Source of the DNA: an uncultured Opitutales bacterium
Lineage (GTDB): Bacteria; Verrucomicrobiota; Verrucomicrobiia; Opitutales; UBA9783
DNA length: 64,000 bases
Assembly (NCBI GenBank): GCA_944389435.1
Contig: CALXMI010000052.1
Coordinates: forward strand, 544 to 64,543
Reading direction: 5' to 3'
Part shown: one piece after another, positions 1 through 64,000 of the stretch
How positions within the stretch are numbered: the stretch's first letter is position 1
Layout of the letters: each line of letters opens with the position of its first letter
Position numbers and translations under genes: made by a program
Notes under the pieces: model-generated
What the model was told of the DNA's origin: nothing
The model's input: only the letters and a program-made list of their open reading frames with translations
The model's database searches: none

Positions 1-1581
1 GTCAAAATAGACATCGCCTTGTGCGGACAAGTAGGTACATTCACCTTCTTTAACTTGTGTCATACCTGTAGAGGTCAATTTAAAGAAAGGGGTAAACTTT
101 GTATCGCTTAATGCAATTTTTGTTTTAAAGGTTGCTGCATCAAAATTGTTGGTAAAAGACACGTTGTTGTCGCATCGAATAAGGGTATTGGTAAGCACAT
201 TCTTTTGACCGACAGCCATCTCGATCACGCGTGCGTAAATAGGCTGTAAGGTGGCAATCTCCCAATGATTCTTCTTTTCACTCCACTGAAAACTAAGCAT
301 GCCCGAATCCAAACTGCCACGTAGTTTGCAATCATATTTCTGCAGATAGGGATTAAACAGCTCGAATGGGATTTCGTAGACATTTAATTCCAGCAAAGGT
401 ACGTCTGTTTTTTCAGCTTTTTCAAAGCCAGTAGCGTAATTGTAGGTTATTGCATGCGCCCCATTTAAGGCAAAAAACAACCGCTGAGCACCCTTTTCCT
501 TTAACGAAATATTGTACTGCTTCAAAGTAACCTTTTTACTATCCAATTCGGCATCTACATTCATCTTTAGGTTAAGGCTTGGCAGTTGGCTTAATCCAGG
601 ATCAAGGACTTCAAAACGCTTACCCCAAGCACTTATGTAGGTATGCGTGTTCCAAACGTTTGTCTTCTTGTTAAGAGAAACTTCGCCTTCCGCCATAAAA
701 GACAATGTCGGTAAAGCCTGATCCAAAAAAACCTTTAGCAAACTATGATCACAAACACCTTGCCAAGTAAACGTATAGGCGTGATCGACCGTTTTCAAGG
801 ACTCACCTACGACAATAAAGTCGTTCGCTTGCCCATAGTGAACGGATAGCTTCAAATGCTCCTGTGGAGCCGTATCAGAACCCTTTACGTAGAGCGAATA
901 TGTTAATGTCGGCAGTTTTTTGCCCGCTTGAACGACCCTCATATGCCCGGAACTATTGAGAGTTTGAAACACACCCTTAGCATTGGAAGTTGCTTGAATT
1001 TTACCTTTAGTTTGCAACTTTAAGGCTTCACCTTGTTTCATAAGGCCTGAAAACTTCAACTCTCCTGTCTGACCGGGCATTAAATTTTCAAGCGTAATAT
1101 GCAAACCATCCATCTCGGTACCCATTACGTGACCTGACAACCAAATGTCGGTTTGTTTGATTCGTACTGGGAGCGGCAGCCGCAAATACTGCAAAAAGCT
1201 GTACTTTTTTTCAGCACTACGTGTTAAAAAATTGGCTTCTGCTTTCTCACCTTTTTGCAAATCCACACCCTTTAAGTCTAAATTGACGTACGCTTTAAAA
1301 CTATCAATATCCAAACCTTTACCGAGGACTATAGACCACGGATTCCATTTAAGGGAAACTTCTTTTGCCTCCAAAGAGAACTGTTTTCGCGAAACCGAAA
1401 TGCGAGCCATATTTATTTCATGGCAGTTGCTCTTATAGTTTACAATCTCTACATTTTTAAAATAGCACTTTAACGCTATAGACAGACAAACATACTGCAG
1501 TTTAGAGCTCAATGCAAGTGTAACGATAAGGGTAGCAAAAAGGGCTCCAATGAACAAAGCATATTTCCAAAACCTTTTCAT
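1..1581 (-). CDS. Membrane-anchored large protein, N-terminal 527 codons only (continues past the left edge); tentatively an AsmA/TamB-like envelope protein
   Basis: It is absent from the ORF track because its stop lies outside the window. In the minus frame (codons aligned to + positions 1-3, 4-6, ...) I found no tta/cta/tca triplet from 1 to 1581. ATG is at 1581-1579. The N-terminus 'MKRFWKYALFIGALFATLIVTLALSS' is a single anchor followed by long non-repetitive sequence. The family assignment is by architecture only. Confidence 0.7.
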   Translation of the reverse strand, partial: MKRFWKYALFIGALFATLIVTLALSSKLQYVCLSIALKCYFKNVEIVNYKSNCHEINMARISVSRKQFSLEAKEVSLKWNPWSIVLGKGLDIDSFKAYVNLDLKGVDLQKGEKAEANFLTRSAEKKYSFLQYLRLPLPVRIKQTDIWLSGHVMGTEMDGLHITLENLMPGQTGELKFSGLMKQGEALKLQTKGKIQATSNAKGVFQTLNSSGHMRVVQAGKKLPTLTYSLYVKGSDTAPQEHLKLSVHYGQANDFIVVGESLKTVDHAYTFTWQGVCDHSLLKVFLDQALPTLSFMAEGEVSLNKKTNVWNTHTYISAWGKRFEVLDPGLSQLPSLNLKMNVDAELDSKKVTLKQYNISLKEKGAQRLFFALNGAHAITYNYATGFEKAEKTDVPLLELNVYEIPFELFNPYLQKYDCKLRGSLDSGMLSFQWSEKKNHWEIATLQPIYARVIEMAVGQKNVLTNTLIRCDNNVSFTNNFDAATFKTKIALSDTKFTPFFKLTSTGMTQVKEGECTYLSAQGDVYFD

Positions 1582-1687
1582 CGTACCGTTTATGAAATAC
1601 TTTTTTAAAAAATTTCGCAAACATATTTTATAAAAAACGCAATAAAAGCTTGTTTCCTTTACGAAAACAGTAGATAGTTTTATTACT

Positions 1688-2431
1688 ATGAAAAAATTAG
1701 ATAACCGTGTTGCGCTTGTCACAGGAGCAGGTAGGGGAATCGGCAAAGCTATTGCAGAACATTTTGCTAAAGAAGGGGCGACTGTTTTGTGCGTTAGCAA
1801 AACGCCAATCAACTGTAAACAGGTTGCGCAAGGCATTATCGATCAAGGAGGTAAGGCGGTTGCTTTCCCCATGGATGTTGCAGACAAAGCATCTATTCAA
1901 AACGTCAGCCAAACCATCCTAGCAGCTTATCCACAAGTAGATATTTTGGTAAACAACGCAGGCATCACTCGCGACAAACTTTTTGTTCGCATGTCCGACG
2001 AAGACTGGGAGCAAGTTCTATTCACAAATTTGTTTAGCGCCTTTTACCTTTGTAAGCAATTCGTTCCAGCCATGACACAAAAACGCTGGGGTCGCATCAT
2101 CAACATTTCGTCCGTTTCAGGTATTATGGGCAATGCAGGTCAGGCCAATTATTCGACCGCCAAGGCAGGTCTTATCGGCTTCACCAAAACCTTGGCTAAA
2201 GAATTGGCCTGTCGCTCCATAACTGTCAACGCAATTGCGCCTGGATTCATTGCCACCCAAATGACGCAAAATTTAAATGAATCGGTTGTAGAACAAGCCA
2301 AAAAGTTGATTCCATTGCGCCGTTTCGGAGAAGCTAGCGAAATCGCCAACATGGCTACATTTTTAGCCTCTGAAGAAGCCAGTTACATAACGGGACAAGT
2401 CATAAAAATCGACGGCGGTATGGTCATGTAG
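1688..2431 (+). CDS. fabG: 3-oxoacyl-ACP reductase (short-chain dehydrogenase)
   Basis: 247 aa. Rossmann motif 'VTGAGRGIGKAIA', 'NNAGITRD', and catalytic Y-x3-K 'YSTAKAG'. Confidence 0.93.
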   Translation: MKKLDNRVALVTGAGRGIGKAIAEHFAKEGATVLCVSKTPINCKQVAQGIIDQGGKAVAFPMDVADKASIQNVSQTILAAYPQVDILVNNAGITRDKLFVRMSDEDWEQVLFTNLFSAFYLCKQFVPAMTQKRWGRIINISSVSGIMGNAGQANYSTAKAGLIGFTKTLAKELACRSITVNAIAPGFIATQMTQNLNESVVEQAKKLIPLRRFGEASEIANMATFLASEEASYITGQVIKIDGGMVM

Positions 2432-2613
2432 CCTTTAGACTATTTTGCGTTGTCATTAGAGCACCGTGGATATTGCTAGCGGGGCTTATTTTTTGAAGTT
2501 CATTGTTTTTAAATAAGATTTTACACTCTTAAATAACAAGATCTTTGTAACATTTATTCACCGACAATATCGCTTGCTTTCGCGTAAAAGCAATAAAAAG
2601 ACTCCGAATAGGC

Positions 2614-3717
2614 TTACGTGTTAAACTTAAACAGAGCAATGTCGCCTTCTTGAAAAACATACTCTTTGCCTTCAAGACGAACCTTACCTTTTTCTCGAGC
2701 ACCGAGGAAGCCATTGTTCTCGACAAAATCTCTGTAAGAAACAACTTCAGCCTTGATAAAACCTTTTTGGAAGTCGGTGTGAATGATTCCGGCACATTCG
2801 GGGGCTTTCATACCCAACTTAAACGTCCAAGCTCGCACTTCCTGCACGCCTGCTGTAAAATAGGAGGCCAGACCAAGTAACCGATAGGCTTTCTGAATGA
2901 GCTCATTAACGCCACTATCCTGCAAATTTAAGGATGCTAAATATTCTTTGGCTTCATCCTTTGACAAATCAACCAATTCCGCTTCTAGTTTTGCTGAAAG
3001 CATGCAATAAGATGCTTGCGTCGTTTTCTCTAAATAACCTCGTACAGCTTGCACGTGATGATTTTCTTCATTCGATTGCAAATCCTCTTCAGCAACGTTA
3101 CAAACGTATAAAACCGGCTTCTGCGTTAGCAAACAAAGCTGTTTCATGAGATGAGCCTCATCGTCTTCTATGTCAAACTGGCTTGCGGGCTTACCTGCAT
3201 TCAGGTGTTCACAGAGACGCTTAAGCAAGTTATGCATGGCAACAGCCTCTTTGTCGGCTGATTTGGCTTTCTTGGCCCAACGATCGACCTGTTGCTCAAC
3301 CGATTGAACATCCGCCAATAGCAGCTCGGTACTGATGACTTCAATGTCGCGCACAGGATCAACAGAACCCATATTATGCAAGATATCATCGTTGTCAAAG
3401 CAACGTACGACTTGCGCAATCACATCCACCTCTCGAATATTAGCAAGGAACTGATTGCCTAGACCTTCCCCTTGATAGGCACCCTTTACAAGACCAGCAA
3501 TATCTACAAATTCAATGACGGCTGGAACAATTTTTTCCGTATGTACCAATTTTGCCAAAACGGGCAAGCGATCATCAGGAACCTCGACCATACCTACATT
3601 GGGTTCTATAGTACAAAATGGATAATTCGCCGCCTCAGCTTTATGCGTATGTGTTACCGCATTAAATAGCGTACTTTTGCCTACATTTGGCAGTCCAACA
3701 ATTCCTACTTTCAACAT
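2614..3717 (-). CDS. ychF: Ribosome-binding ATPase YchF
   Basis: 367 aa. P-loop 'GIVGLPNVGKSTLFNA', with the OBG-HflX-like YchF layout and a C-terminal TGS-like end '...FIKAEVVSY'. Confidence 0.95.
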   Translation of the reverse strand: MLKVGIVGLPNVGKSTLFNAVTHTHKAEAANYPFCTIEPNVGMVEVPDDRLPVLAKLVHTEKIVPAVIEFVDIAGLVKGAYQGEGLGNQFLANIREVDVIAQVVRCFDNDDILHNMGSVDPVRDIEVISTELLLADVQSVEQQVDRWAKKAKSADKEAVAMHNLLKRLCEHLNAGKPASQFDIEDDEAHLMKQLCLLTQKPVLYVCNVAEEDLQSNEENHHVQAVRGYLEKTTQASYCMLSAKLEAELVDLSKDEAKEYLASLNLQDSGVNELIQKAYRLLGLASYFTAGVQEVRAWTFKLGMKAPECAGIIHTDFQKGFIKAEVVSYRDFVENNGFLGAREKGKVRLEGKEYVFQEGDIALFKFNT

Positions 3718-3721
3718 AACT

Positions 3722-4300
3722 TCAATTCCGTTCTCTCATGGCTTCATTTAAGGCTTGAACACTTAATCGATAAGTGTGGCAATCGTCTTTATCTTTATGC
3801 CACTCTGTAACGTAAATACCTGTAGGATCTTTTGAATCCTTATGCAAGGTTATTTTGAAACCACCTGCATTGATGACATTATTTTTGTTTGAAAAAGGAT
3901 ACTTTTGCTGTGTTTTTTCACAAAAAATCAACCCGCTAAAAGCCTCTATGTTATAGGCAGCCACGCCTTTTGTAAGCGTTTGTAACACACCCTCATCGGT
4001 TGCAATAATGGCTTCTTTGGTATCACAACTTACCTGTCGTAAGGTAAATCCATACGGCGATCTTTGGCCTTGTGTCAAGTGAAGCAGTTCCTGTTTATAT
4101 AAAAATACGAAACGTTGTTCCCCTGAAGGCATTTGAAGGCAACCATGGTACTGCAATGGAAACGGCTCATATTGGAATTGCTCCAAACGGTAAGCGTTGG
4201 TTTGATTCTGAAGCGGGACAAAAATGGATACTTGTGGTAAGTCATCTGCCATAACAAAAGTTGACAGGAACCATAAAAATAAGGTGCGTAAGGATTTCAT
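3722..4300 (-). CDS. Secreted hypothetical protein encoded directly downstream of a GspE-like ATPase
   Basis: The track ORF is 3722..4327 with a TTG start. An in-frame ATG at 4300 gives a signal-peptide-like 'MKSLRTLFLWFLSTFVMA/DD' and lies 4 nt after the ATPase stop (4305). No domain recognised. Confidence 0.7.
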   Translation of the reverse strand: MKSLRTLFLWFLSTFVMADDLPQVSIFVPLQNQTNAYRLEQFQYEPFPLQYHGCLQMPSGEQRFVFLYKQELLHLTQGQRSPYGFTLRQVSCDTKEAIIATDEGVLQTLTKGVAAYNIEAFSGLIFCEKTQQKYPFSNKNNVINAGGFKITLHKDSKDPTGIYVTEWHKDKDDCHTYRLSVQALNEAMRERN

Positions 4301-4304
4301 AGCG

Positions 4305-5453
4305 TTAATTTTGAAAAATCCATTCAAATTGAGGAACGGCAGCTTGTGTCCATTGCTGATGAATTTGCAGTTTTACGTTATCCTTAAAAACAGAAAAATC
4401 GATACCTAATTCTGCGCAACGTTGAGAAACCATTGCCAGGTCGTTTGCATGCAAAGTCGTAATAACCAAATAGCCAGATAGGCTAGAATAAAAGGCAGCT
4501 TGAGCAGTTTCAGTATCTCGAATTTCGCCCCAAACAATAACGTCTGGATCTTGTCGCAAAACGGCATGCATTGCGTCTTGGATCCTGTAATTTTGCTGTG
4601 GATTTATTTCCGTCTGAACAAGCGACGACAGTTCAATTTCTATCGGATCTTCAATCGCAATAATCTTCTTACCCTGTTTATGCAGAAAATCTGCAATTGA
4701 ATAAAGCGTCGTCGTTTTTCCGCTACCGGTTGGCCCTGAAATAAGGATCATGCCTGCTTTAAAGGTTTTACCTTTCTGGGTTAAAGTCTGATATAAGTCA
4801 TCTGGCAGCTGCAACGACGATAACTGACACGGAAAGATCGATTCACTCAATAAACGCAACACAAGGCTTTGTACAACCGGACTCGCCATGTAAGAAAGAC
4901 GACAAAATACATGCATTTGTTGACAGACATATCGAAAATGACCTTCCTGAGCTCGAAGCGTATTGTCAATGTTTAAGGAGGCTGCCGACAAAAAGCTTTT
5001 TAACAAGAGCTCGCCTTGTTCAAGCGGTAACTGCTTTTGCGTAAACACTTGCCGCTGACAACGAAATTGAAGTTGTGCCCCTTGCGATGTTAACGTTAGC
5101 AATACATCCGAAGCTCTTTGCTGTAGTGCTTGAGATAAAATGTCTTCAAATGCATTATGGTCCGACAAGAGCCTAACACCAGAAAGCTTCGATTTATGCT
5201 GACAAGCATACCATCGAGCATCGGTTGCCGCCTCAAGCTTTGTCCAACACACTTGCGGCAAATCCCAAGGCAAAGCAATCGTGAACGTTTGCGGTCCCAT
5301 TTGGTAAAAAGGCACTCGCAGCTTTCTTAATTGCACTAAAGTCGAAAAACGGTCTTCCGCTTTAAGCTTTGTGAGGGCATGAATGATGGTTCTCTTTTGA
5401 ATGGCAGCCTGAACACGTTGCAGGATGCTTGTAATCCGTTTCATAAAAGCCAT
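4305..5453 (-). CDS. Short GspE/PilB/ComGA-type secretion ATPase (copy 1)
   Basis: Walker A 'GPTGSGKTTT', Asp box 'IAIEDPIE', Walker B 'DPDVIVWGEIRD', His box 'LVITTLHAN'. The N-terminal segment looks like T2SSE_N. The protein ends about 44 aa after the His box, so it has no Cys4 zinc domain. In-frame ATGs are at 5453 and 5444, and the track start at 5486 is TTG. Every candidate start overlaps the upstream FmdB gene. Confidence 0.85.
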   Translation of the reverse strand: MAFMKRITSILQRVQAAIQKRTIIHALTKLKAEDRFSTLVQLRKLRVPFYQMGPQTFTIALPWDLPQVCWTKLEAATDARWYACQHKSKLSGVRLLSDHNAFEDILSQALQQRASDVLLTLTSQGAQLQFRCQRQVFTQKQLPLEQGELLLKSFLSAASLNIDNTLRAQEGHFRYVCQQMHVFCRLSYMASPVVQSLVLRLLSESIFPCQLSSLQLPDDLYQTLTQKGKTFKAGMILISGPTGSGKTTTLYSIADFLHKQGKKIIAIEDPIEIELSSLVQTEINPQQNYRIQDAMHAVLRQDPDVIVWGEIRDTETAQAAFYSSLSGYLVITTLHANDLAMVSQRCAELGIDFSVFKDNVKLQIHQQWTQAAVPQFEWIFQN

Positions 5454-5607
5454 GTCCTTTAAAGATGATACCCGAACCTGCTCCAATACACTTCTTCAAA
5501 GCAGGTTTGTTGCATTGTGGACAAATGGTCTTCGCGGGCTCACTGATGGAATGAAAAATCTCAAACTTTTTTCCACACTCAAGACAAATGTAATCATAAG
5601 TTGGCAT
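5362..5607 (-). CDS. FmdB-family zinc-ribbon protein
   Basis: 81 aa. 'MPTYDYICLECGKKFE...CPQCN' (CxxC...CxxC), followed by 'GIIFKGHGFYETDY'. Confidence 0.85.
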   Translation of the reverse strand: MPTYDYICLECGKKFEIFHSISEPAKTICPQCNKPALKKCIGAGSGIIFKGHGFYETDYKHPATCSGCHSKENHHSCPHKA

Positions 5608-5867
5608 ACGATCATTCTACAACACCTCCTTTTTTATTTTGCAAGAATAAACAAAATGTTTTTTGAGCTAAAACAACCCATATTCACAGATAAATCACCG
5701 CAAAATAGTTTCTATTTGCATGAGCAATACTCCTGTCTGCCAAAATTTTCTCTGTTTACATCTAAGATTTTGCAAAAAAGTTATCGATACAGGTGATCTT
5801 TAAGGAAAATTCATTTTTCCCATGGACAAATCAAAAATTTTAACTACATACTAGGACTGGATACATT

Positions 5868-7376
5868 ATGCTTTCTATTATCGATTCGGGTAGTTTACAT
5901 GGGATAGACGCACTTCCTATTCAAGTGGAGGTCAATACAGGAGAGCGCGGTGAATTAAAATGGGTTATCGTCGGTTTGCCAGACGCAGCTGTTAAAGAGT
6001 CCCAAAACCGTGTTTTTTCCGCATTGGGCAACTGTGGATTTATGCTGCCTATTTCTCGAACAACCATCAACTTGGCTCCTGGCGACTTGCGCAAAGTCGG
6101 GCCCATTTATGATCTTCCTATCGCCTTAGCCATTATCTCGGCAACACAACAGGCTGATCTTTCGCTTGCTTCTGACTTTTTAATCGCCGGAGAGCTCAGT
6201 CTTTCGGGGAAATTGCGATTTATCCCTGGAGCGTTTAACTTCGCACTTTTAGCTAAGAAAATGGGTAAAAAAGGCGTCATTTTGCCTTTAGAGTGCGCCC
6301 ATTTGGCAACCTACGTAGAAGGTATCGATGTCTATGGCATGGAACATCTAAGCGATTGTGTTGCGTTTCTAAAGCGAACAAAGACCGTTGAGCCTCTGAA
6401 GATTCCAACACAAGAAAGCACGCCTTTAATTACGAACGACTTACAAGCCATCCATGGTCAGCAAATCCTAAAAAGAGTCGTTGAGATCGCCGTTGCAGGC
6501 AATCATAATCTGTTGATGATGGGCCCTCCTGGATGTGGCAAATCGATGATAGCCAAATGTATTCCCGACTTAATGCCCACGCCTACATTGGACGAATGGC
6601 TCGAAATATTGAAGATTCAAAGCGCCTGCGGTCTGCATCCAGAAACCTCTCAACGACGACGTCCTTTTCGCTCACCTCATCACAATGTAAGTGACGCAGG
6701 GCTTATTGGTGGTGGCATTATTCCACAACCCGGCGAAATTTCTTTGGCTCACGGTGGCGTCCTTTTTCTAGATGAATTGCCTGAGTTCAAACGTTCTGTT
6801 CTGGAAATGCTGAGGCAGCCGCTTGAAAACGGACAAGTTTCTATTGTTCGTTCTAATGGAAAGCTAACATTTCCTTGTCAAACACTTTGTATTGCCGCGA
6901 TGAACCCGTGTCCTTGTGGCTATTTCGGCAATCACCAGCGTCGTTGTACCTGCTCACAGCGGCAAATTCAACAATATCGTTCGCGCATAAGCGGGCCTTT
7001 AATGGATCGTTTTGATTTGCAACTGGACGTTCAACCGGTTGACTTATCCTCCTTTCGAGAGTCCACACCCAAAGGACCTTCGTCGGCTGAAGTAAAAAAG
7101 CGCATTGTATCGGCTCGTAAACTACAAATGGAACGAAGCCATAGTTGTAACGCATACTTATCTGCAGGCCAAATTGAGGCCACCTGTCAGTGCTCACAAG
7201 CGCATCTGGTTTGGTTGCAAAACGCTTGTCAACAGTTACAATTGTCCGCTCGGGCTTATCATAAAGTCCTAAAAATTGCACGTACGATAGCCGATCTTGA
7301 AGCTAGTTCCTCGGTTGAGCAAAAGCATCTTATGGAAGCTATGCAGTACCGCTGTCTCGATCGATCGTGGAAATAG
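5868..7376 (+). CDS. comM: YifB/ComM Mg-chelatase-like AAA+ ATPase
   Basis: 502 aa. Walker A 'GPPGCGKSM', Walker B 'VLFLDELPEF', and a typical N-terminal Lon-like domain 'LHGIDALPIQVEV'. Confidence 0.92.
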   Translation: MLSIIDSGSLHGIDALPIQVEVNTGERGELKWVIVGLPDAAVKESQNRVFSALGNCGFMLPISRTTINLAPGDLRKVGPIYDLPIALAIISATQQADLSLASDFLIAGELSLSGKLRFIPGAFNFALLAKKMGKKGVILPLECAHLATYVEGIDVYGMEHLSDCVAFLKRTKTVEPLKIPTQESTPLITNDLQAIHGQQILKRVVEIAVAGNHNLLMMGPPGCGKSMIAKCIPDLMPTPTLDEWLEILKIQSACGLHPETSQRRRPFRSPHHNVSDAGLIGGGIIPQPGEISLAHGGVLFLDELPEFKRSVLEMLRQPLENGQVSIVRSNGKLTFPCQTLCIAAMNPCPCGYFGNHQRRCTCSQRQIQQYRSRISGPLMDRFDLQLDVQPVDLSSFRESTPKGPSSAEVKKRIVSARKLQMERSHSCNAYLSAGQIEATCQCSQAHLVWLQNACQQLQLSARAYHKVLKIARTIADLEASSSVEQKHLMEAMQYRCLDRSWK

Positions 7377-7504
7377 GCTACAAATTTAAGGCTTCATCTT
7401 GCTATCAAGCTTGTTAGGTCTCTTTTGCGACTTGTCTTGCTTCACATCCGAAAAGGCAATATAAAAGCTTGATTTTTTTGAAGAAATGCGTCGAAATAGT
7501 GCCC

Positions 7505-8866
7505 ATGTCTTTACCATCGGTTTTATTATTTGGCCAAACGAACGTAGGTAAAAGTACGTTGTTTAATCGCTTGACTCGTACCAAAAATGCAGTTGTATAT
7601 AATCAGCCAGGCATAACACGTGATTTTATTTCAGGCGACGTAGACCAAACGTTTCGATTGATGGACAGTGGCGGGTTATTTAGTCCAAAAGATGACTTTA
7701 GCAAGTTGGTCGAAAATCGCGTATGGAAAGCCCTAAAGCAGGTGGACGTTATTATCTGGGTTTTGGATGGACGACAGGGACTTAGCCCCATGGACCGCGA
7801 AGTATCGCAGTCCTTACGTAAACTGCCTCAACCCAAGATTTTAGCGATTAACAAAATTGATAACAATGTAGACGAAACCCATTTGTCCGAATTTTATCGA
7901 CTAGGATGGAACGTCTTGATCCCTATTTCCGCAGAACATAATCTCAATATCGATCTTCTGAAAGAAGCCATTCGTCAGTTTTTACCCAAACAGGGACAGC
8001 CCGAAGAACCTATTCCGGTAACAGCTCAATTTGCCCTGGTTGGACGGCCCAACGTGGGCAAATCCTCTCTGACAAATGCGTTACTGAAGGAAGAACGTGT
8101 TTTGGTAAGCGATGTGGCCGGTACAACGCGTGATGCGGTTGAGTGTCCTTTTACATGGACCTTCAAAAAGACACAAACCACGGAACGCTTTATCCTTGTA
8201 GATACAGCCGGTATTCGAAAGAAAACAACCGATGCAGTCGAGTTTTATTCGTCTGTTCGCACCAATGCTGCGTTGGCAAAAGTAGACATGGCCGTTATTT
8301 TGTTGGATATTTTAGCCGGGCCAACAACCTTGGACAAAGCCCTCATTCAAGAAGTCCAAAATTTGGGCAAAGGCTGTATTTTAGTTGTTAACAAGTGGGA
8401 TATTGCGCGTGAAAAATTGGCAGAAGAAGGCCAAAACATTGCTAAATTCCAAGAAAAGTTTCTAGAAGAAGTTCAACGCGCCTGCCACTTTAGCGACGCA
8501 AGCATTACCTTTGTTTCAGCAAAAACTGGCGAAGGCTTAGAAAGTTTACTGTATCAAATCAAAGCTTTACAGCGGCGTCTACAAACGAAGATTACAACCG
8601 GCATCTTAAATCGCTTCTTTCAAACGATTCAATTAAAGAGCCCACCGGCATCTTGCAACGGAAAGCATTTTAAGATTTACTACGCCGTTCAAAAAGGAAC
8701 GCGACCGTTCACTTTAAAGGTTTTCTGCAATCGCTTAGCCTGGATACCACAAAATTACAAACGCTTCCTGGAAAACAGCCTAAGGAAATCCTTTGATTTG
8801 GCTGGTTGCCCTATTGTTTGGGATTGGATTGAAAAGCCAAAAGACAGCGGCGTATCCAACGAATAG
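7505..8866 (+). CDS. der: Ribosome-assembly GTPase Der (EngA)
   Basis: Two G domains ('GQTNVGKSTLFNRL' and 'GRPNVGKSSLTNAL') plus a KH-like C-terminus. The ATG at 7505 is preferred over the TTG at 7469. Confidence 0.93.
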   Translation: MSLPSVLLFGQTNVGKSTLFNRLTRTKNAVVYNQPGITRDFISGDVDQTFRLMDSGGLFSPKDDFSKLVENRVWKALKQVDVIIWVLDGRQGLSPMDREVSQSLRKLPQPKILAINKIDNNVDETHLSEFYRLGWNVLIPISAEHNLNIDLLKEAIRQFLPKQGQPEEPIPVTAQFALVGRPNVGKSSLTNALLKEERVLVSDVAGTTRDAVECPFTWTFKKTQTTERFILVDTAGIRKKTTDAVEFYSSVRTNAALAKVDMAVILLDILAGPTTLDKALIQEVQNLGKGCILVVNKWDIAREKLAEEGQNIAKFQEKFLEEVQRACHFSDASITFVSAKTGEGLESLLYQIKALQRRLQTKITTGILNRFFQTIQLKSPPASCNGKHFKIYYAVQKGTRPFTLKVFCNRLAWIPQNYKRFLENSLRKSFDLAGCPIVWDWIEKPKDSGVSNE

Positions 8867-8868
8867 TT

Positions 8869-9729
8869 ATGGAAGAAATCGAAGAATTTAAAATCTTCTT
8901 GAGGAAGCGCAATTATTCCACTTACACCCAAAGAGATTACCTGGATACGGTTGAACGATGGCATGCTTTTACGCAAAGTCAGCATATTGCCTTAAACGAT
9001 GGTCATTTGCTACCTTCCTTCTTAGCAAAAAGACAAGTGGGGAAGCGTACGCTGAATCATGATTTATCGGCCCTAAGGACCTTTTTTAAGTTTTTATTAG
9101 ACACGCGAGGTCTCGAAATTCCAACGGAGATATCAGAAACAAGCCCTAAGTTTACTGCAAAACTGCCTACTTTTTTTACAATAGAACAGATTAAAACTTT
9201 GCTCGATATGCCCGATCAATTGTTTGCCAAAGGCGCCTTAAAGGACTTCTTTTGGCGCCGTGACAAGGCTATTTTAGAACTTTTATACGGCAGCGGCATC
9301 CGTGTCGGCGAATTGGTTACGTTGAAATGTTCAGATGTTGATTGGGAACACTCCTTTATACGCGTTATGGGCAAAGGTCGCAAGGAAAGAATCATACCCA
9401 TCGGTGTGCCATCCCTGAAAGCCTTACAAAATCTACACGTGCTCATTCAAACGCCAGCGCTGATTCCTAATGAACATGGAAAGTTTCTGACAACGCGCTC
9501 GGTCCAATTGATTATAAAAAAATATCTGCAAGAAGGACACTTGCCCATGAACATGACGCCACATAGTTGCCGACACAGTTACGCAACACACATGATTCAA
9601 AATGGAGCTGATTTACGTTCCGTCCAAGAATTACTGGGGCACGCTAATTTATCTACAACACAAAAGTATACCCACGTTAACATCAACTTTTTGAAAAAAG
9701 TATACCAACAGGCTCATCCGCAAAAATAG
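8869..9729 (+). CDS. XerC/XerD-family tyrosine recombinase
   Basis: 286 aa. 'GIRVGELVTLK', 'GKGRKERIIPIG', 'HSCRHSYATHMIQNGADLRSVQELLGHANLSTTQKYTHV' (R..H-x-x-R..Y). Confidence 0.9.
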   Translation: MEEIEEFKIFLRKRNYSTYTQRDYLDTVERWHAFTQSQHIALNDGHLLPSFLAKRQVGKRTLNHDLSALRTFFKFLLDTRGLEIPTEISETSPKFTAKLPTFFTIEQIKTLLDMPDQLFAKGALKDFFWRRDKAILELLYGSGIRVGELVTLKCSDVDWEHSFIRVMGKGRKERIIPIGVPSLKALQNLHVLIQTPALIPNEHGKFLTTRSVQLIIKKYLQEGHLPMNMTPHSCRHSYATHMIQNGADLRSVQELLGHANLSTTQKYTHVNINFLKKVYQQAHPQK

Positions 9730-9764
9730 CTTTTCAACAATTTGCTTGTAAATTCAATGGTATC

Positions 9765-10652
9765 ATGGCACACTCCATCTATTTTATGAAGACGGTAAAA
9801 GGCGTTAGTTGGTTTTTTGCAAGTTTGTTTATTGGCGTTGGGCTAGATGTCATACAAAGGCTATTGGGCAAGACGTTAAGCGGCGAGGAAATTACTTTCT
9901 TTCGGTTTTTCTTAGGGACGGTGGCTTTGTTGCCCTTTTTGTGCCATCGATGGTTAAAGAAAGGCTTTCAAGTAACTCAATTTTGGGCTATACACCTTTT
10001 TAGAGGATTTTTACTCTTTTCGGGCATGGTGCTTTGGTGTCACGGTTTGCGCTTGGTACCGTTGAGCACAGCAATCGCCTTAAACTACTCCATCCCCTTT
10101 TTTACACTCATTTTATCGAGGCTACTCTTAAAAGAAAAAGTTAACGCTATGCGTTGGCTTACAACCTTTATCGGCTTTTTGGGTATCTGCATCGTCCTTA
10201 AGCCGCAAAGCATCGTCTTAGATGTAAGACCATGTATCATTCTAGTGTCCTCGTTTTTGTTTGCCTTACTGGATGTGTTTAACAAAAAATACGTCTGTAA
10301 GGAATCCATGTTGAACATGCTGTTTTATACCGCCTTTTTCACTTGTCTGTTTAGTGCTTACCCCGCATGGAAACATTATTGGTACGGCTTTTGGGACAAC
10401 CTAAACCTGCTGGTACTTTTGGGGGTTGGGGCCAATCTTATCTTTTACTGCTTATTGAAGGCCTTTAAGTACATGGATGCGTCAGCTTTGGCACCTTTCC
10501 GGTATTGCGACTTTTTTATCTCCGTATTGTTAGGCTTTCTGTTTTTTTCGGAAAAGCCGGCCCCTTCAACGTATATCGGCTTTACCATCATTGTACCCTG
10601 CACATTGTTCCTAACTCACCGCGAAATAAAAGACAGCAAGAACAACCGCTAA
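9765..10652 (+). CDS. EamA/DMT-superfamily transporter
   Basis: 295 aa with about 10 hydrophobic segments arranged as two EamA-like halves. Confidence 0.75.
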   Translation: MAHSIYFMKTVKGVSWFFASLFIGVGLDVIQRLLGKTLSGEEITFFRFFLGTVALLPFLCHRWLKKGFQVTQFWAIHLFRGFLLFSGMVLWCHGLRLVPLSTAIALNYSIPFFTLILSRLLLKEKVNAMRWLTTFIGFLGICIVLKPQSIVLDVRPCIILVSSFLFALLDVFNKKYVCKESMLNMLFYTAFFTCLFSAYPAWKHYWYGFWDNLNLLVLLGVGANLIFYCLLKAFKYMDASALAPFRYCDFFISVLLGFLFFSEKPAPSTYIGFTIIVPCTLFLTHREIKDSKNNR

Positions 10653-10784
10653 TCTCATCAAACAGCTTCACGGTAAGATCTATCGATGCAACACTCTACT
10701 TTTTTGATGTGTTTTCTCAACCTATCGTCTTAATCTATGGGTTTAACATTGACTTTACCGATAAAAAGAACTTGACTGGTTGCA

Positions 10785-12530
10785 ATGGATTTTTCTTTAG
10801 AGTCGTATTTAAACAATAAGCTTAAAGTATTGGCTGCCGATTTGCCAATTTTTGGAAAAGATTTTGATCCTGAAATTCGGCCTGCAGATGAACGTTTTGG
10901 CGATTTTCAAGCTAATGGTATCCTTTCTTACTTGGGCCGACGAAAAGAAAATCCACGTCAAGGTGCTTTGCAGATGTTGGAAGTGTTCAAACAAAACGAT
11001 ACGTTGTTTGACGTCGAAGTTGCTGGGCCTGGTTTTTTGAACTTTAAGCTGAAAGATGCGGGTGTTTTAGCTTGGTTAAAGCAGTTTCATACGGCCGATT
11101 CCTACAAAGGGCACTATCAATCTATTTTTTCCAACAAAACGGTCGTGATTGATTATTCATCGCCTAATACTGCCAAACGAATGCATGTGGGCCATTTGCG
11201 CTCGATGGTTATTGGTGAAGCACTTCAGCGTTTTATTCGTTTTGGGGGCGGAAATGTCATTCGAGACAATCACATTGGCGACTGGGGAACTCAATTCGGC
11301 ATTCTGCTTATGCAGATAAAAGCTACGGGCTATTCTTTTAATGAAGCACCTGAGCAGGCAATTGAGACTTTGGAGCGTTTGTATCAAGACGGAAGCGCTC
11401 TAACCAAGGAGGATACTCATGCTTTAGAGACGGCACGGCAAGAATTGGTTAAGCTGCAGAAGGGCGATGCAGAGAATTTGGAGCTTTGGAAGAAAATCAA
11501 TGCCATTTCTTATCAAAGCTTTGAAGTCATCTATAAGCGCATGGACGTTACGTTTGACGAAGTACTCGGTGAGTCTTTTTATCGCGACAAAGTGAATGCT
11601 GTCTATGAAGCTTTACAGCAGCATCAACTTGCTGTTGTAGATCAAGGTGCTTTGGTTGTTTTTCATCCGGAGCATCCTCGTTTTTGTAAGCAACCGTTTT
11701 TGGTTCGCAAGTCCGATGGTGCTTCCAATTACGCTTCTACGGATTTGGCTACCATCCTTTATCGCGTTCAACATTTTCAGGCGGATGCCATTGTTTACGT
11801 AACTGATTGCCGACAAAGAGATCACTTTGAGCAGCTGTTTTTGACGGTAAAGAAATGGTTTCAAGCTGAAAGCCGTCCGTTACCGGAATTGTACCATGTC
11901 TATTTTGGTACGGTTTTGGACGCCAACGGAAAGGCTATTAAGACCCGTGAAGGTAAACCGATCCAATTGCAGGCGTTGTTGGACGAGGCCGTTCGTCGCG
12001 CGCATGCATTGATTTGTGAAAAGAGCCCTGATCTGCCTGAAGATGAGAAACTGCATGTGGCCGAGGTTGTTGGCATTGGTTCTATAAAGTACGCCGATTT
12101 GTCTCAAGAGCGAACGGGAAATTACCGCTTCGAGTGGGATAAGATGATCAATTTTGATGGTAATACAGCACCCTATCTGTTGTACGCAATTGCACGTATT
12201 TATGCAATTTTAAGGAAGTGTGATGCAAGCGATACCGTGAGTGGTGAAGGCGTTCTATCGTTTTCGACGGAAACTGAGCGCGCTTTGGGCCATAAATTGC
12301 TTGCGTTCTCGATGGCGCTAACGTTGTCGCTTAGAGAGCTGAAACCACATTGGTTGTGCCGTTATTTGTTTGAATTAGCTGGAACGTTTTCAACATTTTA
12401 CAATGCCGACAAGGTTATGACGGAAGATAAAAACACTCGCTGGGTTCGATTAACGTTGTGTAAAGCCACTTTGGCGACCTTAGAAACTGGACTGAGTTTG
12501 TTGGGCCTTAAAACCTTACAAAGAATGTAA
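10785..12530 (+). CDS. argS: Arginine--tRNA ligase
   Basis: 581 aa. 'SSPNTAKRMHVGHLRS' (HIGH region) and a C-terminal DALR-type anticodon-binding end '...LLGLKTLQRM'. Confidence 0.95.
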   Translation: MDFSLESYLNNKLKVLAADLPIFGKDFDPEIRPADERFGDFQANGILSYLGRRKENPRQGALQMLEVFKQNDTLFDVEVAGPGFLNFKLKDAGVLAWLKQFHTADSYKGHYQSIFSNKTVVIDYSSPNTAKRMHVGHLRSMVIGEALQRFIRFGGGNVIRDNHIGDWGTQFGILLMQIKATGYSFNEAPEQAIETLERLYQDGSALTKEDTHALETARQELVKLQKGDAENLELWKKINAISYQSFEVIYKRMDVTFDEVLGESFYRDKVNAVYEALQQHQLAVVDQGALVVFHPEHPRFCKQPFLVRKSDGASNYASTDLATILYRVQHFQADAIVYVTDCRQRDHFEQLFLTVKKWFQAESRPLPELYHVYFGTVLDANGKAIKTREGKPIQLQALLDEAVRRAHALICEKSPDLPEDEKLHVAEVVGIGSIKYADLSQERTGNYRFEWDKMINFDGNTAPYLLYAIARIYAILRKCDASDTVSGEGVLSFSTETERALGHKLLAFSMALTLSLRELKPHWLCRYLFELAGTFSTFYNADKVMTEDKNTRWVRLTLCKATLATLETGLSLLGLKTLQRM

Positions 12531-12532
12531 CG

Positions 12533-12745
12533 ATGGAAGTCTATCTCATAGCGCTTTTGGTGGTAAGCATTTTGGGCTGTCTGGTATTTTTATGCGGCAT
12601 AGAAGATCGTCAAATAAGCCGCTATGAAGCTTTAGAGGCGAAACATGCGTTTCTTTGTCATGATTGTCAGCACGTATACATCGGCAGCAAGGACTTAGTT
12701 AAATGTCCGCATTGTGGGCACAAGAATTCTTTTTTAAGGTTTTAA
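12533..12745 (+). CDS. Small membrane-anchored zinc-ribbon protein (hypothetical)
   Basis: 70 aa. N-terminal TM 'VYLIALLVVSILGCLVFLCGI', then 'CHDCQ...CPHCGH'. It sits 2 nt after argS and 1 nt before kpsF. Confidence 0.55.
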   Translation: MEVYLIALLVVSILGCLVFLCGIEDRQISRYEALEAKHAFLCHDCQHVYIGSKDLVKCPHCGHKNSFLRF

Positions 12746-12746
12746 T

Positions 12747-13718
12747 ATGCAAGCATGGGGCGATTGGGGTAAAAAGGTTTTAGCTGAAGAAATTAACAGC
12801 TTGCAGCGTATATATGAGCGTTTTGATGGGATTGGCTTTGCAAAAGTGGTTGATTTGATTATAAAGCATACTGGTAAAGTCGTACTGACGGGCATTGGTA
12901 AATCCGGCTACATCGCTCAAAAAATAAGCTCAACACTGAACAGTACGGGCACACGTTCTGTTTTTTTACACCCATCGGAAGCGCTGCATGGCGATTTAGG
13001 GATTTATACAAGCGGCGACCCTACTATTTTTCTATCGCGCAGTGGAAGCACTACAGAATTATTGCGACTTGTTCCCATCGTTCGACAATTTAATTCCCCC
13101 GTCATTGCCTTGGTGAGCAATTTGATGTCGCCTCTGGCCCAAATGGCTGACCATGTACTTGACGCCTCCATTTTGAAAGAAGCCGATCCGCTGGGCTTTG
13201 TACCCACATCCAGTACCACACTTGCGTTAGCTTTAGGAGACGCTTTGGCCTGTACTCTCATGCAGGCACGTGGGTTCAAAAAAGAAGACTTTTTCAGATT
13301 TCATCCTGGCGGTCAACTAGGTAAAGCCTTAAGTCGATGTGTAGGCGACTTTACCTGCGCGTTGAAAGATGTGGCCTGCGTAACCCCAGCAACATCTTTG
13401 CGCGACGTTGTGATTGCCATGACCCTAAAACCACTTGGTGCGGCTTTTGTTATGGAAGGCAACCTATTTAAGGGACTGATAACCGATGGCGATATTCGAC
13501 GCTCTCTGCAAACGCACGCATCCATTGAGAACGTTTTTGCTAAAGATCTTATGACCGAAAATCCGGTAAAAATTTATGCGAATATGAATCTCGAAGAAGC
13601 ATTACAGCTGATGGAAGCGCGCCCGCAGCAATTGAGCGTGCTACCGGTTTTCAACGAAGATAAATCCTGTCGCGGTCTATTCCGCTTGCACGACGCTTAT
13701 GCCCCCTTACGTAGCTAA
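12747..13718 (+). CDS. kpsF: Arabinose-5-phosphate isomerase (KpsF/GutQ, SIS + 2 CBS)
   Basis: 323 aa. SIS motif 'LTGIGKSGYIAQKISSTLNSTG' and tandem CBS domains at the C-terminus. Confidence 0.9.
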   Translation: MQAWGDWGKKVLAEEINSLQRIYERFDGIGFAKVVDLIIKHTGKVVLTGIGKSGYIAQKISSTLNSTGTRSVFLHPSEALHGDLGIYTSGDPTIFLSRSGSTTELLRLVPIVRQFNSPVIALVSNLMSPLAQMADHVLDASILKEADPLGFVPTSSTTLALALGDALACTLMQARGFKKEDFFRFHPGGQLGKALSRCVGDFTCALKDVACVTPATSLRDVVIAMTLKPLGAAFVMEGNLFKGLITDGDIRRSLQTHASIENVFAKDLMTENPVKIYANMNLEEALQLMEARPQQLSVLPVFNEDKSCRGLFRLHDAYAPLRS

Positions 13719-14020
13719 CAGAAGCGGAATGGGAGGACTAGTGTTTCCAAACCATCTGGCTTCAAAAACTTTGACGTTTAAATACTGATACTGAAATTCT
13801 TTTGTTGAAATGGGCTGACACGGTGGAGTGTGATTTGTTATTTTCAAAATTCATACGGGACCTTTTACCAATGTGGGAAGGTGTGAGAGATCGAATTAAC
13901 ACTTTAAATGAGAATTAATCCATAAACGGATAAACTTAACCATCGTATAAACAATGTGATAAAACACCTTAAAAACGAAAAACAACTCATTTGAGAAGTT
14001 TTCCATCAAAATAAACCTTA

Positions 14021-14074
14021 GTGCTTCATGCAGCACGCCCCAGCCAGCTAAAAGCTGTCTGGGGGACATTTTTT
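14021..14074 (+). terminator. Orphan tandem hairpins plus T-tract (candidate Rho-independent terminator or sRNA 3' end)
   Basis: Hairpin GTGCT(14021-25)/AGCAC(14032-36). Then CCCCAGCCAGC(14038-48)/GCTGtCTGGGG(14054-64), followed by 'acatttttt'. It lies about 300 nt after the kpsF stop and about 50 nt before mutS. Confidence 0.45.
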
Positions 14075-14124
14075 GAAAGATTAGGGTTGAATTGAAGGCC
14101 ATTTTTCCGTTTTAATGCTTATGT

Positions 14125-16614
14125 ATGCAAGGTGAGAAACCAATTACGCCGATGATGCAGCAGTATCGTTCGGTACACACAAAGTTACCTAAGGATACGA
14201 TCCTGTTTTTTCGATTAGGTGACTTTTACGAAATGTTTTTTGATGACGCAGTCACCGGATCGCGTATATTGGGATTGACGTTAACACAACGTGGGGGAGC
14301 TCCAATGGCTGGAATACCCTTTCATGCATCGGAGACTTATATTGACAAACTGCTGAAAGCCGGCAAAAAGGTTGCCATTTGCGATCAGATGGAAGAGCCA
14401 AAACCCGGCAAGTTGGTTGAGCGCTCTTTGACGCGCATTTTAACGCCTGGAACGGTTTTGGAGGACAGTCAACTTGAAGCGTGCAACAACCATTATATTG
14501 TATGCGTAGAACTAAATCACGGACAACTGTGTGCGGCTTGGCTTGATCTATCAACCAGCGAATTTAAGATCGCTGCAGAAGCCGACAAGAGCAGCCTTCT
14601 ATCATTTCTTCTCGCTCTAGACCCAAAAGAGGTGATTTTATCTGAAAAGTCCACGCAAGAGCAGCGAGCTGAACTCTCATCCCTATTACAAAATCGCGTT
14701 GTTTCAGAAGTTCCGCATTTTTCATTTGATAACAAACAGGCACGTGAAAATTTACAGCAGCTTTTAGGTGTTCAACACTTGGATGGCTTTGGAATTTTAA
14801 CCGATGAGCTTGCTTTGGGATGCGCCAATGCTCTTGTTTATTATGTAACCGAAAATCTGTGCCATTCCCCGAAAAACCTGAAAAAGATTTCGCGTCATTA
14901 TTGCCAAAAAAATTTGCAGTTAGATGGAGCTACGCTTCGAAATTTGGAAATTTTGCAAACCCAGCGTGGCAGCCGAGAGGGCTCCTTGTTGCATTTTCTG
15001 GATGTTGCAAAAACAGCTGCCGGCAGTCGACTCATTCAAACCTTTCTTGTTAGCCCGCTTATTGATTTAACACAAATTCGCTTTCGACAAGCTTGCATAA
15101 AGGCTTTTTACGACAAACCGATGGTAACGCATGGCTTGCAGGAAGCCTTGATGCATACAAGAGATTTGATACGCATCCTGTCCCGTTTACAGAATCGCTT
15201 ACGGTCACCTAGAGAATTGGGAGCCATCCTGGAAACTTTAGAGCAATTGCCTATCATTGACGACTGGATCCGTCAAACAGACGATGTACATATTCATGAA
15301 CTGGCTAAAAATTTAAATCTTTTTGAGGACTTAAAAGCCTTATTGCAAACATTTCTGGTAGATGATCTACCCAATGATTTGAGCGATGGTGGTTTTATTC
15401 GCACGGGTGCAGATACAACCTTAGACCATCTGCGTTCGGCTCAAAAAGAATCACAAATTTGGCTCCAGCAATACGAGCAGCGAGAGCAGCACAACACCGG
15501 TATTCGTAACTTGCGAGTCAAGTATAATTCGGCTGTTGGATTTTTTATAGAAGTTTCGAAAACGAACTTAGGTCTCGTACCTGTTCATTACATTCGAAAG
15601 CAAACCATGACACATTTTGAGCGCTATTATACGCCTGAACTGAAAGAGAAAGAGGATTTTATTGTTCATAGCCAAGAGCGTTCGATTGCCCGTGAGAAAG
15701 AGCTTTTTACCAACCTTGTTCAACAGGTCTTATCCCAAACCGACGCTTTGCTTCAAACGGCAGAAATCTTAGCCCAACTAGACGTGTTCTCGGCGTGGAG
15801 CTGTTTGGCGCGTGAACAACATTACTGTTGCCCTACCGTAGATGACTCGCACGTTTTCGAAGTTGAAGCAGGCCGGCATCCCATTGTAGAAAGCGCTTTG
15901 CGGGCTAAAAATTCTGTCACCAATTTTGTTGCCAATGATCTTACTCTCGATAGCAGCTCGAATCAAATATTGATCTTAACCGGGCCCAATATGGCAGGGA
16001 AATCAACCTACATTCGTCAAAACGCCATCATTGCCTTAATGTCCCATATTGGCTGCTGGGTGCCTGCAAAAGCTTGTAGAATCGGCTACGTCGATCGAAT
16101 TTTTTCCAGAGTGGGTGCCAGCGACAATTTGGCTAATGGACAGTCTACGTTTATGTTAGAAATGCTAGAAACAGCCAACATTTTAAACAATGCCACTCTA
16201 CGTAGCTTTATCATCTTGGATGAAATTGGACGTGGTACCAGCACGTATGATGGCCTAAGCATTGCCTGGTCGGTTGTTGAGTACTTACAGCGCGATTTAG
16301 AACAAGGACCGCGGACGCTTTTCGCAACCCATTATCACGAACTCACGCAACTTGAAAAACTTTACCCGCGTATTTTTAATGCTTACGTAATGGTCAAAGA
16401 ATGGAACGACGAAATCCTCTTTGTGCATCAAATCTGCAAGGGCAGCGCGCATCGCTCTTACGGTATTCAAGTCGCTAAACTAGCCGGATTGCCGCAGGAT
16501 GTGATTGAAAGGGCCAAAAATGTATTGGGTAAACTTGAAAACGAAGGTAAGGTTTTGCAAAAGCTACTAAAAGAGCATCCTGTCTCTGACATCCCCCAAT
16601 TAGACTTGTTTTAA
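14125..16614 (+). CDS. mutS: DNA mismatch repair protein MutS
   Basis: 829 aa. 'TPMMQQY', Walker A 'GPNMAGKSTYIRQ', 'DEIGRGTSTYDG'. Confidence 0.96.
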   Translation: MQGEKPITPMMQQYRSVHTKLPKDTILFFRLGDFYEMFFDDAVTGSRILGLTLTQRGGAPMAGIPFHASETYIDKLLKAGKKVAICDQMEEPKPGKLVERSLTRILTPGTVLEDSQLEACNNHYIVCVELNHGQLCAAWLDLSTSEFKIAAEADKSSLLSFLLALDPKEVILSEKSTQEQRAELSSLLQNRVVSEVPHFSFDNKQARENLQQLLGVQHLDGFGILTDELALGCANALVYYVTENLCHSPKNLKKISRHYCQKNLQLDGATLRNLEILQTQRGSREGSLLHFLDVAKTAAGSRLIQTFLVSPLIDLTQIRFRQACIKAFYDKPMVTHGLQEALMHTRDLIRILSRLQNRLRSPRELGAILETLEQLPIIDDWIRQTDDVHIHELAKNLNLFEDLKALLQTFLVDDLPNDLSDGGFIRTGADTTLDHLRSAQKESQIWLQQYEQREQHNTGIRNLRVKYNSAVGFFIEVSKTNLGLVPVHYIRKQTMTHFERYYTPELKEKEDFIVHSQERSIAREKELFTNLVQQVLSQTDALLQTAEILAQLDVFSAWSCLAREQHYCCPTVDDSHVFEVEAGRHPIVESALRAKNSVTNFVANDLTLDSSSNQILILTGPNMAGKSTYIRQNAIIALMSHIGCWVPAKACRIGYVDRIFSRVGASDNLANGQSTFMLEMLETANILNNATLRSFIILDEIGRGTSTYDGLSIAWSVVEYLQRDLEQGPRTLFATHYHELTQLEKLYPRIFNAYVMVKEWNDEILFVHQICKGSAHRSYGIQVAKLAGLPQDVIERAKNVLGKLENEGKVLQKLLKEHPVSDIPQLDLF

Positions 16615-16616
16615 AC

Positions 16617-17231
16617 ATGGACCGTCGTATTCATCATCTGCCTTTTCATAAAAAAATCGCGATCGCGTTCGTATACATACTGTTACGCTTTTGGTACGCG
16701 TCTCTTCGATTAAAAATGGATAAAACCACGCAAGAGGTTATGTCCCAAAAACCACAGGTTCCTTGCATTTTTTATTTTTGGCATCATAACCTTTTTGTAG
16801 CTCCAATGGTCCGAAAAATGCGTGGTAAGCGTCTCATGTATGGCCTTATGAGCGCTAGCAAGGACGGTGCTTGGCTAGAAGCACTCGTACGTTGGTTTCG
16901 CGTCGAGGCTATTCGTGGCTCAAGTTCTTGGCGAGCCTCTAAAGCTTTGCAAGAAATGGAACAATGCACGCATACGGTTTGTGACATCGTTATTACGCCC
17001 GATGGCCCCAAAGGTCCACGTTGCCAAAGCAAGCCAGGATCGATAAAATGGGCTTTCAATCAGCAAGCTAAGATCATTGGCATGAATTTTCAGATGCGTA
17101 AAGCTTGGTATTTAAAGTCCTGGGATCACTTTTGTATACCCATGCCCTTCTCCTCCATCTACCTAAAAGCACGCTATTTAGAAGCCAAAACTCCGGAAGT
17201 GCTTACCCATCAAATCGATACCTTTTTATGA
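16617..17231 (+). CDS. DUF374-family (lysophospholipid-acyltransferase-like) protein
   Basis: 204 aa. 'FYFWHHNLF', 'SASKDGAWLEALVRWFRVEAIRGSS', 'ITPDGPKGPR'. Confidence 0.75.
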   Translation: MDRRIHHLPFHKKIAIAFVYILLRFWYASLRLKMDKTTQEVMSQKPQVPCIFYFWHHNLFVAPMVRKMRGKRLMYGLMSASKDGAWLEALVRWFRVEAIRGSSSWRASKALQEMEQCTHTVCDIVITPDGPKGPRCQSKPGSIKWAFNQQAKIIGMNFQMRKAWYLKSWDHFCIPMPFSSIYLKARYLEAKTPEVLTHQIDTFL

Positions 17232-19529
17232 AGTAGGCGTAACCTCTAACGTCTTCAATCGTTGGATGTTGTTGGGAAGCCCTACCACAAAAACGCAGTC
17301 GCCATTTTTGAAAATATCGGTAGGTGTAAGCTGATCCAAACGCTGTGTCTTCCTTTGAATACTCAATACATTGACACCAAAGCGATTGCGAATGTTAGCT
17401 GAAGCCAAGGTTTCATTCAAGAAAGGATGCTTGTCGGTAATAACAATTTGATCAAAATCAAATTCGGCACTGTTGTTGATCGGTACGGTTCGTGCTTGTA
17501 CCAGAAGACGTTCTGCCGCATTCAGTTGTGAAAAGGTGCCCAAAAGCAGCAGCGCATCTCCTGGGAAAAAAATATAATCCGGTGGTATGGTATCGCAAAA
17601 AAAACCTTCACGGCCAATACCTAATAGCGTTACCTTGGTTTGTTCACGCAAGCGACAATCCTTTAAGGTTTGCCCTACAAATTTAGAAGAAGGTGCTAAA
17701 ACGACCTGCCGTGAGAGTACTTCCTGTGGATGCCTTTTAGACACGACTTTTATCATGGCTTGACGACGTTTTTCATTCTCTTGCTCAAGCTCATTAGAAA
17801 AGCTTTCCAAAAACTTAATTTCAAACTGGCTATTCAAATTACGAATACGTTTAAAAAATGCAAAACTCAAAATAATACCGATAAAGCTCAATAAAATAAC
17901 GGGCATGTATGTGGGCAAGTATTTTGCAGAAGAAATTAAGAATAGCCATGTAAAGACAAAAATCGCAATCGTAGCAACAAACAGCTGAAATATTTGATAA
18001 AGCGCCGCATGTTTTGTAAGGTTCACAAACAATCCGCGCAAGGTACTTTTACAGACGGTTAGGAAAATAAGATTTAAGTTTCTAACAACGCTGGTCATAA
18101 ACGGCAATGCAAGACATAAGGCAAGCATCGAAAGGCCTCGCTGTATCCAAATAAGGTAGGGTTCCGTTCGAGGAATCGGGTGGACAAGCAAAAATCCACA
18201 AAGCCAATTATTGCACCAAACAATTGCGTTTATAAGACAAAAATGGATAGCAATTTTGATCATAGGTTTCTTGACGATATTTACGAAACGGCTGCCCGAC
18301 AAGTGATTTTGGATAGATATCAAAATGCTTTGATAAACATTGCAAAGAGACACAAAAACGTGCGGAATCATTCGCTCACAACACCTCAAAAGCACTTCTT
18401 CTTTAGCACATAACACGTTTACGGCAATGATCGTGAACAACGACGTTCCAACGGTAATCGCCATCAGCTGGCCATCATCGATCCCCAGATTTTTAGCCAA
18501 TGCCGCAATGACGAAACTAAACTCACCTATTTGCGACTTGGGCAAAGAAGCTCGAAAGGCGACGCTTGGTTTCTGTCCACTTAAGAAAAAACCGAACCAT
18601 ACACTGCAAAATTGGCCAATAATAACGACCACCGTTAGCAGACAAATGAGCCATCGATATTGCCATAAAAGCTTGGGATCTATCAACATCCCTATTGAGA
18701 CAAAAAACACAGCTGTAAACACATCACGTATGGGGGCAATCATACTTTCCAATCGATGAATAACGGTCGTGTTTGAAAAAATCGCACCCGCCAAAAAAGC
18801 ACCCAATGCAGTTGAGTAACCTTTGGACATTTCACTAAGCAGCAAGATTAGGCCCACGACGCAAACGTGAATAATTTCTTCATGCGGAATTTTTTTCAAT
18901 AAGCCAATAAAACGCTGCGCCATAAGTCGTCCGAATATGAGCATACTCGCAATAAAAACGGTAATCCAAAAAATCAAATTAAAGCAGTCTACGAAGTTAA
19001 ATTGCCCATGCCTTAGATTGGATAAAACAACCAATAAAACGACCGCAAAGATATCTTCCAAGACGGCAACTCCTATTGTAAATTGAGCAAAAGGCTGTTT
19101 GAGTGCATTTTTATTTTTGAGAATAGGAATTGCTACCATACTGGAACTAATAGAAAAAATAGCTCCTAAAAAGGTTCCCAATAAAGGATTCCATCCCAAT
19201 AAATTCGCCACCAATGCACCTAAGAAAAACGAGGTAACCGCTTGTAAAAACATAGCCAAAACGGACGGAAATAGCGTTTGCTTTAATTTTTTCAGGTCAA
19301 ACTCCAATCCGATACAAAACATCAAAAAAATGACCCCCAGCTCACTTATACTGTGAATAGAAGCTTGGTCGTGAATCACAAGATTGGATGTGGTGTAAGG
19401 CCCTACAATGATACCTGAAAGCAAATATCCTAAAATGCTGGGCCAGCGTAGTATCGCAAAAACAATGGACACTAAGCTTGCTGTTACAACAATGGTTGTT
19501 AAGTCTTGTATAAGAAAATCTGTTTCCAT
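17226..19529 (-). CDS. CPA2 (Kef-type) cation:proton antiporter with an extra membrane domain and two C-terminal RCK_C (TrkA-C) domains
   Basis: The ATG at 19529 ('METDFLIQDL...') is preferred over the track start at 19646, which would overlap mreB. It has a Na+/H+-exchanger-like core, about 4 further hydrophobic segments, and then two repeats of the RCK_C pattern ('...GQTLKDCRLREQTKVTLLGIGREG...', '...NETLASANIRNRFGVNVLSIQRK...'). Confidence 0.85.
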   Translation of the reverse strand: METDFLIQDLTTIVVTASLVSIVFAILRWPSILGYLLSGIIVGPYTTSNLVIHDQASIHSISELGVIFLMFCIGLEFDLKKLKQTLFPSVLAMFLQAVTSFFLGALVANLLGWNPLLGTFLGAIFSISSSMVAIPILKNKNALKQPFAQFTIGVAVLEDIFAVVLLVVLSNLRHGQFNFVDCFNLIFWITVFIASMLIFGRLMAQRFIGLLKKIPHEEIIHVCVVGLILLLSEMSKGYSTALGAFLAGAIFSNTTVIHRLESMIAPIRDVFTAVFFVSIGMLIDPKLLWQYRWLICLLTVVVIIGQFCSVWFGFFLSGQKPSVAFRASLPKSQIGEFSFVIAALAKNLGIDDGQLMAITVGTSLFTIIAVNVLCAKEEVLLRCCERMIPHVFVSLCNVYQSILISIQNHLSGSRFVNIVKKPMIKIAIHFCLINAIVWCNNWLCGFLLVHPIPRTEPYLIWIQRGLSMLALCLALPFMTSVVRNLNLIFLTVCKSTLRGLFVNLTKHAALYQIFQLFVATIAIFVFTWLFLISSAKYLPTYMPVILLSFIGIILSFAFFKRIRNLNSQFEIKFLESFSNELEQENEKRRQAMIKVVSKRHPQEVLSRQVVLAPSSKFVGQTLKDCRLREQTKVTLLGIGREGFFCDTIPPDYIFFPGDALLLLGTFSQLNAAERLLVQARTVPINNSAEFDFDQIVITDKHPFLNETLASANIRNRFGVNVLSIQRKTQRLDQLTPTDIFKNGDCVFVVGLPNNIQRLKTLEVTPTS

Positions 19530-19614
19530 TTTTTGAAAAGATGTATTCTTTCGCTTGACGAATATAATGAACTCGTTAGAGTATGAGACAGGTACTTTTA
19601 TATATAAAACACTT

Positions 19615-20640
19615 ATGTCGCTATTTGGCAAGCTATTTTCTTTCATGTCTCACGACATTGGTATCGACCTGGGAACTGCAAATACACTTGTTTTTGCCAA
19701 AGATCGTGGGGTTGTTCTCAGTGAGCCAAGCGTTGTTGCAATCTACAACAAAACACGCAAGGTAAGAGCCGTGGGGTTGGAAGCCAAAAAAATGTTGGGA
19801 CGTACGCCCGGCAACATTACCGCCTTAAGACCCATGAAAGACGGCGTTATTGCTGACTTTGAAGTAACAGAGGCCATGCTGCGCTACTTCATCAATAAGG
19901 TTTGTCGCAATCACCGATTCGTTCCTCCTAGGGTTGTCATTGCAGTACCGTCTGGCATCACCGAAGTTGAACGTCGTGCCGTTAAGGAATCGGCTATACA
20001 TGCAGGCGCAAGAGAGGTTTTGTTGTTGCAAGAACCCATGGCAGCTGCCATTGGTGTAGGGTTACCGATTGATGAGCCTGCTGCAAGTATGATTGTAGAC
20101 ATTGGTGGAGGCACAACCGAAGTAGCCATTATTTCTTTGTCCGGTATGGTGTTCACTCGAAGCCTACGTGTAGGTGGCGATCAAATGGACATGGCGATTG
20201 CAAATCATCTGAAAAAAACGTACAATTTGTTGATCGGTGAACGGATGTCCGAAGACATCAAAATAGCGATCGGATCGGCCACTCCACTTGAGGAAGAACT
20301 TTCGATTGAGGTAAAAGGCCGCGATACGATCTCGGGGTTGCCGCGAACGGTTGTCATTTCGTCTTTAGAAATTCGCGAGGCATTAATGGACTCCATTTCA
20401 TCGATTGTTGAAGTAGTTCGACAGGCATTAGACCGTTGCCCTCCTGAATTGGCAGCTGACTTAGTTGATCGAGGTATTGTGTTAGCAGGCGGTGGTTCAC
20501 TGATTCGTAACTTGGACCGAAAGATTAGCGAAGCAACCCATTTGCCTGTCGTTGTTGCAGAGGATCCTTTACGGGCCGTTGCCAACGGAACCGGTGCTGT
20601 CCTACAAAATTTAAGCTTCTGGCTAAATGAGGAATGTTAA
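19615..20640 (+). CDS. mreB: Rod-shape protein MreB
   Basis: 'MSLFGKLFSFMSHDIGIDLGTANTLVF', 'VDIGGGTTEVAIIS'. The ATG at 19615 is preferred. Confidence 0.96.
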   Translation: MSLFGKLFSFMSHDIGIDLGTANTLVFAKDRGVVLSEPSVVAIYNKTRKVRAVGLEAKKMLGRTPGNITALRPMKDGVIADFEVTEAMLRYFINKVCRNHRFVPPRVVIAVPSGITEVERRAVKESAIHAGAREVLLLQEPMAAAIGVGLPIDEPAASMIVDIGGGTTEVAIISLSGMVFTRSLRVGGDQMDMAIANHLKKTYNLLIGERMSEDIKIAIGSATPLEEELSIEVKGRDTISGLPRTVVISSLEIREALMDSISSIVEVVRQALDRCPPELAADLVDRGIVLAGGGSLIRNLDRKISEATHLPVVVAEDPLRAVANGTGAVLQNLSFWLNEEC

Positions 20641-21459
20641 TTGGTTCATAAAAAGCATGCATCTTTTTGGGCCTATTCTATCCTTCTGTTTGTACTTTGG
20701 CTATTTGTTTTTCCATTAACCGTCAGAGAGCGCATTCGGGATACGTTTTTTTCGGCCCAAGTCGTTATTTTCAATTTGTTGCCCAATCTTTCCAATCTTC
20801 AGCAAGAAATTGCCTTACGCACCTACCCCAAAGATTGGTGGATAAAAAGGACGCAGGAACTCCTTCGTGAAAATGCTTACTTAAAGCTTCAGCTGCAGGA
20901 ACATAGGGACGTTCACGATTTTGCAAACCGAATTCTGAAGCTGAATCAAATTCAATTAGGCGAGGATTTTCGCGGCATATGTGCGCGTGTTATCTTTAGA
21001 GCTTATGAAACTTGGAATCAAACCCTTGTTATCGATAAAGGCACGCAAGACGGCATAAGTGTAGGCCAAGGTGTTATCTGTACAGGCGGCATCGTAGGGC
21101 GTATTTCTCACGTAAAAAATCATCTGGCTTTTGTGGAATTGGCCACATCGCCTCAATTCCGCATGTTTGTCCATCTGGAAAAAGATACGCAACCGCATTT
21201 ATTAAAGGGTGTTGCTAACGTTAGAGGCGGTTTTAAAGGTAAAGCCCATTTACTAGACATCGTCAGCGATAATCCAGGAGATTATCCCTGCCGTATTGAA
21301 ACAAGTAGCCTTGGCCATCAGTTCCCTGATCATATTTATGTCGGCCAGCTAAAAAAGTTGAAAAAAAAACATGGTCAATCTTATGGCGTTGTAACTCTTG
21401 GCAACTATTTTCATGATTTGCGTGAAGTAACCGTTCTCATTCCCAACACGCTGCTATGA
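20641..21459 (+). CDS. mreC: Rod-shape protein MreC
   Basis: 272 aa. N-terminal TM, a coiled-coil segment, 'GQGVICTGGIVGRISHV', and position directly after mreB. Confidence 0.85.
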   Translation: MVHKKHASFWAYSILLFVLWLFVFPLTVRERIRDTFFSAQVVIFNLLPNLSNLQQEIALRTYPKDWWIKRTQELLRENAYLKLQLQEHRDVHDFANRILKLNQIQLGEDFRGICARVIFRAYETWNQTLVIDKGTQDGISVGQGVICTGGIVGRISHVKNHLAFVELATSPQFRMFVHLEKDTQPHLLKGVANVRGGFKGKAHLLDIVSDNPGDYPCRIETSSLGHQFPDHIYVGQLKKLKKKHGQSYGVVTLGNYFHDLREVTVLIPNTLL

Positions 21460-21932
21460 AGTATTTTCTCCGTTTTTTTTATTTTCTGACCCTTAACTGT
21501 GCCTTTTCCATCCTAACCTTATGGGCAGGAAGCGCCCTAAACCTCCATGTTTACCTAGGCGGTTTTTGGGTGTTTTTGTCAGTTTGTTTGTTGCCTAAAT
21601 TTGAAGGCCTCTGGAGCGTTTTTTTCTTATGCCTGCTTTCAGAAGCATTATATGTACAGTCGTTTTTTGGTATCGTCTCCTGTTGCTTGGCCAGTTCCGT
21701 CTTATTCTTTTCAAAAGAAATTTGGAAGAACATCTGCATCTGTCGATTAAGATTAAGTTGCTTCCTGTTCTCGCTTATGGGACATATCCTATTTCTTCTC
21801 TTCCACCTTGGATTACAGTCTGGTTTTACAAAAAAATTATTGTATTATCTGCCATCGGTGCTCGTGTTAAATGTCCTACTAGCCTTTATCGTACCCTATT
21901 GGCTTAAATTCCAACGTCGGTATTTTGTATGA
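21456..21932 (+). CDS. mreD: Rod-shape protein MreD (by position and topology)
   Basis: 158 aa polytopic membrane protein overlapping the mreC stop by 4 nt. Confidence 0.6.
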   Translation: MKYFLRFFYFLTLNCAFSILTLWAGSALNLHVYLGGFWVFLSVCLLPKFEGLWSVFFLCLLSEALYVQSFFGIVSCCLASSVLFFSKEIWKNICICRLRLSCFLFSLMGHILFLLFHLGLQSGFTKKLLYYLPSVLVLNVLLAFIVPYWLKFQRRYFV

Positions 21933-22759
21933 ACTTAGAAAAGTATCAAGCCTTAGGAAATGATTATTGGGTATACGATCCCAGCTTTAATACAGAGCCT
22001 TTAACCCTTGAAACCGTTCGAGCGCTTTGCAATCGGCACTATGGCCTAGGTGGCGACGGCGTCCTGGTAGGCCCCAAAAGTATTTTTGGCGGTGCCTTTT
22101 CCGTGGAAATTTTCAATGCCGATGGTACGCTTGCCGAAATAAGTGGCAATGGTTTAACGATTTTTTCAAAATATTTGTATAACAAGCATTACGTTAACCT
22201 AGACGAAGACTTTCAAATCATACCATCGGCTTTACGTAAAGTACATGCGGTTTGTTTTCAAAAGGGGACTACCATAGCCTCCAAAATTACGTTTGCTAAC
22301 GGCACCTGTTTAGAAACGATTCCGTATAACGTTCCAAAAGATCTGCAAGAGACGCTCGGCCTACCCAAACAGCTGTTGTTGTATAAAGTGGATATGGGTA
22401 ATCCTCACTGCGTTGTTCCCGTCCATCAACCCACATCTGAGTTAGCGTGCCTGTTAGGGCCCATCTTAGAAAAGCATCCTAGCTTTCCTCAAAAAACAAA
22501 CGTGCAGTTTGTTCAATGGGACGCTTATCTTCCTAAAGCTTCGATAGAAATCTTTGAACGTGGCTCTGGGTACACGCTCGCATCCGGCTCAAGCGCTTGT
22601 GCCGTTGCATGCGTCTATGGCCATTTATTTCAACAGGAAACTTACAGCTTGGAAGTTCATATGCCTGGCGGTACGTTAAACGTTTGCTGCAACCAATCCA
22701 TCATCTCTTTTACAAACATGGCTACACATATTGCATCCGTAAAGATTGTGTCATGGTAA
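21929..22759 (+). CDS. dapF: Diaminopimelate-epimerase homolog with Ser at both catalytic Cys positions
   Basis: 276 aa. 'ALGNDYWVYD', 'FNADGTLAEISGNG', 'MGNPHCVV', 'ERGSGYTLASGSSACAVA'. Codon 72 is AGT (22142-22144) and codon 219 is TCC (22583-22585). E. coli DapF has Cys73 and Cys217 at these positions. Confidence 0.85.
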   Translation: MNLEKYQALGNDYWVYDPSFNTEPLTLETVRALCNRHYGLGGDGVLVGPKSIFGGAFSVEIFNADGTLAEISGNGLTIFSKYLYNKHYVNLDEDFQIIPSALRKVHAVCFQKGTTIASKITFANGTCLETIPYNVPKDLQETLGLPKQLLLYKVDMGNPHCVVPVHQPTSELACLLGPILEKHPSFPQKTNVQFVQWDAYLPKASIEIFERGSGYTLASGSSACAVACVYGHLFQQETYSLEVHMPGGTLNVCCNQSIISFTNMATHIASVKIVSW

Positions 22760-22841
22760 GTAAAGCCTTGGTTGACTAGCTAGCTTAATTCTTATGTTTT
22801 TTAGATTGTCGTTTATTCATATTTTTTATTGAATACAAATT

Positions 22842-23378
22842 ATGAGCGTTGAATGTTTTGTATATCTATTAAGTGGGTTGTTAACGACTTGTGGCCTTCT
22901 TGCGTTTTTTGTCCAAAAAAACCATCAGGATGCCGTTTATCGGTTCCTACGAAAAGACAGTTACGGCCTTATTTTTTTTGCCATTGCATCCATCTGGTTT
23001 ATATGGAAATTGGCCCACTTAGGCGAAGCTGATTTTGGACAATACAAGCAGTGGTTGATCGGCATCTTTTTGTTTGTTTTCATTGGGTGTAGCATTTATT
23101 GGCGCGATTTTTTAATTGTCCGTGCCTTAGCCATGCTATACATGATGCTTGCGGATGTCATGCTAGATATTGGATATATGAGCGACCGCCTCATTCATCC
23201 CTTGACTTCTGCGTTGATTTACATCGGCATTATCATTGCGTTGTTTTTTGGGACCTATCCATATTGGGCGCGAGATGTTTTACCTTATTTGTTTGCAAAA
23301 AAATGCCGTCTTATAAAGATAGCAGGCTGTATTTCGGTATTATATAGCGGCATTCTTTTATGGTTTATTCGGAAGTGA
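22842..23378 (+). CDS. Polytopic membrane protein, unknown function
   Basis: 178 aa with 5-6 hydrophobic segments. No motif recognised. Confidence 0.65.
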   Translation: MSVECFVYLLSGLLTTCGLLAFFVQKNHQDAVYRFLRKDSYGLIFFAIASIWFIWKLAHLGEADFGQYKQWLIGIFLFVFIGCSIYWRDFLIVRALAMLYMMLADVMLDIGYMSDRLIHPLTSALIYIGIIIALFFGTYPYWARDVLPYLFAKKCRLIKIAGCISVLYSGILLWFIRK

Positions 23379-23956
23379 AAAACTTTTTAATGGTATTAAC
23401 AGGACCTTCTGGAAGCGGTAAAACAACGCTATGTAGCCGCCTGTTGGAACATTTTAAGAACACACAGCGCGTTATTACAACCACAACGCGCTTGCCTCGT
23501 CCAGGGGAAATCGACGGTGTGGATTATCATTTTGAAACGCCAGAAAATTTTGAAAAACGATTAGAAAACGAAGAATTTTTTGAATACGCCAAGGTCTATG
23601 ATCGCTATTATGGTGTTTCAAAAAAAGCTATTTTGGATGAAGGCCTTGCCGGACGAGATCTGGTTATTTGTTTGGATGTTCAAGGTGCCCAAACGTTAAA
23701 AGCAAAGTTTTGTGTGTCTACAAATGCGCGTAAATTAATAACGATCTTTGTCTGTCCGGCAAGTTTGGATGAATTAAAACATCGCTTGATTACACGCGGA
23801 ACCGACGATGCAGAGACGATCCAAAAACGCCTTCAAATGGCTGAAAAGGAGTTGCGTACTTTGTCTCAATTCGATTATCATCTGTGTAGTCAAGACAAAG
23901 AGCACGACTGGCTTTGCTTGCAGCACATTTATTTTGCAGAGAAAATCCATATTTAA
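23360..23956 (+). CDS. gmk: Guanylate kinase
   Basis: 'LTGPSGSGKTTL', 'VDYHF', 'FEYAKVYDRYYG'. The start is uncertain (ATG at 23360 or ATG at 23390). Confidence 0.9.
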   Translation: MVYSEVKNFLMVLTGPSGSGKTTLCSRLLEHFKNTQRVITTTTRLPRPGEIDGVDYHFETPENFEKRLENEEFFEYAKVYDRYYGVSKKAILDEGLAGRDLVICLDVQGAQTLKAKFCVSTNARKLITIFVCPASLDELKHRLITRGTDDAETIQKRLQMAEKELRTLSQFDYHLCSQDKEHDWLCLQHIYFAEKIHI

Positions 23957-24366
23957 GCAATGTTTTCAAGATAAACCTCCTTGGATTGTTCCGCAGCAGG
24001 GATTCCCAGTTGCGATAGATTAAAAAATGCGAGTCCCATTTGTCCAAGATTGGAATCTCGAGAACAGGTCAAAATAACTTTGCCATCCTCTTTGAATAAG
24101 CAACGACCTTGCAAATCTTGAGAAATGGAAATGAGCGAATTTGAACTGGTTCTGAATTCACCCAGTAAAGGATTGTTATTGATAGATTCCAATAAATCTG
24201 CTTTCAGGCGGTAAACAGTTGACTGCGCACACCCTTTTCTTGACAGGTGTTGCATAATTGCTTTAAAATTAATGACGCCGTGTTCATTGTTTCTGATCTT
24301 GCTTAGCGTTTGATCGAGCAGTGAACTACCGATGCTTGATAAACCACTGATAATTAAAGGATGCAT
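23953..24366 (-). CDS. Small putative winged-HTH DNA-binding protein (hypothetical)
   Basis: 137 aa. HTH-like 'INFKAIMQHLSRKGCAQSTVYRLKADLLE'. Its stop overlaps the gmk stop (ttaa). A repeat-rich AT region lies upstream. Confidence 0.6.
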   Translation of the reverse strand: MHPLIISGLSSIGSSLLDQTLSKIRNNEHGVINFKAIMQHLSRKGCAQSTVYRLKADLLESINNNPLLGEFRTSSNSLISISQDLQGRCLFKEDGKVILTCSRDSNLGQMGLAFFNLSQLGIPAAEQSKEVYLENIA

Positions 24367-24461
24367 GCCCTATTAGAAGCAAAATTCATGCCAATTTTTT
24401 GTTTCACCTCTATTAGTTGAAAAAATAACAAATATGCTCAAAATTTTTCAAAAATTAAAAA

Positions 24462-24509
24462 TTTTGGCATCAAAATTGACTTTTGGCATCAAAATTGACT
24501 TTTTGCATC
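24462..24509. repeat. Tandem direct repeat, 19-bp unit x2 plus a partial third copy
   Basis: 'ttttggcatcaaaattgac' at 24462-24480 and, identical, at 24481-24499, then 'tttttgcatc' at 24500-24509. Confidence 0.9.
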
Positions 24510-24532
24510 TTAATTTTTACATCCACCCATAT

Positions 24533-24562
24533 GGAAAAATTTTCCTACTTGAAAAATTTTCC
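24533..24562. promoter_or_regulatory. Two copies of the near-palindromic 'GAAAAATTTTCC' spaced 17 bp apart
   Basis: Copies at 24534-24545 and 24551-24562, in the AT-rich region between cysS (3' end) and the HTH gene (5' end). Confidence 0.5.
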
Positions 24563-24783
24563 ATATCCATCTCCTTGAAGAAAATAAGACTGAGCCTACA
24601 TTTTAAAGCAAAATTTCGACTTAAGCATACCTAGGATACAGATAAAATCACCAAAAATGTGTTCATTTTTTATAAGCATCTCTCGACAAAGATTTTCTTG
24701 CTCGATTTTTCAGGATTTTACACAAACAAATGGCCTTCTCCTGCGTACAAAGGCACTTTATCACCGTAACAAAAACGAACAAG

Positions 24784-26214
24784 CTACAAAGGCAAAACCT
24801 TGTAAGAATCCTTCGAATCTAGAATCTTCCAACCTGACTCTTCCAGAATCTTACGAATATCATCAGCAGCCTTAAAATCACGTGCCAACTTTGCCTGCCA
24901 ACGTTGCTCTGCCATACGCCGTACCGGTAAAGGAACATGAACCTCTTCCTCTTGCAGCGCTTCATTAAGATCAATGCCTAAGGCATAAAGACAGGCAGCC
25001 CATTCTTTCAAAAGCAAGGGAAACATAGGAACTTCAACAGTTGGCATTTTTCGAATAAACAAGAACAAACAACCTAAGGCTTTTGGTGTATTTAGATCCT
25101 CGCAAAGGGCCTCAAAAAAAGCTTTTAAAAATCGACATTCTTTCGGCAACACAATTGTAGTCTGCAGCGATTTTAACTGTTCAAGTGAAACATTGCACAT
25201 TTGCGCCAACTTTTGAGAGAAAGCGTGAATTTTCTGTAAGGCCACTTGGGAGGCTTTCAACAGATCGAACGTAAAATTGAGAGGCTGGCGATAATGCCCA
25301 GCCAACAAAGCGTATCGAACGGCCGACGGAGTGTACTGCCTGTCTTGCAACATATCCAAGGTCAGTAAATTGCCTAAGCTTTTTGACATTTTTTGCCCTT
25401 CAACCTTTAAGTGGGCAATATGCATCCAATGCCGAACAAAAGGGCCTCCGTAAGCAGCTTCCGATTGCGCAATTTCATTTTCATGATGCGGAAAGCACAA
25501 ATCCACACCACCCGTGTGTAAATCAACCGTTTTTCCTAGGTATTCATGCGACATTGCACTGCATTCAATGTGCCACCCGGGACGACCTTTTCCCCAAGGA
25601 CTATTCCAAAAAATATCACCATCTTCGGGCTTATAAGCTTTCCACAAAACAAAATCGGCCACCTGATCTCTATCATATTCGTCAGCATCATTGGATCGTC
25701 CGGCACTATTGGTTGATTGTGTTTCAAGCTTACGCGCATCCAAATGCGATAAACGGCCGTAATCTTTAAAAGAAGAAACCTTAAAGTATACCGACCCTCC
25801 TCGTTCGTAAGCATGGCCCTTTTGGATGAGAATTTTTATCAAATCTTGTTGGGCTTCAATAGTAGCCGTTGCTCGAGGCTCTACCGTAGGAGGTAATAGA
25901 TTTAAACGGTCGCAATCTTTTTGAAAAACCTCAATCCAATGTTGTGTATAATCCGACAAGGCCTTTTGTGCGTCACGTGCGCCTCGAATGGTTTTATCAT
26001 CCACATCGGTCAAATTTCTAACGTAACAGACATCGTTCGACAACAACTTTAATAAACGCAGGACGGAATCTTGTATAACATACGTGCGGAAATTCCCGAC
26101 ATGGGCTGGTCCATAGACAGTGGGCCCACAACAATAAACGCCTAACTTTCGATCTTTGGGTTGTTGAATCTCTTCGTAAGCACGCGTATAGGTATTGTAT
26201 AGCCTTAACCTCAT
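24784..26214 (-). CDS. cysS: Cysteine--tRNA ligase
   Basis: 'CGPTVYGPAHVGNFRTY' (HIGH) and 'KMSKSLGN'. The ATG at 26214 lies 2 nt after the upstream gene's stop; the track start at 26220 is TTG. Confidence 0.95.
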   Translation of the reverse strand: MRLRLYNTYTRAYEEIQQPKDRKLGVYCCGPTVYGPAHVGNFRTYVIQDSVLRLLKLLSNDVCYVRNLTDVDDKTIRGARDAQKALSDYTQHWIEVFQKDCDRLNLLPPTVEPRATATIEAQQDLIKILIQKGHAYERGGSVYFKVSSFKDYGRLSHLDARKLETQSTNSAGRSNDADEYDRDQVADFVLWKAYKPEDGDIFWNSPWGKGRPGWHIECSAMSHEYLGKTVDLHTGGVDLCFPHHENEIAQSEAAYGGPFVRHWMHIAHLKVEGQKMSKSLGNLLTLDMLQDRQYTPSAVRYALLAGHYRQPLNFTFDLLKASQVALQKIHAFSQKLAQMCNVSLEQLKSLQTTIVLPKECRFLKAFFEALCEDLNTPKALGCLFLFIRKMPTVEVPMFPLLLKEWAACLYALGIDLNEALQEEEVHVPLPVRRMAEQRWQAKLARDFKAADDIRKILEESGWKILDSKDSYKVLPL

Positions 26215-26216
26215 TT

Positions 26217-26693
26217 TCAAATACGTAACATAGGATTAAGATTGGTGTCAACCCTTAACGCTTGTTCCATTACAGTACCATTGTTTTGTGTAAATTCAAG
26301 ATAGATTTTCTGTACATTTCGGACCGCGGCAATAAAGAGGTCGAAGGCTTTTATAAATTTATACTCGTCCAAATCCTCTATGAGAAACCTTCGGTACAGG
26401 AGTATTCGTTGCGAATCATCTTCAAGGGCCAATGTACTTCCGTAAGTCTTATGTCCCCAAAGATTTAACCTCAGAAAAAACTCTAATGATTTCTTTATGT
26501 CCGTCGAATCCGTTAAAGTCACAATAGGCGCACAAAAATAAACATAGGCGCTTGCCTCCGGCACATTAACAACATATTCTTGGTCATCGCTATCACGTGC
26601 TGCAAACGTTCCATTCGGATTTAAATGGAAAATCTTACCGCCCGTAAGCCCATATTGACGAACCCAAACATTAACTTGTTCTTTTGTTGTCAT
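26217..26693 (-). CDS. CesT/SycE/YbjN-superfamily (type III secretion chaperone-like fold) protein
   Basis: 158 aa. The pattern '...AYVYFCAPIVTL...FFLRLNLWGHKTYGSTLALEDDSQRILLYRRFLIEDLDEYKFIKAFDLFIAAV' matches the class I chaperone / YbjN layout. Its ATG overlaps the clpC TGA (ATGA at 26690-26693). Confidence 0.6.
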   Translation of the reverse strand: MTTKEQVNVWVRQYGLTGGKIFHLNPNGTFAARDSDDQEYVVNVPEASAYVYFCAPIVTLTDSTDIKKSLEFFLRLNLWGHKTYGSTLALEDDSQRILLYRRFLIEDLDEYKFIKAFDLFIAAVRNVQKIYLEFTQNNGTVMEQALRVDTNLNPMLRI

Positions 26694-29278
26694 TTTACAG
26701 ACACCTCTTTACAATGTAGTTGCTTTTTTGAAGTTGCCTGTTTCTTTTTAGATTTCTCGCTTGAACTTGAAAAACGTAATAGATTGTTATCTAACGAAAA
26801 AGTCACCCGTTGCCCTGATTTTATTTTACCTTCCAATAAGCCGTCTGCCAACGCATCTTCGACGTGCCGTTCGATGGTACGCCTAAGTGGCCGTGCTCCC
26901 ATTTTAGCATCAAACCCTTTATCAACAAGAAATTTTTTAGCTTCCCGATCCAAACAAAGTTCAACTTTGTTCTCAGCAAGACGTTCCCGTAACTTATCCA
27001 GCTCAAGGTCAACAATAGCCAGCATATGCTCTCGCGTCAAAGGCCTAAAGATAATAGTCTCGTCGATACGGTTCAAAAACTCGGGCTGAAACGCCGATTT
27101 TAACGCCTCTTGAACATTCGACTGTATCTGCTCAAATCTTGCCGTTTGTGAGGGTATACCAAATCCTAAACCTGTATCTTTTTGCAACGCTTGAGCCCCC
27201 ACATTGGAAGTCATAACAATGATAGTGTTCTTGAAATCAACACGACGCCCCAATGCATCCGTCAGATGGCCTTCTTCCAAAACCTGCAAAAGAATTTGAA
27301 TAACATCCGGATGCGCTTTTTCTATCTCGTCAAAAAGCACAATTGAGTAAGGCTTTCTACGAACAGCTTCTGTCAACTGCCCACCGTCTTCATGGCCAAC
27401 ATAACCCGGAGGCGAACCAATCAGCCTTGCGACCGTATGCTTTTCCATGTATTCAGACATATCCAGTTGAACAATGGCTTCCGGACGTCCAAAAATCTGC
27501 TCTGCCAAAATCTTAATGAGATACGTTTTTCCAACACCCGTAGGCCCTAAGAACATGAAAGAACCTATCGGTCGCTGGGGATCGCGAAGGTTGGCACAAG
27601 ATCGTTTTAAGGCCCTGGTAAGCGACGAAATGGCTTCTTGTTGGCCCACCACACGTTCTTCTAAAATCTTGTCCAAATTCAAAAATTGTTGCAACTTATG
27701 CGTGCGCATGCGTTCAATAGGAACACCGGTCCAATCAAAAACAATATGCTGCAAGGTTTCTTCCTTTACTAGAATCTTTTTTGTTTTTGAATTTCTCTTC
27801 CAATTTTCTAACAATTGGCTCCGTTCAGCAATCAACGTCTGCTCTTTATCGCGCCAACGAGCCGCTTCTTCAAATTTTTGATCGTTTATGGCTGTAAATT
27901 TTTTCTGATTTATAGCCTGAATAGCTTGATCTAAGGTTTCTGTCGAAGGCGCTAACATCGCACCCATGATCTTGGTTCGAGCACCCGCTTCATCCAGTAA
28001 ATCAATCGCCTTATCAGGGAAAACGCGATCGGTAACGTAACGCTGCGCAAGACCAACGGACTGCTCTAAAATAGCATCCGAATAGCGAACATTATGGAAA
28101 TCCTCGTAATGCGACTTAATACCTTCTAAAATCTTTAGAGTGTCTTCTGTAGAAGTTGGCTCGACTAAAATGGCTTGAAATCGACGATTTAAGGCCATAT
28201 CCTTCTCAATATAGCGTCGATACTCATCCAATGTGGTTGCGCCAATACACTGCAGTTGTCCACGAGCTAACACCGGTTTTAGTATGTTAGAAGCATCCAT
28301 GGAACCTTCCGCCGAACCCGCTCCCACGATGGTATGAAGTTCATCCAAAAACAGAATAATATTCGAACCTTTAACTTCGTCCATGAGGTTCTTCAAACGT
28401 TCTTCAAATTGTCCACGATACTTCGTGCCCGATAACAGAAGGGCCAAATCCAAGTTGTATATCGACTTATTAACCAATTCTGCAGGTACTTTTCCTGCGA
28501 CTATATGCTGAGCCAATCCCTCAACCACAGCCGTTTTACCAACACCAGCTTCTCCAATCAGCACCGGATTATTCTTGGTTCGGCGGCACAGGACCTGTAT
28601 CAAACGTTGAATCTCTTTCTCACGCCCAATAACAGGATCAAGCTCTTTATTTCTTGCTTTTTGCGTCAAATCCAAACCGAAATTCTTTAAAATAGAAGGT
28701 TTCGTTTTGCTTGTCCCTAACGAAAAAAACGAATCGTCGTTATCAAAATCGTCGTCTATCGAATCGTCATCGTTATACAAATCCTCATCGTCGTCATCGT
28801 CATTTTTATTGGGCATCATTTCGGCCAAAATTTCATGCTTACAGGTCTGAGGGTCAATATCAAGCACCTTCAAAATTCGAGCCCCTAACCCCTTGCCTTC
28901 TTCCAATAAACCTAACAAGAGATGTTCGGTCCCAATGTAAGTGTGCTGAAAATCTTTAGATATCTTCTCTGCAAATTTAAAAACTTTCTGTACGCGTGGC
29001 GTAACTGGAACGTCGGTTGAATTTTTTGATATTTTTTCAACGCAAGCGTAATCCACCTCCTCGGTTTTTCCAGACGCAACATGTTGCAACAACGTATCGT
29101 GAATGGTGTCAATATCCAAGCCAATCTTTTGAAGAACCCGAACGGCAATACTCTGCTTGAGCTCTAAAAGCCCTAACAATAAATGTTCGGTCCCTAAGCA
29201 CTTATGTTGAAACTTCAAAACAAATTTTTTGGCTAAAACAAAAACTTGCTGTGCCTTGGGTGTTAAATTATGAAACAT
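26690..29278 (-). CDS. clpC: ATP-dependent Clp protease ATP-binding subunit ClpC
   Basis: 862 aa. Two Clp-N repeats ('[10 protein letters not shown]' x2), Walker A '[15 protein letters not shown]' and '[15 protein letters not shown]', Walker B 'ILFLDELH' and '[11 protein letters not shown]', UVR-like '[12 protein letters not shown]', and a ClpP-loop candidate 'GLGFG'. Confidence 0.95.
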
Positions 29279-30344
29279 AGCTGCCTCCTTTCACTTTTAA
29301 GAAAAAAGGATCGTCTATTTTTGAAAAATAGGCACGCAAAACATCTGCTCGGACTTTGTCTATTGTTAAAACGTCCTTGCTAAAGAATTCTTTCAAGCAA
29401 ACGGACGACATAGATTGCCAAAGCCTAAGAACGGCACGACGTTTTTTATTAGAAATAAATCCCATATCTATGGCCATTAAAACAATCGAAAGTAAGTTCA
29501 TAGACTCCTCGTAAGATATTTCATAACAACGGCCCAATAACCCTAACGAACGACTGATACTATCTTGTAAAAGTGTTATATTATCCTTTGCCACCACCTC
29601 ACGTGCCCGATGTTCTAACTGGCACAATCGTTGCGCCATGTTGTTCACGTGATCTAAGAGGGTGTTTTCATCGCCCCCCAACGCGTCTAAATTGGACAAA
29701 AAGAAAAGATGACCCATTATTTTATCCTTATCCAGGTGGGCTGGGAGCAAACTTAACTGTAGCTCTTGTGTAGCTTCTAAAAGGGTCGGCAGCTTTTTTA
29801 AAAAACAAAGGGCTGGCAAATGCAGATACGTTTCCGCCACAAGCCCACAACCTAAATCGTGCGGGTTGCTGGTAAAGTACCCCCATGTAGGATCAAAGGC
29901 GTAAGTCAAATTTTGTTCCAACAAAGAATCTAACGCGTCCAATTTTTTCCACATCGTTTTAAGTTGCAAACGAGACAAAGTAAGCTGTAACTGTACATGA
30001 TCACCATTGTTAGCAATAACCTGCACGTGTTGCTTGGGATGATACCATATAACGGTCTCGTCACACGGAAAGTCCAGGTAGAACAGGTTTTTTAGAAGCT
30101 CTTTTTCGTTAGAATTGCAATCACTCCACCTAAGCTCAACACATTCGTCTAAAGGCAAAATAGGCGCGAAAGCCTTATACAAACGTTCCACGATCGCCTG
30201 TTTTTGAGCCGAAGATGCTTGACTCGAAAATGGAATATTTTCGATATTACGTGATAAGCGCACACGATTCCCCATCCACACGGAAGCATTATCTACTTTC
30301 GTTTTTGTTTCCCATATATCACGAATCTCTTGCCTTATACTCAT
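29268..30344 (-). CDS. mcsB: McsB-like ATP:guanido phosphotransferase homolog with degenerate catalytic motifs (probable pseudokinase)
   Basis: 358 aa. The N-terminal 'GNRVRLSRNIENIPF' and 'TYLHLPAL' are McsB-like. However 'NEEDH' is 'NNGDH', 'CP(T/S)N(L/V)GTGLRA' is 'NPHDLGCGLVA', and 'RG..GE' is 'LPAHLDKD'. It overlaps the clpC start by 11 nt. Confidence 0.8.
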   Translation of the reverse strand: MSIRQEIRDIWETKTKVDNASVWMGNRVRLSRNIENIPFSSQASSAQKQAIVERLYKAFAPILPLDECVELRWSDCNSNEKELLKNLFYLDFPCDETVIWYHPKQHVQVIANNGDHVQLQLTLSRLQLKTMWKKLDALDSLLEQNLTYAFDPTWGYFTSNPHDLGCGLVAETYLHLPALCFLKKLPTLLEATQELQLSLLPAHLDKDKIMGHLFFLSNLDALGGDENTLLDHVNNMAQRLCQLEHRAREVVAKDNITLLQDSISRSLGLLGRCYEISYEESMNLLSIVLMAIDMGFISNKKRRAVLRLWQSMSSVCLKEFFSKDVLTIDKVRADVLRAYFSKIDDPFFLKVKGGSYVS

Positions 30345-30434
30345 ACTTTGTTAACGTGCGTTATCATGGAATCTTTCCACAAAACACGCAAGCCTTTATT
30401 AGATATAACGGAAGTTTTTCAAAAAACTTATGTA

Positions 30435-30459
30435 TTTTTATAAAAAATTTTTATAAAAA
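30435..30459. promoter_or_regulatory. Tandem AT palindrome 'TTTTTATAAAAA' x2 upstream of mcsB-like/clpC
   Basis: Located at 30435-30447 and 30448-30459, about 90-115 nt upstream of the ATG at 30344. It could be an UP-element or operator. No CtsR box (GGTCAAA repeat) or CIRCE element was seen. Confidence 0.3.
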
Positions 30460-30571
30460 TTTAAACAAAAACCCAACATATAAGCTTGTGAAATCCATAT
30501 ATATTCCGCATTCCCAAACAAAATAGCTAACACATGATTTCAAAAACAGGCACAAACTCCTACTTTCGTAC

Positions 30572-30640
30572 AACACAAAAGGTCTCCCAAAGTTGAGACC
30601 TAAAAAAACCCCTTCAGAGCTTAATTGTTGGGGCGGCCTC
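30572..30640 (-). terminator. Possible ldhA terminator region (weak)
   Basis: On the minus strand a short hairpin (CCCC..GGGG) is followed by a 7-T run. Then GGTCTC(30600-30595)/GAGACC(30586-30581) is followed by 'ttttgtgtt'. The stems are short. Confidence 0.3.
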
Positions 30641-30751
30641 CAAACAAAGGTTAATTAACAACCCCACACCCTTACAAGCGCAAGTCTATAGAAGAAGCCC
30701 AAGAATGCTTATACAAGCGATCTAAAAGGCTATTCACTGCTCCTGCAAGCT

Positions 30752-31762
30752 TTACTGGGACGTCTGCGTGACTTCGTTTACAAGCGGCTTGCTGTCGATA
30801 AAAGCCTGTATGTTTTCTAGCGTCGTACTCGTAATGTTCGTAAGCGCTTCTTTCGTAAAGAAAGCTTGGTGCGAGCTTACAAGCACATTATTGAAAGACA
30901 AAAGGCGGGCCAAAACATCATCTTCAATCGGTTGATCTGAATGGTCTGTATAGAAATAATCGCCTTCACTCTCGTATACATCCAAGCCTGCAAAACCAAT
31001 TTTACCGCTCTTCAAGCCCCTAATAAGCGCTTGCGTATCGATCAATAGGCCACGACCCGTATTAATAATCATGACGCCTTTTTTCATGCGATTGATAGTT
31101 TCGTCGTTGATCATATAACGGCTTTCAGGGGTAAGTGGACAATGCAGTGAAATGATGTCCGAAGCTTCAAACAAGTGATCCAACGTTGTATATTGGACTC
31201 CATGAGCCTTAGCAAAAGCATCATCTTGGAAAATATCGTAGGCCAAAATCTTTACATCAAAGCCACCGAGCAGGTTTATAAGCACCTTGGCAATCTTTCC
31301 TGTACCTATAATACCGATAGTCTTTTCATGCATGTCGAATCCCATAAGGCCATTCAACGAAAAATTACCCTCACGTGTACGTTTGGAGGCTTGACAAATG
31401 TGACGATTGGAAGCTAACATCAATCCCAATGCGTATTCGGCAACCGCATAGGGCGAATAGGCTGGCACACGAACCACCTTAATCTTACCGGCAGCGGCCT
31501 CTAGATCTACGTTATTGAACCCTGCGCAACGTAACGCAATTAAGCGGGTTCCATTTTTATACAAAGTATCAATAACAGCCTTGTTAACAACATCGTTCAC
31601 AAACACGCAAACAACCTCGCTTCCACGAGCTAAATCTACCGTTGCTTCCGATAAATTCGGCTTTAGAAAATGTAAACTGAAGCCCAAATTTTTCTCGGAA
31701 TGGATTGCGTTAAAAAATTGTTCATCGTAAGGTTGTGTTCCAAAAAAAGTAACTGTTGTCAT
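30752..31762 (-). CDS. ldhA: D-lactate dehydrogenase / D-isomer-specific 2-hydroxyacid dehydrogenase
   Basis: 'MTTVTFFGTQPYDEQFF', NAD motif 'GIIGTGKIAKVL', 'INTGRG', 'VSSHQAFFT'. The ATG at 31762 is preferred over the track start at 31822. Confidence 0.9.
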   Translation of the reverse strand: MTTVTFFGTQPYDEQFFNAIHSEKNLGFSLHFLKPNLSEATVDLARGSEVVCVFVNDVVNKAVIDTLYKNGTRLIALRCAGFNNVDLEAAAGKIKVVRVPAYSPYAVAEYALGLMLASNRHICQASKRTREGNFSLNGLMGFDMHEKTIGIIGTGKIAKVLINLLGGFDVKILAYDIFQDDAFAKAHGVQYTTLDHLFEASDIISLHCPLTPESRYMINDETINRMKKGVMIINTGRGLLIDTQALIRGLKSGKIGFAGLDVYESEGDYFYTDHSDQPIEDDVLARLLSFNNVLVSSHQAFFTKEALTNITSTTLENIQAFIDSKPLVNEVTQTSQ

Positions 31763-31818
31763 GCTCCTATTATACTCCATTTTAGATAAACAACAAGCTC
31801 TTTTCGTTAATATTTTTA

Positions 31819-31842
31819 ACACGGTCCGTGTAAATATTTACA
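31819..31842. promoter_or_regulatory. Two overlapping perfect palindromes upstream of ldhA
   Basis: 'ACACGGtCCGTGT' at 31819-31831 and 'TGTAAATATTTACA' at 31829-31842, about 60-80 nt upstream of the ldhA ATG. Confidence 0.4.
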
Positions 31843-31944
31843 TTTAAAGGTCAAGTGCCACCCACAACTGTAGAGTTTTTATCAACCATTTACTTCAAGT
31901 ATGACTGAGTATGACTGATCGAATTTTTCGCAAAAACGAGGAGC

Positions 31945-33405
31945 CTATTGGATAACATCAAAAAAATTTTCGTGGAAATCTTGCTTTGAACAGCGCCAGC
32001 GCCAATTTTGACCTACTGTACCAGGTGTGTTCGTGCGAGCCTCTGAGCCTAACCCTAAAATATCTTGCAAAGGGATGATGACATGTTGACTGGTCCTATG
32101 TTTTAAAATCCATCGGATAATCTTCTTGGCTACATTGGTTTCATCAAGAACCTCGTTCATAATCGTTGCCACCTGCTGTCGCTGTTTTGCTGTTAAGCCC
32201 TTAAACCATCCGCACGTCGTATCATTATCGTGCGTGCCCGTATAAACAACCTGCAATTTTTGCCAATTGTCCGGCAAGTAAGGATTTTGAGGCCCTCCTT
32301 CAAAGGCAAACTGCACGACGGCCATCCCTGGAAGTTTCAATGTTGCTTTAAACTCACGAACCTTTTTATGCAAATCTCCCAAATCTTCTAAAATGAATGG
32401 CATTTGTGGAAAGTTTCGCTCGAGTGTTGCAAACAATTTATGCTGAGGTCCTTGTAACCATTGCCCATGCCGCGCAGTTTTTTCACCGAAAGGAATCGAC
32501 CAGTAATCATAAAAGCCCCGAAAATGATCCAGGCGAACCCTGTCAAACCATTCTAATTGCTTACGAATCCTCTTAAGCCACCAATCATACTCTCGACACT
32601 CCTGGTAGTGCCAATCGTACACAGGATTCCCCCAAAGCTGACCATCGCTAGAGAAATAATCAGGCGGTACACCTGCAACAGCCAGTGGCCGATCAAGGCT
32701 TGTATCCCACACAAACAACTTACGATTACCCCAAACCGTAGCACTGTCTTGTCCAACATATAGCGGTAGATCGCCTATAAGCTCTATATCGCTTTGTCGG
32801 GCATAATTTCGTATTTTCATCCACTGCTCGGTTAAAATCCACTGCTCAAACTTAAAGAAATCTACAAATTTCTTGCAAACTTTTCTGTAAGTTTCCACCT
32901 CTGGATTCCGATAGGAATGAAATTCGCGAGGCCATTGCCACCAAGGCGCTTTGTTAAATCGCTTCTTAAGTGCACTAAAGGTTGCGAAAACATCCAAATC
33001 TTCATTCTCTTCCTCCTTAAAATGGTTAAATGCCTCCGTATCGTCTTTTTCTAAAAACCGTTCATAGGCCAGCATCAACAGAGGTGTTTTATAGCCTTCA
33101 ACCTGTTCGTAATCAATGGTATGAGGATTGTTTCCATGGAAGCCTTGACTTTCTTGCTCCGTCAACCAACCTCGTTGAACGAAATCTTCCAAATCAATAA
33201 ACAATGGATTAAACACCGACTCTCCAAGCGCTTGATAGGGCGATTCCCCAAATCCGGTAGGCCCTAAAGGACAAACTTGCCAAGCATTTAACCCTGCTTG
33301 CTTTAATAAATCGATCCAACGGTAAGCCATGGCGCCAAAAGAACCTATTCCTCCCTTTGATGGCAGAGAAAAAACGGGAAGTAAAATACCTGTAAGTGGA
33401 TTCAT
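31945..33405 (-). CDS. malQ: 4-alpha-glucanotransferase (amylomaltase, GH77)
   Basis: 'GIGSFG', 'VRLDHFRGF', 'ILEDLG', 'YTGTHDNDT'. The ATG at 33405 overlaps the upstream TGA (ATGA). Confidence 0.93.
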   Translation of the reverse strand: MNPLTGILLPVFSLPSKGGIGSFGAMAYRWIDLLKQAGLNAWQVCPLGPTGFGESPYQALGESVFNPLFIDLEDFVQRGWLTEQESQGFHGNNPHTIDYEQVEGYKTPLLMLAYERFLEKDDTEAFNHFKEEENEDLDVFATFSALKKRFNKAPWWQWPREFHSYRNPEVETYRKVCKKFVDFFKFEQWILTEQWMKIRNYARQSDIELIGDLPLYVGQDSATVWGNRKLFVWDTSLDRPLAVAGVPPDYFSSDGQLWGNPVYDWHYQECREYDWWLKRIRKQLEWFDRVRLDHFRGFYDYWSIPFGEKTARHGQWLQGPQHKLFATLERNFPQMPFILEDLGDLHKKVREFKATLKLPGMAVVQFAFEGGPQNPYLPDNWQKLQVVYTGTHDNDTTCGWFKGLTAKQRQQVATIMNEVLDETNVAKKIIRWILKHRTSQHVIIPLQDILGLGSEARTNTPGTVGQNWRWRCSKQDFHENFFDVIQ

Positions 33406-33719
33406 AGCGCACCCTCTTTTGAACAAGGAAAACTTGCAGGACCTTCATGGCCAACTGTTTTTACGTAACACTCTGAAATAGGATCACGCACGTATTTCGT
33501 AAAACCATGGCTTGCAATATTTTTGTCTGTAAGCAATTGTTTGGTATGACCTTCAGAATACCCCTTCGATAGATTGGGAACCGTATATACTCTTTCAACC
33601 GGATATCCCGTTTGGGGATCCTGTGTTAACTTATTGTTAATTCCGTGATCCACTTCAAAAATAGGACACGCATCGCGCTTTACATTCGGCACCAAGACTC
33701 GATACAAATAGGTCGGCAT
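33402..33719 (-). CDS. FmdB-like small protein lacking the zinc-ligand cysteines
   Basis: 105 aa. It starts 'MPTYLYRV...PIFEVDH...DPQTGYPVERV', which parallels the FmdB layout 'MPxYxYxCxxCG..FE....CPxCG..v.R', but both CxxC pairs are absent. Confidence 0.6.
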   Translation of the reverse strand: MPTYLYRVLVPNVKRDACPIFEVDHGINNKLTQDPQTGYPVERVYTVPNLSKGYSEGHTKQLLTDKNIASHGFTKYVRDPISECYVKTVGHEGPASFPCSKEGAL

Positions 33720-33934
33720 GGATACATACTACACTTGATAAAAAAACTTTTCAAGCAAGTTTATACAAATGTACAACTACCTTACAGACATCTAAGGGTT
33801 GCTATTCTATCGTTTTTCGACTTCCTAAAGACGTTTCTTTTAAACTTCCAAAGGTCTTTTTTAGTTTATGTGGGAGTTTTATCAAATAACACTTGACTCG
33901 GAGACGAAAATTTTCAAACTATAAACCATCATAA

Positions 33935-34234
33935 ATGGAAGAAACTATTGAAGTTGAGGGAAACGTTGTCACCGTATTGCCAGGAACTACCTTTAGGGTA
34001 AGACTTGATAATAATCACGAATTATTGGCCCATATTTCAGGAAAATTAAGGAAGAATTTTATAAAAATAGGCGTCGGAGATCGCGTAAAGATGGAAATGA
34101 GTCCGTACGACTTAAATCAAGCACGTATTTGCTACCGATTAAAACAGACAGTCTCTCAATCTCAACCGCCTAAGCGTAGTTTCGGCCCACGTCGCAATAC
34201 CAATTCGCCTTCACGAGAGCCAAAGAATCGGTAG
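33935..34234 (+). CDS. infA: Translation initiation factor IF-1 with a ~29-aa basic C-terminal extension
   Basis: '[64 protein letters not shown]' is the full S1-like IF-1 core. It is followed by '[29 protein letters not shown]'. Confidence 0.93.
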
Positions 34235-34325
34235 GCTAGGTTCACCCCTTCTTGCCAAAAACACACAGGTGTTTTCGTTTCACTAAGACTCAAATGTAAT
34301 TTGGCTTCAGAATTTCCTTGCCTGA

Positions 34326-35816
34326 ATGGACGGAATGTTGTTCTTTGGATTTGCTATGGAAGACGAAAATACGTTGTTCGCAATTCGGAAAGAGAAATTT
34401 GATAATTTATGCCAACAAGGCAAAAATCCGTTTCAGGCAAATTTCAAGCAAAAGCATACTTCTCAAAAAGTGATCGAGCTTTTCACGAACGCAGAAAAAA
34501 ACGGTAAAGATTGCGAAAAGGTAGCTGTTGCCGGACGTATCATTGCTTTTCGTCTTATGGGCAAAGCATCCTTTTTAAAGCTTTTAGATCAAAAGGGCAC
34601 ACTGCAAGTCTATGTTTCTAACAACGAAGATACGGGCATTGGCTTAGAATCTTACACGGAGTTCAAAAAGCTGGACATAGGCGACTTCGTGGGCGTTGAG
34701 GGCGATGTTTTCAGGACATCTACCGGAGAAATTACCGTAAGGGCCCGATCTTACACGTTGGTGTCTAAATCGTTCCGCTCTTTACCAGATAAATTTCACG
34801 GCTTAAACAATCCTGACACCATCTACCGCCAACGGTATTTAGATTTGATCGTCAACAAGGATTCTCGTGAACGCTTTTTCAAACGGTCCAACATCATCAA
34901 GGGCATCCGCGAATTCTTGTGGAATCGCGACTTCGTAGAAGTTGAGACCCCCATGCTGCAAGATATCGCTGGTGGAGCAGCCGCACGGCCGTTCACAACC
35001 CACATGAACGCTTTGAATCGTGAATTTTACCTACGTATTTCTTTGGAGTTGTATTTAAAGCGTATGCTCATTGGAGGCTACGATCGCGTATTCGAAATTG
35101 GCCGAAATTTCCGTAACGAAGGACTTTCACGTCGCCATAATCCCGAATTTACTATGATCGAACTTTATCAAGCTTACTCTGATTATCGTGGCATGATGCA
35201 GCTGATTTACGATCTTATTCAGTATCTTTGCGTAAAGGTTATTGGTAAAACAAGCCTAACAAGTTACACCGGACAAACCATTGAGCTAAGCGGTGCATGG
35301 AAGGAAATTACCTACACACAGTGCATTTTAGATGCCACAAAAGATCCACAATGGTTTTCACATTCACGTGAAGAAAAGTTGCAAGCTTGCAAAGCTTTAG
35401 AAATTGAAGTTAATTCAGAAGCCGAAGATTTTGAAGTCACGAACAACGTTTTTGAAAAATGCGTTGCGCCTAACCTCATTCAGCCGACCTACGTCACACA
35501 ATTGCCCAAAGAGCTGTGTCCGTTAGCAAAACTCAACCCGAAAGATCCTCGTTACATCGACGTTTTTGAGCTGTATATCAACGGTCAAGAGATTGCTCCT
35601 GCCTATTCGGAACAAAATGATCCATTTGTTCAAAGAGAAATGTTTGAAGCGCAAGCCGGCGAAGAGACGCAAAAAGTTGACAACGACTTTCTAATGGCAC
35701 TTGAATATGGTATGCCACCGGCTGGAGGCATGGGCATTGGAATTGATCGCCTCTGCATTTTGCTAACAGAAGCCGATAACATCCGCGACACTTTACTCTA
35801 CCCAACCTTGAAATAA
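34326..35816 (+). CDS. lysS: Lysine--tRNA ligase (class II)
   Basis: 496 aa. OB anticodon domain, 'FRNEGLSRRHNPEFTMIE', 'GGMGIGIDRL'. Alternative starts are at 34335 and 34356. Confidence 0.95.
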   Translation: MDGMLFFGFAMEDENTLFAIRKEKFDNLCQQGKNPFQANFKQKHTSQKVIELFTNAEKNGKDCEKVAVAGRIIAFRLMGKASFLKLLDQKGTLQVYVSNNEDTGIGLESYTEFKKLDIGDFVGVEGDVFRTSTGEITVRARSYTLVSKSFRSLPDKFHGLNNPDTIYRQRYLDLIVNKDSRERFFKRSNIIKGIREFLWNRDFVEVETPMLQDIAGGAAARPFTTHMNALNREFYLRISLELYLKRMLIGGYDRVFEIGRNFRNEGLSRRHNPEFTMIELYQAYSDYRGMMQLIYDLIQYLCVKVIGKTSLTSYTGQTIELSGAWKEITYTQCILDATKDPQWFSHSREEKLQACKALEIEVNSEAEDFEVTNNVFEKCVAPNLIQPTYVTQLPKELCPLAKLNPKDPRYIDVFELYINGQEIAPAYSEQNDPFVQREMFEAQAGEETQKVDNDFLMALEYGMPPAGGMGIGIDRLCILLTEADNIRDTLLYPTLK

Positions 35817-35818
35817 CC

Positions 35819-36784
35819 ATGGACGAAATTGCGATTGTTCTAACTTGTGATGATCGATACATACGTCACGCAGCAGCAACCATCATTTCTGTCGTAAAAA
35901 ATTCGAAGCGTCGTTTCCATTTTTATCTGTTCGATTGCGGCATTAAGCCTGAAAATATACAGAAGCTTCTGCAATGGGATCTGGGCGATAACAAAATAGA
36001 AGTCGTCAACATTAAAAAGCAAGCAGTTTTTGAAAATTTTCACGTTCATTCGCGTTATACTTCCGCAATTTTTTACCGGCTTGTCATTCCTGAGGTTTTG
36101 GCCCATTTGGATAAAGCCATTTTTATGGACGCAGACATCATTGTCTTGGGAGATCTGGGCGAAGTATGGGACATTCCAATGGAAAATTGTTTACTGGGAG
36201 CCGTTAGCGAAGAGGACAATTTTTTTCCAGCCAAGATTTACAAAGCTCGCAAGTTGCGAATTGGCATGCCACTTCACGCAGAATTTTTTAACTCAGGGTT
36301 TTTGCTACTCAATCTGGATGCACTTCGTCAGTGGAAGTTGTTCGAGCGGGTTACAAACTTTTTTAAAACAAATACCTGCCCTCACATTACCCTACAGGAC
36401 CAAGATGCGCTCAATCTGTTGATTGACAGAGACCGTTACATCAGTCTGCCCGCCAAATTTAATTGCAGCATCCGGAGTCACCTGGGGGATAAAAATCCTA
36501 CATGCATTCATTTTATCCTAAAAATTTGGTTGTTTCGCGAAAATTTCGTTAAATATTTTTTGCAATTCTTCTATCCTCATAGTGTCGAATATTTCAAGTA
36601 CGCACATTTGACACCCTTTGCAGACAAGATAAATGAAGATGCTTCCTATTTAAAGGCCTTTAGCTGGCTGTGGAAATTCACATTCCTTCCTATTGAACAT
36701 TTCATACGGTTTAAAATTCGCGATCCTTTTATGAACGCTATCAGGACGCATCGACGTAATTCTGGTAAAAAAAGTACAAAATAA
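35819..36784 (+). CDS. Glycosyltransferase family 8 (LPS glycosyltransferase-like)
   Basis: 'IAIVLTCDDRYIRHAAATIISV', 'YTSAIFYRLVIPEVL', DxD 'FMDADIIVLGDL', 'FNSGFLLLNLDALR', 'DQDALN'. Confidence 0.88.
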   Translation: MDEIAIVLTCDDRYIRHAAATIISVVKNSKRRFHFYLFDCGIKPENIQKLLQWDLGDNKIEVVNIKKQAVFENFHVHSRYTSAIFYRLVIPEVLAHLDKAIFMDADIIVLGDLGEVWDIPMENCLLGAVSEEDNFFPAKIYKARKLRIGMPLHAEFFNSGFLLLNLDALRQWKLFERVTNFFKTNTCPHITLQDQDALNLLIDRDRYISLPAKFNCSIRSHLGDKNPTCIHFILKIWLFRENFVKYFLQFFYPHSVEYFKYAHLTPFADKINEDASYLKAFSWLWKFTFLPIEHFIRFKIRDPFMNAIRTHRRNSGKKSTK

Positions 36785-36826
36785 AGGTTTACAAAAAACC
36801 TCAAGTAGGATACAATTTTTACTGTT

Positions 36827-37852
36827 ATGAAAACAAGAATTGGGATTAATGGGTTTGGCCGTATTGGTCGTCTGGTTTTTCGCGCAATAACGGAAAGAGG
36901 CTTATTGGGTAAAGATTTTGAAGTTGTAGCTATCAATGATTTAGTTGGTGCTGATAATTTAGCTTATTTGCTCAAATACGATTCGACTCAAGGTCGTTTT
37001 AACGGAACTGTGGAGGCAAAAGGCGAAGACGTGTTGGTTGTTAATGGGCACGAAATCAAATGTTTAGCTATTAAAGAAGGACCTACAGCGTTACCTTGGA
37101 AAGATTTGAATGTAGACGTGGTTATCGAGTCGACTGGCTTATTTACCTCTGACGAGAAGGCTCAAGGACATCTTACAGCTGGTGCCAAGAAGGTCTTAAT
37201 TACTGCTCCAGCTAAGGGCGATAAGATTCGTACCATTGTTATGGGCGTAAACGATAAAGATTTACAAAAATCTGATACACTTATTTCGAATGCCTCCTGC
37301 ACAACCAACTGCTTGGCTCCTATTACGAAGGTTATTTTGGAGAACTTTGGTATTGAAGAAGGGTTGATGACAACCGTTCATAGCTATACCGCGACACAAA
37401 AGACGGTAGATGGTCCATCCAAGAAAGATTGGAAAGGTGGACGTACGGCTGCCATCAATATTATCCCTTCGACAACTGGAGCGGCCAAGGCGGTAGGTTT
37501 GGTTTTGCCAGAGGTAAAGGGCAAGTTAACTGGCATGTCTTTCCGTGTACCTACACCAACGGTTTCTGTCGTTGATTTGACCGTAAAGACCACGCGCCCC
37601 ACTTCCTATGCAGAGATTTGCAAGAAAATGAAGGAGGCTTCCGAGGGGTCTTTGAAAGGCATTTTGGGATATACCGAAGACGAAGTTGTCTCCAGCGATT
37701 TCATCCACGACACACGTTCTTCCATTTTTGACGCAGGTTCGGGAATCGAACTCAATGATCGCTTCTTTAAGTTGGTCAGCTGGTATGACAACGAATGGGG
37801 TTACAGCAATCGCTGCGTAGACGTTTTACAGCGTTTAGCAACCTTACTATAA
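36827..37852 (+). CDS. gap: Glyceraldehyde-3-phosphate dehydrogenase
   Basis: '[10 protein letters not shown]', active site '[12 protein letters not shown]', 'WYDNEWGYS'. Confidence 0.96.
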
Positions 37853-37911
37853 ATCATTTTTTATAAGCGACCTTCACGGATGTTCTTGTAGCATTCCGTA
37901 AGAGACTAAAG

Positions 37912-37958
37912 CCTCGAAGGAAACTCCTGCAGGTGTTTCCTTCGAGGTGTGTTTGTTT
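37912..37958 (+). terminator. Rho-independent terminator of gap
   Basis: A perfect 13-bp stem, CCTCGAAGGAAAC (37912-24) / GTTTCCTTCGAGG (37935-47), with a 10-nt loop, followed by 'tgtgtttgttt'. Confidence 0.85.
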
Positions 37959-38071
37959 ACGGGCACAGTTTTCTATCCATTTCCTACCTTACAACAGGTT
38001 ATGTTGATGGATCCATTTTTCGTGATAATTTTATTTACTCATCATTCGTTTTTCTCTATAATCAAGAGGCA

Positions 38072-38797
38072 ATGTTGAGGAGTCGAAAAAAAGGATTTAC
38101 GTTGGTTGAAGTGATTATTGCAGGAACCTTGTCGACTATTGTGTTGGCAGGCATCATGCAGTTTTTTTTAGCTCAACTCAATCAATACCGTCTTATTTCT
38201 GGGTATAATAAGTTAAATGAGTCATTGCGAATTTTCGGAAAATTCTTTGAAAAAGACGTACACAATGCATTGTCGTTTTATGTATTTTCATCAGAAGGAA
38301 ACTCTACGACTTCGGGAACGGCTTTGAATTTTACAAAAGCAAATATGTCGTCATACACCTTTCCTAAGGTTGGCAATTGTCTACTGCTGATTGAAGAACG
38401 CGGTATGATTTCTGGAGGCCGAGGCACGCTCTATTACGTAGGTTCATCCATCGTTAGAAATGGACAGCTGTGTTATCCGCTTTACAGGACGCTTGTTACC
38501 TTTAATACATCCAATAAGATCGCAGAGACGGCATCTAGTTTTTCCAACCTTCCTGTTGCCTACTTAAAGCCAAATGCCGATGAAACGGGGCCTGTAACCT
38601 TTTTCAGTTACGGTGGATCCACAGGGATTTTTTACTTAAATTCGCGAAAAATGATCGATACTGAGGGCATTTACACCCCTGGATGCCGTCATGGAGTTTA
38701 TTTTAAAGGCACTATGCTTGAACCAGGCTTACATGGGCAATCCGCTGAGTTGACGACGCAGTTTTGTTTTTTCTCGCGCAATCCAAGATTCCTGTAA
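38072..38797 (+). CDS. Prepilin-type (class III signal) minor-pilin-like protein, GspJ/PilW-sized
   Basis: An ATG at 38072 is preceded by 'aagagg'. 'MLRSRKKG/FTLVEVIIAGTLSTIVLAG' has Gly-1 and Glu+5. The track start (GTG at 37949) lies inside the gap terminator and is rejected. Confidence 0.8.
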   Translation: MLRSRKKGFTLVEVIIAGTLSTIVLAGIMQFFLAQLNQYRLISGYNKLNESLRIFGKFFEKDVHNALSFYVFSSEGNSTTSGTALNFTKANMSSYTFPKVGNCLLLIEERGMISGGRGTLYYVGSSIVRNGQLCYPLYRTLVTFNTSNKIAETASSFSNLPVAYLKPNADETGPVTFFSYGGSTGIFYLNSRKMIDTEGIYTPGCRHGVYFKGTMLEPGLHGQSAELTTQFCFFSRNPRFL

Positions 38798-38838
38798 ATT
38801 GGCTTGCTAAAACGGCCATTATTTTTATAGCGTAAAGC

Positions 38839-40014
38839 ATGTTGTTTTTTTGCAAGGTGTTCAGCACGCATGAAATCTGGAAGTGGCGTTGCGTCTTTGC
38901 ATCTTCACATCGTCAATGTTTACGCAAGTTGCTGGGCAGAAACGACTACTGCAGTCAGGTTTTTAGCGTAGGCGATATTTTTGAAAAAATTTTTAAAAGG
39001 CTTGATTTACCCCCCATTCAAGAGAAGCATTGGCTTATCTTTTTTGAAAAATTACGCGCTCAACTTTCTACATCCATATCTCTGATAAATGCTTTACGGC
39101 AAATGGCGGATATGCCTTTTAACCATTCTTTGCAGTATTTTATCGCCAAGGCCATTGATCGTCTTTCGAACGGCTTTTACATGTATCCCTTATTGAGCGA
39201 TCCGCGATTAAACTTGGGCCAGCAGTCGATAAAGCTTTTGCAATCGGCGGAAGTCGGCGGTTATCTGCCGCAAGCCTTAGAACGACTGATAGAGCTTATG
39301 CATCTACAGCAAAAAATCCGAAAGCAAATGCTACAGAGTCTTATTTATCCAACCTGCGTTTTAGTGACCATCGTTGTATTTTTACTACTGATGAGTTCTT
39401 TTTTACTCCCTCAGTTTGAGGCATTTTTTATCCAACAAAGCATACCGATAAATGATTTTTTGAGCTTTTTATTCCACTCAAACCGCCACTTAGGCAAAGT
39501 TTTTATGATCGCCGGTGTAGGTTTTTGCGGGTTGTATCTCTGGATGAAGACTAAAAAAATTTCTGTACAAAATGGACTTAATCGTCTCTTAAGCCATTGG
39601 TTCCCGTCTTTTAAGTATACACTGTTCGCAATGAATTTAGCTGAGCTTTTAGAAAACCAAATACCGCTACTTGAATGTTTAACCTTAGCTGCGGAAAATT
39701 TGCCCAAAAAGTTCTCTGTCGATAAAATGTCTGTTGCTTTATCGAATGGCATACGGCTGTCTATGGCTTTAGAAGACTTGCCTGAGGATTTTTCTCACGT
39801 CTTACAAACATCTGAGGTTGACAATCGATTGATACAAAATCTACGGCAATTATCTGCGGATTATTACAAGCGTTACGAAAATCAGTTGCTAGGGTTATCC
39901 AAATGGCTCGAACCAGTTAGCATTTTGCTCATGGCATTGATTTTGTTTTTAGCAGTCGCCTGTTTGTTTTACCCCCTACTGCAGGTTTTTCAGTCAATGA
40001 AGTTCGAGCTATAA
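38839..40014 (+). CDS. gspF: GspF/PilC-family inner-membrane platform protein
   Basis: 391 aa. It has two T2SSF-like repeats, each ending in TM segments ('...LIYPTCVLVTIVVFLLLMSSFLLPQF', '...LEPVSILLMALILFLAVACLFYPLLQVF'). Confidence 0.85.
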   Translation: MLFFCKVFSTHEIWKWRCVFASSHRQCLRKLLGRNDYCSQVFSVGDIFEKIFKRLDLPPIQEKHWLIFFEKLRAQLSTSISLINALRQMADMPFNHSLQYFIAKAIDRLSNGFYMYPLLSDPRLNLGQQSIKLLQSAEVGGYLPQALERLIELMHLQQKIRKQMLQSLIYPTCVLVTIVVFLLLMSSFLLPQFEAFFIQQSIPINDFLSFLFHSNRHLGKVFMIAGVGFCGLYLWMKTKKISVQNGLNRLLSHWFPSFKYTLFAMNLAELLENQIPLLECLTLAAENLPKKFSVDKMSVALSNGIRLSMALEDLPEDFSHVLQTSEVDNRLIQNLRQLSADYYKRYENQLLGLSKWLEPVSILLMALILFLAVACLFYPLLQVFQSMKFEL

Positions 40015-40095
40015 TCACCGTAAAGTGTCATGAATTTTATTTGATTCTTACTTTAGGTATTGCAAATTATTTCATATACATTAGAATTTATTATA

Positions 40096-42822
40096 ATGGA
40101 CATTCGTTATACCCGAAGGAAGCGACACCGTGGAAATGTCGTTTTTACTTCATTGATTTTTTTATTTATCTTAACAGGAACGTTACGCCTATGCGTTAAC
40201 AAAACGCTTCTTGAAAGTCGCCAGACATCCCTATTTATTCAAGAAACGCAAGCATATTACCTATCCGAAAATTTGATGTCCCTAGGTCGCGACTACGTTT
40301 ATCAAATGATGCAAAATCCTAGAGAAACCAACATTTTCTTAGGTACAACTGCGTTTTACGACAAAGATAAATCGATAACAGCAAACGGCATCATTGATTT
40401 CAATGGATCGCTCAGCAAGCAGCAAATTGTACCCGACGATTTCCCGTTACAAATAGAAGATAATTCTTGGAGCATAAAAGGCGGTCCTGTTTTCTGGCAA
40501 AGCAACAACAAAAACATCAACGACGAACGCTATTTATCGGAAATTTACCTTATAGGCAAATTCGATGTCAATTCTGCTTTCATGAACGATTGGACCTATC
40601 GTATGGTACAAACCATAGAAATCGAACGTAATCCTCTGTGCGATTTTTCCCTTTATGCCGAAGGAGATTTGGCTATACGAGTACAAAATGTTACAGACAC
40701 CACTTTTGAAAAACCTGTACAAATCAACGGAAATGCACGTTATTATAGGATACACACACAAGATCAAGCTAAAGGCTTCGGTCGTAGTACAAGCAGCTTC
40801 AATATTGCAGGACATTTTCTAAGAATTAACGAAAACGATACAACATCCACCTTTAGCTCTATAAAAATTCCAGATAAGTATTGTTTGTACGACAATAGCT
40901 CCTTTTACGATAACTTTAAAAACCCTTACTTGCCTAAAAGTGCTGGCAAGTATTATTCTTCTTTTCATCTTCTCGACAAGGAACTTTTAAACTATTACAG
41001 TAATGCAACCAATCCTGCTTATAAAAACTATGAACATTATATCTATAAAACCTTTAAAGGCAAATTTTTGACACGCAGCCGTATTTATCGCCCATGTGGG
41101 TTTGATCCAGAAAACGACTGGGGCTATTGGTGGCCGATCGAAGATGGCGGAAAATCGGCTAATGCTCGTCTGTTGGACTACGTGACCGGCATGCATAACC
41201 TAACCGACTCTTCGAAAGTAAGCAGTTCTAGGATCTTTACCAACCGAATAGGAAACATTAAAACTGCATTTAGTTCTTTGAGAGGATTAAATGAGTATCA
41301 ATTGACCGAAAAAGCTCGATTGGTTGAAATGCAAAAATTATGCAATCATCCGCATCTTCAATTAAAACTATTAATTTCCTTCTCCGAAAGCACCGGTATA
41401 TCCACTACAGTCGACACCTTTTACACACGCTATGGGTTAAGTTGTTGCAAGTCAGCTGAAAATAATACCTTTGCTCCTAATCCCATCTTTCATCCAGCAA
41501 AAGATAATATCTTTATCAGTCGTTACTATGCTCTGATAAATCAGAAAAAGTATATTTATGATGCAAGTATGCGTTACTCTGAAGATGAAGGTGTTGCTTT
41601 TTATAAAACAAATGAAAATAACATACCTACAGCAAGTAACAGCATCGAATCTAATTACTATTTTAATAAAATAGACAATGGAAAATTATGTTGTCATACA
41701 AAAAGTAAAGACCCAACCTACACGGGTGAAGTTTATTACAATACAACCTATAACACCACACCAACTTCTTCAACAGATATTAATTTCGGCCCACATAAGC
41801 TCGTTGAATCGACTGAAAATTATAATCACTGGGAACCAGATGCAACCGCCACACCCGTTGTGCCAGATTCCAATACGCCCATTTTCATGTACGACCGAAA
41901 TCGTGCAAAATGGATACAAATTATCGACATTGATGTTGCTAAATTATGTAACATAAGCTCAGACAATTGGAAAATTTACAATCATACTTTAGCCGTTAAC
42001 ACATATTGGGTTGGAGCAAACCTAGGGCCACGTAATTATACAGTAGGCACAAACGATATTAGAAAAAATTATATCACAAATCGAACAAATGAAACCTCTT
42101 TTACACCTAAAAACACTAACGTTATTGATATTGGCGTTCGCCTCATTAACGCATCAAAGATTCCAACAGGTGGCTTAACGATTTGGTGCCCTTATCCGCT
42201 CTATATTAAAGGGGATTTTAATACTACCGATACACAGCCAGCTTTCATCGTAACTGATTCCTTAACTGTTTTAACGAATTCCTGGGCAGATTGGCGAAGC
42301 ATGGTAGATCCCTACGATAGTTACTTCAACAACATGACAGGACTGTATTCCTATCGCTCACAAACACCACCTACCATCAAAGCCCATATTATGACTGGCC
42401 GCACCCATCCGAATTACTGGCTCACCAGCGATAAATCTAAAATTTCTCCGGACGGTGGCCATCGCGAAGCCATTCGTACACTAGAACCCATGAACGACGT
42501 TATACCCTTGTACGGCTCATTGCTGTTGCCGTATTATTGCAAAGAACAATGGGAGCCACCGATCAACTTTCAAAAATGGGAAACGGCTGGTTTCTATCCC
42601 TGTTGTTTAGAGCTTCACTCCTTAGACACAAAGATCCCAGCTGGAATGACGTTTTACCACAAGGTTAATCGTGGCCGTAAAACTCAGGCCATTGGCCCAA
42701 CTACGTACAGCATCCTCGAAGGCAGTACACTTTGGAGTAAGGATTGGTCAAATATCAGCAACGTATTTTCATCCTACCACAACGCTTTGCCAAATTACCT
42801 AAAATACGAAACCGCCCCGTAG
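40096..42822 (+). CDS. 908-aa protein with a PilX-N-like uncleaved N-terminal anchor; otherwise unknown (candidate filament tip/cap protein)
   Basis: The ATG at 40096 gives 'MDIRYTRRKRHRGNVVFTSLIFLFILTGTLRL' (basic stretch plus hydrophobic helix, no G/F cleavage motif). The body is rich in N, Y and T. The C-terminal region contains 'GGLTIWCPYPLYIKGDFNTTDTQPAFIVTDSLTVLTNSWADW'. Confidence 0.8.
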   Translation: MDIRYTRRKRHRGNVVFTSLIFLFILTGTLRLCVNKTLLESRQTSLFIQETQAYYLSENLMSLGRDYVYQMMQNPRETNIFLGTTAFYDKDKSITANGIIDFNGSLSKQQIVPDDFPLQIEDNSWSIKGGPVFWQSNNKNINDERYLSEIYLIGKFDVNSAFMNDWTYRMVQTIEIERNPLCDFSLYAEGDLAIRVQNVTDTTFEKPVQINGNARYYRIHTQDQAKGFGRSTSSFNIAGHFLRINENDTTSTFSSIKIPDKYCLYDNSSFYDNFKNPYLPKSAGKYYSSFHLLDKELLNYYSNATNPAYKNYEHYIYKTFKGKFLTRSRIYRPCGFDPENDWGYWWPIEDGGKSANARLLDYVTGMHNLTDSSKVSSSRIFTNRIGNIKTAFSSLRGLNEYQLTEKARLVEMQKLCNHPHLQLKLLISFSESTGISTTVDTFYTRYGLSCCKSAENNTFAPNPIFHPAKDNIFISRYYALINQKKYIYDASMRYSEDEGVAFYKTNENNIPTASNSIESNYYFNKIDNGKLCCHTKSKDPTYTGEVYYNTTYNTTPTSSTDINFGPHKLVESTENYNHWEPDATATPVVPDSNTPIFMYDRNRAKWIQIIDIDVAKLCNISSDNWKIYNHTLAVNTYWVGANLGPRNYTVGTNDIRKNYITNRTNETSFTPKNTNVIDIGVRLINASKIPTGGLTIWCPYPLYIKGDFNTTDTQPAFIVTDSLTVLTNSWADWRSMVDPYDSYFNNMTGLYSYRSQTPPTIKAHIMTGRTHPNYWLTSDKSKISPDGGHREAIRTLEPMNDVIPLYGSLLLPYYCKEQWEPPINFQKWETAGFYPCCLELHSLDTKIPAGMTFYHKVNRGRKTQAIGPTTYSILEGSTLWSKDWSNISNVFSSYHNALPNYLKYETAP

Positions 42823-43902
42823 CTCGCTAAAAAGCTTTTCTGTGAAGGATAACGTACGCGGAGGAACTTCTGTCCAAGATTGAAAAAGAATGCCTCGTAA
42901 AAACGTCCGCTGCAAATCTTCCGCATATCCGAAGTTTTTCAAACGCTGGATAACCTCTCGTACAGAACCTGCGTGAAAGGTTGCTAACGTACAATGGCCT
43001 GTTATCGATGCATTAACTGCCAACTTTAGTTGTTGCGGTGTACGAATTTCTCCAATGCCCACCACATCGATAGCCTGCCTTAAAACATTACGCAGCAACT
43101 GTGGCGCGGTCTCGTTTGAAAGCTTGATCTGAACAAGAGAGGGCTGTGGTAATTCTATAGGGTCTTCCAAACTTAACACACGCTTATGATCTAACGTTTT
43201 TAATAAGCGATAATAGGATGTTGTCTTACCATTACCAATGGGGCCCGAAATAAGCCATAACCCTAACCCGCATCCTTTGAATGCAGCTGCAAATTTTGTC
43301 CGGAGCAACCCATCTTGGTAATCGGCTTCCGTACGTTTTTCAGAAAGTAATCGAACAACAAAACTTTCGCCATGTAAACACGGAAGGGTAGACACACGAC
43401 AACTCATGCTATCGTTGGGTAAAAACACCTGAAATTGGCCATTTTGTGGATGTAACCGATCCGTAGTATTCAGACTGGCCTTCAATTTTATGAGATTCTC
43501 AAAAGCTTTTTGCGTGGATTGATCAACCGACTTAAAACGTAGCAGTCGCCCTTGCCGTCTTATATAGATGGTCGCCCCTTTCGCATTTGGAATAAAATGC
43601 ACATCTGAAGCCTGCTGATAAAAACTCTCTTGTAAGATTTGCGTAAGCTGCTTAGAAATGGGTTTTACGCTATGATCCGTATCAGAAACATCGTTAAAAC
43701 AAGCCATTTTGAGCTCATCAGCAAAGACTTTGTTGTCAATATATTCCAGTAAAACCTCTTTGCCGTAAAATTGACTTAAGTAATGGACCATCTGCACAGT
43801 TTGTGGCGTTATAGGCTGCCTAACTTTACAAAGCATCTGATCCCTGTCAATGTGCACAGGGATGATTCCTGCCTTATTCAAGCAATGTTTACTCAATTGC
43901 AT
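42799..43902 (-). CDS. Short GspE/PilB/ComGA-type secretion ATPase (copy 2)
   Basis: 367 aa. Walker A 'GPIGNGKTT', 'LSLEDPIE', 'DVVGIGEIR', His box 'TGHCTLATFHAGS'. There is no C-terminal Cys4 domain. It converges on and overlaps the 908-aa gene by 24 nt. Confidence 0.85.
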   Translation of the reverse strand: MQLSKHCLNKAGIIPVHIDRDQMLCKVRQPITPQTVQMVHYLSQFYGKEVLLEYIDNKVFADELKMACFNDVSDTDHSVKPISKQLTQILQESFYQQASDVHFIPNAKGATIYIRRQGRLLRFKSVDQSTQKAFENLIKLKASLNTTDRLHPQNGQFQVFLPNDSMSCRVSTLPCLHGESFVVRLLSEKRTEADYQDGLLRTKFAAAFKGCGLGLWLISGPIGNGKTTSYYRLLKTLDHKRVLSLEDPIELPQPSLVQIKLSNETAPQLLRNVLRQAIDVVGIGEIRTPQQLKLAVNASITGHCTLATFHAGSVREVIQRLKNFGYAEDLQRTFLRGILFQSWTEVPPRTLSFTEKLFSELRGGFVF

Positions 43903-43916
43903 GCAACAACCCTAAA

Positions 43917-44594
43917 TCAACGTACATAACGCTCTAAAACCTTGCCTAACACAAGCCATTGTTTAGGCTCAGGCTTTTCAAGAACAACTTGCGTACCCAT
44001 GAAATTAAAAACAAGCCGTATTAAGGCCAGATGCAGCCCTGTCGAAATTGGGCTATTCGTTGACTTCTTTACGGACGACTTCAAATCTTCCAAATATACC
44101 CAATGCGGACACGGAATCCATAGATCATCACCTAAAATATCAAAAAAAGTAAAATGTGAATGAGTTTGAATTTGCTGTGGCCTTAAAAACTTTGTTGTCG
44201 CTAATACCGATAGGTAAGGCCCATATTCACCTTGAATCCTAAAGTTCGTAAACGTCTTTTTGCCATTTTTGTTTGGATAAGAACGCTGCTTGCAAGCATC
44301 CCAAGCAATCGACAGGTCGCAAGTCCAATCCTTCGGACCGGCTGTATGTCTTTTCCCTACGCACGCAAATGTAAAAGTTAATTGATCCGAACCGTAAGCG
44401 TTTTTCAAGCAATCACGCGCATCTAAAGTTTTTGCCAACAACAAGAAACCGTTAACATCCGCATCCAATGCATAAATGCAGGAAAATTTTGATCCCCGAC
44501 GATCCCTCTTAAACTGTTGCAAAACAGCTTCTGTGGAAACGCCAGGTTTTTTATCCACACAGACCCATTCGGGTGTCTCGGATAAAATTTCCAT
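43917..44594 (-). CDS. RluA-family pseudouridine-synthase-like protein with a divergent motif II
   Basis: 225 aa. 'WVCVDKKPGVS', 'IYALDADVNGFLLLAKT' (versus 'HRLDxxTSG'), 'LRPQQIQTH' (versus 'GRxHQIRxH'). The catalytic Asp is retained. There is no S4 domain. Confidence 0.65.
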   Translation of the reverse strand: MEILSETPEWVCVDKKPGVSTEAVLQQFKRDRRGSKFSCIYALDADVNGFLLLAKTLDARDCLKNAYGSDQLTFTFACVGKRHTAGPKDWTCDLSIAWDACKQRSYPNKNGKKTFTNFRIQGEYGPYLSVLATTKFLRPQQIQTHSHFTFFDILGDDLWIPCPHWVYLEDLKSSVKKSTNSPISTGLHLALIRLVFNFMGTQVVLEKPEPKQWLVLGKVLERYVR

Positions 44595-45341
44595 CTATGA
44601 TTCTAGATTGAGCGATGGATCCATTTCGTAATTGGTATAGACTTCTTTTACGTCTTCCAAATCGTCAAGACGCTCAACTAACTTAAGCAATTTCGTGCCC
44701 AAATCGGCATCATTGACAGGGACCATTGTCACAGGCAAATAGACTAAGTCAGCTGATTCAGTTTCCAATTGTGCATCCTCAAAGGCTTTCGAAACCGTGT
44801 AAAAATCGGAAGGACTGCAGATCACCTCATAGTAATCATCCTCAGTCGTAACATCTTCCGCACCCGCATCCAAGGCTATTTCTAACAAGCGATCTTCGTC
44901 AATTTTGTCCTTCGCGACAAGGAATTGGCCCTTGCGCTGAAACGTAAAAGCCAAAGCGCCTGAATTGGCCATATTGCCACCACACTTAGAAAATGCATTA
45001 CGAACTTCCGAAACTGCACGATTCTTATTGTCGGTTGTCACCTCAACAATAAAACCAACACCGCCAGGGCCATAACCTTCATAAATCAGCTCTTCGACTT
45101 GAAGACCAGGAATTTCACCGGCTCCTTTCTGAATGGCCTTCTGAATGTTATCGTTTGGCATGTTCGCTGACTTCGCTTTCGCCAATAGCGTACGCAGTTG
45201 AGGATTAAAATCAGGATTTTTACCACCTGTCTTAACCGCCAGTGTAATTTCTTTACCGATGATACTAAACATTTTCCCGCGCTTAGCATCCACAAGGGCT
45301 TTATGCCTCTTAATTGTAGACCATTTACTATGTCCTGACAT
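44595..45341 (-). CDS. yebC: YebC/PmpR-family transcriptional regulator
   Basis: 'MSGHSKWSTIKRHKA...DAKRGK'. 248 aa. Confidence 0.95.
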   Translation of the reverse strand: MSGHSKWSTIKRHKALVDAKRGKMFSIIGKEITLAVKTGGKNPDFNPQLRTLLAKAKSANMPNDNIQKAIQKGAGEIPGLQVEELIYEGYGPGGVGFIVEVTTDNKNRAVSEVRNAFSKCGGNMANSGALAFTFQRKGQFLVAKDKIDEDRLLEIALDAGAEDVTTEDDYYEVICSPSDFYTVSKAFEDAQLETESADLVYLPVTMVPVNDADLGTKLLKLVERLDDLEDVKEVYTNYEMDPSLNLES

Positions 45342-45347
45342 GATAAA

Positions 45348-46988
45348 TTAATGTTTCAGAGGTTCAGGTTGAACGTTTTTCATCATTCGATTCGTCAACC
45401 ATTGTTGAAAAATTGTAAAAAGATTTTGTACGGTCCAATATAGGATTAAAGCCGCCGGAAAACTATAACAGAACACCAGAAATATGAATGGCATCCACTT
45501 GATAATTTTCTGTTGCATGCCATCCATTGAAGGCGTCGGCGTAATCCGCATCTGAACAAACATGGTAATACCCATCAATAACGGTAAAATGTTAATGGGG
45601 AAACTGCCCCAATACGCAATCGTATCCGGTACTGACAAATCCTTTATCCATAAAAACGATTGAAAACGAATCTCCGACGATGTTCTCAGCATGTAGTACA
45701 ATCCGATAAAAATAGGAATTTGAATAAATATCGGCAAGCAACCCGCTGCCGGATTAATCTTGTTTTCCTTAAACAACTTCATCGTTTCCATTTGCAATTT
45801 CTGCGGATTCGCTTTATATTTTTCACGAATTTGCTTCAAAGGAACCTGTATGCTGGCCATTTTTTTGGACGATCGCAATTGCGCTTGGGTAATCGGCCAC
45901 ATAAGCATTTTTATGATAATGGTGAGCAAAATGATCGTCCAACCCCAATTCGGAATGAGGGCGTGAATACCTCGCATCGACATCAATAAAATTTTGCTAA
46001 CGGCGCCAAAAAATCCAAACTGCATCAGCTGATCTTGCCCTTCACCCATTTTATCAAGCAGCATAAAATCCTTAGGCCCCACAAAATAATCAGAAGCGAT
46101 ACGAACATCTGATCCTGTCAGCTCAAACTTTACCAATCCGTCTAAAAAACGGCACCCTTCAACATTGCGCGGGAAAGTCAAGTAGCCATCCACAGACTTC
46201 TTAGGCGTTAAAATAGCTGTAAAAAACTGATTCTTCAAGGCCACCCAACGAGCCGGTTGTTCTTTTTTCAAATAGGAATGGGCGCCATGCCGACCGATAC
46301 CTAAAAAACCATTGCTGGCCTCAAAATCAGCCATACGCTTAAACTGAACCTTTTTACCATCAAATACAGCAAAATTCAAATATTCCAAGTATTTGTCGCC
46401 AGGCGTATCAGGCATCGTTCCCAAATACAGCCAGACGCTATCATGCGTAAAGTTCGACTGACGAATCGCAAATTCATTACGAATCGTGTAGGGATTGCGT
46501 GCATCGGATTTCTCAATCTGATAGCCACGGACCACAACCGTTCCATCAGGCAGTTCGGCGCTGAATTGAATAAAATGATCTGTTTGCGCCGTTATTTTAA
46601 AATCCGTCGTCCAAGGATGTTTGGGATCCCAAGCTAACGTTAAGGCCGGATAAGTCGCCTGTTGGTTAAAAATATAAGACCGTATGCCCGATATATCGGC
46701 CGAAAAACGCTTCATTTCAACCGAATGAATAGCACCACCTAATAAAAAAAAATGAACCTTTATGAAGGCATTTTCAAGCGTAACCATTTGCGATGGATTA
46801 AACGAAGGCAGCTTGTAAGAAGTTCCCATCCCCTCCATGGGAACCTCCGCTTTCACAGGAGTTTCAGCGGTCTTCTCAACATTTGCAGATGACTGCAATT
46901 GCTCGCGCAACTTTCTTTCTTGATTAGAAAACAAGAAAAAAGCAGCCGATAAACATAAAAGACCCAATATAAAATTTTTCTTATCCAT
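45348..46988 (-). CDS. yidC: Membrane protein insertase YidC
   Basis: 546 aa. N-terminal anchor, a large periplasmic domain, and the conserved core 'MQFGFFG...NWGWTIILLTIIIKMLMWPIT...GCLPIFIQIPIFIGLY'. Confidence 0.95.
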   Translation of the reverse strand: MDKKNFILGLLCLSAAFFLFSNQERKLREQLQSSANVEKTAETPVKAEVPMEGMGTSYKLPSFNPSQMVTLENAFIKVHFFLLGGAIHSVEMKRFSADISGIRSYIFNQQATYPALTLAWDPKHPWTTDFKITAQTDHFIQFSAELPDGTVVVRGYQIEKSDARNPYTIRNEFAIRQSNFTHDSVWLYLGTMPDTPGDKYLEYLNFAVFDGKKVQFKRMADFEASNGFLGIGRHGAHSYLKKEQPARWVALKNQFFTAILTPKKSVDGYLTFPRNVEGCRFLDGLVKFELTGSDVRIASDYFVGPKDFMLLDKMGEGQDQLMQFGFFGAVSKILLMSMRGIHALIPNWGWTIILLTIIIKMLMWPITQAQLRSSKKMASIQVPLKQIREKYKANPQKLQMETMKLFKENKINPAAGCLPIFIQIPIFIGLYYMLRTSSEIRFQSFLWIKDLSVPDTIAYWGSFPINILPLLMGITMFVQMRITPTPSMDGMQQKIIKWMPFIFLVFCYSFPAALILYWTVQNLFTIFQQWLTNRMMKNVQPEPLKH

Positions 46989-46994
46989 AGCAAA

Positions 46995-47273
46995 TCAAGG
47001 GACAGGATCGTAACCTCCTTGTCCAAAAGGATGACAGCGCATGAGGCGCTTTACAATATACTTACAAGCTTGTTTAAACGGAAACTTGCGTAAACACTGC
47101 AGTGCATATTCCGAACAAGTTGGCGTAAACCGACAACCTACTTGAAATCCGAAACATACATGTAGAATGTGTTGAAGCGGCGAAACAAACATTTTGTACA
47201 AAATAACAAAACAAATGGCGCCACGATTACACCATCCATCCACATCTTTATTCTGCCAGTTTATAGAAACCAT
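46995..47273 (-). CDS. yidD: Membrane protein insertion efficiency factor YidD
   Basis: 'ILYKMFVSP...GCRFTPTCSEYA...RLMRCHPFGQGGYDPVP'. It overlaps the rnpA 3' end by 26 nt. Confidence 0.9.
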   Translation of the reverse strand: MVSINWQNKDVDGWCNRGAICFVILYKMFVSPLQHILHVCFGFQVGCRFTPTCSEYALQCLRKFPFKQACKYIVKRLMRCHPFGQGGYDPVP

Positions 47274-47580
47274 CTTCTAAGTTTTTTTTCAGATCGGCAA
47301 ATTGCATTTGCACAACACTTGGATGCTTCGCCACGACCAAAATATCGCAAGGATTGGGCAACAATGTCACAATTGAACCAAATAAATTCCGAACACGTCG
47401 CTTAAACTTGTTACGTTCGACCGCACATCCCATTCGTCGCGAAACCACGATCCCCATACGATATCCGGAAGCGACAGAGCGTAAACAATAAACGGCTAAA
47501 CCACGTAAACGGAGCATTTTACCTTGCTCGTATAAACGCTTAAAATCGTTGCTTTTGCAGATTCTCTGGTCTTTGTTCAC
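47248..47580 (-). CDS. rnpA: RNase P protein component
   Basis: 110 aa, basic. 'FKRLYEQGK', 'VVSRRMGCAVERNKFKRRVR'. It lies between rpmH and yidD. Confidence 0.9.
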   Translation of the reverse strand: MNKDQRICKSNDFKRLYEQGKMLRLRGLAVYCLRSVASGYRMGIVVSRRMGCAVERNKFKRRVRNLFGSIVTLLPNPCDILVVAKHPSVVQMQFADLKKNLEDGFYKLAE

Positions 47581-47590
47581 ACGAAATCCA

Positions 47591-47725
47591 TCAAGCGCAC
47601 AACTTTCTGCGTCCCTTGCGACGTCTTGCGGCTAAGACTCCGCGTCCGCCCTTTGTAGCCTTTCTTGCGAAAAATCCACACATTCTGACTCGTTTTAATT
47701 TAGAGGGTGAATAAGTAGGTTGCAT
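47591..47725 (-). CDS. rpmH: 50S ribosomal protein L34
   Basis: Not in the track (44 aa). My translation is '[44 protein letters not shown]', with ATG at 47725-47723 and TGA at 47593-47591. Confidence 0.92.
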
Positions 47726-47773
47726 AATACTATACAGGATTTGAAAAATTTACCGCTGGGTCAATCTTATTTT

Positions 47774-48742
47774 TTATTTATCTTCTTGTTTGGAAGCGCT
47801 TTCGTAAAGATTTTTAAGAATGTAACGTGGCCGATTTTGCAAAATTTGAAACATTCGCCCCACATACTCACCGATTAATCCAATACCTACCATGGCCACA
47901 CTTATCATAAAAAACAGGATTGCAAACAGTGTAAATATGCCATCAGCTTCCGGTCCACTCCACAAACGACGACCTAACAAATAAAGCATCCAAAGAAGGC
48001 TGGCCACCGAAAGCCCTAAGCTGATCAACGTAAACCATTGCAGTGGTACCAACGAAAATCCTGTCATTAAGTCGAAATGCGTTCTCAACAGATAATAAAG
48101 GCCATACTTTGTCTCGCCTTTAAAACGAGGTGCATGCTTCATCCCAACTTCCGTGTATCGGGACGCAAATTTATAGGCTAACGCTGGAATGAAAGCCGTA
48201 TAATCACCACAACGAACAACGGCATCCACAATCGACCGACGATAAGCCCTTAACATACAACCTTGATCGCGCATACATATGTCCGAAACTTTTGCCCGCA
48301 GCTTATTATCAAGCTTAGAGGCCCAATCCCGCCATTTAGCATCTTGTCGTTTCCCTAACCGCCAACTGCCCACGTAATCGTAGCCTTCGTCGATTTTTTC
48401 AAGTAACTTAGGTAATTCCTCAGGTGGATTTTGCAAGTCGGCATCCATTGTAAAAATGATTTCTCCGCGCACATGCTCAAAGCCGGCCCACAGCGCATTA
48501 TGATGACCGAAATTGCTGTTAAAATCTAAAATGCGGAAATAGTCCGGATACTTTTTAAACCACTTCAAGAGAGCTTCCAAGGTATGATCTTTGCTGCCAT
48601 CGTTCACAACAACAATTTCAAAAGTACGTCCCAATTTTTCTAAAACAGCAACCAACCGTGAACATAACTCGTCCACATTTGGCTCCTCATTATACATGGG
48701 GACAACAACAGATAATTCCGGAGAATTTAACGTAGCCATCAT
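47774..48742 (-). CDS. GT2 polyprenyl-phosphate glycosyltransferase (ArnC/DPM1-like) with C-terminal TM helices
   Basis: 'LSVVVPMYNEE', 'VVNDGSKD', 'MDADLQNPPEE', and two C-terminal TM segments. Confidence 0.88.
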   Translation of the reverse strand: MMATLNSPELSVVVPMYNEEPNVDELCSRLVAVLEKLGRTFEIVVVNDGSKDHTLEALLKWFKKYPDYFRILDFNSNFGHHNALWAGFEHVRGEIIFTMDADLQNPPEELPKLLEKIDEGYDYVGSWRLGKRQDAKWRDWASKLDNKLRAKVSDICMRDQGCMLRAYRRSIVDAVVRCGDYTAFIPALAYKFASRYTEVGMKHAPRFKGETKYGLYYLLRTHFDLMTGFSLVPLQWFTLISLGLSVASLLWMLYLLGRRLWSGPEADGIFTLFAILFFMISVAMVGIGLIGEYVGRMFQILQNRPRYILKNLYESASKQEDK

Positions 48743-50352
48743 GGTCTATTTGAGTATAAAATAAAATGCGGGTCCTGCGTCAAACGATAAACCGTATTTT
48801 CCGCCATCAAATCCTCAAAACGCTGCTTTTCTTGATGTCGCACAACCACGTAACAACGCTTATCTTCTTGCCAACGATTCAAGATAGCCGATCCCTGTAA
48901 ATAACGCCCACATCCTTCCTTTTTGTAGCCCAATGTATGCTCTTCCGGCACACAATCTATCGTACCTACAGACTGCTTCAAATAGAACGGTAAATCGTTG
49001 AAAAACCCGAAAGCACAAAAAACATCAACCTTTTCAGGACTCCGTTCGCGGATCGCTTGGCAGATTTGCTGCCCACTCAATTGCTGAAAATAAGCCATAC
49101 AAGCCGGAAAAATCCCGTAAAGCAACAGGGTGGTTGCCATCAGGGTATAAAAAGACATTTGTGGCCGTTTTCGAACAAGCCATAACGCCATCAGGGAACC
49201 CACAAAAAGAAGTCCCTGGACACCCCACATCAGTCCCCTTGGAATAGGCACGGTATGGTATTTCGCAGACGCAAAAACAAGCCCTACGCTCACCAACAGA
49301 AAAATCACTGCCCAGCAAACGTATTCCACTCGCAAACGACTCAAATCGATTTTCGAAAAACCATACGCCAAAACAATTGAGATGCCCGAGATTGCCGGCA
49401 AAACATAGGGAATCAATTGCGATTTCGATTGTGCAAAAAATAAAACAATGCCTACAGCCCAAATGATAGAAAAAGCAACCACCTGCTTTTCTTTTCGGCC
49501 TCCTTCAGCTTTTAGCGCTACCCACAAAGACCTTGGCAAAAAAAACAGCCAAGGCATAAGCCCCAGCAGAAAAGCATTGATCAAGAAATAAAAAGGACGT
49601 ACTCGATTATGCACGGTCGTCAAATACCGCTCAAAATGCTCATGCCAGAAATAAAAAACCCAAAAGCAAGAATGTCTATGCTGCACATAAACATGCCAAG
49701 GTACTACAATCAACAGAAATATGAGCAGGCCCCTCCCTAAATACATGTGTGGAATTTTTCTAAAATAACCCGTATAAAACAACCAAGGCAATCCAATAAG
49801 GCCCGGGAAAACAATACCAATAAGGCCTTTGGTCAAAACAGTTAGCGCCATGAAAACATAAGCCCACAAAAAACACCTTCGACTCGCTTTTGCATCCTCT
49901 TCTAAAAACCCGCTCGCAAATAACACTAGCGTCGTTGTTAAAAAGAACGTTAGCGTGTTGTCGATCGTCAGCACCTGACTCATGCCGAAAGCTAACCCCG
50001 ACGTCCCATAAATAAAGGCTGCCCATAAGCCTACGTTACAGCTCAAGAATTTTCGACAAAAACAATAAAGCACAAAGCAGGTTAACAAAGAATACAACGC
50101 ATTAAAGAATCGAACTCCCAAATGATTTTCGCCAAAAATTTTTTGACCTAAAGCAATTGACCAGTACGCCAACGGCGGCTTTTCAAAGTAAATAAGTCCG
50201 TTTAAGCGTGGAGTCATCCAATCGCCACTCGCCAACATATCACGCCCAATGCTGGCATACCGACCTTCATCAGGATTGGATAGTGGCCGCGAAGACAGAT
50301 GTGCAAAAAATAATACAGTTAAACACGAAAAAACTAAGAAAAACGTCCTCAT
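48739..50352 (-). CDS. ArnT/PMT_2-family (GT39/GT83) polytopic glycosyltransferase
   Basis: 'PDEGRYASIGRDMLASGDWMTPRLNGLIYFEKPPLAYW', with more than 10 TM segments. It overlaps the GT2 start by 4 nt. Confidence 0.85.
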   Translation of the reverse strand: MRTFFLVFSCLTVLFFAHLSSRPLSNPDEGRYASIGRDMLASGDWMTPRLNGLIYFEKPPLAYWSIALGQKIFGENHLGVRFFNALYSLLTCFVLYCFCRKFLSCNVGLWAAFIYGTSGLAFGMSQVLTIDNTLTFFLTTTLVLFASGFLEEDAKASRRCFLWAYVFMALTVLTKGLIGIVFPGLIGLPWLFYTGYFRKIPHMYLGRGLLIFLLIVVPWHVYVQHRHSCFWVFYFWHEHFERYLTTVHNRVRPFYFLINAFLLGLMPWLFFLPRSLWVALKAEGGRKEKQVVAFSIIWAVGIVLFFAQSKSQLIPYVLPAISGISIVLAYGFSKIDLSRLRVEYVCWAVIFLLVSVGLVFASAKYHTVPIPRGLMWGVQGLLFVGSLMALWLVRKRPQMSFYTLMATTLLLYGIFPACMAYFQQLSGQQICQAIRERSPEKVDVFCAFGFFNDLPFYLKQSVGTIDCVPEEHTLGYKKEGCGRYLQGSAILNRWQEDKRCYVVVRHQEKQRFEDLMAENTVYRLTQDPHFILYSNRP

Positions 50353-50495
50353 TATGACTTTCAGAGTAGTCTATTTTTGAATTTTTTGTAAAGCGTATTT
50401 TAACAAAATTAACACGTTGATACGTCTGTAATCCTCAACCAACAAGGAACACCATAACACACCGGAACTTTAAGGCATACAAGTCTGGCTACTCT

Positions 50496-51329
50496 CTAAA
50501 AACCCACCAGTCGAATGCCCAATTTTTTCGCCTCAGCAAGCACGTTTTTCTTGTCAAGAATGAGTGTACGCTGGCTTTCTAACGCGGCCCAAGCAATACC
50601 GGCAGCATGCATCTTTTGAAGCGTTGTAAGGCCAAAAACCGGGATATCATACCGGAAATCCTGCGTTTTTTTCGCAAGCTTAATAATGCCCATAGGCTTT
50701 GAACAAATACCGCCTGCACGCTCGATCATTGCGTCGGTCCCATCAAAGCCTTCAGCAATGATGGTCGTACCTTTACACACAACAACGCTTTGTCCAACGT
50801 CCAGCTCCGCAAGCTGTTGGCAAACATGAATACCATGTTTTAGCTCGTAATCTTCAATCTTTACGCCGAACGTAGGCGTTATGTCACCCATAGTTGCCAG
50901 TTGGTCCTCCACAAAACAACGTGCATCTAGGACCTGTATATCCAACGCTTCCATTTCCCGAATAAGGGTACCAAAAATCGTTGTCGCATTCTTCTGCTTT
51001 AGTTTTGTGAGCAGCGTAATAGCTTTCAAGTCTGGAATAAGCCCGTGAAACAGCTTCTTGGGCTTGATTTGTCCAATAAGTGTCACGTAACGCGCATCTA
51101 GCTTTTTCAAGGCCTTCAGCCAGACACCCACCTGCCCGATAGACTGCTTAAAACATAGACTTTTTGGGATATCGTTTAGCCAATCGGCTTCTTCGAAAGC
51201 AAAAATATAACACCGAAAGCCAGCAGCCTGCATTCTTTGCCAAACCAAACGCGGATAATCGCCACGCCCCGCTAGCAAAACAAACGTTTTGCTGCGATCA
51301 AAATTTTGTGGGAAAAAGCCACTCATCAC
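50496..51329 (-). CDS. lpxI: UDP-2,3-diacylglucosamine pyrophosphatase LpxI (DUF1009)
   Basis: 277 aa. 'LAELDVGQSVVVCKGTTIIAEGFDGTDAMIERAG', 'LAKKTQDFRYDIPVFG'. Confidence 0.75.
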   Translation of the reverse strand: MMSGFFPQNFDRSKTFVLLAGRGDYPRLVWQRMQAAGFRCYIFAFEEADWLNDIPKSLCFKQSIGQVGVWLKALKKLDARYVTLIGQIKPKKLFHGLIPDLKAITLLTKLKQKNATTIFGTLIREMEALDIQVLDARCFVEDQLATMGDITPTFGVKIEDYELKHGIHVCQQLAELDVGQSVVVCKGTTIIAEGFDGTDAMIERAGGICSKPMGIIKLAKKTQDFRYDIPVFGLTTLQKMHAAGIAWAALESQRTLILDKKNVLAEAKKLGIRLVGF

Positions 51330-53890
51330 CGTACAACAAAATTGACAAGCCTCTTAGGAACATAAATAGTCTTCACCAATGTACCTTTTTCGAGGTAAGA
51401 AATGACCTTCGAAATACGCTTGGCGGCTTCAATGACTTCTTCTTGCGAAGCATCCATTGGCAGAGAAATTTCGTCGCGTACCTTACCGTTAACTTGAACC
51501 ACATACTTAGCTTCTGTATGGATACATTTGCTGGGATCAAATTGTGGCCAAGGTGCATCGACAATAGAACCCTGCTCGCCTAGGCGCTCCCAAAGTTCTT
51601 CGCAGATATGCGGTGCAAATGGAGCCAAAAGCTGCAGAAAAATCCTTGCAGAGGGCTTTGTGATCTTTTTTGCCTTTTGCATCTGATTAACACAAATCAT
51701 CAACTGCGAAATGGCGGTATTAAAACGTAGATTGTCAATATCCTCTGTTACCTTGGCAATCGTCTCATGCAATACCTTCTCGAACGTTGGCTCATCGGTA
51801 TCACCACCTATTTTTTTCGAAATTTGGCCTTCGATATCGATAAATTCACGCCAAACCTTTTTGAGAAACCGATAAACGCCTTCGACATTTTGTAAGCTCC
51901 ACGGCTTAGAGGCCTCCAAAGGCCCTAAGAACATTTCATATAGGCGCAAAGAGTCCGCACCATACTCATCGATCACCGTATTTGGATTGACGACGTTCCC
52001 TAACGACTTTGACATTTTGTTGCCATCAGGACCCAAAATAATGCCAGGGTGAAACAGTTTTATGAACGGTTCGGAAGTTGGAAGTAAGCCCAAATCGAAC
52101 AAGAATTGATGCCAAAAGCGCGCATACAATAAATGCAAAACGGCATGCTCGGCCCCACCAACATAAATATCGGGTGTTTTCCAGTAAGCAACCTCCTTGG
52201 GATCTACTATACCCTCTTCAAAATCGGGAGACAAATAGCGTAAATAATACCAGCAAGAACCGGCCCACTGCGGCATAGTATTTGTTTCGCGCGTTCCCTC
52301 AATCCAATCGCCCTCTGCTTGCCCATCCGCAGGCAAAATTTCACCGGTTACCAAATTCAACTTTACATGCAGCCATTTCGAATCCGCATTTTGCAAAACC
52401 GTTGTCGCCCCTTGATTGGGCTTGTAAGAAGACACCTCTGGCAATGTTAAAGGCAAGTGCTTAGACGTTAACGGAACCGCATAAACGGTACCACTTGAAG
52501 TCGTATATGCAATCGGCTTTTGCGGCAAAAATTCCTGAAAGGGTGATGTTTTTAAGCCTTCTAAACGCTTATAATCGGTCTCTTTTACCCAAATAATAGG
52601 GAAGGGCTCACCCCAGTAACGTTGACGCGAAAACAACCAATCATGCAACTTATACTGTACGGTCGTTTGACCAATACCAGCGTCACCCAACCGCTTTAGA
52701 ATAGCTTTTCGAGCTTCTTGTGTACTTAGAGCCGAAAATTCACCTGAATTTACCAACGTACCCTCACTGCAGAACGGCAATGGAGATTCTTCTGATCCCT
52801 GAATCACTTGTTTAACCGGCAAGTGGTAGGTTTGGGCAAATTCAAAATCGCGCTCATCATGAGCCGGAACGCCCATGACGACGCCTGTCCCATGATGCAT
52901 AAGGATGTAATCTGAAACCCAAATCGGTATACGTTCACTGGTAAGAGGATGAATCGCGTAAGTGCCCGTAAATACCCCAGTTTTATTTTTGGCTAAATCC
53001 GTACGCTCAAGGTCACTTTTGGCCGCTACTTGCTTGCAGTAATCCTGAACACACGTCTGTTGATCAGCAGACACCAATTGCGCCAAAAGCGGATGCTCCG
53101 GAGCTATCGCGATGAAAGAAACACCGAAAAAGGTATCTGGTCGTGTCGTAAAGACTTCTAAAGAAGCGCCTGACTCTGTTTTGAAACGAATGAGGCCGCC
53201 TTCCGAACGTCCAATCCATGCCGTTTGTTGACGCTTGGTTGCCTCAGGCCAATCTAGGTTTTCGACCCCCTTTAAGAGCTTGTCACCGTAAGCCGTAATC
53301 CTCAAGACCCACTGTAATAAAGACCGACGTTCTACCGGATAATGACCACGCTCGGATTTGCCATCGATCACTTCCTCGTTTGCCAAGACGGTTCCTAATT
53401 CAGGGCACCACCATACCGGCTTTTTATCCACGTAAGCCAATCCGTGCTTAAATAATTGCAAAAAGATCCATTGCGTCCAACGGAAATACTTGGGTTGTGT
53501 CGTATTAACTTCGCGGCGCCAGTCAATCCCCAGGCCAATGCGCTGCATCTGCTGGCGAAAATTATCAATATTATTTTGTGTGTTAATGGACGGATGCAAC
53601 CCGGTTGAAATCGCATGTTGCTCAGCAGGCAAACCAAAGGCATCCCAACCCATCGCGTGCAACACATTGAATCCATTGGCCCTTTTGTATCGGCCGATAA
53701 TGTCCGTGGCCGTATAGCCTTCAACGTGCCCCACGTGCAAACCAGCTCCCGATGGATAAGGAAACATATCCAAAACCCAATACTTTTTTTTGTTAAAATC
53801 TATGTTTGCCTCAAAGGTCTTTTTTTCAGCCCAAAAAGCATGCCAACGTGCCTCGATTGACTTAAAATCGTATTCGCCTGTTTTTAACAT
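51326..53890 (-). CDS. leuS: Leucine--tRNA ligase
   Basis: 'FPYPSGAGLHVGHVEGY' (HIGH) and 'KMSKSLGN'. The ATG at 53890 ('MLKTGEYDFKSIE') is preferred over the track start. Confidence 0.96.
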   Translation of the reverse strand: MLKTGEYDFKSIEARWHAFWAEKKTFEANIDFNKKKYWVLDMFPYPSGAGLHVGHVEGYTATDIIGRYKRANGFNVLHAMGWDAFGLPAEQHAISTGLHPSINTQNNIDNFRQQMQRIGLGIDWRREVNTTQPKYFRWTQWIFLQLFKHGLAYVDKKPVWWCPELGTVLANEEVIDGKSERGHYPVERRSLLQWVLRITAYGDKLLKGVENLDWPEATKRQQTAWIGRSEGGLIRFKTESGASLEVFTTRPDTFFGVSFIAIAPEHPLLAQLVSADQQTCVQDYCKQVAAKSDLERTDLAKNKTGVFTGTYAIHPLTSERIPIWVSDYILMHHGTGVVMGVPAHDERDFEFAQTYHLPVKQVIQGSEESPLPFCSEGTLVNSGEFSALSTQEARKAILKRLGDAGIGQTTVQYKLHDWLFSRQRYWGEPFPIIWVKETDYKRLEGLKTSPFQEFLPQKPIAYTTSSGTVYAVPLTSKHLPLTLPEVSSYKPNQGATTVLQNADSKWLHVKLNLVTGEILPADGQAEGDWIEGTRETNTMPQWAGSCWYYLRYLSPDFEEGIVDPKEVAYWKTPDIYVGGAEHAVLHLLYARFWHQFLFDLGLLPTSEPFIKLFHPGIILGPDGNKMSKSLGNVVNPNTVIDEYGADSLRLYEMFLGPLEASKPWSLQNVEGVYRFLKKVWREFIDIEGQISKKIGGDTDEPTFEKVLHETIAKVTEDIDNLRFNTAISQLMICVNQMQKAKKITKPSARIFLQLLAPFAPHICEELWERLGEQGSIVDAPWPQFDPSKCIHTEAKYVVQVNGKVRDEISLPMDASQEEVIEAAKRISKVISYLEKGTLVKTIYVPKRLVNFVVR

Positions 53891-54102
53891 CTTGTAGCAC
53901 ATCTTGCCCCAATTTTTGCAACAATGCAATCAAATTTTGCTGAAGAGGATAAGTGAAAGAAGTTGACGTGACGATGCTTAGTGCACAGAGCCTAGAAAAC
54001 CTCATTTGAAACCTATGTACTCACCCATTCCATGGAAATATCGATGAACGCTCCAAGAGCACATAAACGACTACAGCCGTTAAAGACAACAGCCATGAAA
54101 AG

Positions 54103-54164
54103 TAAAAAAAAAAATATCTATAAAACGAACAAAGGCGCGGAAGATAACTTCCGTGCCTTTGTTC
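54103..54164 (-). terminator. Rho-independent terminator of rpsB-tsf
   Basis: A 17-bp stem (54127-54143 / 54148-54164, with one G-U pair) and loop 'ataa'. On the minus strand it is followed by 'gttttatagatattttttttttt'. It begins 15 nt after the tsf stop. Confidence 0.85.
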
Positions 54165-54178
54165 GTCCAACAAAAGGA

Positions 54179-54769
54179 TTACTCCCCCAATTGAAAGCGA
54201 ACAAAACGCCTTATGACAATGTTTTCGCCCATCTTCGCAATTTTAGATGTAATCAAAGCCTGAACTGTTAAGGAAGAATCTTTTACAAACGGCTGCTCAA
54301 GCAAGCAAATTTCACCCAACCACTTGTTTAACTTTCCTTCGACAATCTTCTCAATAGCCGAAGCTGGCTTACCAGCACACTGTGCCTTGGCAATCTCGCG
54401 CTCCTTTTCGATGGCCTCTGCAGGCACATCTTCGCGCTTCAAATACAAAGGATTGGCTGCCGCAACGTGCATGCAAATGTCCGATACGAGCTGCTTAAAT
54501 TCTTCGTTACGAGCAACGAAATCAGTTTCGCAGTTGATTTCAACCAAAACTCCCAACTTGCCACCCATATGAATATAGGAACCAATCAAACCTTCTTGGG
54601 CCGAACGTCCTGCCTTTTTGGCTGCACTTGCAATACCCTTTTTTTTCAAAATAACAATGGCCTCTTCTTCGTTTCCATTGCTTTCCATCAAAGCTTTCTT
54701 GCAATCTATCAAACCTGCGCCTGTTTTTGCACGCAAAGCAGCCACCATACTAGCACTAATCTCACTCAT
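54179..54769 (-). CDS. tsf: Elongation factor Ts (short form)
   Basis: 196 aa. UBA-like N-terminus '[23 protein letters not shown]', and '[15 protein letters not shown]'. Confidence 0.95.
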
Positions 54770-54770
54770 T

Positions 54771-55685
54771 TTACTTTTCCTCCGTAACTTCTGATGGCTT
54801 TTCTTCTACTTCTTCTACCTTTATATCCGCAGGTTTTTCTTCAACCTTAGCAACATCGGCTGCCTTTTTGGCTTCCAACCTTGCTCCGGAATTGACTGAC
54901 TTTTTTACTTCCGATGCTTTTTCTGCACGTGGCTTGCGAGATTTGGCCTTAGCTGCACTAGCAACCTCTGTTGAAATATCTTTGTTGCTTGCACGATTTA
55001 ATTTGCGCAATTCAAGACCCTGCTCAATCGCCTGGCGTAAGTACTCAAAAATAATACGCAAAGCTTTTACAGAATCATCATTAGCTGGAATTGGGAAGTC
55101 CAAAACTGTTGGATCCGAATTCGTATCGACAACGCCAATAACAGGGATTTGCAAACGACGAGCCTCGCGGATCGCAATCGCTTCATGCGTGGCGTCAATA
55201 ACAAACAAAATATCGGGTCGTTTCTCAAGCGTACGGATACCTTCAAATCCACGATGCATACGAACCATTTCGCGACGGATTACCGAGCCTTCTTTCTTTG
55301 GCAACTTATTCAACTCCCCAGTTTCCTCCATAGTCAAAAAGCGCTGATACTTAGCCAAACTTGTCTTAACCGTTTCGAAGTTTGTCAAGCATCCGCCCAA
55401 CCAACGATTGGCACAAAAAGGCATTCCAACGGCCTGACCCAATTCGCGGACAAGCTCCTGAGCTTGCAATTTCGTACCAACCAACAGTACATTTGCGCCA
55501 TCTTTGATGCGTTCTGTCAAAAAAGCCGCAGCTTTTTCCAAACACTTTTGGGTACGTTCCAAGTCAATAATGGAAACTCCATGAATATTGCGGTACAAAT
55601 AAGGACCGAACTTTGGATTCCAACGTTTTGTCTGATGGCCAAAATGCACACCCGACTCTATCATGCTTTCGTAATCTAATTCCAT
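54771..55685 (-). CDS. rpsB: 30S ribosomal protein S2 with a Lys/Glu/Ala-rich C-terminal tail
   Basis: '[15 protein letters not shown]', '[34 protein letters not shown]', and a tail of about 60 aa, '...[25 protein letters not shown]'. Confidence 0.95.
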
Positions 55686-56001
55686 ACGATCTTCTCCGTC
55701 TTCTTTTTAGAATCTAGGATATTGTTGTTAAGGGTTAATGCGACTATGAGAAACCTTTTTTCTCCTCAAGGCAAGCGAATAAATAAAATTTTTGCAATCA
55801 TACCACGACCGCCTCCAACCCCTTCAATGAACCCTTTCGCAACCACTCACGAGTGCACCACAACACCAAAATACACAGGTGCGCAACCGCTCATGATTTT
55901 AACAAGCAAGCATGCATGCAGAACGCACGACACCTTCTCCTCTCCTCACAAAGGTCGAACCTTGCAACACAAACTTTCAGTCCAGTCATAAATCCATCGT
56001 A

Positions 56002-56031
56002 GTCAGCTAAAAGCCGGCTGAAGGTGCCGGC
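56002..56031 (-). promoter_or_regulatory. GC hairpin plus U-tract on the minus strand within the long rpsB upstream region (candidate attenuator/terminator)
   Basis: GCCGGC (56026-31) / GCCGGC (56013-18) with a 7-nt loop. On the minus strand it is followed by 'ttttagctgac'. Confidence 0.35.
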
Positions 56032-56342
56032 GACCTCTCTTTATCTCTTTATTGACCTCCTTTACACCACGCTCACACTCCAACGCTTCTTCTATCACAG
56101 ACATTTCCAGACTCAATTTTCCAAAACTAAAGCTATATTCCATCTCAAAGAGGAACGCTTACTGAAATCCTTTTCTTTGCATCTTTGGATGTCTAATTCT
56201 GTCAGTAATCTATTTGTTGGAGCTTTCGAAGGAACGTGATCCATATTCTTGTATCTCGCAAAAATTCTCACAAAAACACTACCGTATTCTAAAAAATCAC
56301 CCAACTGCGCAACAACCTTCCTTAGAAAAAAAGTTGCAATAT

Positions 56343-57755
56343 GTGCGTAAATCCTTTACTTTAGAGTCTGTGAAGGCGTATCGAAACCTATTAATCTTGC
56401 CTGCGTTTTGTTGTTTGCCCCTAGTTTTATCGGCCAGTAACAACGAACGAAGGTGGAATTTTTGGATAGAAAAAAGGACGACGCCTGACGAAACTCAATC
56501 GTTTGTTCGGCCCATTGGCGCCAGTTATGAGACAAAAGAGCGAATCGAGAATTTCTTTTTTTATCCTTTTGGCTGGGAATATCGTCAGCCCGATCGTCGT
56601 TACGCTTCTGCTATATTTAGCCTTGTTCAGTACGATTACCATAACGGCCCAACCCCTTACCGCGAAGGGAAGGTTTTTCCTTTTGTTTACTTTAAAAAAG
56701 GCGTAAACAAAGAAGCTGATTATGCAGCTGTTTGGCCTTTAGGTGGAACCGTCAAACCTTTCTTGGGATGCGACCAAATTAGCTGGTTCATGTGGCCCCT
56801 ATGGGTAAAAACTCAGAACAAAGGTGTCGTAAGCCGCTGGATGCCTTGGCCGTTTATTAATTGGCGTAAGGGTGACCACTGTGGTTTTGGATTTTACCCA
56901 CTTGGCGGTCATTTTTATAAAAAAGACGAATTCGACGAACGTTACTTTTTATGGCCTCTGGGATACCACCATAACCATTGGAAGCAAAACACCTACAAAT
57001 GTGGATTTCTGCCATTTTACACTTACGAAAAAAGTCCTAACGTAAAAGACCTATCGATCGTTTGGCCGTTTTGGGGCCATCGAATTGAAAACAAGCCTCA
57101 TTATGAAGAACATCGCCTTTTATGGCCATTATGGGTCCAAGGACGAGGCGAATTACGTACGGTAAAACGCTGGGCGCCTTTCTATACATTTTCAGAGATT
57201 AAAAACGATTCAAATTACCAAAAGACTTGGTATGCTTGGCCCTTCTTTAAGTTTCTATCTTGGACCGAACATGGCGTAAATATTCAACAGGAACAATTTT
57301 TGTATTTTTTATTTTGGCATCAAGAACAGTTCCATGCCCAAACGGATGAATTTTTAGGCAGCAAGACCCACGTCTGGCCCCTCTATTCTTATTGGGACGA
57401 TGGTCATGGACATAAACAATTGCAATCTTTGAGCCCCTTTGAGGTGTTTTTTCCCGGTAACAAAGTCGTACGCGACGTTTATACGCCCTTATTTACCCTT
57501 TTTCGATACGAAGAAAAGGATGGTTCCATACAACAATCTTGCTTGTTTAAGCTATTTCAGGAGAAAAGAGATAAAGAGGGCACAAGCCTGCATTGTCCAC
57601 TTTGTTTAGACTATAAAAATACTCGGCAAGAAAAAAGCTTTTCAATTTTAAAAGGTTTATTAGAATATAAGAAAGCCGGCAGTGAAAAGACGTTTCGGTT
57701 GTTTTGGATTCCGTTAGGAAAGGCAAAAATCGTAAAGGATAACAGGCTGTTATGA
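56343..57755 (+). CDS. Secreted aromatic-Pro-Leu/Phe repeat protein (~19-residue period), unknown family, translationally coupled to mlaE
   Basis: The track ORF is 56214..57755 (TTG), and there is no ATG in the first ~190 codons. A GTG at 56343 gives a signal-like 'MRKSFTLESVKAYRNLLILPAFCCLPLVLSA/SNN'. About 16 motifs of the type (W/Y/F)P(L/F) follow: FYPFGW, VFPFVY, VWPLGG, MWPLWV, PWPFIN, FYPLGG, LWPLGY, FLPFYT, VWPFWG, LWPLWV, WAPFYT, AWPFFK, VWPLYS and others. The stop overlaps the mlaE ATG (ATGA at 57752-55). Confidence 0.75.
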   Translation: MRKSFTLESVKAYRNLLILPAFCCLPLVLSASNNERRWNFWIEKRTTPDETQSFVRPIGASYETKERIENFFFYPFGWEYRQPDRRYASAIFSLVQYDYHNGPTPYREGKVFPFVYFKKGVNKEADYAAVWPLGGTVKPFLGCDQISWFMWPLWVKTQNKGVVSRWMPWPFINWRKGDHCGFGFYPLGGHFYKKDEFDERYFLWPLGYHHNHWKQNTYKCGFLPFYTYEKSPNVKDLSIVWPFWGHRIENKPHYEEHRLLWPLWVQGRGELRTVKRWAPFYTFSEIKNDSNYQKTWYAWPFFKFLSWTEHGVNIQQEQFLYFLFWHQEQFHAQTDEFLGSKTHVWPLYSYWDDGHGHKQLQSLSPFEVFFPGNKVVRDVYTPLFTLFRYEEKDGSIQQSCLFKLFQEKRDKEGTSLHCPLCLDYKNTRQEKSFSILKGLLEYKKAGSEKTFRLFWIPLGKAKIVKDNRLL

Positions 57756-58495
57756 AAGTATTAAAAGACTGGCAATATGCGTTCGTTTTGTTGTGGCAGA
57801 CGTTTAAGGAGTTGCGTTATTTGCCGCGTCAATGGCAACGTTGTATTGAACACAGCTGCAACATGGGCTACAAAACCTTCCCAATTGTTGGAATTTTGAG
57901 CCTATTTATGGGCGGCATCCTAGCTCTACAGACCGGTTACAGCCTGAGCAATTTGCCGGGAGCACAAACCTTTTTAGGCAGTATCGTAGGACTATCCATG
58001 TGTCGAGAATTGGGGCCCTTAATGACCGCATTCTTGCTCACTGGTAGGGTCGGTTCGGCCATCACGGCAGAGTTAGCTTCCATGTCCGCCTACCAAGAGA
58101 TTGACGCTCTGAAGACAATGAATCTTTCACCGACGCGTTTGCTTGTCATGCCACGCGTCCTGGGAGGATTATTAATGATGCCCTTATTGACCATGTTCTC
58201 AAATGTTTTGGGTTGGATAGGCGGCTGGTTTGTTGTAAAAACGGTAGACGTTATTTCCATTGACGGAGGTACTTACTGGAGGAGCTTACAACAATTTGTC
58301 GACTTGGACAGCCTAAATGACGGCCTTGTTAAAGCAGAAATCTTTGCCCTAACCATCATTCTTATGAGCTGTTCCATCGGCCTCAGGACCTTTGGCGGTC
58401 CTCGAGAAATAGGCGCATCCGTAACCAGTACACTTGTGCAGACAATGATCGCCATTTTAACCTTAGATTACTTTGTAACCAAACTCTTGTTATAG
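57752..58495 (+). CDS. mlaE: MlaE-type ABC permease
   Basis: 247 aa with the MlaE/YrbE layout ('CRELGPLMTAFLLTGRVGSAITAELASM'). Confidence 0.9.
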   Translation: MKVLKDWQYAFVLLWQTFKELRYLPRQWQRCIEHSCNMGYKTFPIVGILSLFMGGILALQTGYSLSNLPGAQTFLGSIVGLSMCRELGPLMTAFLLTGRVGSAITAELASMSAYQEIDALKTMNLSPTRLLVMPRVLGGLLMMPLLTMFSNVLGWIGGWFVVKTVDVISIDGGTYWRSLQQFVDLDSLNDGLVKAEIFALTIILMSCSIGLRTFGGPREIGASVTSTLVQTMIAILTLDYFVTKLLL

Positions 58496-58497
58496 AC

Positions 58498-59283
58498 ATG
58501 CCCATTTTTGATCAACATCGTAAAGCTCCTGTTTCCATCAAAATTAATGGAGTGTGTAAAGCTTTTGGCGAACGCATCGTGTTGAATCAACTGAATTTAG
58601 AGGTAAATCCAGGAGAAATTTTTGTACTCATGGGACCCAGTGGTGTCGGCAAAAGTGTTTTTTTAAAGCTGCTTGCAGGCTTAGACCGTCCAGATGCGGG
58701 CCACATTACCATTAACAGAACGTCCCTGGATCGCGTAAAGAAGACCAACAAATACGTTCTAGGATTGGTTTTTCAAGCGGGCGCCTTGTTCAATTCTATA
58801 TCCGTTTTTGACAACTTAGCCCTGTATTTTCGCGAACACGCCCTATACGATGAAGCCGAAATTGAAAAGCGTATTTTTCAAGTTTTACACATGCTCAATT
58901 TGCAAAACACAGCCTTTTTGATGCCTTCCAACCTCTCTGGCGGGATGAAAAAGCGTGTCGCCTTAGCGCGCGGACTTCTTATGGAGCCTGACGTCTTGTT
59001 GTTTGACGAACCCACATCCGAATTGGACCCTATGACGGCCGCATCCATTATTGAACTTATTGGGTTTGTCAATAAAAACTTAGGCATGACCACCGTTATT
59101 GTGTCTCATGATATTATCCTCGCTAAAAACATAGGTACGCATATCGGCGTGATTCAAAATGGAAAAATTGATGAAGTCTACACGGCTCAAACCATTATGT
59201 GTGCCAAAAATGAATATGTTAAAAATTTTCTAAACCCAACCATTAACCTGGAACATCCTAACTTCCTTTCTTTGTTATCATGA
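58498..59283 (+). CDS. mlaF: MlaF-type ABC ATPase
   Basis: Walker A 'GPSGVGKS', signature 'LSGGMKKRVALAR', Walker B 'LLFDEPTS'. Confidence 0.92.
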   Translation: MPIFDQHRKAPVSIKINGVCKAFGERIVLNQLNLEVNPGEIFVLMGPSGVGKSVFLKLLAGLDRPDAGHITINRTSLDRVKKTNKYVLGLVFQAGALFNSISVFDNLALYFREHALYDEAEIEKRIFQVLHMLNLQNTAFLMPSNLSGGMKKRVALARGLLMEPDVLLFDEPTSELDPMTAASIIELIGFVNKNLGMTTVIVSHDIILAKNIGTHIGVIQNGKIDEVYTAQTIMCAKNEYVKNFLNPTINLEHPNFLSLLS

Positions 59284-60275
59284 AGATCAAATATGACAGT
59301 ATTCGCGTAACCTTATTTACGATTTTTGGAATCGCCTTAATGTTCATTGTCTATTCAGCCTTGAATCGACTTTCAGTAACCAAGCATGACAGTTACAATA
59401 TTAAAGCATTATTTTCCGATTTAAAGCAGCTTCAAATCGGTGACGATGTGCGCGTAGCGGGTGTACGTGTCGGAAGCGTTACCAACACCTCTCTCAATCG
59501 AAATTTAGCCGTAGCGACTTTAAGCGTTGAAAAGCGCTTTAGCATACCTGAAGATTCGGTCGCAACCATTCTAATGTCTGGCTTATTGGGAGCCAATTAT
59601 GTTTCCATTATTCCAGGAACCTCGCAAAAAAATATTACTGATAACAGCTATCTTGACACGCAAAAAGCAGTCGACATCTATTCTGTAGTTAGAAAATTTA
59701 GTTCTATCGGCGACCGACTCGATCGTGTTTTATCAAGTTTTGACGGCAGTGGCGACGATATTGCTACGGAAGGAAAGCCTACGTTGTTCCAGGACATTGC
59801 TGATTTTGTTAGAAACAACAAAGACAAAATGAGTCAAGTCATCGACGACTGCTCTGTCATTACCCATAAAATTGCTCAAGGAGAAGGAACCTTAGGCCGC
59901 ATCATCCATGAAGACAAAGCCTATAACGATTTGATAGAAATGATGGATTCCATCAAGGTTGCCGCCCAAAAAGTCGACGGCATGATAAAATCTTTTCAAG
60001 GCGTAGCTGATGATATAAGACAAGGCAACGGTCTGCTAGGAAAATTGATGTACGATCCAAAAGTTGAACAATCTTTTAGTAAAATTATCAAAAACATCGA
60101 AAACTTTTCTGGCAAATTGAACAACGACAACAGCACCTTAGGCCGTATCATTACAAGCGACTCTCTGTACAAACAAGCTGAATCCGCCATTGAAAAGGTT
60201 GAAAAAGCCGTCGACAGTGTTGCCAACTCAGGACCTATTACAGCCGTCGGAGCAGCCGCAAACGCCCTCTTCTAG
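59280..60275 (+). CDS. mlaD: MlaD/MCE-domain protein with an extended C-terminal region
   Basis: N-terminal TM, MCE core 'GDDVRVAGVRVGSVT', and a long helical C-terminus with repeated '(E/N)GTLGRII' and 'GLLGKLM' motifs. Confidence 0.85.
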   Translation: MKIKYDSIRVTLFTIFGIALMFIVYSALNRLSVTKHDSYNIKALFSDLKQLQIGDDVRVAGVRVGSVTNTSLNRNLAVATLSVEKRFSIPEDSVATILMSGLLGANYVSIIPGTSQKNITDNSYLDTQKAVDIYSVVRKFSSIGDRLDRVLSSFDGSGDDIATEGKPTLFQDIADFVRNNKDKMSQVIDDCSVITHKIAQGEGTLGRIIHEDKAYNDLIEMMDSIKVAAQKVDGMIKSFQGVADDIRQGNGLLGKLMYDPKVEQSFSKIIKNIENFSGKLNNDNSTLGRIITSDSLYKQAESAIEKVEKAVDSVANSGPITAVGAAANALF

Positions 60276-60318
60276 TTTAAGAACGGCTTCTCGTCTTTTT
60301 AAAAAAAGCAGAAGCGAA

Positions 60319-61353
60319 TCAAGGCTTTACCGTTAACGATTTTACCTCATCTTTTCGCTCGTGAAATTCAAAAAATTGTTTCAGTGGAAAAATTTTTTCT
60401 TTGTTTAAAAACTGAATACGAACCGCATCATCGACCCATTTTTGAATGCTTACCTCCTCCACATGGGTTTCTAGGGAAAGATTTTCTAGGGTCTTTACAA
60501 CAAAATCGACAGGAAAGTCCAAATGGGTTTGGTATTTCAATTCCTGGTTTATGAGCTCTGCGGCCTGCTTTTTATTGTTCACAATCCACTGTGTAAGGTC
60601 TTCATGCAAACGTGTAATAGCCTGTCTTAAGGTTTTATTTTCACAGAAATTTTTGGAACCAACCAATAAGGTTGTCCAATTATCCTTGTCGTAGAAAAAC
60701 AATTGGCCTTTGGCTTCTTCTATGAGTCGAGACAGCCATGGCTCTATTGTCCAAACACCATCCACTTGCTTACGTTGAAACAACCTAAGCTGATCTGGGT
60801 TGGCCGTTGGCAACATAAACGTCTTCGTATAACCCTGCTTTTGAAACCATGCACGACAAGCAACATCCTGTGTATTTCCAAACTGGGGCGTTGCAATTTT
60901 CTTGTTTTCCCAACATTCGTCATTTTTCGTTGAAAAATTTGGCTGCAAAACAAGTCCCGATCCGCCTTTTACAGCACCATCAATAAGGTAAACTTCCTTA
61001 CCTTTTGTCCGCATATACAGATTAACAGCAGGACTTGGCCCAACATACGACAGGTCTATATTTCCCGTTAGCAAGCACTCCATGGCCAATGGCCCCGCAT
61101 TAAAACGACTCCATTGAAGCGTTACCTCTTCAGGAAGGTATTTTTTGAAATCAAACGAATACGAACTTGCCGACCCTAACCGCATAAGCGCTTGAAGGAC
61201 GAGTGCTTGTGGATGTGTTAAATTTGGGAAAAAACCCACTCGCAACACCTTCGTCTTTAATGTGGCGTTCGGTAACTTCGAGACCTCTAGAAACATACAA
61301 TAGAAGCCCATTACAAAGAAAAACAAAAGCCTCACGAGGACAGTTTTAAACAA
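60319..61353 (-). CDS. Orphan periplasmic substrate-binding protein (NMT1/SsuA/TauA-like)
   Basis: 'LRVGFFPNLTHPQALV', 'FNAGPLAMECLLTGNIDLSYVGPSPA', 'KKIATPQFGNTQD'. No permease or ATPase gene is adjacent. Confidence 0.7.
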   Translation of the reverse strand: MFKTVLVRLLFFFVMGFYCMFLEVSKLPNATLKTKVLRVGFFPNLTHPQALVLQALMRLGSASSYSFDFKKYLPEEVTLQWSRFNAGPLAMECLLTGNIDLSYVGPSPAVNLYMRTKGKEVYLIDGAVKGGSGLVLQPNFSTKNDECWENKKIATPQFGNTQDVACRAWFQKQGYTKTFMLPTANPDQLRLFQRKQVDGVWTIEPWLSRLIEEAKGQLFFYDKDNWTTLLVGSKNFCENKTLRQAITRLHEDLTQWIVNNKKQAAELINQELKYQTHLDFPVDFVVKTLENLSLETHVEEVSIQKWVDDAVRIQFLNKEKIFPLKQFFEFHERKDEVKSLTVKP

Positions 61354-61450
61354 AGTTTTTTAAAAGTAAATACTTTTTTATTTTTTATACCATAAAATGC
61401 TTTCAATTAAAAGATTGCATTTTTTACTCGTTTGAGCCATAATTGGGTCC

Positions 61451-61903
61451 ATGAAGAACAAGTTTTTAAGTCAATGTAGAGGGTTCTCCCTCATGGAAAT
61501 ATTGATCGTACTAGCTCTTATGGGCATGCTGCTAGGGTTGGTCATTTTCAACTCAGAATCGATTTTTGGTGGTGGCCAGAAAAAAGTCGCCAAGTTGTTT
61601 GTTTCAAAAAGCGTGGATATTCCGCTCATTGCGTATCGTTCACATATTGGCAGTTATCCTTCTACAGAAGAGGGCTTAAGTGCTCTACTGAAAGCACCTA
61701 TGGGAAAATCTTCACGCTGGCAAGGGCCTTACATCAAAGATCGTGAAAGTTTAGTAGACCCCTGGGGCAATCCTTACCAATACCGATATCCAGGCGTTCA
61801 TAATCCCAACAGTTACGATGTTTGGTCTATGGGGCCGGGCGGACAAAGTGGCGATGACGATGACATTGGCAATTGGGACAACAATGACGAAAGCGAAGAT
61901 TAA
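61451..61903 (+). CDS. gspG: Type II secretion major pseudopilin GspG
   Basis: 'CRG/FSLMEILIVLAL', 'YPSTEEGLSALL', 'DPWGNPYQYRYPG', 'YDVWSMGPGGQSGDDDDIGNW', plus an acidic tail. Confidence 0.92.
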   Translation: MKNKFLSQCRGFSLMEILIVLALMGMLLGLVIFNSESIFGGGQKKVAKLFVSKSVDIPLIAYRSHIGSYPSTEEGLSALLKAPMGKSSRWQGPYIKDRESLVDPWGNPYQYRYPGVHNPNSYDVWSMGPGGQSGDDDDIGNWDNNDESED

Positions 61904-61911
61904 TTGCTGCA

Positions 61912-62397
61912 ATGCCAGGTAATCGAAAATGCGCCTTTTCTTTAATCGAGGTGCTATTAGTACTGGCCCTGTTTGGATTAATAGGGTCTGTATGTGTCAT
62001 CAATTTTGACGTCGTACAAAAGGTCTTTTCCTCTGGCAATACGCAATGGATAACCTTGATAGAGGAAGCCGTTCAAGAAGGGCGGCTTTTGGCCTCTAAA
62101 GATCACTGTGTTGTTTTTTTAAAACAGGACGAAAAAAACCTTTCCTTGTATAAAAGGCCTCAGGAAATTTTGAGAATATTTCCTTGTCCTGCGACGGAAG
62201 ATACCTGTCATTTTGTATCCGGAGTATTGACCGAAAATGGCCTATTGCGCCCGTCTGAGCAAAAAATATCGCAAATCGAAATCAACCCAGACGGCTTTGT
62301 CAAAAGCGCATTCGTTGTCATTAATGGTGAAGAAGAACAAATTTATTCCATCGATCCACTAACAGGGATTTTTAAACAAACGGAGACATCCTTATGA
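61912..62397 (+). CDS. gspH: Minor pseudopilin, GspH-like by position
   Basis: 'NRKCA/FSLIEVLLVLALFG' (Ala at -1, Glu at +5). It is the second gene of the gspG operon. Confidence 0.6.
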   Translation: MPGNRKCAFSLIEVLLVLALFGLIGSVCVINFDVVQKVFSSGNTQWITLIEEAVQEGRLLASKDHCVVFLKQDEKNLSLYKRPQEILRIFPCPATEDTCHFVSGVLTENGLLRPSEQKISQIEINPDGFVKSAFVVINGEEEQIYSIDPLTGIFKQTETSL

Positions 62398-62810
62398 AAC
62401 AAACACGTACGGGTTTTACCCTTATCGAAGTGGTTGTGGCGCTGACGCTGTTTTCCATCTCTGTACTTGTTCTAACACAAAGTTTTATGAATGGTCTAAT
62501 GTGCAAAACAACATTAGAAAAGGAAGACACCAGACCATTTGTTCTCTTCACGATCCGACAACAACTATACGAAATGGAACGCGATAAGGTTACCGCTACC
62601 CACATTATTCCTTTTCCTGACAATGAAACAAAAGTCGAATGGCAAGGCTCCGTAGAGTTTTCAAAAATTTTGAACCTATACAAAGTAAGTGTAAAAATCA
62701 AGGACCAAGACGAACCGTTATACATTTGGCTGCATCGTCCCGATTGGATGACGAACGACGAAAGAAGTACGGTTCAACAAAAGTGGTTAACCGAAACAAA
62801 TGATGCGTAA
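62394..62810 (+). CDS. gspI: Minor pseudopilin GspI-like
   Basis: 'MKQTRTG/FTLIEVVVALTLFSISVL'. 138 aa, third gene of the operon. Confidence 0.7.
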   Translation: MKQTRTGFTLIEVVVALTLFSISVLVLTQSFMNGLMCKTTLEKEDTRPFVLFTIRQQLYEMERDKVTATHIIPFPDNETKVEWQGSVEFSKILNLYKVSVKIKDQDEPLYIWLHRPDWMTNDERSTVQQKWLTETNDA

Positions 62811-63519
62811 GAAAGGTTCAGGTTTTACGCTTATAGAGGTGGTTGTTGCTCTTTCTTTGGGCGGACTCATTCTAACCTCCATCATGTCGTTGCTCGTTGG
62901 TTTTTTGTATGCCTGGGAAAACAAAAAGACGCCTTATGAACTCTTTGTTCAACACGTGGATGCGTGCATGCGTTTCCTGGATAAAGAGTTGAATACGTTT
63001 GTCCCCATTTACCAAGGGAAATCGGTTGAATATGAAGCTTATCAACCCGTAAAGTTGAGTTTCAAAAATAAATCTGAACAGAATATTTTTGCCTTTGGTG
63101 GGCTCAAACAAACTCCGTTATTCTTTGTAGAGGACAATGCCTGCATCGCTTGGCGAATCTTGTTTTTGTCTCCAGAAGGGCTTTGTTTAGCCATAGAAAC
63201 TCCTGAAACCGTTGCCAAACGTTTACAAGAAGGCGTAGAAGCCACCGGTAAAACCGTGCAACAATGTTTTATATTAAGTCCTTACGTCAACAAGCTTGAA
63301 TATGGCATTTTAAATGAAGACAGAAGTACATGGGAATTTGCAACAACCATCGAACAATACGCTAAGCTTTTCCCGAAAAAAACAGACATAGGCCGTCCTC
63401 ACGGCTTACGTGTAACGTTCAAACAAGAAGATTGGGAATTGACGCGATTTATCTCTTTAAAAACAATCAAAAAGACCGATGACAAAAAACTTCAACGAAA
63501 GGTCCCCCATGCGCAATAG
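62800..63519 (+). CDS. gspJ: Minor pseudopilin GspJ-like
   Basis: 'MMRKKGSG/FTLIEVVVALSLGGLIL'. 239 aa, fourth gene of the operon. Confidence 0.7.
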   Translation: MMRKKGSGFTLIEVVVALSLGGLILTSIMSLLVGFLYAWENKKTPYELFVQHVDACMRFLDKELNTFVPIYQGKSVEYEAYQPVKLSFKNKSEQNIFAFGGLKQTPLFFVEDNACIAWRILFLSPEGLCLAIETPETVAKRLQEGVEATGKTVQQCFILSPYVNKLEYGILNEDRSTWEFATTIEQYAKLFPKKTDIGRPHGLRVTFKQEDWELTRFISLKTIKKTDDKKLQRKVPHAQ

Positions 63520-64000
63520 GCAAACCCTTGGGGCTGTTCTCATCATGGTTTTGGGTATGCTGATGGTTTTGTCAGCTCTGGTCGGCCTGTTTTTATCGGA
63601 AGTTACAAGAGATGTCCAGCTTCGATTCCAATTGTCGGGAAAGATAAACTTGAAGCATGAAGCTTACAACATTATGGATATCGTTCAAAGTCAATTGGAA
63701 GAACATCTAACCTTCAGCCAAGCTCCGCTTCCAAAAAATCCATTAAAAAACATTGCGTTGAATTTGCCGGAATCCTTACAAGTAGTCGTTGAACTCACAG
63801 ATGAATCTGGTAAACTTCCCCTAAACGAAATAAATCAGACGATGCTGACGGCTATTTTTCATTTATTTGGAGACATTTGGGACGCTCAAAAATTGGCCCG
63901 AGATTATATAAAATGGATCAAACGCAAGCCCGTACGAAGTCAGATAATAGAGTCCTGGAATAAGTCGTCTACCTTCAAACAATTACCTGAAGAAAAAAAT
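63509..64000 (+). CDS. gspK: GspK-like minor pseudopilin, 5' part (runs off the right edge)
   Basis: Not in the track because there is no stop in the window. ATG is at 63509, and I read 164 open codons to 64000. 'MRNRQTLGAVLIMVLGMLMVLSALVGLF' and 'LTDESGKLPLNEINQTML' fit the GspK 'D-E-x-x-K-x-N-x-N' region. Confidence 0.75.
   Translation, partial: MRNRQTLGAVLIMVLGMLMVLSALVGLFLSEVTRDVQLRFQLSGKINLKHEAYNIMDIVQSQLEEHLTFSQAPLPKNPLKNIALNLPESLQVVVELTDESGKLPLNEINQTMLTAIFHLFGDIWDAQKLARDYIKWIKRKPVRSQIIESWNKSSTFKQLPEEKN

Follow-up and report, generated by a model that had tools for sequence, protein, structure and literature searches.

The stretch of DNA analyzed here (the window) comprises 64,000 nucleotides from an uncultured Opitutales bacterium, and on its plus strand the elongation genes mreB and mreC and an mreD-like gene are followed by a gene for a protein of the diaminopimelate (DAP) epimerase family, DapF (Table 1). 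The mreB reading frame is listed from a TTG codon at 19555, and because its Pfam match begins only at residue 33, the ATG at 19615 is the likelier start. The mreD-like frame overlaps mreC and dapF by 4 nt each, and its junction with dapF takes the form ATGA, in which the dapF ATG lies at 21929-21931 and the TGA of the upstream frame at 21930-21932. A sequence-only reading of this DNA had described this junction as a 4-nt overlap with mreD; the overlap stands, while the name mreD derives from position, membrane character and 24% identity (E 2e-10) to the ORF that follows mreC in a Puniceicoccales MAG (L006), with no Pfam match found for this frame even at E<=5. No terminator-like site was seen on the plus strand from mreB to gmk.

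Table 1. Genes of the mreBCD-dapF locus and codons of active-site positions in the DapF-family protein (window coordinates)
Feature	Coordinates	Strand	Basis or comment
Na+/H+ exchanger with TrkA_C domains, divergent	17226..19646	-	In synteny block MutS-DUF374-NhaP-mreBCD-dapF
mreB	19555..20640	+	MreB_Mbl E 5e-143; NF010539 508.9 bits
mreC	20641..21459	+	PF04085, 88.9 bits (cutoff 28)
mreD-like membrane protein	21456..21932	+	Position after mreC, multi-pass hydrophobic character
Ser/Ser DapF-family gene, 276 aa	21929..22759	+	Pfam PF01678, TIGR00652, alignment to solved DapF structures
Tyr13 codon TAT ('GNDY'), replaces Phe13 of 'GNDF'	21965..21967	+	Clade-specific, alignment
Ser72 codon AGT, site of catalytic Cys73	22142..22144	+	HMMER and 384-sequence alignments, codon read
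His160 codon ('GNPH'), equivalent to His159, kept	22406..22408	+	Alignment
Glu210-Arg211 codons ('ERG'), equivalent to Glu208-Arg209, kept	22556..22561	+	Alignment
Tyr215 codon TAC ('GYTLAS'), replaces Glu213 of 'GETxAC'	22571..22573	+	Clade-specific, alignment
Ser219 codon TCC, site of catalytic Cys217	22583..22585	+	HMMER and 384-sequence alignments, codon read
178-aa membrane protein, downstream of dapF	22842..23378	+	Co-directional ORF
Guanylate kinase (gmk), downstream of dapF	23360..23956	+	Co-directional ORF

The order mreB-mreC-mreD-dapF, including the 4-nt overlap, is found in all three of the nearest relatives that were checked (L096, L097 and L098), whose DapF proteins are 55-58% identical to that of the window, and the larger synteny block that includes the divergent exchanger recurs in L098 and in part in L097. 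This link is absent from three more distant Verrucomicrobia, namely the Puniceicoccales MAG (in which mreDCB is inverted), the P0037 lineage and Opitutus terrae, so it does not explain the cysteine-to-serine substitution described below. Within the 64-kb window, a tblastn search with the query found no second dapF, and seed searches gave no match to LysA, MurE, Alr, DapA, DapB, DapL or Ddl. A type III secretion chaperone gene is also found nearby, which hints at host association.

The dapF reading frame begins with ATG and is intact and full length, and its product matches the NCBIfam DapF profile TIGR00652 over residues 1-268 (151.7 bits, cutoff 114.65) and the Pfam family PF01678 (DAP_epimerase) in two domains (E 1.9e-34; 118.7 bits, cutoff 34.7). 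Together with a full-length alignment to solved DapF structures, these scores bear out the earlier proposal that the protein is a DapF homologue along its whole length, at 27-30% identity to canonical DapF. The structure predicted by AlphaFold2 (pLDDT 96.3, pTM 0.92) has the two-domain pseudosymmetric fold of this family, with the catalytic positions at two facing helix N-termini, and all of its top 22 PDB matches in Foldseek were DapF proteins, the closest being 9mro_A (TM 0.85). The fold is the one known from canonical DapF of E. coli (b3809), H. influenzae (1GQZ/2GKE) and Anabaena (9MRO), with TM values of up to 0.85. In the model the central helices begin at residues 73 and 220; given the first of these positions, Ser72 would cap the N-terminus of the first central helix, and Ser72 and Ser219 are together predicted to cap the pair.

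Assignment to other enzymes that share this fold (HisR/CntK, O-ureidoserine racemase, proline racemase, PhzF/YddE) was rejected, all of them being farther away than DapF in sequence or structure. For example, the O-ureidoserine racemase DcsC (7vdy) is more distant in sequence (E 4e-15 versus 4e-30 for DapF), and in Foldseek the E values for CntK, HisR, PhzF and proline racemase lay between 1e-12 and 1e-13, versus 1e-23 for DapF. The family of chlamydial bifunctional DapF/glutamate racemases (NF038284) was likewise set aside, with a score of 46.8 bits for the window protein and a cutoff of 350.

The window protein lacks the catalytic thiol pair, Cys73 and Cys217, of canonical DapF. When it is aligned to solved DapF structures with HMMER, its 'EISGNG' falls under 'Q/M-CGNG' and its 'TLASGSSACA' under 'T-x-ACG-[ST]-GACA', and because both motifs are in register, Ser72 occupies the Cys73 site and Ser219 the Cys217 site. 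The same register is found in a 384-sequence alignment that included E. coli DapF (257 Ser/Ser and 123 Cys/Cys sequences), and the protein can be matched position by position to the H. influenzae mutants C73S and C217S (2q9h, 2q9j), engineered proteins which have serine at a catalytic position and are among its best sequence matches. Both replacements had been called in the sequence-only reading, which took a retained, non-catalytic cysteine as a sign that the register was right; the alignments agree on each point, with Cys224 of 'SSAC' opposite E. coli Cys222. Selenocysteine or another form of recoding at these sites was dismissed, as the codons are ordinary AGT and TCC.

Racemases of the DapF fold in which a Cys-to-Ser change was engineered are described as catalytically hindered (PMC11602996), so the earlier statement that such changes cripple epimerisation is accurate for single mutants of thiol-type enzymes, but it does not transfer simply to naturally occurring Ser/Ser proteins. 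The H. influenzae mutants (2Q9H, 2Q9J) each contain a single change, made to slow catalysis, in a site tuned for thiols (PMC11602996), whereas in the natural proteins both positions are replaced and residues of the pocket have co-evolved.

The serine pair had been presented as an oddity of one gene, a view that comparison across genomes overturns. Both serines are present in all 120 of the best database homologues, down to 36% identity, in 141 of the 150 best hits when 1.84 billion cluster representatives (50% identity) were searched exhaustively, and in 78 of 79 GTDB loci recovered with scan patterns that left out the two serines. These proteins are found in Verrucomicrobiota, Planctomycetota, Lachnospiraceae, Chloroflexota, Spirochaetes and other groups. 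Among the GTDB loci, position 72 is encoded by AGY in 73 cases and TCC in 5, and position 219 by AGY in 28 and TCN in 51; the use of both serine codon families at both sites indicates that the identity of the residue was kept across two-step codon switches. Variation was also seen, as rare members have Ser/Cys or Cys/Ser, Blautia hominis has alanine at position 72, and the neighbouring Lys71 that is common in the clade is isoleucine in the window protein. Alignment against many DapF sequences had been proposed as a way to learn whether Ser/Ser marks a clade, and even when the two catalytic columns are masked the Ser/Ser sequences cluster apart from the Cys/Cys ones, the canonical set in this comparison having come from a Cys/Cys-seeded search that yielded proteins of Actinomycetota and Armatimonadota, not of the PVC group. 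Judged from these sequence comparisons, the Ser/Ser pair evidently marks a DapF subfamily that is large, old, widespread and strongly conserved. No description of a natural cysteine-less DapF or of a Ser/Ser subfamily was found in the open-access literature, nor were activity data for its members.

This distribution bears on the idea that the gene is decaying in a reduced genome of a host-associated organism and that its serines are chance loss-of-function mutations. The lineage is fast-evolving, with nearest relatives outside the species that are only 57% identical, its G+C content is modest (about 42%), and the nearby type III secretion chaperone gene is in keeping with life in a host; yet the same two serines and their accompanying substitutions recur in hundreds of divergent lineages, and the intact reading frame retains all but two of the clade-conserved positions and has a confidently predicted fold. 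A pseudogene or decaying enzyme was ruled out on the basis of clade-wide conservation, and the chance that we assign to decay is accordingly very slight.

The remainder of the active site combines residues that are kept with residues that have switched in concert. Ser/Ser and canonical DapF have in common N11, N64, G74, N75, N157, H159, N190, E208, R209 and G218; these DAP-binding residues (N11, N64, G74, N75, N157, N190, R209 and G218) and helper residues (His159 and Glu208) are all present in the window protein, and they are at least 98% conserved among the 257 Ser/Ser sequences. The His159 site is histidine throughout the Cys/Cys sequences (100%) and in 98% of the Ser/Ser ones, and its equivalent is essential for epimerase activity (PMC5885031). 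Glu208 and Arg209 are 100% conserved in both groups, and the equivalent of Arg209 is the residue that holds DAP at its distal centre (PMC12039745). The fixed changes that accompany C73S and C217S in the separate Ser/Ser cluster are F13Y, C79I, E192Q, E213Y, T219S, G220S and L242M. Position 13 is tyrosine in 98% of the 257 Ser/Ser sequences versus phenylalanine in 91% of the 123 Cys/Cys sequences, and a phenylalanine equivalent to Phe13 is counted as part of the active-site lining (PMC5885031); position 213 is tyrosine in 90% of the former versus glutamate in 73% of the latter. From the conserved residues of its clade the window protein departs only at G123A and W209F. The combination of shared binding residues and fixed switches points to an active site that has been re-tuned and is not decaying.

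The protein might alternatively be an active enzyme with another reaction or an additional substrate, and candidates include D-glutamate formation of the chlamydial type, one-directional epimerisation, or the beta-elimination or dehydration of a substituted DAP analogue. Most PVC bacteria are without MurI, and in Chlamydia trachomatis, another member of this superphylum that lacks MurI, a DapF homologue (NF038284) that serves the supply of peptidoglycan precursors also provides D-Glu (PMC5885031). Replacement of the catalytic cysteine by a hydroxyl residue is known to alter the outcome in related folds, as the Thr/Cys Asp/Glu racemase EcL-DER is unidirectional (PMC8142540), and a hydroxyl residue naturally takes the place of the catalytic cysteine in trans-3-hydroxy-L-proline dehydratase, a member of the proline racemase family (6r76) that is a structural neighbour of the window protein. 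Some Ser/Ser proteins are in addition fused to alanine racemase or encoded beside ddl (see below), as would fit a general supply of D-amino acids for peptidoglycan. However, the residues that bind the reacting and distal centres of DAP are unchanged in the Ser/Ser proteins, unlike the remodelled pocket of C. trachomatis DapF, an enzyme that keeps and needs both cysteines and whose racemase activity is PLP-dependent (PMC5885031). The NF038284 score falls far below its cutoff, and the association of the clade with LysA, DapL and DapA/B points to DAP itself. EcL-DER (PMC8142540) and the dehydratase also serve as precedents for the compatibility of a Cys-to-Thr/Ser change with catalysis in a two-base scaffold, but in both of them only one base is replaced and the reaction is unidirectional or an elimination, whereas in the window protein both bases are serine and the context demands a reversible epimerisation. 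A different reaction or substrate is for these reasons considered improbable.

Across the clade, the Ser/Ser gene is associated in genomes with DAP, lysine or peptidoglycan genes, and the partners that it shares with canonical DapF include lysA, dapA, dapB, dapL and murE. The Ser/Ser domain is found fused to LysA (TIGR01048, 409.8 and 360.3 bits, cutoff 297.9), with a further LysA-DapF fusion in a Chloroflexota MAG, to MurE (TIGR01085, 451, cutoff 257) and to alanine racemase (378.8 and 247, cutoff 168). The gene also forms a dapF-dapA-dapB cluster in two Verrucomicrobia MAGs and a ddl-dapF cluster in four Lachnospiraceae, and in a Bacteroidales MAG a dapL gene (TIGR03542, 613 bits) is divergent from lysA-dapF. 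All-against-all clustering of flanking ORFs revealed no universal partner gene, most neighbourhoods being uninformative and the recurrent neighbours being housekeeping genes (dihydroorotate dehydrogenase, RNase R, squalene-hopene cyclase, methyltransferase) and shadow ORFs. In Pseudomonas strains the Ser/Ser copy adjoins genes for a urea transporter and a symporter; we take these strains to carry a canonical dapF as well, which would make the Ser/Ser gene an extra paralogue in at least some genomes.

Among Verrucomicrobia, Opitutus terrae PB90-1, a cultured strain whose cell hydrolysates have been found to contain DAP, has a gene for a Ser/Ser protein (ACB77154.1; B1ZZ82). In published pathway reconstructions, Lacunisphaera limnophila (PMC5303756) and Verrucomicrobium spinosum (PMC3390587) are each credited with a single DapF. 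The V. spinosum dapF locus tag is consecutive with those of dapA and dapB, this species showed no Ddh activity, and complementation by its murE was read as use of meso-DAP (PMC3390587).

These contexts help to weigh a further possibility, that the protein is a DAP-binding paralogue without epimerase activity which acts as a sensor, as a chaperone or channelling partner for MurE or LysA, or as a regulator, while meso-DAP comes from the product of another gene in the genome (a canonical DapF, a Ddh or a PLP-dependent enzyme). Both thiols are missing and Cys-to-Ser mutants are hindered (PMC11602996), the Pseudomonas copy lies in a transporter context, Blautia has alanine at position 72, and E. 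coli DapF is described as a non-enzymatic activator of RppH (PMC4227774; PDB 6d13). Other routes exist too, judging from a predicted PLP-dependent DapF2 of Staphylococcus that has been proposed for the DAP epimerase step (PMC9026213); this non-orthologous protein has an unrelated, alanine-racemase-like fold and is relevant only as a possible hidden alternative in genomes with the Ser/Ser gene. On the other hand, His159 and Glu208, which are described as essential only for catalysis, are 98-100% conserved, and serine is invariant across codon-family switches, when a pure binder would be expected to tolerate alanine or glycine. Gene clusters (dapL/lysA-dapF, dapF-dapA-dapB) and fusions to LysA also assign the protein to the epimerase step, and for two Verrucomicrobia the published inventories contain a single DapF. 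A purely non-catalytic role is thus unlikely, although it deserves somewhat more weight than a change of reaction.

Of the explanations that the sequence-only reading had left side by side, clade-wide conservation, co-evolved residues, fusions and gene clusters favour a working enzyme whose chemistry is altered; a protein that is dead or has no catalytic role fits them less well. The window protein is probably a functional DAP epimerase with hydroxyl-based acid/base chemistry, which would retain the DapF reaction, LL-DAP to meso-DAP, for peptidoglycan and lysine synthesis. Between the N-termini of the two central helices, the unchanged DAP-binding residues would keep the substrate in place for the hydroxyls of Ser72 and Ser219 (or possibly the tyrosines), which would abstract and deliver the proton with help from the clade-only residues Tyr13, Tyr215, Ser222 and Gln193 and from the retained His160/Glu210 pair; the parts given to Tyr13 and Tyr215 follow from their sequence positions and from published descriptions of the pocket. 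The protein may also be the only DapF of the organism. A broader proposal, for which we would hold out slightly less than an even prospect, is that two serines, two tyrosines and the His/Glu pair define a large natural class of thiol-free, cofactor-independent, two-base amino-acid epimerases, on which Verrucomicrobiota, many Planctomycetota, Chloroflexota and others would depend as their one and essential DAP epimerase.

Racemases of the DapF fold serve in textbooks to show how a thiolate and a thiol remove and return the alpha-proton of an amino acid, and mechanistic models, the design of inhibitors (aziridino-DAP, thiol-reactive compounds) and ideas on redox regulation all presuppose the cysteines. 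The Ser/Ser subfamily raises the prospect that this two-thiol mechanism may not be the sole natural solution. If the Ser/Ser form is active, one scaffold supports two chemical solutions in nature; if it is inactive, thousands of genomes contain a gene misannotated as 'diaminopimelate epimerase', and meso-DAP in Verrucomicrobia and other phyla would have to come from another source. Either outcome touches the reconstruction of lysine and peptidoglycan pathways and the standing of DapF as a drug target, and members of a thiol-free class, if it exists, would be affected neither by DapF inhibitors directed at thiols nor by oxidative inactivation through disulfides. In the lineage of the window, the gene would be translationally coupled to mreB-mreC-mreD, such that the supply of meso-DAP would be co-expressed with the elongation machinery, and this arrangement suggests that it is co-regulated with synthesis of the lateral wall.

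The window protein is a DapF homologue over its full length, as the family models indicate and as is seen for its AlphaFold2 model (pLDDT 96.3), whose top structural matches are all DapF proteins, the first being 9mro_A (TM 0.85). In HMMER alignments to solved DapF structures, the query EISGNG falls under the canonical xCGNG and TLASGSSACA under TxACGxGACA, so Ser72 and Ser219 stand where Cys73 and Cys217 would be; the protein can be aligned residue for residue with the engineered H. influenzae DapF mutants 2q9h (C73S) and 2q9j (C217S), and the register is identical when 384 sequences, E. coli DapF (from NC_000913.3) among them, are aligned. The loss of both catalytic cysteines to serine, proposed in the sequence-only reading, is therefore upheld by the alignments and by the codons. 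Since the two central helices of the model begin at residues 73 and 220, both serines are predicted to cap them like the DapF cysteines.

The gene lies in the order MutS, DUF374, divergent Na+/H+ exchanger, mreB, mreC, mreD-like membrane protein, dapF, small membrane protein and gmk. The operon with mreBCD that had been claimed for it is supported by a common direction from mreB through gmk, by 4-nt overlaps at mreC/mreD and mreD/dapF (the dapF start codon, ATG at 21929, shares bases with the TGA stop of the preceding ORF, as had been read) and by a search between mreB and gmk that revealed no terminator-like site on this strand; its mreD assignment is less secure, the ORF having no Pfam match and being conserved in position but weakly in sequence. 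The mreB-mreC-mreD-dapF order, with matching overlap, recurs in three relatives with DapF proteins of only 55-58% identity, and one of the three also has the MutS-DUF374-exchanger synteny. In a Puniceicoccales MAG (L006), mreDCB and the exchanger lie in inverted orientation, which puts dapF after the exchanger; in another lineage dapF is downstream of a BatD-TPR operon, and in Opitutus terrae it stands alone. Because coupling to the elongation genes is kept in three relatives and absent elsewhere, it is a stable feature of the window's sublineage; it fits a peptidoglycan role and is unconnected with how the Ser/Ser state arose.

Coordinates of the features discussed (window positions, unless a GTDB locus, L, or a protein homologue or cluster representative, P, is named)
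Feature	Location	Strand	Remark
dapF, Ser/Ser type, 276 aa	21929..22759	+	Pfam DAP_epimerase and NCBIfam TIGR00652 DapF, above curated cutoffs over whole length
Ser72 codon AGT	22142-22144	+	codon read in sequence
Ser219 codon TCC	22583-22585	+	codon read in sequence
mreB/exchanger ORF overlap	19555-19646		longest mreB ORF from TTG 19555; exchanger ORF start 19646
Arrangements related by inversion	17226-22759; L006 3283-8813		breakpoint at dapF start
CesT-family gene	26217-26693	-	between cysS and clpC
ClpC-type ATPase, then ATP:guanido phosphotransferase	26690-30344	-	
ORF	37949-38797		no Pfam match
T2SSF	38839-40014		
ORF, 920 aa	40060-42822	+	no Pfam match
T2SSE	42799-43902		
ORF	43917-44594		no Pfam match
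LysA-DapF fusion, Chloroflexota MAG	L073 300-2636		
Ser/Ser multidomain fusions	P0167, P0175, P0198, P0235, P0247, P0264, P0275, P0284, P0162, P0111		
Blautia hominis KB1, Ala/Ser	L046 6001-6846		KRAGNG; YTLASGTS
P. nicosulfuronedens, Ser/Ser	L001 7051-10313; L002		
Pseudomonas sp. 21, Ser/Ser	L009		

A single inversion of mreD-mreC-mreB plus the exchanger interconverts the window and L006 arrangements. The longest mreB and exchanger ORFs overlap head to head; as their Pfam matches begin at residues 33 and 53, respectively, the true starts (ATG 19615 for mreB) are probably internal, with a short divergent promoter region between them. Elsewhere in the window, a gene of the CesT family of type III secretion chaperones may point to life in association with a host; the nearest relatives of the source genome are Puniceicoccales/Opitutia Verrucomicrobia. 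The Clp_N repeats of a ClpC-type ATPase are followed by an extended acidic insert ([26 protein letters not shown]); after the ATPase comes a McsB-like arginine kinase, and this combination is more familiar from Gram-positive bacteria. Three ORFs that lack a Pfam match lie amid type II/IV secretion genes.

The question of whether Ser/Ser defines a clade was answered by many-sequence comparison. All 120 best homologues in a search of 5.8 billion proteins, down to 36% identity, are Ser/Ser, as are 141 of the best 150 50%-identity cluster representatives (exhaustive HMMER search of 1.84 billion); four of the latter are Cys/Cys, the first at about 139 bits, and a few combine two different residues (Ser/Cys, Cys/Ser, Ser/Thr, Ala/Ser). 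GTDB species genomes contain at least 582 confirmed relatives, and by record title the best 80 loci comprise Verrucomicrobiota (48, all major classes), Clostridia (7, including Lacrimispora, Hungatella and Blautia), Chloroflexota (6), Planctomycetota (4), Spirochaetes (2), Desulfobacterota (2), one each from Nitrospirota, Acidobacteriota, Bacteroidales, Actinomycetota, Methylomirabilota, Aquificota and Pseudomonas, and 4 unclassified; of these loci, 78 of 79 are Ser/Ser, Blautia hominis (Ala/Ser) being the exception. The best of the GTDB matches listed is only 48% identical to the window protein, which indicates that the GTDB representatives do not include the window's own species; a 99% identical protein (P0001) lies on a 12-kb ENA metagenome contig. 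With the catalytic columns masked, Ser/Ser still separates cleanly from a Cys/Cys sample consisting of E. coli and the neighbours of one representative, and mixed forms nest within the Ser/Ser group. Judged from these sequences, the Ser/Ser state appears to be the mark of a clade and no accident. Both AGY and TCN codons are used at both positions, which indicates that serine itself is under long-term selection. These proteins are named 'diaminopimelate epimerase' in databases; the sequence and fold matches of the window protein include no experimental structure of a naturally Ser/Ser protein, and searches of open-access full-text papers found no report of a DapF that naturally lacks the catalytic cysteines.

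Comparison of 257 Ser/Ser with 123 Cys/Cys sequences showed that N11, N64, G74, N75, N157, H159, N190, E208, R209 and G218 are the same in both groups; this set consists of the DAP-binding positions together with the His/Glu pair that published work calls essential to catalysis (PMC5885031; PMC12039745). Cys loss is accompanied by F13Y, C79I, E192Q, E213Y, T219S, G220S and L242M. Position 13, counted among the residues lining the active site (PMC5885031), is Tyr in 98% of Ser/Ser and Phe in 91% of Cys/Cys sequences, and motif and strand position suggest that GNDY13 and GNPH160 are pseudosymmetry counterparts. The window protein has the kept residues and the switches, with only G123A and W209F off the clade consensus, and Ile before Ser72 where Lys is common. 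Decay of the gene is very improbable, since a dead protein would not be expected to show this clade-wide pattern of intact pocket, kept helpers and selected serines and tyrosines. That the enzyme catalyses another or a further reaction, for example the formation of D-Glu, is unlikely given the unchanged DAP-binding residues and the gene contexts that follow.

Ser/Ser domains are naturally fused to LysA, alanine racemase and MurE, the meso-DAP-adding ligase, every partner exceeding its curated cutoff, and also to a GntC/VioD-like aminotransferase, a GGACT domain, a methyltransferase and a glyoxalase-like domain. In a Bacteroidales MAG, lysA is immediately upstream of dapF and a plant-type LL-DAP aminotransferase gene is divergent from lysA; dapF-dapA-dapB clusters occur in two Verrucomicrobia MAGs, ddl-dapF in four Lachnospiraceae and a dapF/xerC-like pair in one genome, the remaining neighbourhoods being unrelated housekeeping genes. 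These clusters and fusions put the Ser/Ser protein at the epimerase step of the pathway, after DapL and before LysA/MurE. O. terrae PB90-1 encodes a Ser/Ser protein (ACB77154.1; UniProt B1ZZ82), and DAP was detected in this species; for its relative Lacunisphaera, the DapL pathway and a single DapF, which may be of either catalytic type, are listed (PMC5303756). V. spinosum likewise has a single listed dapF, of either type, whose locus tag is numbered consecutively with those of dapA and dapB; Ddh activity was not found and its murE was characterised as a meso-DAP-adding ligase (PMC3390587).

A non-catalytic, DAP-binding paralogue is unlikely, if slightly less so than a changed reaction; the kept helper residues and the epimerase-step context speak for catalysis. 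In P. nicosulfuronedens, the Ser/Ser copy is flanked by genes for a urea transporter and a sodium:dicarboxylate-family symporter and is remote from lysine and wall genes; it looks like an accessory paralogue, possibly horizontally acquired. The Pseudomonas sp. 21 copy (44% identical) is among the closest non-Verrucomicrobia matches to the window protein of those listed. Blautia hominis KB1 and one cluster representative (P0230) have Ala at the first catalytic position, the former retaining its second motif; the Blautia form is either a natural test of the need for Ser72 or a degenerate copy.

The reading as an active epimerase has weak points in the apparent extra copy in Pseudomonas and in the Blautia Ala at position 72, and the hindered activity of engineered Cys-to-Ser mutants of DapF-fold racemases also counts against it (PMC11602996). 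There is precedent in related racemase scaffolds for one Cys replaced by a hydroxyl residue (PMC8142540). The serine hydroxyls would transfer protons in a closed and desolvated pocket flanked by the N-termini of two helices, where Tyr13, Tyr215 and His160/Glu210 could help to produce and stabilise an alkoxide. An unaltered substrate pocket, the retention of the helper residues, strict selection on the serines and their companion tyrosines, and an epimerase-step gene context lead us to favour, with moderate confidence, the reading that members of this clade are probably active DAP epimerases that use hydroxyl-based acid/base chemistry.

Follow-up and report, generated by a model that had tools for sequence, protein, structure and literature searches.

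The locus lies in a 64,000-nucleotide stretch of DNA from an uncultured Opitutales bacterium, referred to here as the window, in which an mcsB homologue is followed by clpC, a CesT-family gene and cysS, the last gene of a tightly packed run (Table 1). In bacteria, McsB (EC 2.7.14.1) marks proteins for degradation with phospho-arginine, a tag that is read by ClpC. The open reading frame of the mcsB homologue is intact with an ATG start, and its length as well as its 11-nt overlap with clpC are as described in a first-pass annotation of the DNA. The Shine-Dalgarno sequence of clpC, AAAGGAGG, sits inside the 3' end of the mcsB homologue (29284..29291). With start codon and Shine-Dalgarno sequence of clpC both located within the end of the upstream gene, the two genes are translationally coupled.

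Table 1 Features of the mcsB-clpC locus; positions are counted from the first nucleotide of the window.
Feature	Position	Strand	Description	Evidence
Promoter-like region	30360..30412	(-)	CCGTTAT box, AAAGGCTTGCGTGT (-35-like), 15-nt spacer, CCATGATA (-10-like)	Conserved
mcsB homologue	29268..30344	(-)	McsB fold, 358 aa; catalytic and phospho-arginine-receptor sites degenerate (predicted pseudokinase)	ORF, Pfam, NCBIfam, PDB, AF2/Foldseek, catalytic-site table
Clade-specific motif PCDET	30054..30068	(-)	Residues 93-97; aligns with the short loop before the NEEDH strand of McsB	
Degenerate NEEDH motif, NNGDHVQLQ	29985..30011	(-)	Residues 112-120; E120 to N, E121 to G, R125 to Q	
Degenerate catalytic Cys loop, NPHDLGCGLVA	29835..29867	(-)	Residues 160-170; C167 to N, R176 to V	
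Degenerate lid loop, LPAHLDKD	29724..29747	(-)	Residues 200-207; R207 to L, G208 to P, G211-E212-G213 to L-D-K	
mcsB/clpC junction	29268..29294	(-)	clpC ATG 11 nt ahead of the mcsB stop	
clpC	26690..29278	(-)	862 aa; two Clp_N repeats with GTEH motifs, UVR-type M-domain, two AAA modules, GLGFG ClpP-docking loop	
Poly-acidic insertion in the ClpC linker	28733..28804	(-)	24 residues between the N-terminal domain and the first AAA module	
CesT-family gene	26217..26693	(-)	158 aa; 4-nt overlap with the clpC stop	
cysS	24784..26220	(-)	Cysteinyl-tRNA synthetase; 4-nt overlap with the CesT-like gene	

The encoded protein contains a phosphagen-kinase-like phosphotransferase domain (PF00217, E 2.9e-29) and matches McsB chains of the PDB at an E-value of 8e-36 in phmmer. 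A C-terminal helical dimerisation domain (McsB_C) is present as well, based on the PF27454 match precomputed on the identical protein P0001, and represents the best-conserved block of the homologue. The AF2 model (pLDDT 85) shares the two-domain fold of McsB from Bacillus subtilis and Geobacillus stearothermophilus (6tv6, 6fh1; PF00217 plus McsB_C) over its full length, with a Foldseek TM of 0.82, about 26% identity and a structural alignment of 345-353 columns that includes the C-terminal helices. All McsB-like framework motifs quoted in the first-pass annotation could be located, among them NRVRLSRN (residues 26-33) and YLHLPAL (residues 173-179). The NCBIfam scores are below cut-off, with 194.9 bits against a cut-off of 385 for the McsB equivalog NF002194, which gives the best score, and 154.5 against 500 for the McsB model NF053707. 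A protein identical to the homologue was called in at least three independent assemblies and is thus not an assembly artefact.

The catalytic site of McsB consists of C167 and the NEEDH motif (PMC11046695). In B. subtilis, C167S is the standard kinase-dead allele, and R29K, R31K, R34K, R125K, R176K, R207K and R337K each abolish kinase activity alone (PMC7235348). Lost residues are numbered here according to B. subtilis McsB; this numbering was checked against the PDB alignment and matched to the published residues C167, R194, S285, R337, D338 and R341. Using phmmer, NEEDHIRIQ of PDB McsB aligns with NNGDHVQLQ of the homologue, SCPTNVGTGLRAS with SNPHDLGCGLVAE and VVRGIYGEGSEA with SLLPAHLDKDKI, each motif being bordered by conserved residues, and the same register is obtained in a 60-sequence MAFFT alignment and in the full-length Foldseek match. 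The by-eye register of the first-pass annotation, in which both glutamates of NEEDH, the Cys and Arg of the CPxNxGTGLRA loop and the RG..GE motif had been lost, is upheld by all three alignments. It is highly improbable that the protein is an active arginine kinase whose catalytic residues were simply misplaced: besides the agreement of the three methods, invariant flanks (D-H, G-Y-x-T, G-x-G-L, H-L-P and G-x-x-F-x-x-x-N) anchor the register. Glu-Glu, Cys-Pro and Arg-Gly are all missing from the few residues around the sites where they would be expected, and no evidence in support of a wrong register was found.

Unlike canonical McsB, the homologue lacks E120, E121, C167, R125, R176, R207, E212, R337 and S285, whereas R34, N35, D122, H123, G172, G174, H182, P184, G218, N225, E233, R272, R341 and A342 are common to both. 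Among the essential arginines, R29, R31 and R34 are kept, with Q125, V176 and L207 at three further positions. The catalytic Cys loop is also the lowest-confidence loop of the AF2 model (pLDDT below 50 for residues 159-163). The phospho-arginine receptor site of McsB is formed by R337, D338, R341 and S285 (PMC8370763), and this pocket (R337-D338-x-x-R341 plus S285) is incomplete in the homologue, where R337 and S285 are gone. Based on the B. subtilis mutagenesis, we infer that kinase activity has been lost and that the protein would neither bind ATP productively nor phosphorylate arginine.

Together with 15 further proteins from gut and rumen Verrucomicrobia (33-46% identical), the homologue forms a clade that is monophyletic in 100/100 bootstraps of a distance-method tree and has the catalytically intact McsB P0022 as its sole sister (95/100 bootstraps). 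E120, E121, C167, R207 and E212 are missing from all 16 clade sequences, and the replacements differ (D/N/S at position 120, G/R/N/S/C/I/A at 121 and N/E/R/A/S/K at 167). Of the five phosphate-binding arginines (R29, R34, R125, R176 and R207), three at most are retained in any one member. Overall, 19 positions reach a conservation of 90% or more across 44 canonical McsBs but not in the clade, most of them inside known catalytic motifs. The receptor site is affected throughout as well: R337 is absent or replaced in all members, S285 has become Y, F or L and D338 is variable, with R341 being kept. A metagenome scan using clade motifs returned 80 loci, only two of which (L010 and L011) encode clade members; the other 78 represent an unrelated canonical McsB from human-gut assemblies that carries DSVSRSLGLL by chance.

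The clade is under purifying selection, with dN/dS values of 0.09-0.28 for the mcsB homologues compared with 0.04-0.12 for clpC in the same genome pairs. A decaying pseudogene or an assembly artefact devoid of function would be in line with destroyed catalytic motifs and NCBIfam scores far under the cut-offs, but is scarcely credible given these dN/dS values, the intact open reading frames in all loci of lineages so divergent from each other, 33 invariant columns in a clade alignment of 15 sequences, the confident AF2 model, the identical protein in independent assemblies and the conservation of both the promoter-like region and the coupling to clpC. By the operational definition of enzyme-family homology, loss of essential residues and purifying selection, the homologue qualifies, as judged from its sequence, as a pseudokinase. 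The first-pass suggestion of a probable pseudokinase is thus strengthened, because the losses extend across a clade under purifying selection, single substitutions are sufficient to inactivate B. subtilis McsB (PMC7235348) and the allosteric phospho-arginine pocket is degraded in addition to the active site.

Around the former active site, clade members have acquired conserved residues of their own. The PC(D/E)ET loop, K208, H212 and a distinctive dimerisation-domain block set the homologue apart from canonical McsB. Conservation within the clade reaches 100% for P93, 93% for C94, 87% for E96, 93% for T97, 93% for K208, which immediately follows the lid loop, and 100% for H212, and W100 and K104 likewise belong to the clade-specific conserved set. 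These residues cluster in two loops that cover the active site and that contact substrate and nucleotide in McsB (PMC11046695), and conservation persists at D122, H123, HxP and the catalytic-loop GxG. The pocket may thus be repurposed and not simply dead, as the pattern is less easily reconciled with a scaffold that is purely inert. In the full form of this idea, the cleft would have been rebuilt for another ligand, metal or reaction using Cys94 and the acidic residues of the PC(D/E)ET loop, K104, K208 and H212, and the outcome would be relayed to ClpC. We regard this as unlikely, since the phosphate-binding arginines are patchy and lineage-dependent, which argues against nucleotide-dependent chemistry, C167, E121, R176 and R207 have been replaced by six to nine different residues per position, as under relaxed constraint, and the clustering of the new residues is seen at the sequence level.

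The association with clpC has been maintained alongside these changes. A stop/start overlap with an internal Shine-Dalgarno sequence is found in 12 of the 13 clade loci with a readable junction (11 nt in 11 loci, 8 nt in one), the exception being L094, where a 49-nt gap separates the two genes. Canonical mcsB is also located immediately upstream of clpC but is separated from it, as illustrated by the canonical relative L007, with a gap of 187 nt and mcsA upstream. That the homologue was kept coupled to clpC across the lineage despite the residue losses suggests a kinase-free job for McsB with ClpC. Downstream, the CesT-family gene is kept 3' of clpC in several clade loci.

The ClpC linker carries a net charge of -11 to -16 in all 11 clade ClpCs analyzed compared with -2 in the single canonical verrucomicrobial comparator. 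An electrostatic fit between the homologue and this acidic linker was considered and found to have no support, as clade means for pI and net charge (6.73 and -2.1) are no different from those of the 44 canonical McsBs (6.72 and -2.8). Of the residues forming the phospho-arginine pockets of ClpC, T7, E32 and E106 are present in the window protein (reference numbering follows B. subtilis ClpC, with the number of K85 uncertain by one residue). As both GTEH glutamates are kept, reading of phospho-arginine may persist in this organism. In the wider clade, E32D is found in 11 of 12 ClpCs and E106A together with G104T in three, suggesting relaxed phospho-arginine reading in the lineage.

Searches for homologues spanned contigs, namely the 64 kb available here plus short flanking stretches from related genomes. 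Upstream of the mcsB homologue lies a 2-hydroxyacid dehydrogenase gene, and neither mcsA nor ctsR is adjacent, as the first-pass annotation had noted and in contrast to the canonical mcsA-mcsB-clpC stress operon. Using a verrucomicrobial query, tblastn did not detect the zinc-finger/UVR activator McsA in the window or across the clade loci (186 kb), and the same DNA yielded no second McsB by tblastn. A B. subtilis CtsR query gave no match, and CtsR-box matches are at chance level (12 versus 11.9 expected), in agreement with the earlier observation that no such box lies upstream; the repressor would not generally be expected in bacteria other than Firmicutes. A search for CIRCE elements was negative, the window gave no Rfam match, and ten small open reading frames scanned in part of the window did not include a YwlE-like low-molecular-weight phosphatase.

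The homologue could alternatively be a regulatory pseudo-paralogue in a genome that still encodes an active McsB at another locus, possibly along with McsA and YwlE, and would then modulate that system, for example by heterodimerising with the active enzyme or competing with it for ClpC. The pocket residues retained in the window ClpC, the dimerisation domain being the most conserved block of the protein and the limited extent of the searched DNA are all compatible with this scenario. We nevertheless consider it decidedly unlikely: the homologue occupies the ancestral mcsB position upstream of clpC, as does its active sister P0022, which marks it as the orthologue instead of an additional copy, the 186 kb of clade loci yielded neither McsA nor another McsB, and the phospho-arginine pockets of ClpC are themselves altered in the clade.

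The sister protein P0022 (encoded at L091) is the closest catalytically intact McsB and comes from a relative of the same lineage. Similar to the clade, its gene overlaps a very similar clpC, in this case by 8 nt, has no adjacent mcsA and is preceded by the upstream element CTTGCGTGT...CATGATA; R337 and S285 are already gone. Unlike the clade, P0022 keeps NEEDH, the Cys of CPSN, the Arg of GTGMR and RG..GE, and its gene directly follows groES-groEL and lacks the CCGTTAT box. The contig ends before the ClpC linker. A 53-aa open reading frame upstream of P0022 was evaluated as a mini-McsA and rejected, as it contains zero cysteines. Two further degenerate McsB-fold proteins were identified: P0093 (L099), with 9/10 catalytic positions changed, adjoins clpC, and P0051 (L100), with 6/10 changed, is followed by a Ser/Thr kinase gene instead of clpC. 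Both keep an upstream UVR-motif gene (mcsA-like), unlike the homologue described here, and are only 23-24% identical to it, indicating independent losses.

ClpC leaves its resting state only when a partner is bound at the N-terminal and M-domains (PMC12583610, PMC7235348). Unphosphorylated McsB is bound and inhibited by ClpC, and in B. subtilis the adaptor function of McsB for ClpC has been reported to need phosphorylated, active McsB (PMC7235348), so that a phosphorylation-independent adaptor would be a departure from this model. Evidence that McsB can act as an adaptor without its kinase activity has also been published, for the C167S allele of B. subtilis (PMC12583610, PMC7235348). Together with the ClpC adaptors MecA and MdfA, whose folds are unrelated to that of the homologue, C167S McsB belongs to the proteins for which a phosphotransfer-free action on Clp ATPases has been proposed or demonstrated. 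C167S is a mutation made in the laboratory, and its effect was observed where the rest of the system is active, whereas the predicted kinase-dead state described here is natural, fixed and lineage-wide. We found no published description of a ClpC-coupled, kinase-dead McsB clade.

Given the conserved coupling to clpC and the published kinase-independent adaptor role, we think that the homologue is probably a catalytically dead McsB descendant acting as a dimeric, non-catalytic partner of ClpC-ClpP. It would have evolved from an ancestral protein-arginine kinase McsB whose phosphotransferase-domain fold and C-terminal dimerisation domain were kept, and would be produced together with ClpC from one transcript by translational coupling. 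We infer a physical interaction with ClpC as well as the direction of its effect: the dimer would either activate ClpC or choose its substrates, as an adaptor or assembly factor, or else act as a brake on ClpC, in all cases without phospho-arginine tagging.

A more far-reaching and in our view doubtful proposal is that the clade is the first example of a class of pseudoenzymes with a phosphagen-kinase fold on which ClpC depends as obligate partners independent of phospho-arginine, with tagging having been replaced by a stoichiometric ClpC module. Such a module would consist of the kinase-dead dimer, whose rebuilt cleft (the Cys of PC(D/E)ET, K208 and H212) would sense a ligand or bind substrates, a ClpC with a poly-acidic linker and, in many members, a CesT-type chaperone encoded right after clpC. 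If true, the independently degenerate McsBs P0093 and P0051 would imply an ancient and general function of McsB that does not require the kinase.

A debate going back to 2005-2007, based largely on point mutants, concerns whether McsB has a genuine adaptor function that does not need its kinase activity. The clade would represent a natural separation-of-function allele in which catalysis, the allosteric phospho-arginine pocket and the adjacent mcsA were lost, the protein was kept under purifying selection and its coupling to clpC was tightened, and thus offers a clean system to ask what McsB does for ClpC without phosphorylation. Genes of this clade would be mislabelled by database names such as 'protein arginine kinase' and 'ATP:guanido phosphotransferase', and our results suggest that finding an mcsB-like gene is by itself no safe basis for inferring phospho-arginine signalling.

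The protein encoded by the mcsB homologue directly upstream of clpC is a member of the McsB family by descent and fold. A Pfam ATP:guanido phosphotransferase domain was detected (E 2.9e-29), covering only profile positions 51-202, and all five NCBIfam McsB equivalog models match the protein, though far below their cut-offs (top score 194.9 bits vs 385). The closest solved structures are the McsB proteins of B. subtilis and G. stearothermophilus (E 8e-36 to 5e-34), followed by arginine and creatine kinases (E 1e-5 to 1e-10). The AlphaFold2 model (13 sequences; mean pLDDT 85, pTM 0.83) aligned over its full length with McsB structures 6fh1, 6tv6 and 6fh3 in Foldseek (TM 0.81-0.83, 345-353 aligned columns). 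Based on this structural match and on the Pfam and phmmer-type homology, both the phosphotransferase and the helical dimerisation domain are present. The sole internal segment with a pLDDT below 50 is residues 159-163, the former catalytic-Cys loop.

Catalytic residues are given here in B. subtilis McsB numbering, which was checked against the published positions of C167, R194, S285, R337, D338 and R341 (PMC8370763, PMC11046695). NEEDHIRIQ of B. subtilis is NNGDHVQLQ in the window protein (E120N, E121G, R125Q), the Cys loop SCPTNVGTGLRAS is replaced by SNPHDLGCGLVAE (C167N, T169H, N170D, T173C, R176V), and the RG..GE region VVRGIYGEGSEA by SLLPAHLDKDKI (R207L, G208P, G211L, E212D, G213K), while the N-terminal RxRxxRN motif is retained as NRVRLSRN. 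The three motif losses read by eye in the first-pass annotation, namely both Glu of NEEDH, Cys and Arg of the CPxNxGTGLRA loop and RG..GE, are thereby borne out, and the residue correspondence to Bacillus and Geobacillus McsB holds. A wrong alignment register is contradicted by the agreement of phmmer, MAFFT and structural alignments, with conserved residues flanking every motif on both sides. The catalytic site of McsB consists of C167 and NEEDH (PMC11046695), C167S is the standard kinase-dead allele, and R29K, R31K, R34K, R125K, R176K, R207K and R337K, though conservative, each abolish in vitro kinase activity (PMC7235348). At least five of the changes in the window protein are therefore sufficient on their own to inactivate the model enzyme. 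At the allosteric phospho-arginine receptor site, formed by R337, D338, R341 and S285 (PMC8370763), R337 has no counterpart and S285 is Tyr; R341 and, in this protein, D338 are kept. Judged from its sequence, the protein lacks what McsB requires to phosphorylate arginine with ATP and to undergo phospho-arginine-dependent allostery and oligomerisation, and it is very probably not an arginine kinase.

Most of these losses are shared by a clade of 16 sequences. Among 5.8 billion proteins, a word-indexed search returned seven relatives at 41-43% identity, followed by canonical McsBs at 25-27%. With the clade profile, HMMER run exhaustively against 1.84 billion cluster representatives gave about nine at 358-617 bits, a lone intermediate at 256 bits (P0022, the closest catalytically intact McsB) and all others at or below 207 bits. 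The clade is monophyletic in 100 of 100 neighbour-joining bootstraps, on a long stem, with P0022 as its sole sister in 95 of 100. E120, E121, C167, R207, G208 and G211-E212-G213 are absent from all 16 sequences; R176 persists in just two of them, R29 and R31 are variable, and R125 is retained by most members but not by the window protein. At position 167 the lineages carry N, E, R, A, S or K instead of Cys, and such differing replacements are a signature of relaxed constraint at these sites. Nineteen positions at which 44 canonical McsBs are conserved to at least 90% are not so conserved in the clade, most of them within known catalytic motifs (R29, R31, E120, E121, Q127, C167, N170, T173, R176, S178, R207, G208, G211, Q222, S224 and a few neighbours).

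The gene itself is under purifying selection. Where synonymous sites were unsaturated, dN/dS among orthologues was 0.09-0.28, compared with 0.04-0.12 for the adjoining clpC in the same genome pairs, and at least three independent assemblies contain the exact window protein. A pseudogene or assembly artefact is therefore excluded by clade conservation, selection and independent recovery. Thirty-three invariant columns are proper to the clade. Newly conserved residues, in window-protein numbering, cluster in three regions: P93-C94-(D/E)-E96-T97, W100 and K104, which align with a short loop that precedes the NEEDH strand; K208 and H212, within the lid loop or at its base; and residues 258-309 of the dimerisation domain. 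The Cys, acidic, Lys and His residues that became invariant in the two loops flanking the old active site may mark a repurposed pocket, such as a rebuilt site for a ligand, metal or peptide, or conceivably a new activity; however, the phosphate-binding arginines are kept patchily and differently per lineage, which speaks against nucleotide-dependent chemistry, and we consider repurposing unlikely.

In P0022, NEEDH, RG..GE, the catalytic Cys and the Arg of its loop are all intact. Its gene directly follows groES-groEL in a groES-groEL-mcsB-clpC arrangement (L091, 3858..7441) and overlaps by 8 nt a clpC very similar to that of the clade, with no mcsA. A 53-aa ORF preceding P0022 was rejected as McsA because it contains no cysteines. 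In contrast to the clade loci, the canonical verrucomicrobial-type relative P0012 is encoded in an mcsA(UVR)-mcsB pair followed by a 187-nt gap and clpC. Based on the tree and these gene contexts, including the P0022 arrangement, mcsA was likely lost and tight coupling to clpC established while mcsB was still active, and catalysis would have been lost later, in the clade ancestor.

The intact 358-aa reading frame and 11-nt clpC overlap initially described agree with the gene coordinates, which are collected in the table below together with those of neighboring features.

Features of the mcsB-clpC region in the window
Feature	Position	Strand	Description
cysS	24784..26220	-	4-nt overlap with CesT-family gene
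CesT-family gene	26217..26693	-	158 aa; 4-nt overlap with clpC stop
clpC	26690..29278	-	862 aa; next same-strand gene after the mcsB homologue
Poly-acidic insertion, ClpC linker	28733..28804	-	ClpC residues 159-182, between N-terminal domain and first AAA module
mcsB homologue	29268..30344	-	Intact ORF, ATG start, 358 aa
Promoter-like element	~30360..30412	-	About 15-20 nt before the mcsB homologue start codon
Terminator-like hairpin	30580..30601	-	AGGTCTC...GAGACCT then T-rich tail, after 2-hydroxyacid dehydrogenase gene

Ahead of the clpC ATG, within the final codons of the mcsB homologue, lies AAAGGAGG. Of the 14 clade loci, 13 have a readable junction; in L011 the downstream gene was not found. 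The overlap is 11 nt in 11 loci and 8 nt in one, with the Shine-Dalgarno sequence inside mcsB, and L094 has a 49-nt gap instead. In this arrangement the gene is co-transcribed and translationally coupled with clpC. A CesT-family gene directly follows clpC in the window, L001 (11623..12084; 41% identical to the window copy), L002, L092 (8628..9095), L093 (6966..7430) and L096-98, while the L006-type subclade is without it. CesT is a type III secretion chaperone-like family; the annotated window ORFs showed no type III secretion genes. The CesT-like gene may be part of a ClpC module. Elsewhere in the window, two adjacent type II secretion or type IV pilin-like genes (61451..62397, +; T2SS protein G family) carry N-terminal methylation motifs, and two ORFs (40060..42822, +, 920 aa; 56214..57755, +, 513 aa) had no Pfam match at E 1e-5.

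Upstream, the 2-hydroxyacid dehydrogenase gene is followed by the terminator-like hairpin and an intergenic region of roughly 400 nt; the hairpin separates that gene from the mcsB-clpC unit. The upstream gene differs by locus (dehydrogenase in the window, rmuC in L090, L092 and L093, ABC permease genes in L094) and is never mcsA; tblastn with a verrucomicrobial McsA query found no match in 186 kb of clade loci, so that the reported absence of an adjacent mcsA stands, and no second McsB was found in the same 186 kb. The labelled clade loci come from Opitutales or Verrucomicrobia MAGs, some from rumen. A promoter-like element, TCCGTTAT (CCGTTAT box), N12-13, AAAG(G/A)CTTGCGTGT, N15 (about 15 nt), (T/C)CA(T/A)GATA, lies just upstream of mcsB in the window, L001, L003, L005, L006, L010, L090, L092, L093 and L095. 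The composite pattern occurs once per locus in nine clade loci, always and only in front of mcsB, and the element regions show 64% mean column identity while the proteins of these loci are only about 40% identical. In the active-sister locus L091 the CTTGCGTGT...CATGATA part is present and the CCGTTAT box absent. The CTTG...CCAT spacing presumably resembles that of sigma-32-type heat-shock promoters. In L093, the called start of P0017 falls inside the element (3309..3341), and the true start is probably a downstream ATG giving MDKQERIHYLW.

Window ClpC contains two Clp_N repeats, a UVR-type M-domain, AAA, AAA_2 and ClpB_D2-small domains, and keeps the ClpP-docking GLGFG loop and M-domain F436. 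Every one of the 11 clade ClpCs whose linker can be read has a poly-Asp/Glu insertion in it (net linker charge -11 to -16, compared with -2 in the only canonical comparator, a verrucomicrobial one); the clade McsB homologues are not correspondingly basic. Window ClpC also retains T7, E32 and E106 of the phospho-arginine pockets, as would be expected if the window protein were a regulatory pseudo-paralogue of an active McsB encoded elsewhere in the genome. Such a paralogue is improbable, more so than a repurposed pocket, given that the gene occupies the orthologous position and that the pockets are altered across the clade: E32D is found in 11 of 12 ClpCs (L001-L006, L010, L090, L092, L093 and L095), the window being the one to retain Glu, and G104T with E106A in three (L003, L006 and L010), where the second pocket reads TTAH, not GTEH. 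In place of ClpC R9 all clade members have K, N or H; the active sister and the canonical relative have Arg.

ClpC rests as an inactive assembly that is switched on by partners at its N-terminal domain or M-domain (PMC12583610). McsB is counted among ClpC adaptors (PMC8957991), unphosphorylated McsB is bound and inhibited by ClpC, and C167S keeps part of the McsB effect on MgsR turnover, which was read as a kinase-independent adaptor function (PMC7235348). From this biology we infer that the window protein, a folded McsB-type protein with a dimerisation domain, would bind ClpC and act non-catalytically, whether by activating ClpC, by selecting substrates for it or by restraining it. We favor this role as a non-catalytic ClpC partner with some confidence.

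Full-text literature searches turned up no account of McsB homologues that are catalytically dead, and in a 2025 review of bacterial pseudokinases McsB appears solely as an active kinase. Outside the clade, 13 of 146 aligned proteins have at least three of ten catalytic positions changed and are unrelated to the clade; homologues with several changes, at 23-28% identity, include P0093, P0051, P0028, P0080, P0083, P0085, P0127, P0153 and P0161. P0093 (L099, 5001..6083; nine of ten changed) lies in an mcsA(UVR gene)-mcsB-clpC arrangement, and P0051 (L100, 1757..2833; six of ten) between a UVR-motif gene (mcsA) and a Ser/Thr kinase gene. Since every testable catalytic and allosteric defining feature failed, the window protein should not be annotated as a protein-arginine kinase, and, based on P0093, P0051 and the other degenerate homologues, McsB catalysis appears to have been lost repeatedly with its partners retained.

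Follow-up and report, generated by a model that had tools for sequence, protein, structure and literature searches.

We analysed a window of DNA, 64,000 nt in all, from an uncultured Opitutales bacterium (a gut Opitutales/Puniceicoccales MAG), in which four adjacent genes encode proteins related to components of type IV filaments. A first-pass annotation of this DNA had described the four open reading frames with their coordinates and a 24-nt overlap, all of which were reproduced, each ORF being confirmed; the identities it had given to the four proteins also proved correct in Pfam and NCBIfam matches and profile comparison. The locus comprises:

38034–38062, plus strand: promoter-like site TTTACT-17-TATAAT, 10 nt 5' of the pilin241 gene
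38072–38797, plus strand: pilin241, a prepilin-type protein of 241 aa
38839–40014, plus strand: F, a GspF-like platform protein of 391 aa
40096 (ATG) to 42822, plus strand: the giant, a protein of 908 aa
42799–43902, minus strand: short GspE-family ATPase of 367 aa

Organization of the locus

Only 41 nt separate the pilin241 and F genes, and 81 nt the F and giant genes. The giant and ATPase genes are convergent and share 42799–42822 (24 nt) at their 3' ends, the ATPase gene closing a minus-strand string of yidC, yebC and rluA-like genes. The promoter-like site, preceded by a GC-rich hairpin (~37910–37950, read directly) 3' of gapA, agrees with the consensus at 10 of 12 positions, in a scan that was as a whole no richer than shuffled sequence, and may mark a putative operon start upstream of pilin241. 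A major pilin gene is absent from the four-gene locus, and the sole major pseudopilin seen is GspG, encoded 18 kb away.

A pseudopilin operon and a second short ATPase in the window

Two further sets of coordinates in the window bear on the locus:

4305–5486, minus strand: second short T2SSE-family ATPase, 393 aa (T2SSE 2.1e-58)
61451–61903, plus strand: gspG (T2SSG 3.5e-26)
61912–62397, plus strand: gspH (weak GspH match)
62394–62810, plus strand: gspI (weak GspI match)
62800–63519, plus strand: gspJ, an N_methyl-type pseudopilin gene
63509 to the window end (64000), plus strand, running off: gspK-like gene (weak GspK match; K-type N-terminus MRNRQTLGAVLIMVLG)

The pseudopilin operon reported from 61451 onward is real and has the order G-H-I-J-K. 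Its GspG exceeds the equivalog cut-off of TIGR01710 (102.1 bits, cut-off 88.85), and the T2SS pseudopilin set of GspG plus H-I-J-K is present, outside the four-gene coordinates; it is probably the filament assembled by the E and F proteins. An exact look-up of the window GspJ-like protein returned no record. Among the ~40 window ORFs scanned, which left out several of <300 aa, we found no secretin, PilM/N/O/Q or GspC/L/M, and no prepilin peptidase, whose absence is to that extent unproven; the one PilM_2 match in the window is MreB. Judging from the ATPase and F scores given below and the lack of PilM/N/O/Q in the window, the type IVa pilus set (PilB/PilT, PilC, PilMNOPQ, PilA) is not represented.

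Two truncated ATPases

The 367-aa ATPase matches Pfam T2SSE (1.2e-53) over positions 4–275 of the 370 of the model. Every NCBIfam score is below its cut-off: ComGA is highest (189.1 bits, cut-off 300), followed by GspE (TIGR02533; 154.8 bits, cut-off 630), PilB (144.5 bits, cut-off 675) and pilT_fam (84.6 bits, cut-off 319). It aligns with residues 94–458 of a canonical 576-aa GspE, and so is without ~93 N-terminal residues (N1E) and ~118 C-terminal residues of the latter. No Cys occurs past the His box and the tetracysteine zinc motif is missing, bearing out the earlier remark that the protein has no zinc domain; the full GspE domain set of N1E, N2E and a zinc-bearing C-terminal domain is accordingly not found in it. 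Walker A (GPIGNGKTT), the Asp box, Walker B and the His box are all complete, and the protein, a homologue of hexameric ATPases, is truncated yet predicted to be catalytically intact. Its relatives form a clade of 47 clusters (233–822 bits, dropping then to ≤136 bits) confined to Opitutales/Puniceicoccales MAGs. A scan of genome contigs with this single protein gave 48 pattern matches, none of them confirmed.

The 393-aa ATPase, missed in the first-pass annotation, shares 30% identity with the 367-aa protein, and its C-terminal truncation falls at the same place. Its scores likewise miss every family cut-off (ComGA 216 bits, pilT_fam 141 bits). As a motor it may be the partner of the 367-aa ATPase or its antagonist.

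A divergent platform protein and a J-type minor pilin

The F protein matches Pfam T2SSF in two stretches or repeats (3.8e-26), with ComGB (89.9 bits, cut-off 240) slightly above GspF (TIGR02120; 85.6 bits, cut-off 424) and PilC models at ≤50 bits, and is a predicted inner-membrane platform of the GspF/PilC/ComGB family. Just nine orthologue clusters were found (39–99% identity, the next level being 24%), and neither the window nor the orthologue search showed more than one F-family gene.

The N-terminus of pilin241, MLRSRKKGFTLVEVIIAG, carries a class III signal (KKG|FTLVE) with Glu5, and two conserved Cys are present towards the C-terminus. Its Pfam N_methyl match exceeds the gathering score (1.8e-5), and those to PpdB, ComGF, HpsC and GspJ models are weak. 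With hhalign, pilin241 aligned at 97.4% over 67 columns with J-position neighbours of PilX_N-family genes, and over 36 columns only with the corresponding I-position set. Pilin241 is thus a predicted minor (pseudo)pilin of GspJ/PilW type, without major-pilin features.

The giant as a probable member of a family of capping pilins

The giant has the same length as a 98%-identical homologue (P0001, 908 aa). It begins with a basic N-terminus, a conserved G-N/D-T-F motif and a hydrophobic helix without Glu5, Thr standing at +5 after the conserved Gly; this PilX_N-like helix is very strongly conserved. In the AF2 model (pLDDT 74.7, pTM 0.82), a 59-residue alpha1 helix (15–73) is followed by beta sheet, and the protein further consists of a ~330-aa lineage-specific insert in its middle and a conserved C-terminal domain. 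Orthologues fall into 40 clusters, all from Opitutales/Puniceicoccales MAGs, and a chlamydial source for the window, considered at first for its gene content, was discarded on the strength of these homologues. No Pfam family, PilX_N included, was matched above threshold; the N-terminus matches ComGG_2 marginally (~0.0085), as do two of 39 family members HpsA (0.011). A Peptidase_S6 match of the giant (0.0031, below cut-off) and phage_P2_V matches in 4 of 39 giants were treated as noise.

A profile search retrieved 951 distant relatives (50% clustering). In hhalign, the giant family aligns colinearly with a large unnamed family of ~570-aa proteins (67 members), residues 20–905 against 4–556 (99.8%, E 1.2e-28). 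For the C-terminal domain, that score was obtained over residues 596–864 of the giant, and the N-terminal 230 columns align by themselves at 95.6% (E 1.2e-8). PilX_N is found in 14 of the 67 members of this bridging family, and of 14 members tested all match the EPS_HpsA C-terminus (best 3.3e-25) and four the GspK model. Their genes are normally the last in minor-pilin operons: upstream neighbours encode N_methyl proteins in 60 of 116 cases and GspH in seven, and downstream neighbours PilM in 7 of 85. Hence the giant, in which the first-pass annotation had recognised nothing but a PilX-N-like anchor, has homology from end to end, and it is a predicted enlarged, full-length member of a widespread PilX_N/GspK/HpsA-related family of capping pilins. 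Since its own model matches are marginal, its designation as a PilX_N-type pilin rests on transitive profile homology, and whether the anchor is 'uncleaved', as had been stated, cannot be told from sequence alone. Foldseek searches of the PDB with the whole model or its N-terminal 250 residues gave no pilin, GspK, ComZ or solenoid match, and neither the giant-family nor the bridging-family profile found anything among PDB sequences. Large solenoid-bearing tip pilins of the PilX/HpsA/ComZ type have been described, and a role as tip plug or adhesin proposed for them (ComZ, cyanobacterial PilX/HpsA; bioRxiv 10.64898/2026.02.12.705559).

Conservation of gene order in relatives

The first-pass annotation had proposed examining whether pilin, F, giant and ATPase genes move as a unit. 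They do not: only the pilin–F pair is conserved, and no linkage of the four genes was found among relatives beyond a 98–99% identical strain. In three of three loci (L010, L011, L012), the gene immediately before F encodes a pilin241 orthologue (44–55% identity). The ATPase orthologue is alone in three of three (L007, L008, L009), behind rpsT or by unrelated genes, and on one 91-kb contig giant and ATPase genes are ~60 kb apart. Around the giant, in ~20 independent loci of related gut MAGs (L001–L006, L013–L025), pilin, F and ATPase genes are absent within 10 kb throughout, and in one genome (GCA_964582055.1) pilin–F (L011) and giant (L016) are on separate contigs, in the same genome with no linkage. 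The giant gene is mostly next to housekeeping genes, not pilins, its commonest surroundings (seven loci) being a TM247–FabH–hydrolase set upstream and a convergent gene for a 369-aa lipoprotein downstream. Because of its size, this convergent gene of ~370 codons was considered as the ATPase, and turned out to encode an unrelated lipoprotein. Giant paralogues occur in tandem, as a set of three in L003 and as a pair in L017.

A five-gene ABC/DUF4340 cluster lies directly 3' of pilin–F in two loci (L010, L012) and also downstream of the giant in another (L001), and this shared neighbour hints at a former pilin–F–giant order; in the window, the J-type pilin is two genes 5' of the giant, with F in between. 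Judged from these gene orders, the four-gene adjacency appears in part to be an accident of rearrangement, as regards the ATPase, and in part may be an ancestral remnant, as regards pilin–F–giant. The alternative that the genes would in relatives simply be contiguous with a canonical gsp operon was not seen, the genes being dispersed.

Interpretation

Two possibilities had been raised in the first-pass annotation, a detached T2SS E/F core with two extra filament proteins and a separate filament machine; the former best fits our data, and synteny speaks against the latter. We consider it reasonably probable that the four genes are dispersed parts of a single GspG-based type IV filament or T2SS-like apparatus, not an autonomous machine, with pilin241 and the giant as an alternative tip pair. 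In such an apparatus, the short ATPase, possibly with its paralogue at 4305–5486, would power the F platform, which would polymerise the GspG encoded by the operon at 61451, and a tip complex, the H-I-J-K set of that operon, would prime assembly. Priming would alternatively fall to a pair made up of pilin241, as the J-type member, and the giant, as a K-type cap that has no Glu5. The ~830-residue globular part of the giant would then be carried at the distal tip of the (pseudo)pilus, where it would act as plug, adhesin or module for substrate contact. Both the pilin241–giant and the ATPase–F partnerships are putative.

Housekeeping neighbours suggest that the giant could have gained a filament-independent role. 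A stronger form of this idea, in which the giant is altogether a membrane-anchored surface or periplasmic protein (an adhesin or enzyme) adjacent by accident, and only E, F and pilin241 are filament parts, would agree with the ~20 loci that never have filament genes near, with the TM247–FabH–hydrolase and lipoprotein neighbours and tandem paralogues, with the low GC content of the gene (36.6% versus ~42% for the window) and with the lack of a structural pilin match. We nevertheless regard it as unlikely, given the end-to-end homology with a family embedded in minor-pilin operons and the conserved PilX_N-like helix, and the ABC-cluster neighbour hinting at an earlier pilin–F–giant order.

More improbable is a self-contained, non-canonical machine of pilin, F, giant and short ATPase that is independent of gspGHIJK: the four genes do not co-travel beyond the nearly identical strain, the locus has no major pilin, pilin241 being of J/PilW type, and only one F-family gene is seen, even though the genes are tightly packed with a convergent overlap, E and F belong to highly divergent, lineage-restricted clades far under every equivalog cut-off, and the T2SS could instead have the second ATPase as its motor. 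ComGA proteins are typically short ATPases that have neither an N1 nor a zinc domain. We consider least probable of all a ComG-like competence pseudopilus (ComGA-like ATPase, ComGB-like platform, ComGF-like pilin, ComGG-like giant), for which ComG models are the best NCBIfam matches of the ATPase (ComGA 7.5e-56), F (ComGB 2e-25) and the giant N-terminus (ComGG_2), and ComGF (0.0011) is second only to PRK10557 (0.00092) for pilin241, but in which the scores stay far below the equivalog cut-offs (189/300, 90/240, 19/80 and 17/40), including those of ComGA and ComGB, GspE and GspF models score nearly equally, the ComGA model of just 267 positions favours any truncated core, the major pilin encoded here is a genuine GspG, and the window has no evident gene for a ComGC-type major pilin, ComEA or ComEC.

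Returning to a single GspG-based apparatus, this is no new kind of machine and is a lineage-specific variant, unusual in its two truncated ATPases, the pairing of J-pilin and F, and the tandem giant tip pilins of relatives. A more elaborate picture, which we put forward tentatively and with low expectation, is that of a T2SS-type GspG pseudopilus, in this verrucomicrobial gut lineage, whose cap is a giant and interchangeable tip pilin like PilX/HpsA, primed by a dedicated J-type pilin encoded with the platform, the filament being run by a minimal ATPase pair without N1E and zinc domains, acting as an adhesive or host-contact surface filament. Were it true, a secretion pseudopilus would have become a surface-exposed filament, and the tandem giants of relatives would be a diversifying tip repertoire. 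Independently of that picture, our analysis gives a plausible role to a family of ~900-aa hypothetical proteins (40 clusters, plus ~950 distant relatives without a Pfam name), and it takes the recent concept of bulky PilX/HpsA/ComZ-type tip pilins, described for cyanobacteria and Thermus, into the Verrucomicrobiota as well as numerous environmental lineages. The minimal GspE-like ATPase clade and the J-pilin/platform gene pair could serve as annotation aids for type IV filaments in reduced or rearranged genomes that have lost operon context.

Comparison with known systems

The 367-aa ATPase has the same N2 plus C-terminal core as ComGA/PilT-like short ATPases, which likewise are without N1E and the tetracysteine motif. 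It differs from these and from GspE/PilB in scoring below all equivalog cut-offs and forming its own 47-cluster clade, in occurring as one of two paralogues per genome and, in relatives, in having its gene apart from the platform gene.

Among verrucomicrobial systems, the Verru_Chthon cassette (TIGR02600 protein A with pilin-like B, C and D) combines a large protein with prepilin-type partners. The protein A model is matched by one bridging-family member (0.0041) and not by the giant, and the cassette organisation is not present here; literature searches for this cassette, and for Puniceicoccales together with type II secretion, found nothing.

Cyanobacterial PilX/HpsA (NCBIfam NF038301, EPS_HpsA) and Thermus ComZ are capping minor pilins that combine a PilX_N head with a large inserted domain. 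Like them, the giant starts with a basic N-terminus and a predicted hydrophobic alpha1 that has no Glu5, and carries a big non-pilin domain after its putative pilin head, with 'QETQ.YYL.EN' standing where PilX_N has 'A..AAEAG.E'. Its C-terminal block (GVRLIN..LP..GLT....P.YI.GD.NT....PA.I..D..T.L...W.D ... R.LE.W) is common to the HpsA-matching ~570-aa family, and its length of 908 aa lies between those of the common form (~570 aa) and of HpsA (~1500 aa). Unlike these proteins, the giant is in its own lineage usually not beside PilV/PilW-type pilin genes, and it comes from a gut bacterium of the Verrucomicrobiota in which GspG is the sole visible major pilin.

Compared with GspK (NF037980), the tip pseudopilin of T2SS, the giant is about three times the length and does not itself match the GspK model, and a GspK-like gene is already part of the gspGHIJK operon. 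Its place in the filament would be that of GspK, a cap that lacks Glu5 and pairs with a J-type pilin, here pilin241, which is encoded one gene away.

Layout of the four-gene locus

The four genes described in the first-pass annotation as an uncharacterised filament module are present just as stated there, with their ORF coordinates confirmed, and their products are all of known kinds.

Genes of the locus
38072-38797, +, pilin241, 241-aa prepilin-type protein with class III signal KKG/FTLVE; Pfam N_methyl, 1.8e-5
38839-40014, +, F, 391-aa GspF-family platform protein; two T2SSF repeats, 3.8e-26
40096-42822, +, giant, 908 aa; no Pfam family above threshold
42799-43902, -, ATPase, 367-aa GspE-family protein; T2SSE, 1.2e-53

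A GC-rich hairpin behind gapA (~37910-37950) and a promoter-like site (38034-38062) precede the pilin241 gene, and the intergenic gaps of 41 nt (pilin241-F) and 81 nt (F-giant) suggest that pilin241, F and giant would be co-transcribed as a single unit. The ATPase gene, whose 3' end overlaps that of the giant gene by 24 nt, comes last, 14 nt after the rluA-like gene, in a yidC-yebC-rluA-like string on the minus strand. The giant gene is AT-rich (36.6% GC at 40001-42000, compared to ~42% for the window), which fits the Asn/Tyr/Lys/Thr-rich composition of its product.

Two short ATPases

Against a canonical GspE of 576 aa, the ATPase aligns only with residues 94-458: it lacks N1E and ~118 residues at the C-terminus, the tetracysteine motif among them, and has no Cys beyond the His box. 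Walker A (GPIGNGKTT), Asp box, Walker B and His box are all intact. Among NCBIfam models ComGA scored best (189 bits, cut-off 300), then GspE (155 bits, cut-off 630) and PilB. The clade is sharply bounded (47 clusters, 355-374 aa, 233-822 bits), below which come canonical GspE/PilB (≤136 bits). A paralogue had been passed over in the first-pass annotation:

4305-5486, -, second short T2SSE-family ATPase, 393 aa; ComGA 216 bits, pilT_fam 141 bits

It is 30% identical to the 367-aa ATPase, and both are truncated C-terminally at the same point. A secreted-looking 201-aa ORF (3722-4327, -) lies just downstream of it. In L007 and L009, from related gut MAGs, a 380-389-aa T2SSE gene near dnaA lies ~10 kb from a 365-aa ATPase orthologue.

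Pilin241 and the giant

Glu5 and a pair of conserved C-terminal Cys are present in pilin241, whose HMM recovers mainly genes at the -1 (J/PilW) position beside PilX_N-family genes. In hhalign it matched the -1 set over 67 columns (97.4%) and the -2 (I/PilV) set over only 36. A minor pilin of J/PilW type, such as would naturally pair with a K/PilX-type cap, is the best reading of pilin241.

The giant family is most conserved at its N-terminus, with basic residues, G-[ND]-T-F and a hydrophobic stretch with Thr at +5, followed by 'KTLHE.KL..IF.QETQGYYL.ENLMALARDY'. The AlphaFold2 model (39 homologues; pTM 0.82, pLDDT 74.7) predicts a 59-residue N-terminal helix (15-73) on a beta sheet and then short-strand-rich regions; Foldseek of this model against PDB gave no match to a pilin, GspK or ComZ. 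Searching 1.84 billion representatives with a profile yielded 951 relatives (E ≤0.001), mostly of 530-620 aa, and hhalign matched the giant family to 67 of them with 99.8% probability (E 1.2e-28), the N-terminal 230 columns being significant by themselves (95.6%, E 1.2e-8). Since, at a lower MAC threshold, giant 20-905 is colinear with 4-556 of this broader ~570-aa family, the giant is, on sequence alignment, its full-length homologue with ~330 extra residues at ~250-595.

The broader family is large (at least 578 members confirmed among the 600 pattern matches listed). PilX_N was found by Pfam in 14 of 67 members (best 5e-9), while the NCBIfam EPS_HpsA C-terminus was matched by all 14 tested (best 3.3e-25) and T2SS_GspK by four of these (1.5e-8); the giant's own matches are weaker (ComGG_2, 0.0085; HpsA, 0.011 in two of 39 members). 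The conserved C-terminal domain, with motif P.YI.GDYNT...PAA...DA.T.LS..W.D ... RFLE.W, has no Pfam model. In 80 metagenomic loci, N_methyl proteins made up 60 of 116 same-strand upstream neighbours (GspH, 7) and PilM_2 seven of 85 downstream ones. The usual layout, a ~130-aa pilin, a ~200-300-aa pilin and then a ~550-aa PilX_N protein, is an I-J-K or PilV-W-X arrangement.

Gene order in relatives

The module does not travel as a unit: no relative of pilin241, F or ATPase occurs near a giant orthologue in ~20 independent loci (L001-L006 and L013-L025, up to 10 kb per side). Most often the giant is flanked upstream by genes for a 247-aa membrane protein, FabH and a hydrolase, and downstream, in seven loci, by a lipoprotein-like gene without a Pfam match:

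L004 12871-13980, -, 369-aa lipoprotein-like gene, convergent to giant; equivalents in L003, L014, L015, L016, L017 and L024

This gene is missing from the window, where the ATPase gene fills the same place. Tandem giants, three in L003 (10001-18638) and two in L017 (6944-12847), each ~38-41% identical to the window giant, suggest that the family has diversified in some of the gut Opitutales; giant homologues are restricted to Opitutales/Puniceicoccales MAGs from human (Hadza), rumen and termite guts.

In L007 and L009 the ATPase orthologue follows rpsT on its own, and in L008 it adjoins T3SS chaperone-like genes. The latter region (11191-13000) of this gut Opitutales contig encodes TyeA and a weak SycN-type chaperone match, type III secretion-related genes that hint at a host-interaction lifestyle. 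Pilin241 and F, by contrast, stay together: in each of the three loci recovered (L010-L012) the F orthologue is directly preceded by that of pilin241 (44-55% identity). In MAG GCA_964582055.1 the pilin-F pair and the giant are on different contigs, and on one 91-kb contig giant and ATPase are ~60 kb apart. The genes thus co-occur in genomes yet are dispersed.

A five-gene cluster (ABC_tran, ABC2_membrane, ABC_transp_aux, DUF4340 and a ~810-aa protein), which we take to be GldA/F/G-like, recurs beside both parts:

L001 13672-20940, directly downstream of giant
L010 6469-13726, directly downstream of pilin-F
L012 4049-11345, directly downstream of pilin-F

This shared neighbour is a single hint of an old pilin-F-giant(-ABC) order, or of a functional link.

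A probable single apparatus with scattered genes

The gspG-H-I-J-K set reported from 61451 onward is genuine: GspG scored 102.1 against an equivalog cut-off of 88.85, and downstream lie three more N_methyl proteins and a fifth gene, running off the window, with a K-type N-terminus (MRNRQTLGAVLIMVLG) and a weak GspK match. As the operon has its own GspK-like gene, the giant is not its missing GspK. The reported absence of secretin, GspL/M and PilMNO was borne out among the ~40 other window ORFs scanned (a set excluding some small ORFs), which are housekeeping genes. A 513-aa ORF (56214-57755, +) directly upstream of an mlaE/mlaF/mlaD-like operon has no Pfam or NCBIfam match.

We favour, with some confidence, one GspG-based filament apparatus whose genes are scattered and whose tip alternatives include pilin241 with the giant. 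One or both short ATPases would energise the F platform, and priming of the tip would fall either to the H-I-J-K set of the operon or to the pilin241-giant pair, which could display the giant's large domain distally for adhesion, plugging or substrate contact. That the giant is instead a filament-independent membrane-anchored protein is favoured by its gene context in relatives but opposed by its family homology, and we regard it as unlikely. A separate, autonomous filament machine is less likely still, as it would have no major pilin and its four genes do not co-travel in relatives. A ComG-like DNA-uptake pseudopilus is the least probable, for although ComG models are the top matches (second best for pilin241), every ComG score falls well short of its cut-off and GspG is the major pilin present.

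What is unusual is the truncated ATPase pair, the J-pilin/platform gene pair kept in relatives, and a PilX/HpsA-type pilin that is enlarged, tandemly duplicated and delocalised in a gut verrucomicrobial lineage. The PilX_N/HpsA-type broader family is the same kind of protein as cyanobacterial PilX, whose pilin fold is interrupted by a bulky beta-solenoid, an architecture common to Thermus ComZ; there is also an expanded HpsA-like subfamily, and a role as tip plug or cap and adhesin was proposed (2026 preprint, bioRxiv 10.64898/2026.02.12.705559).
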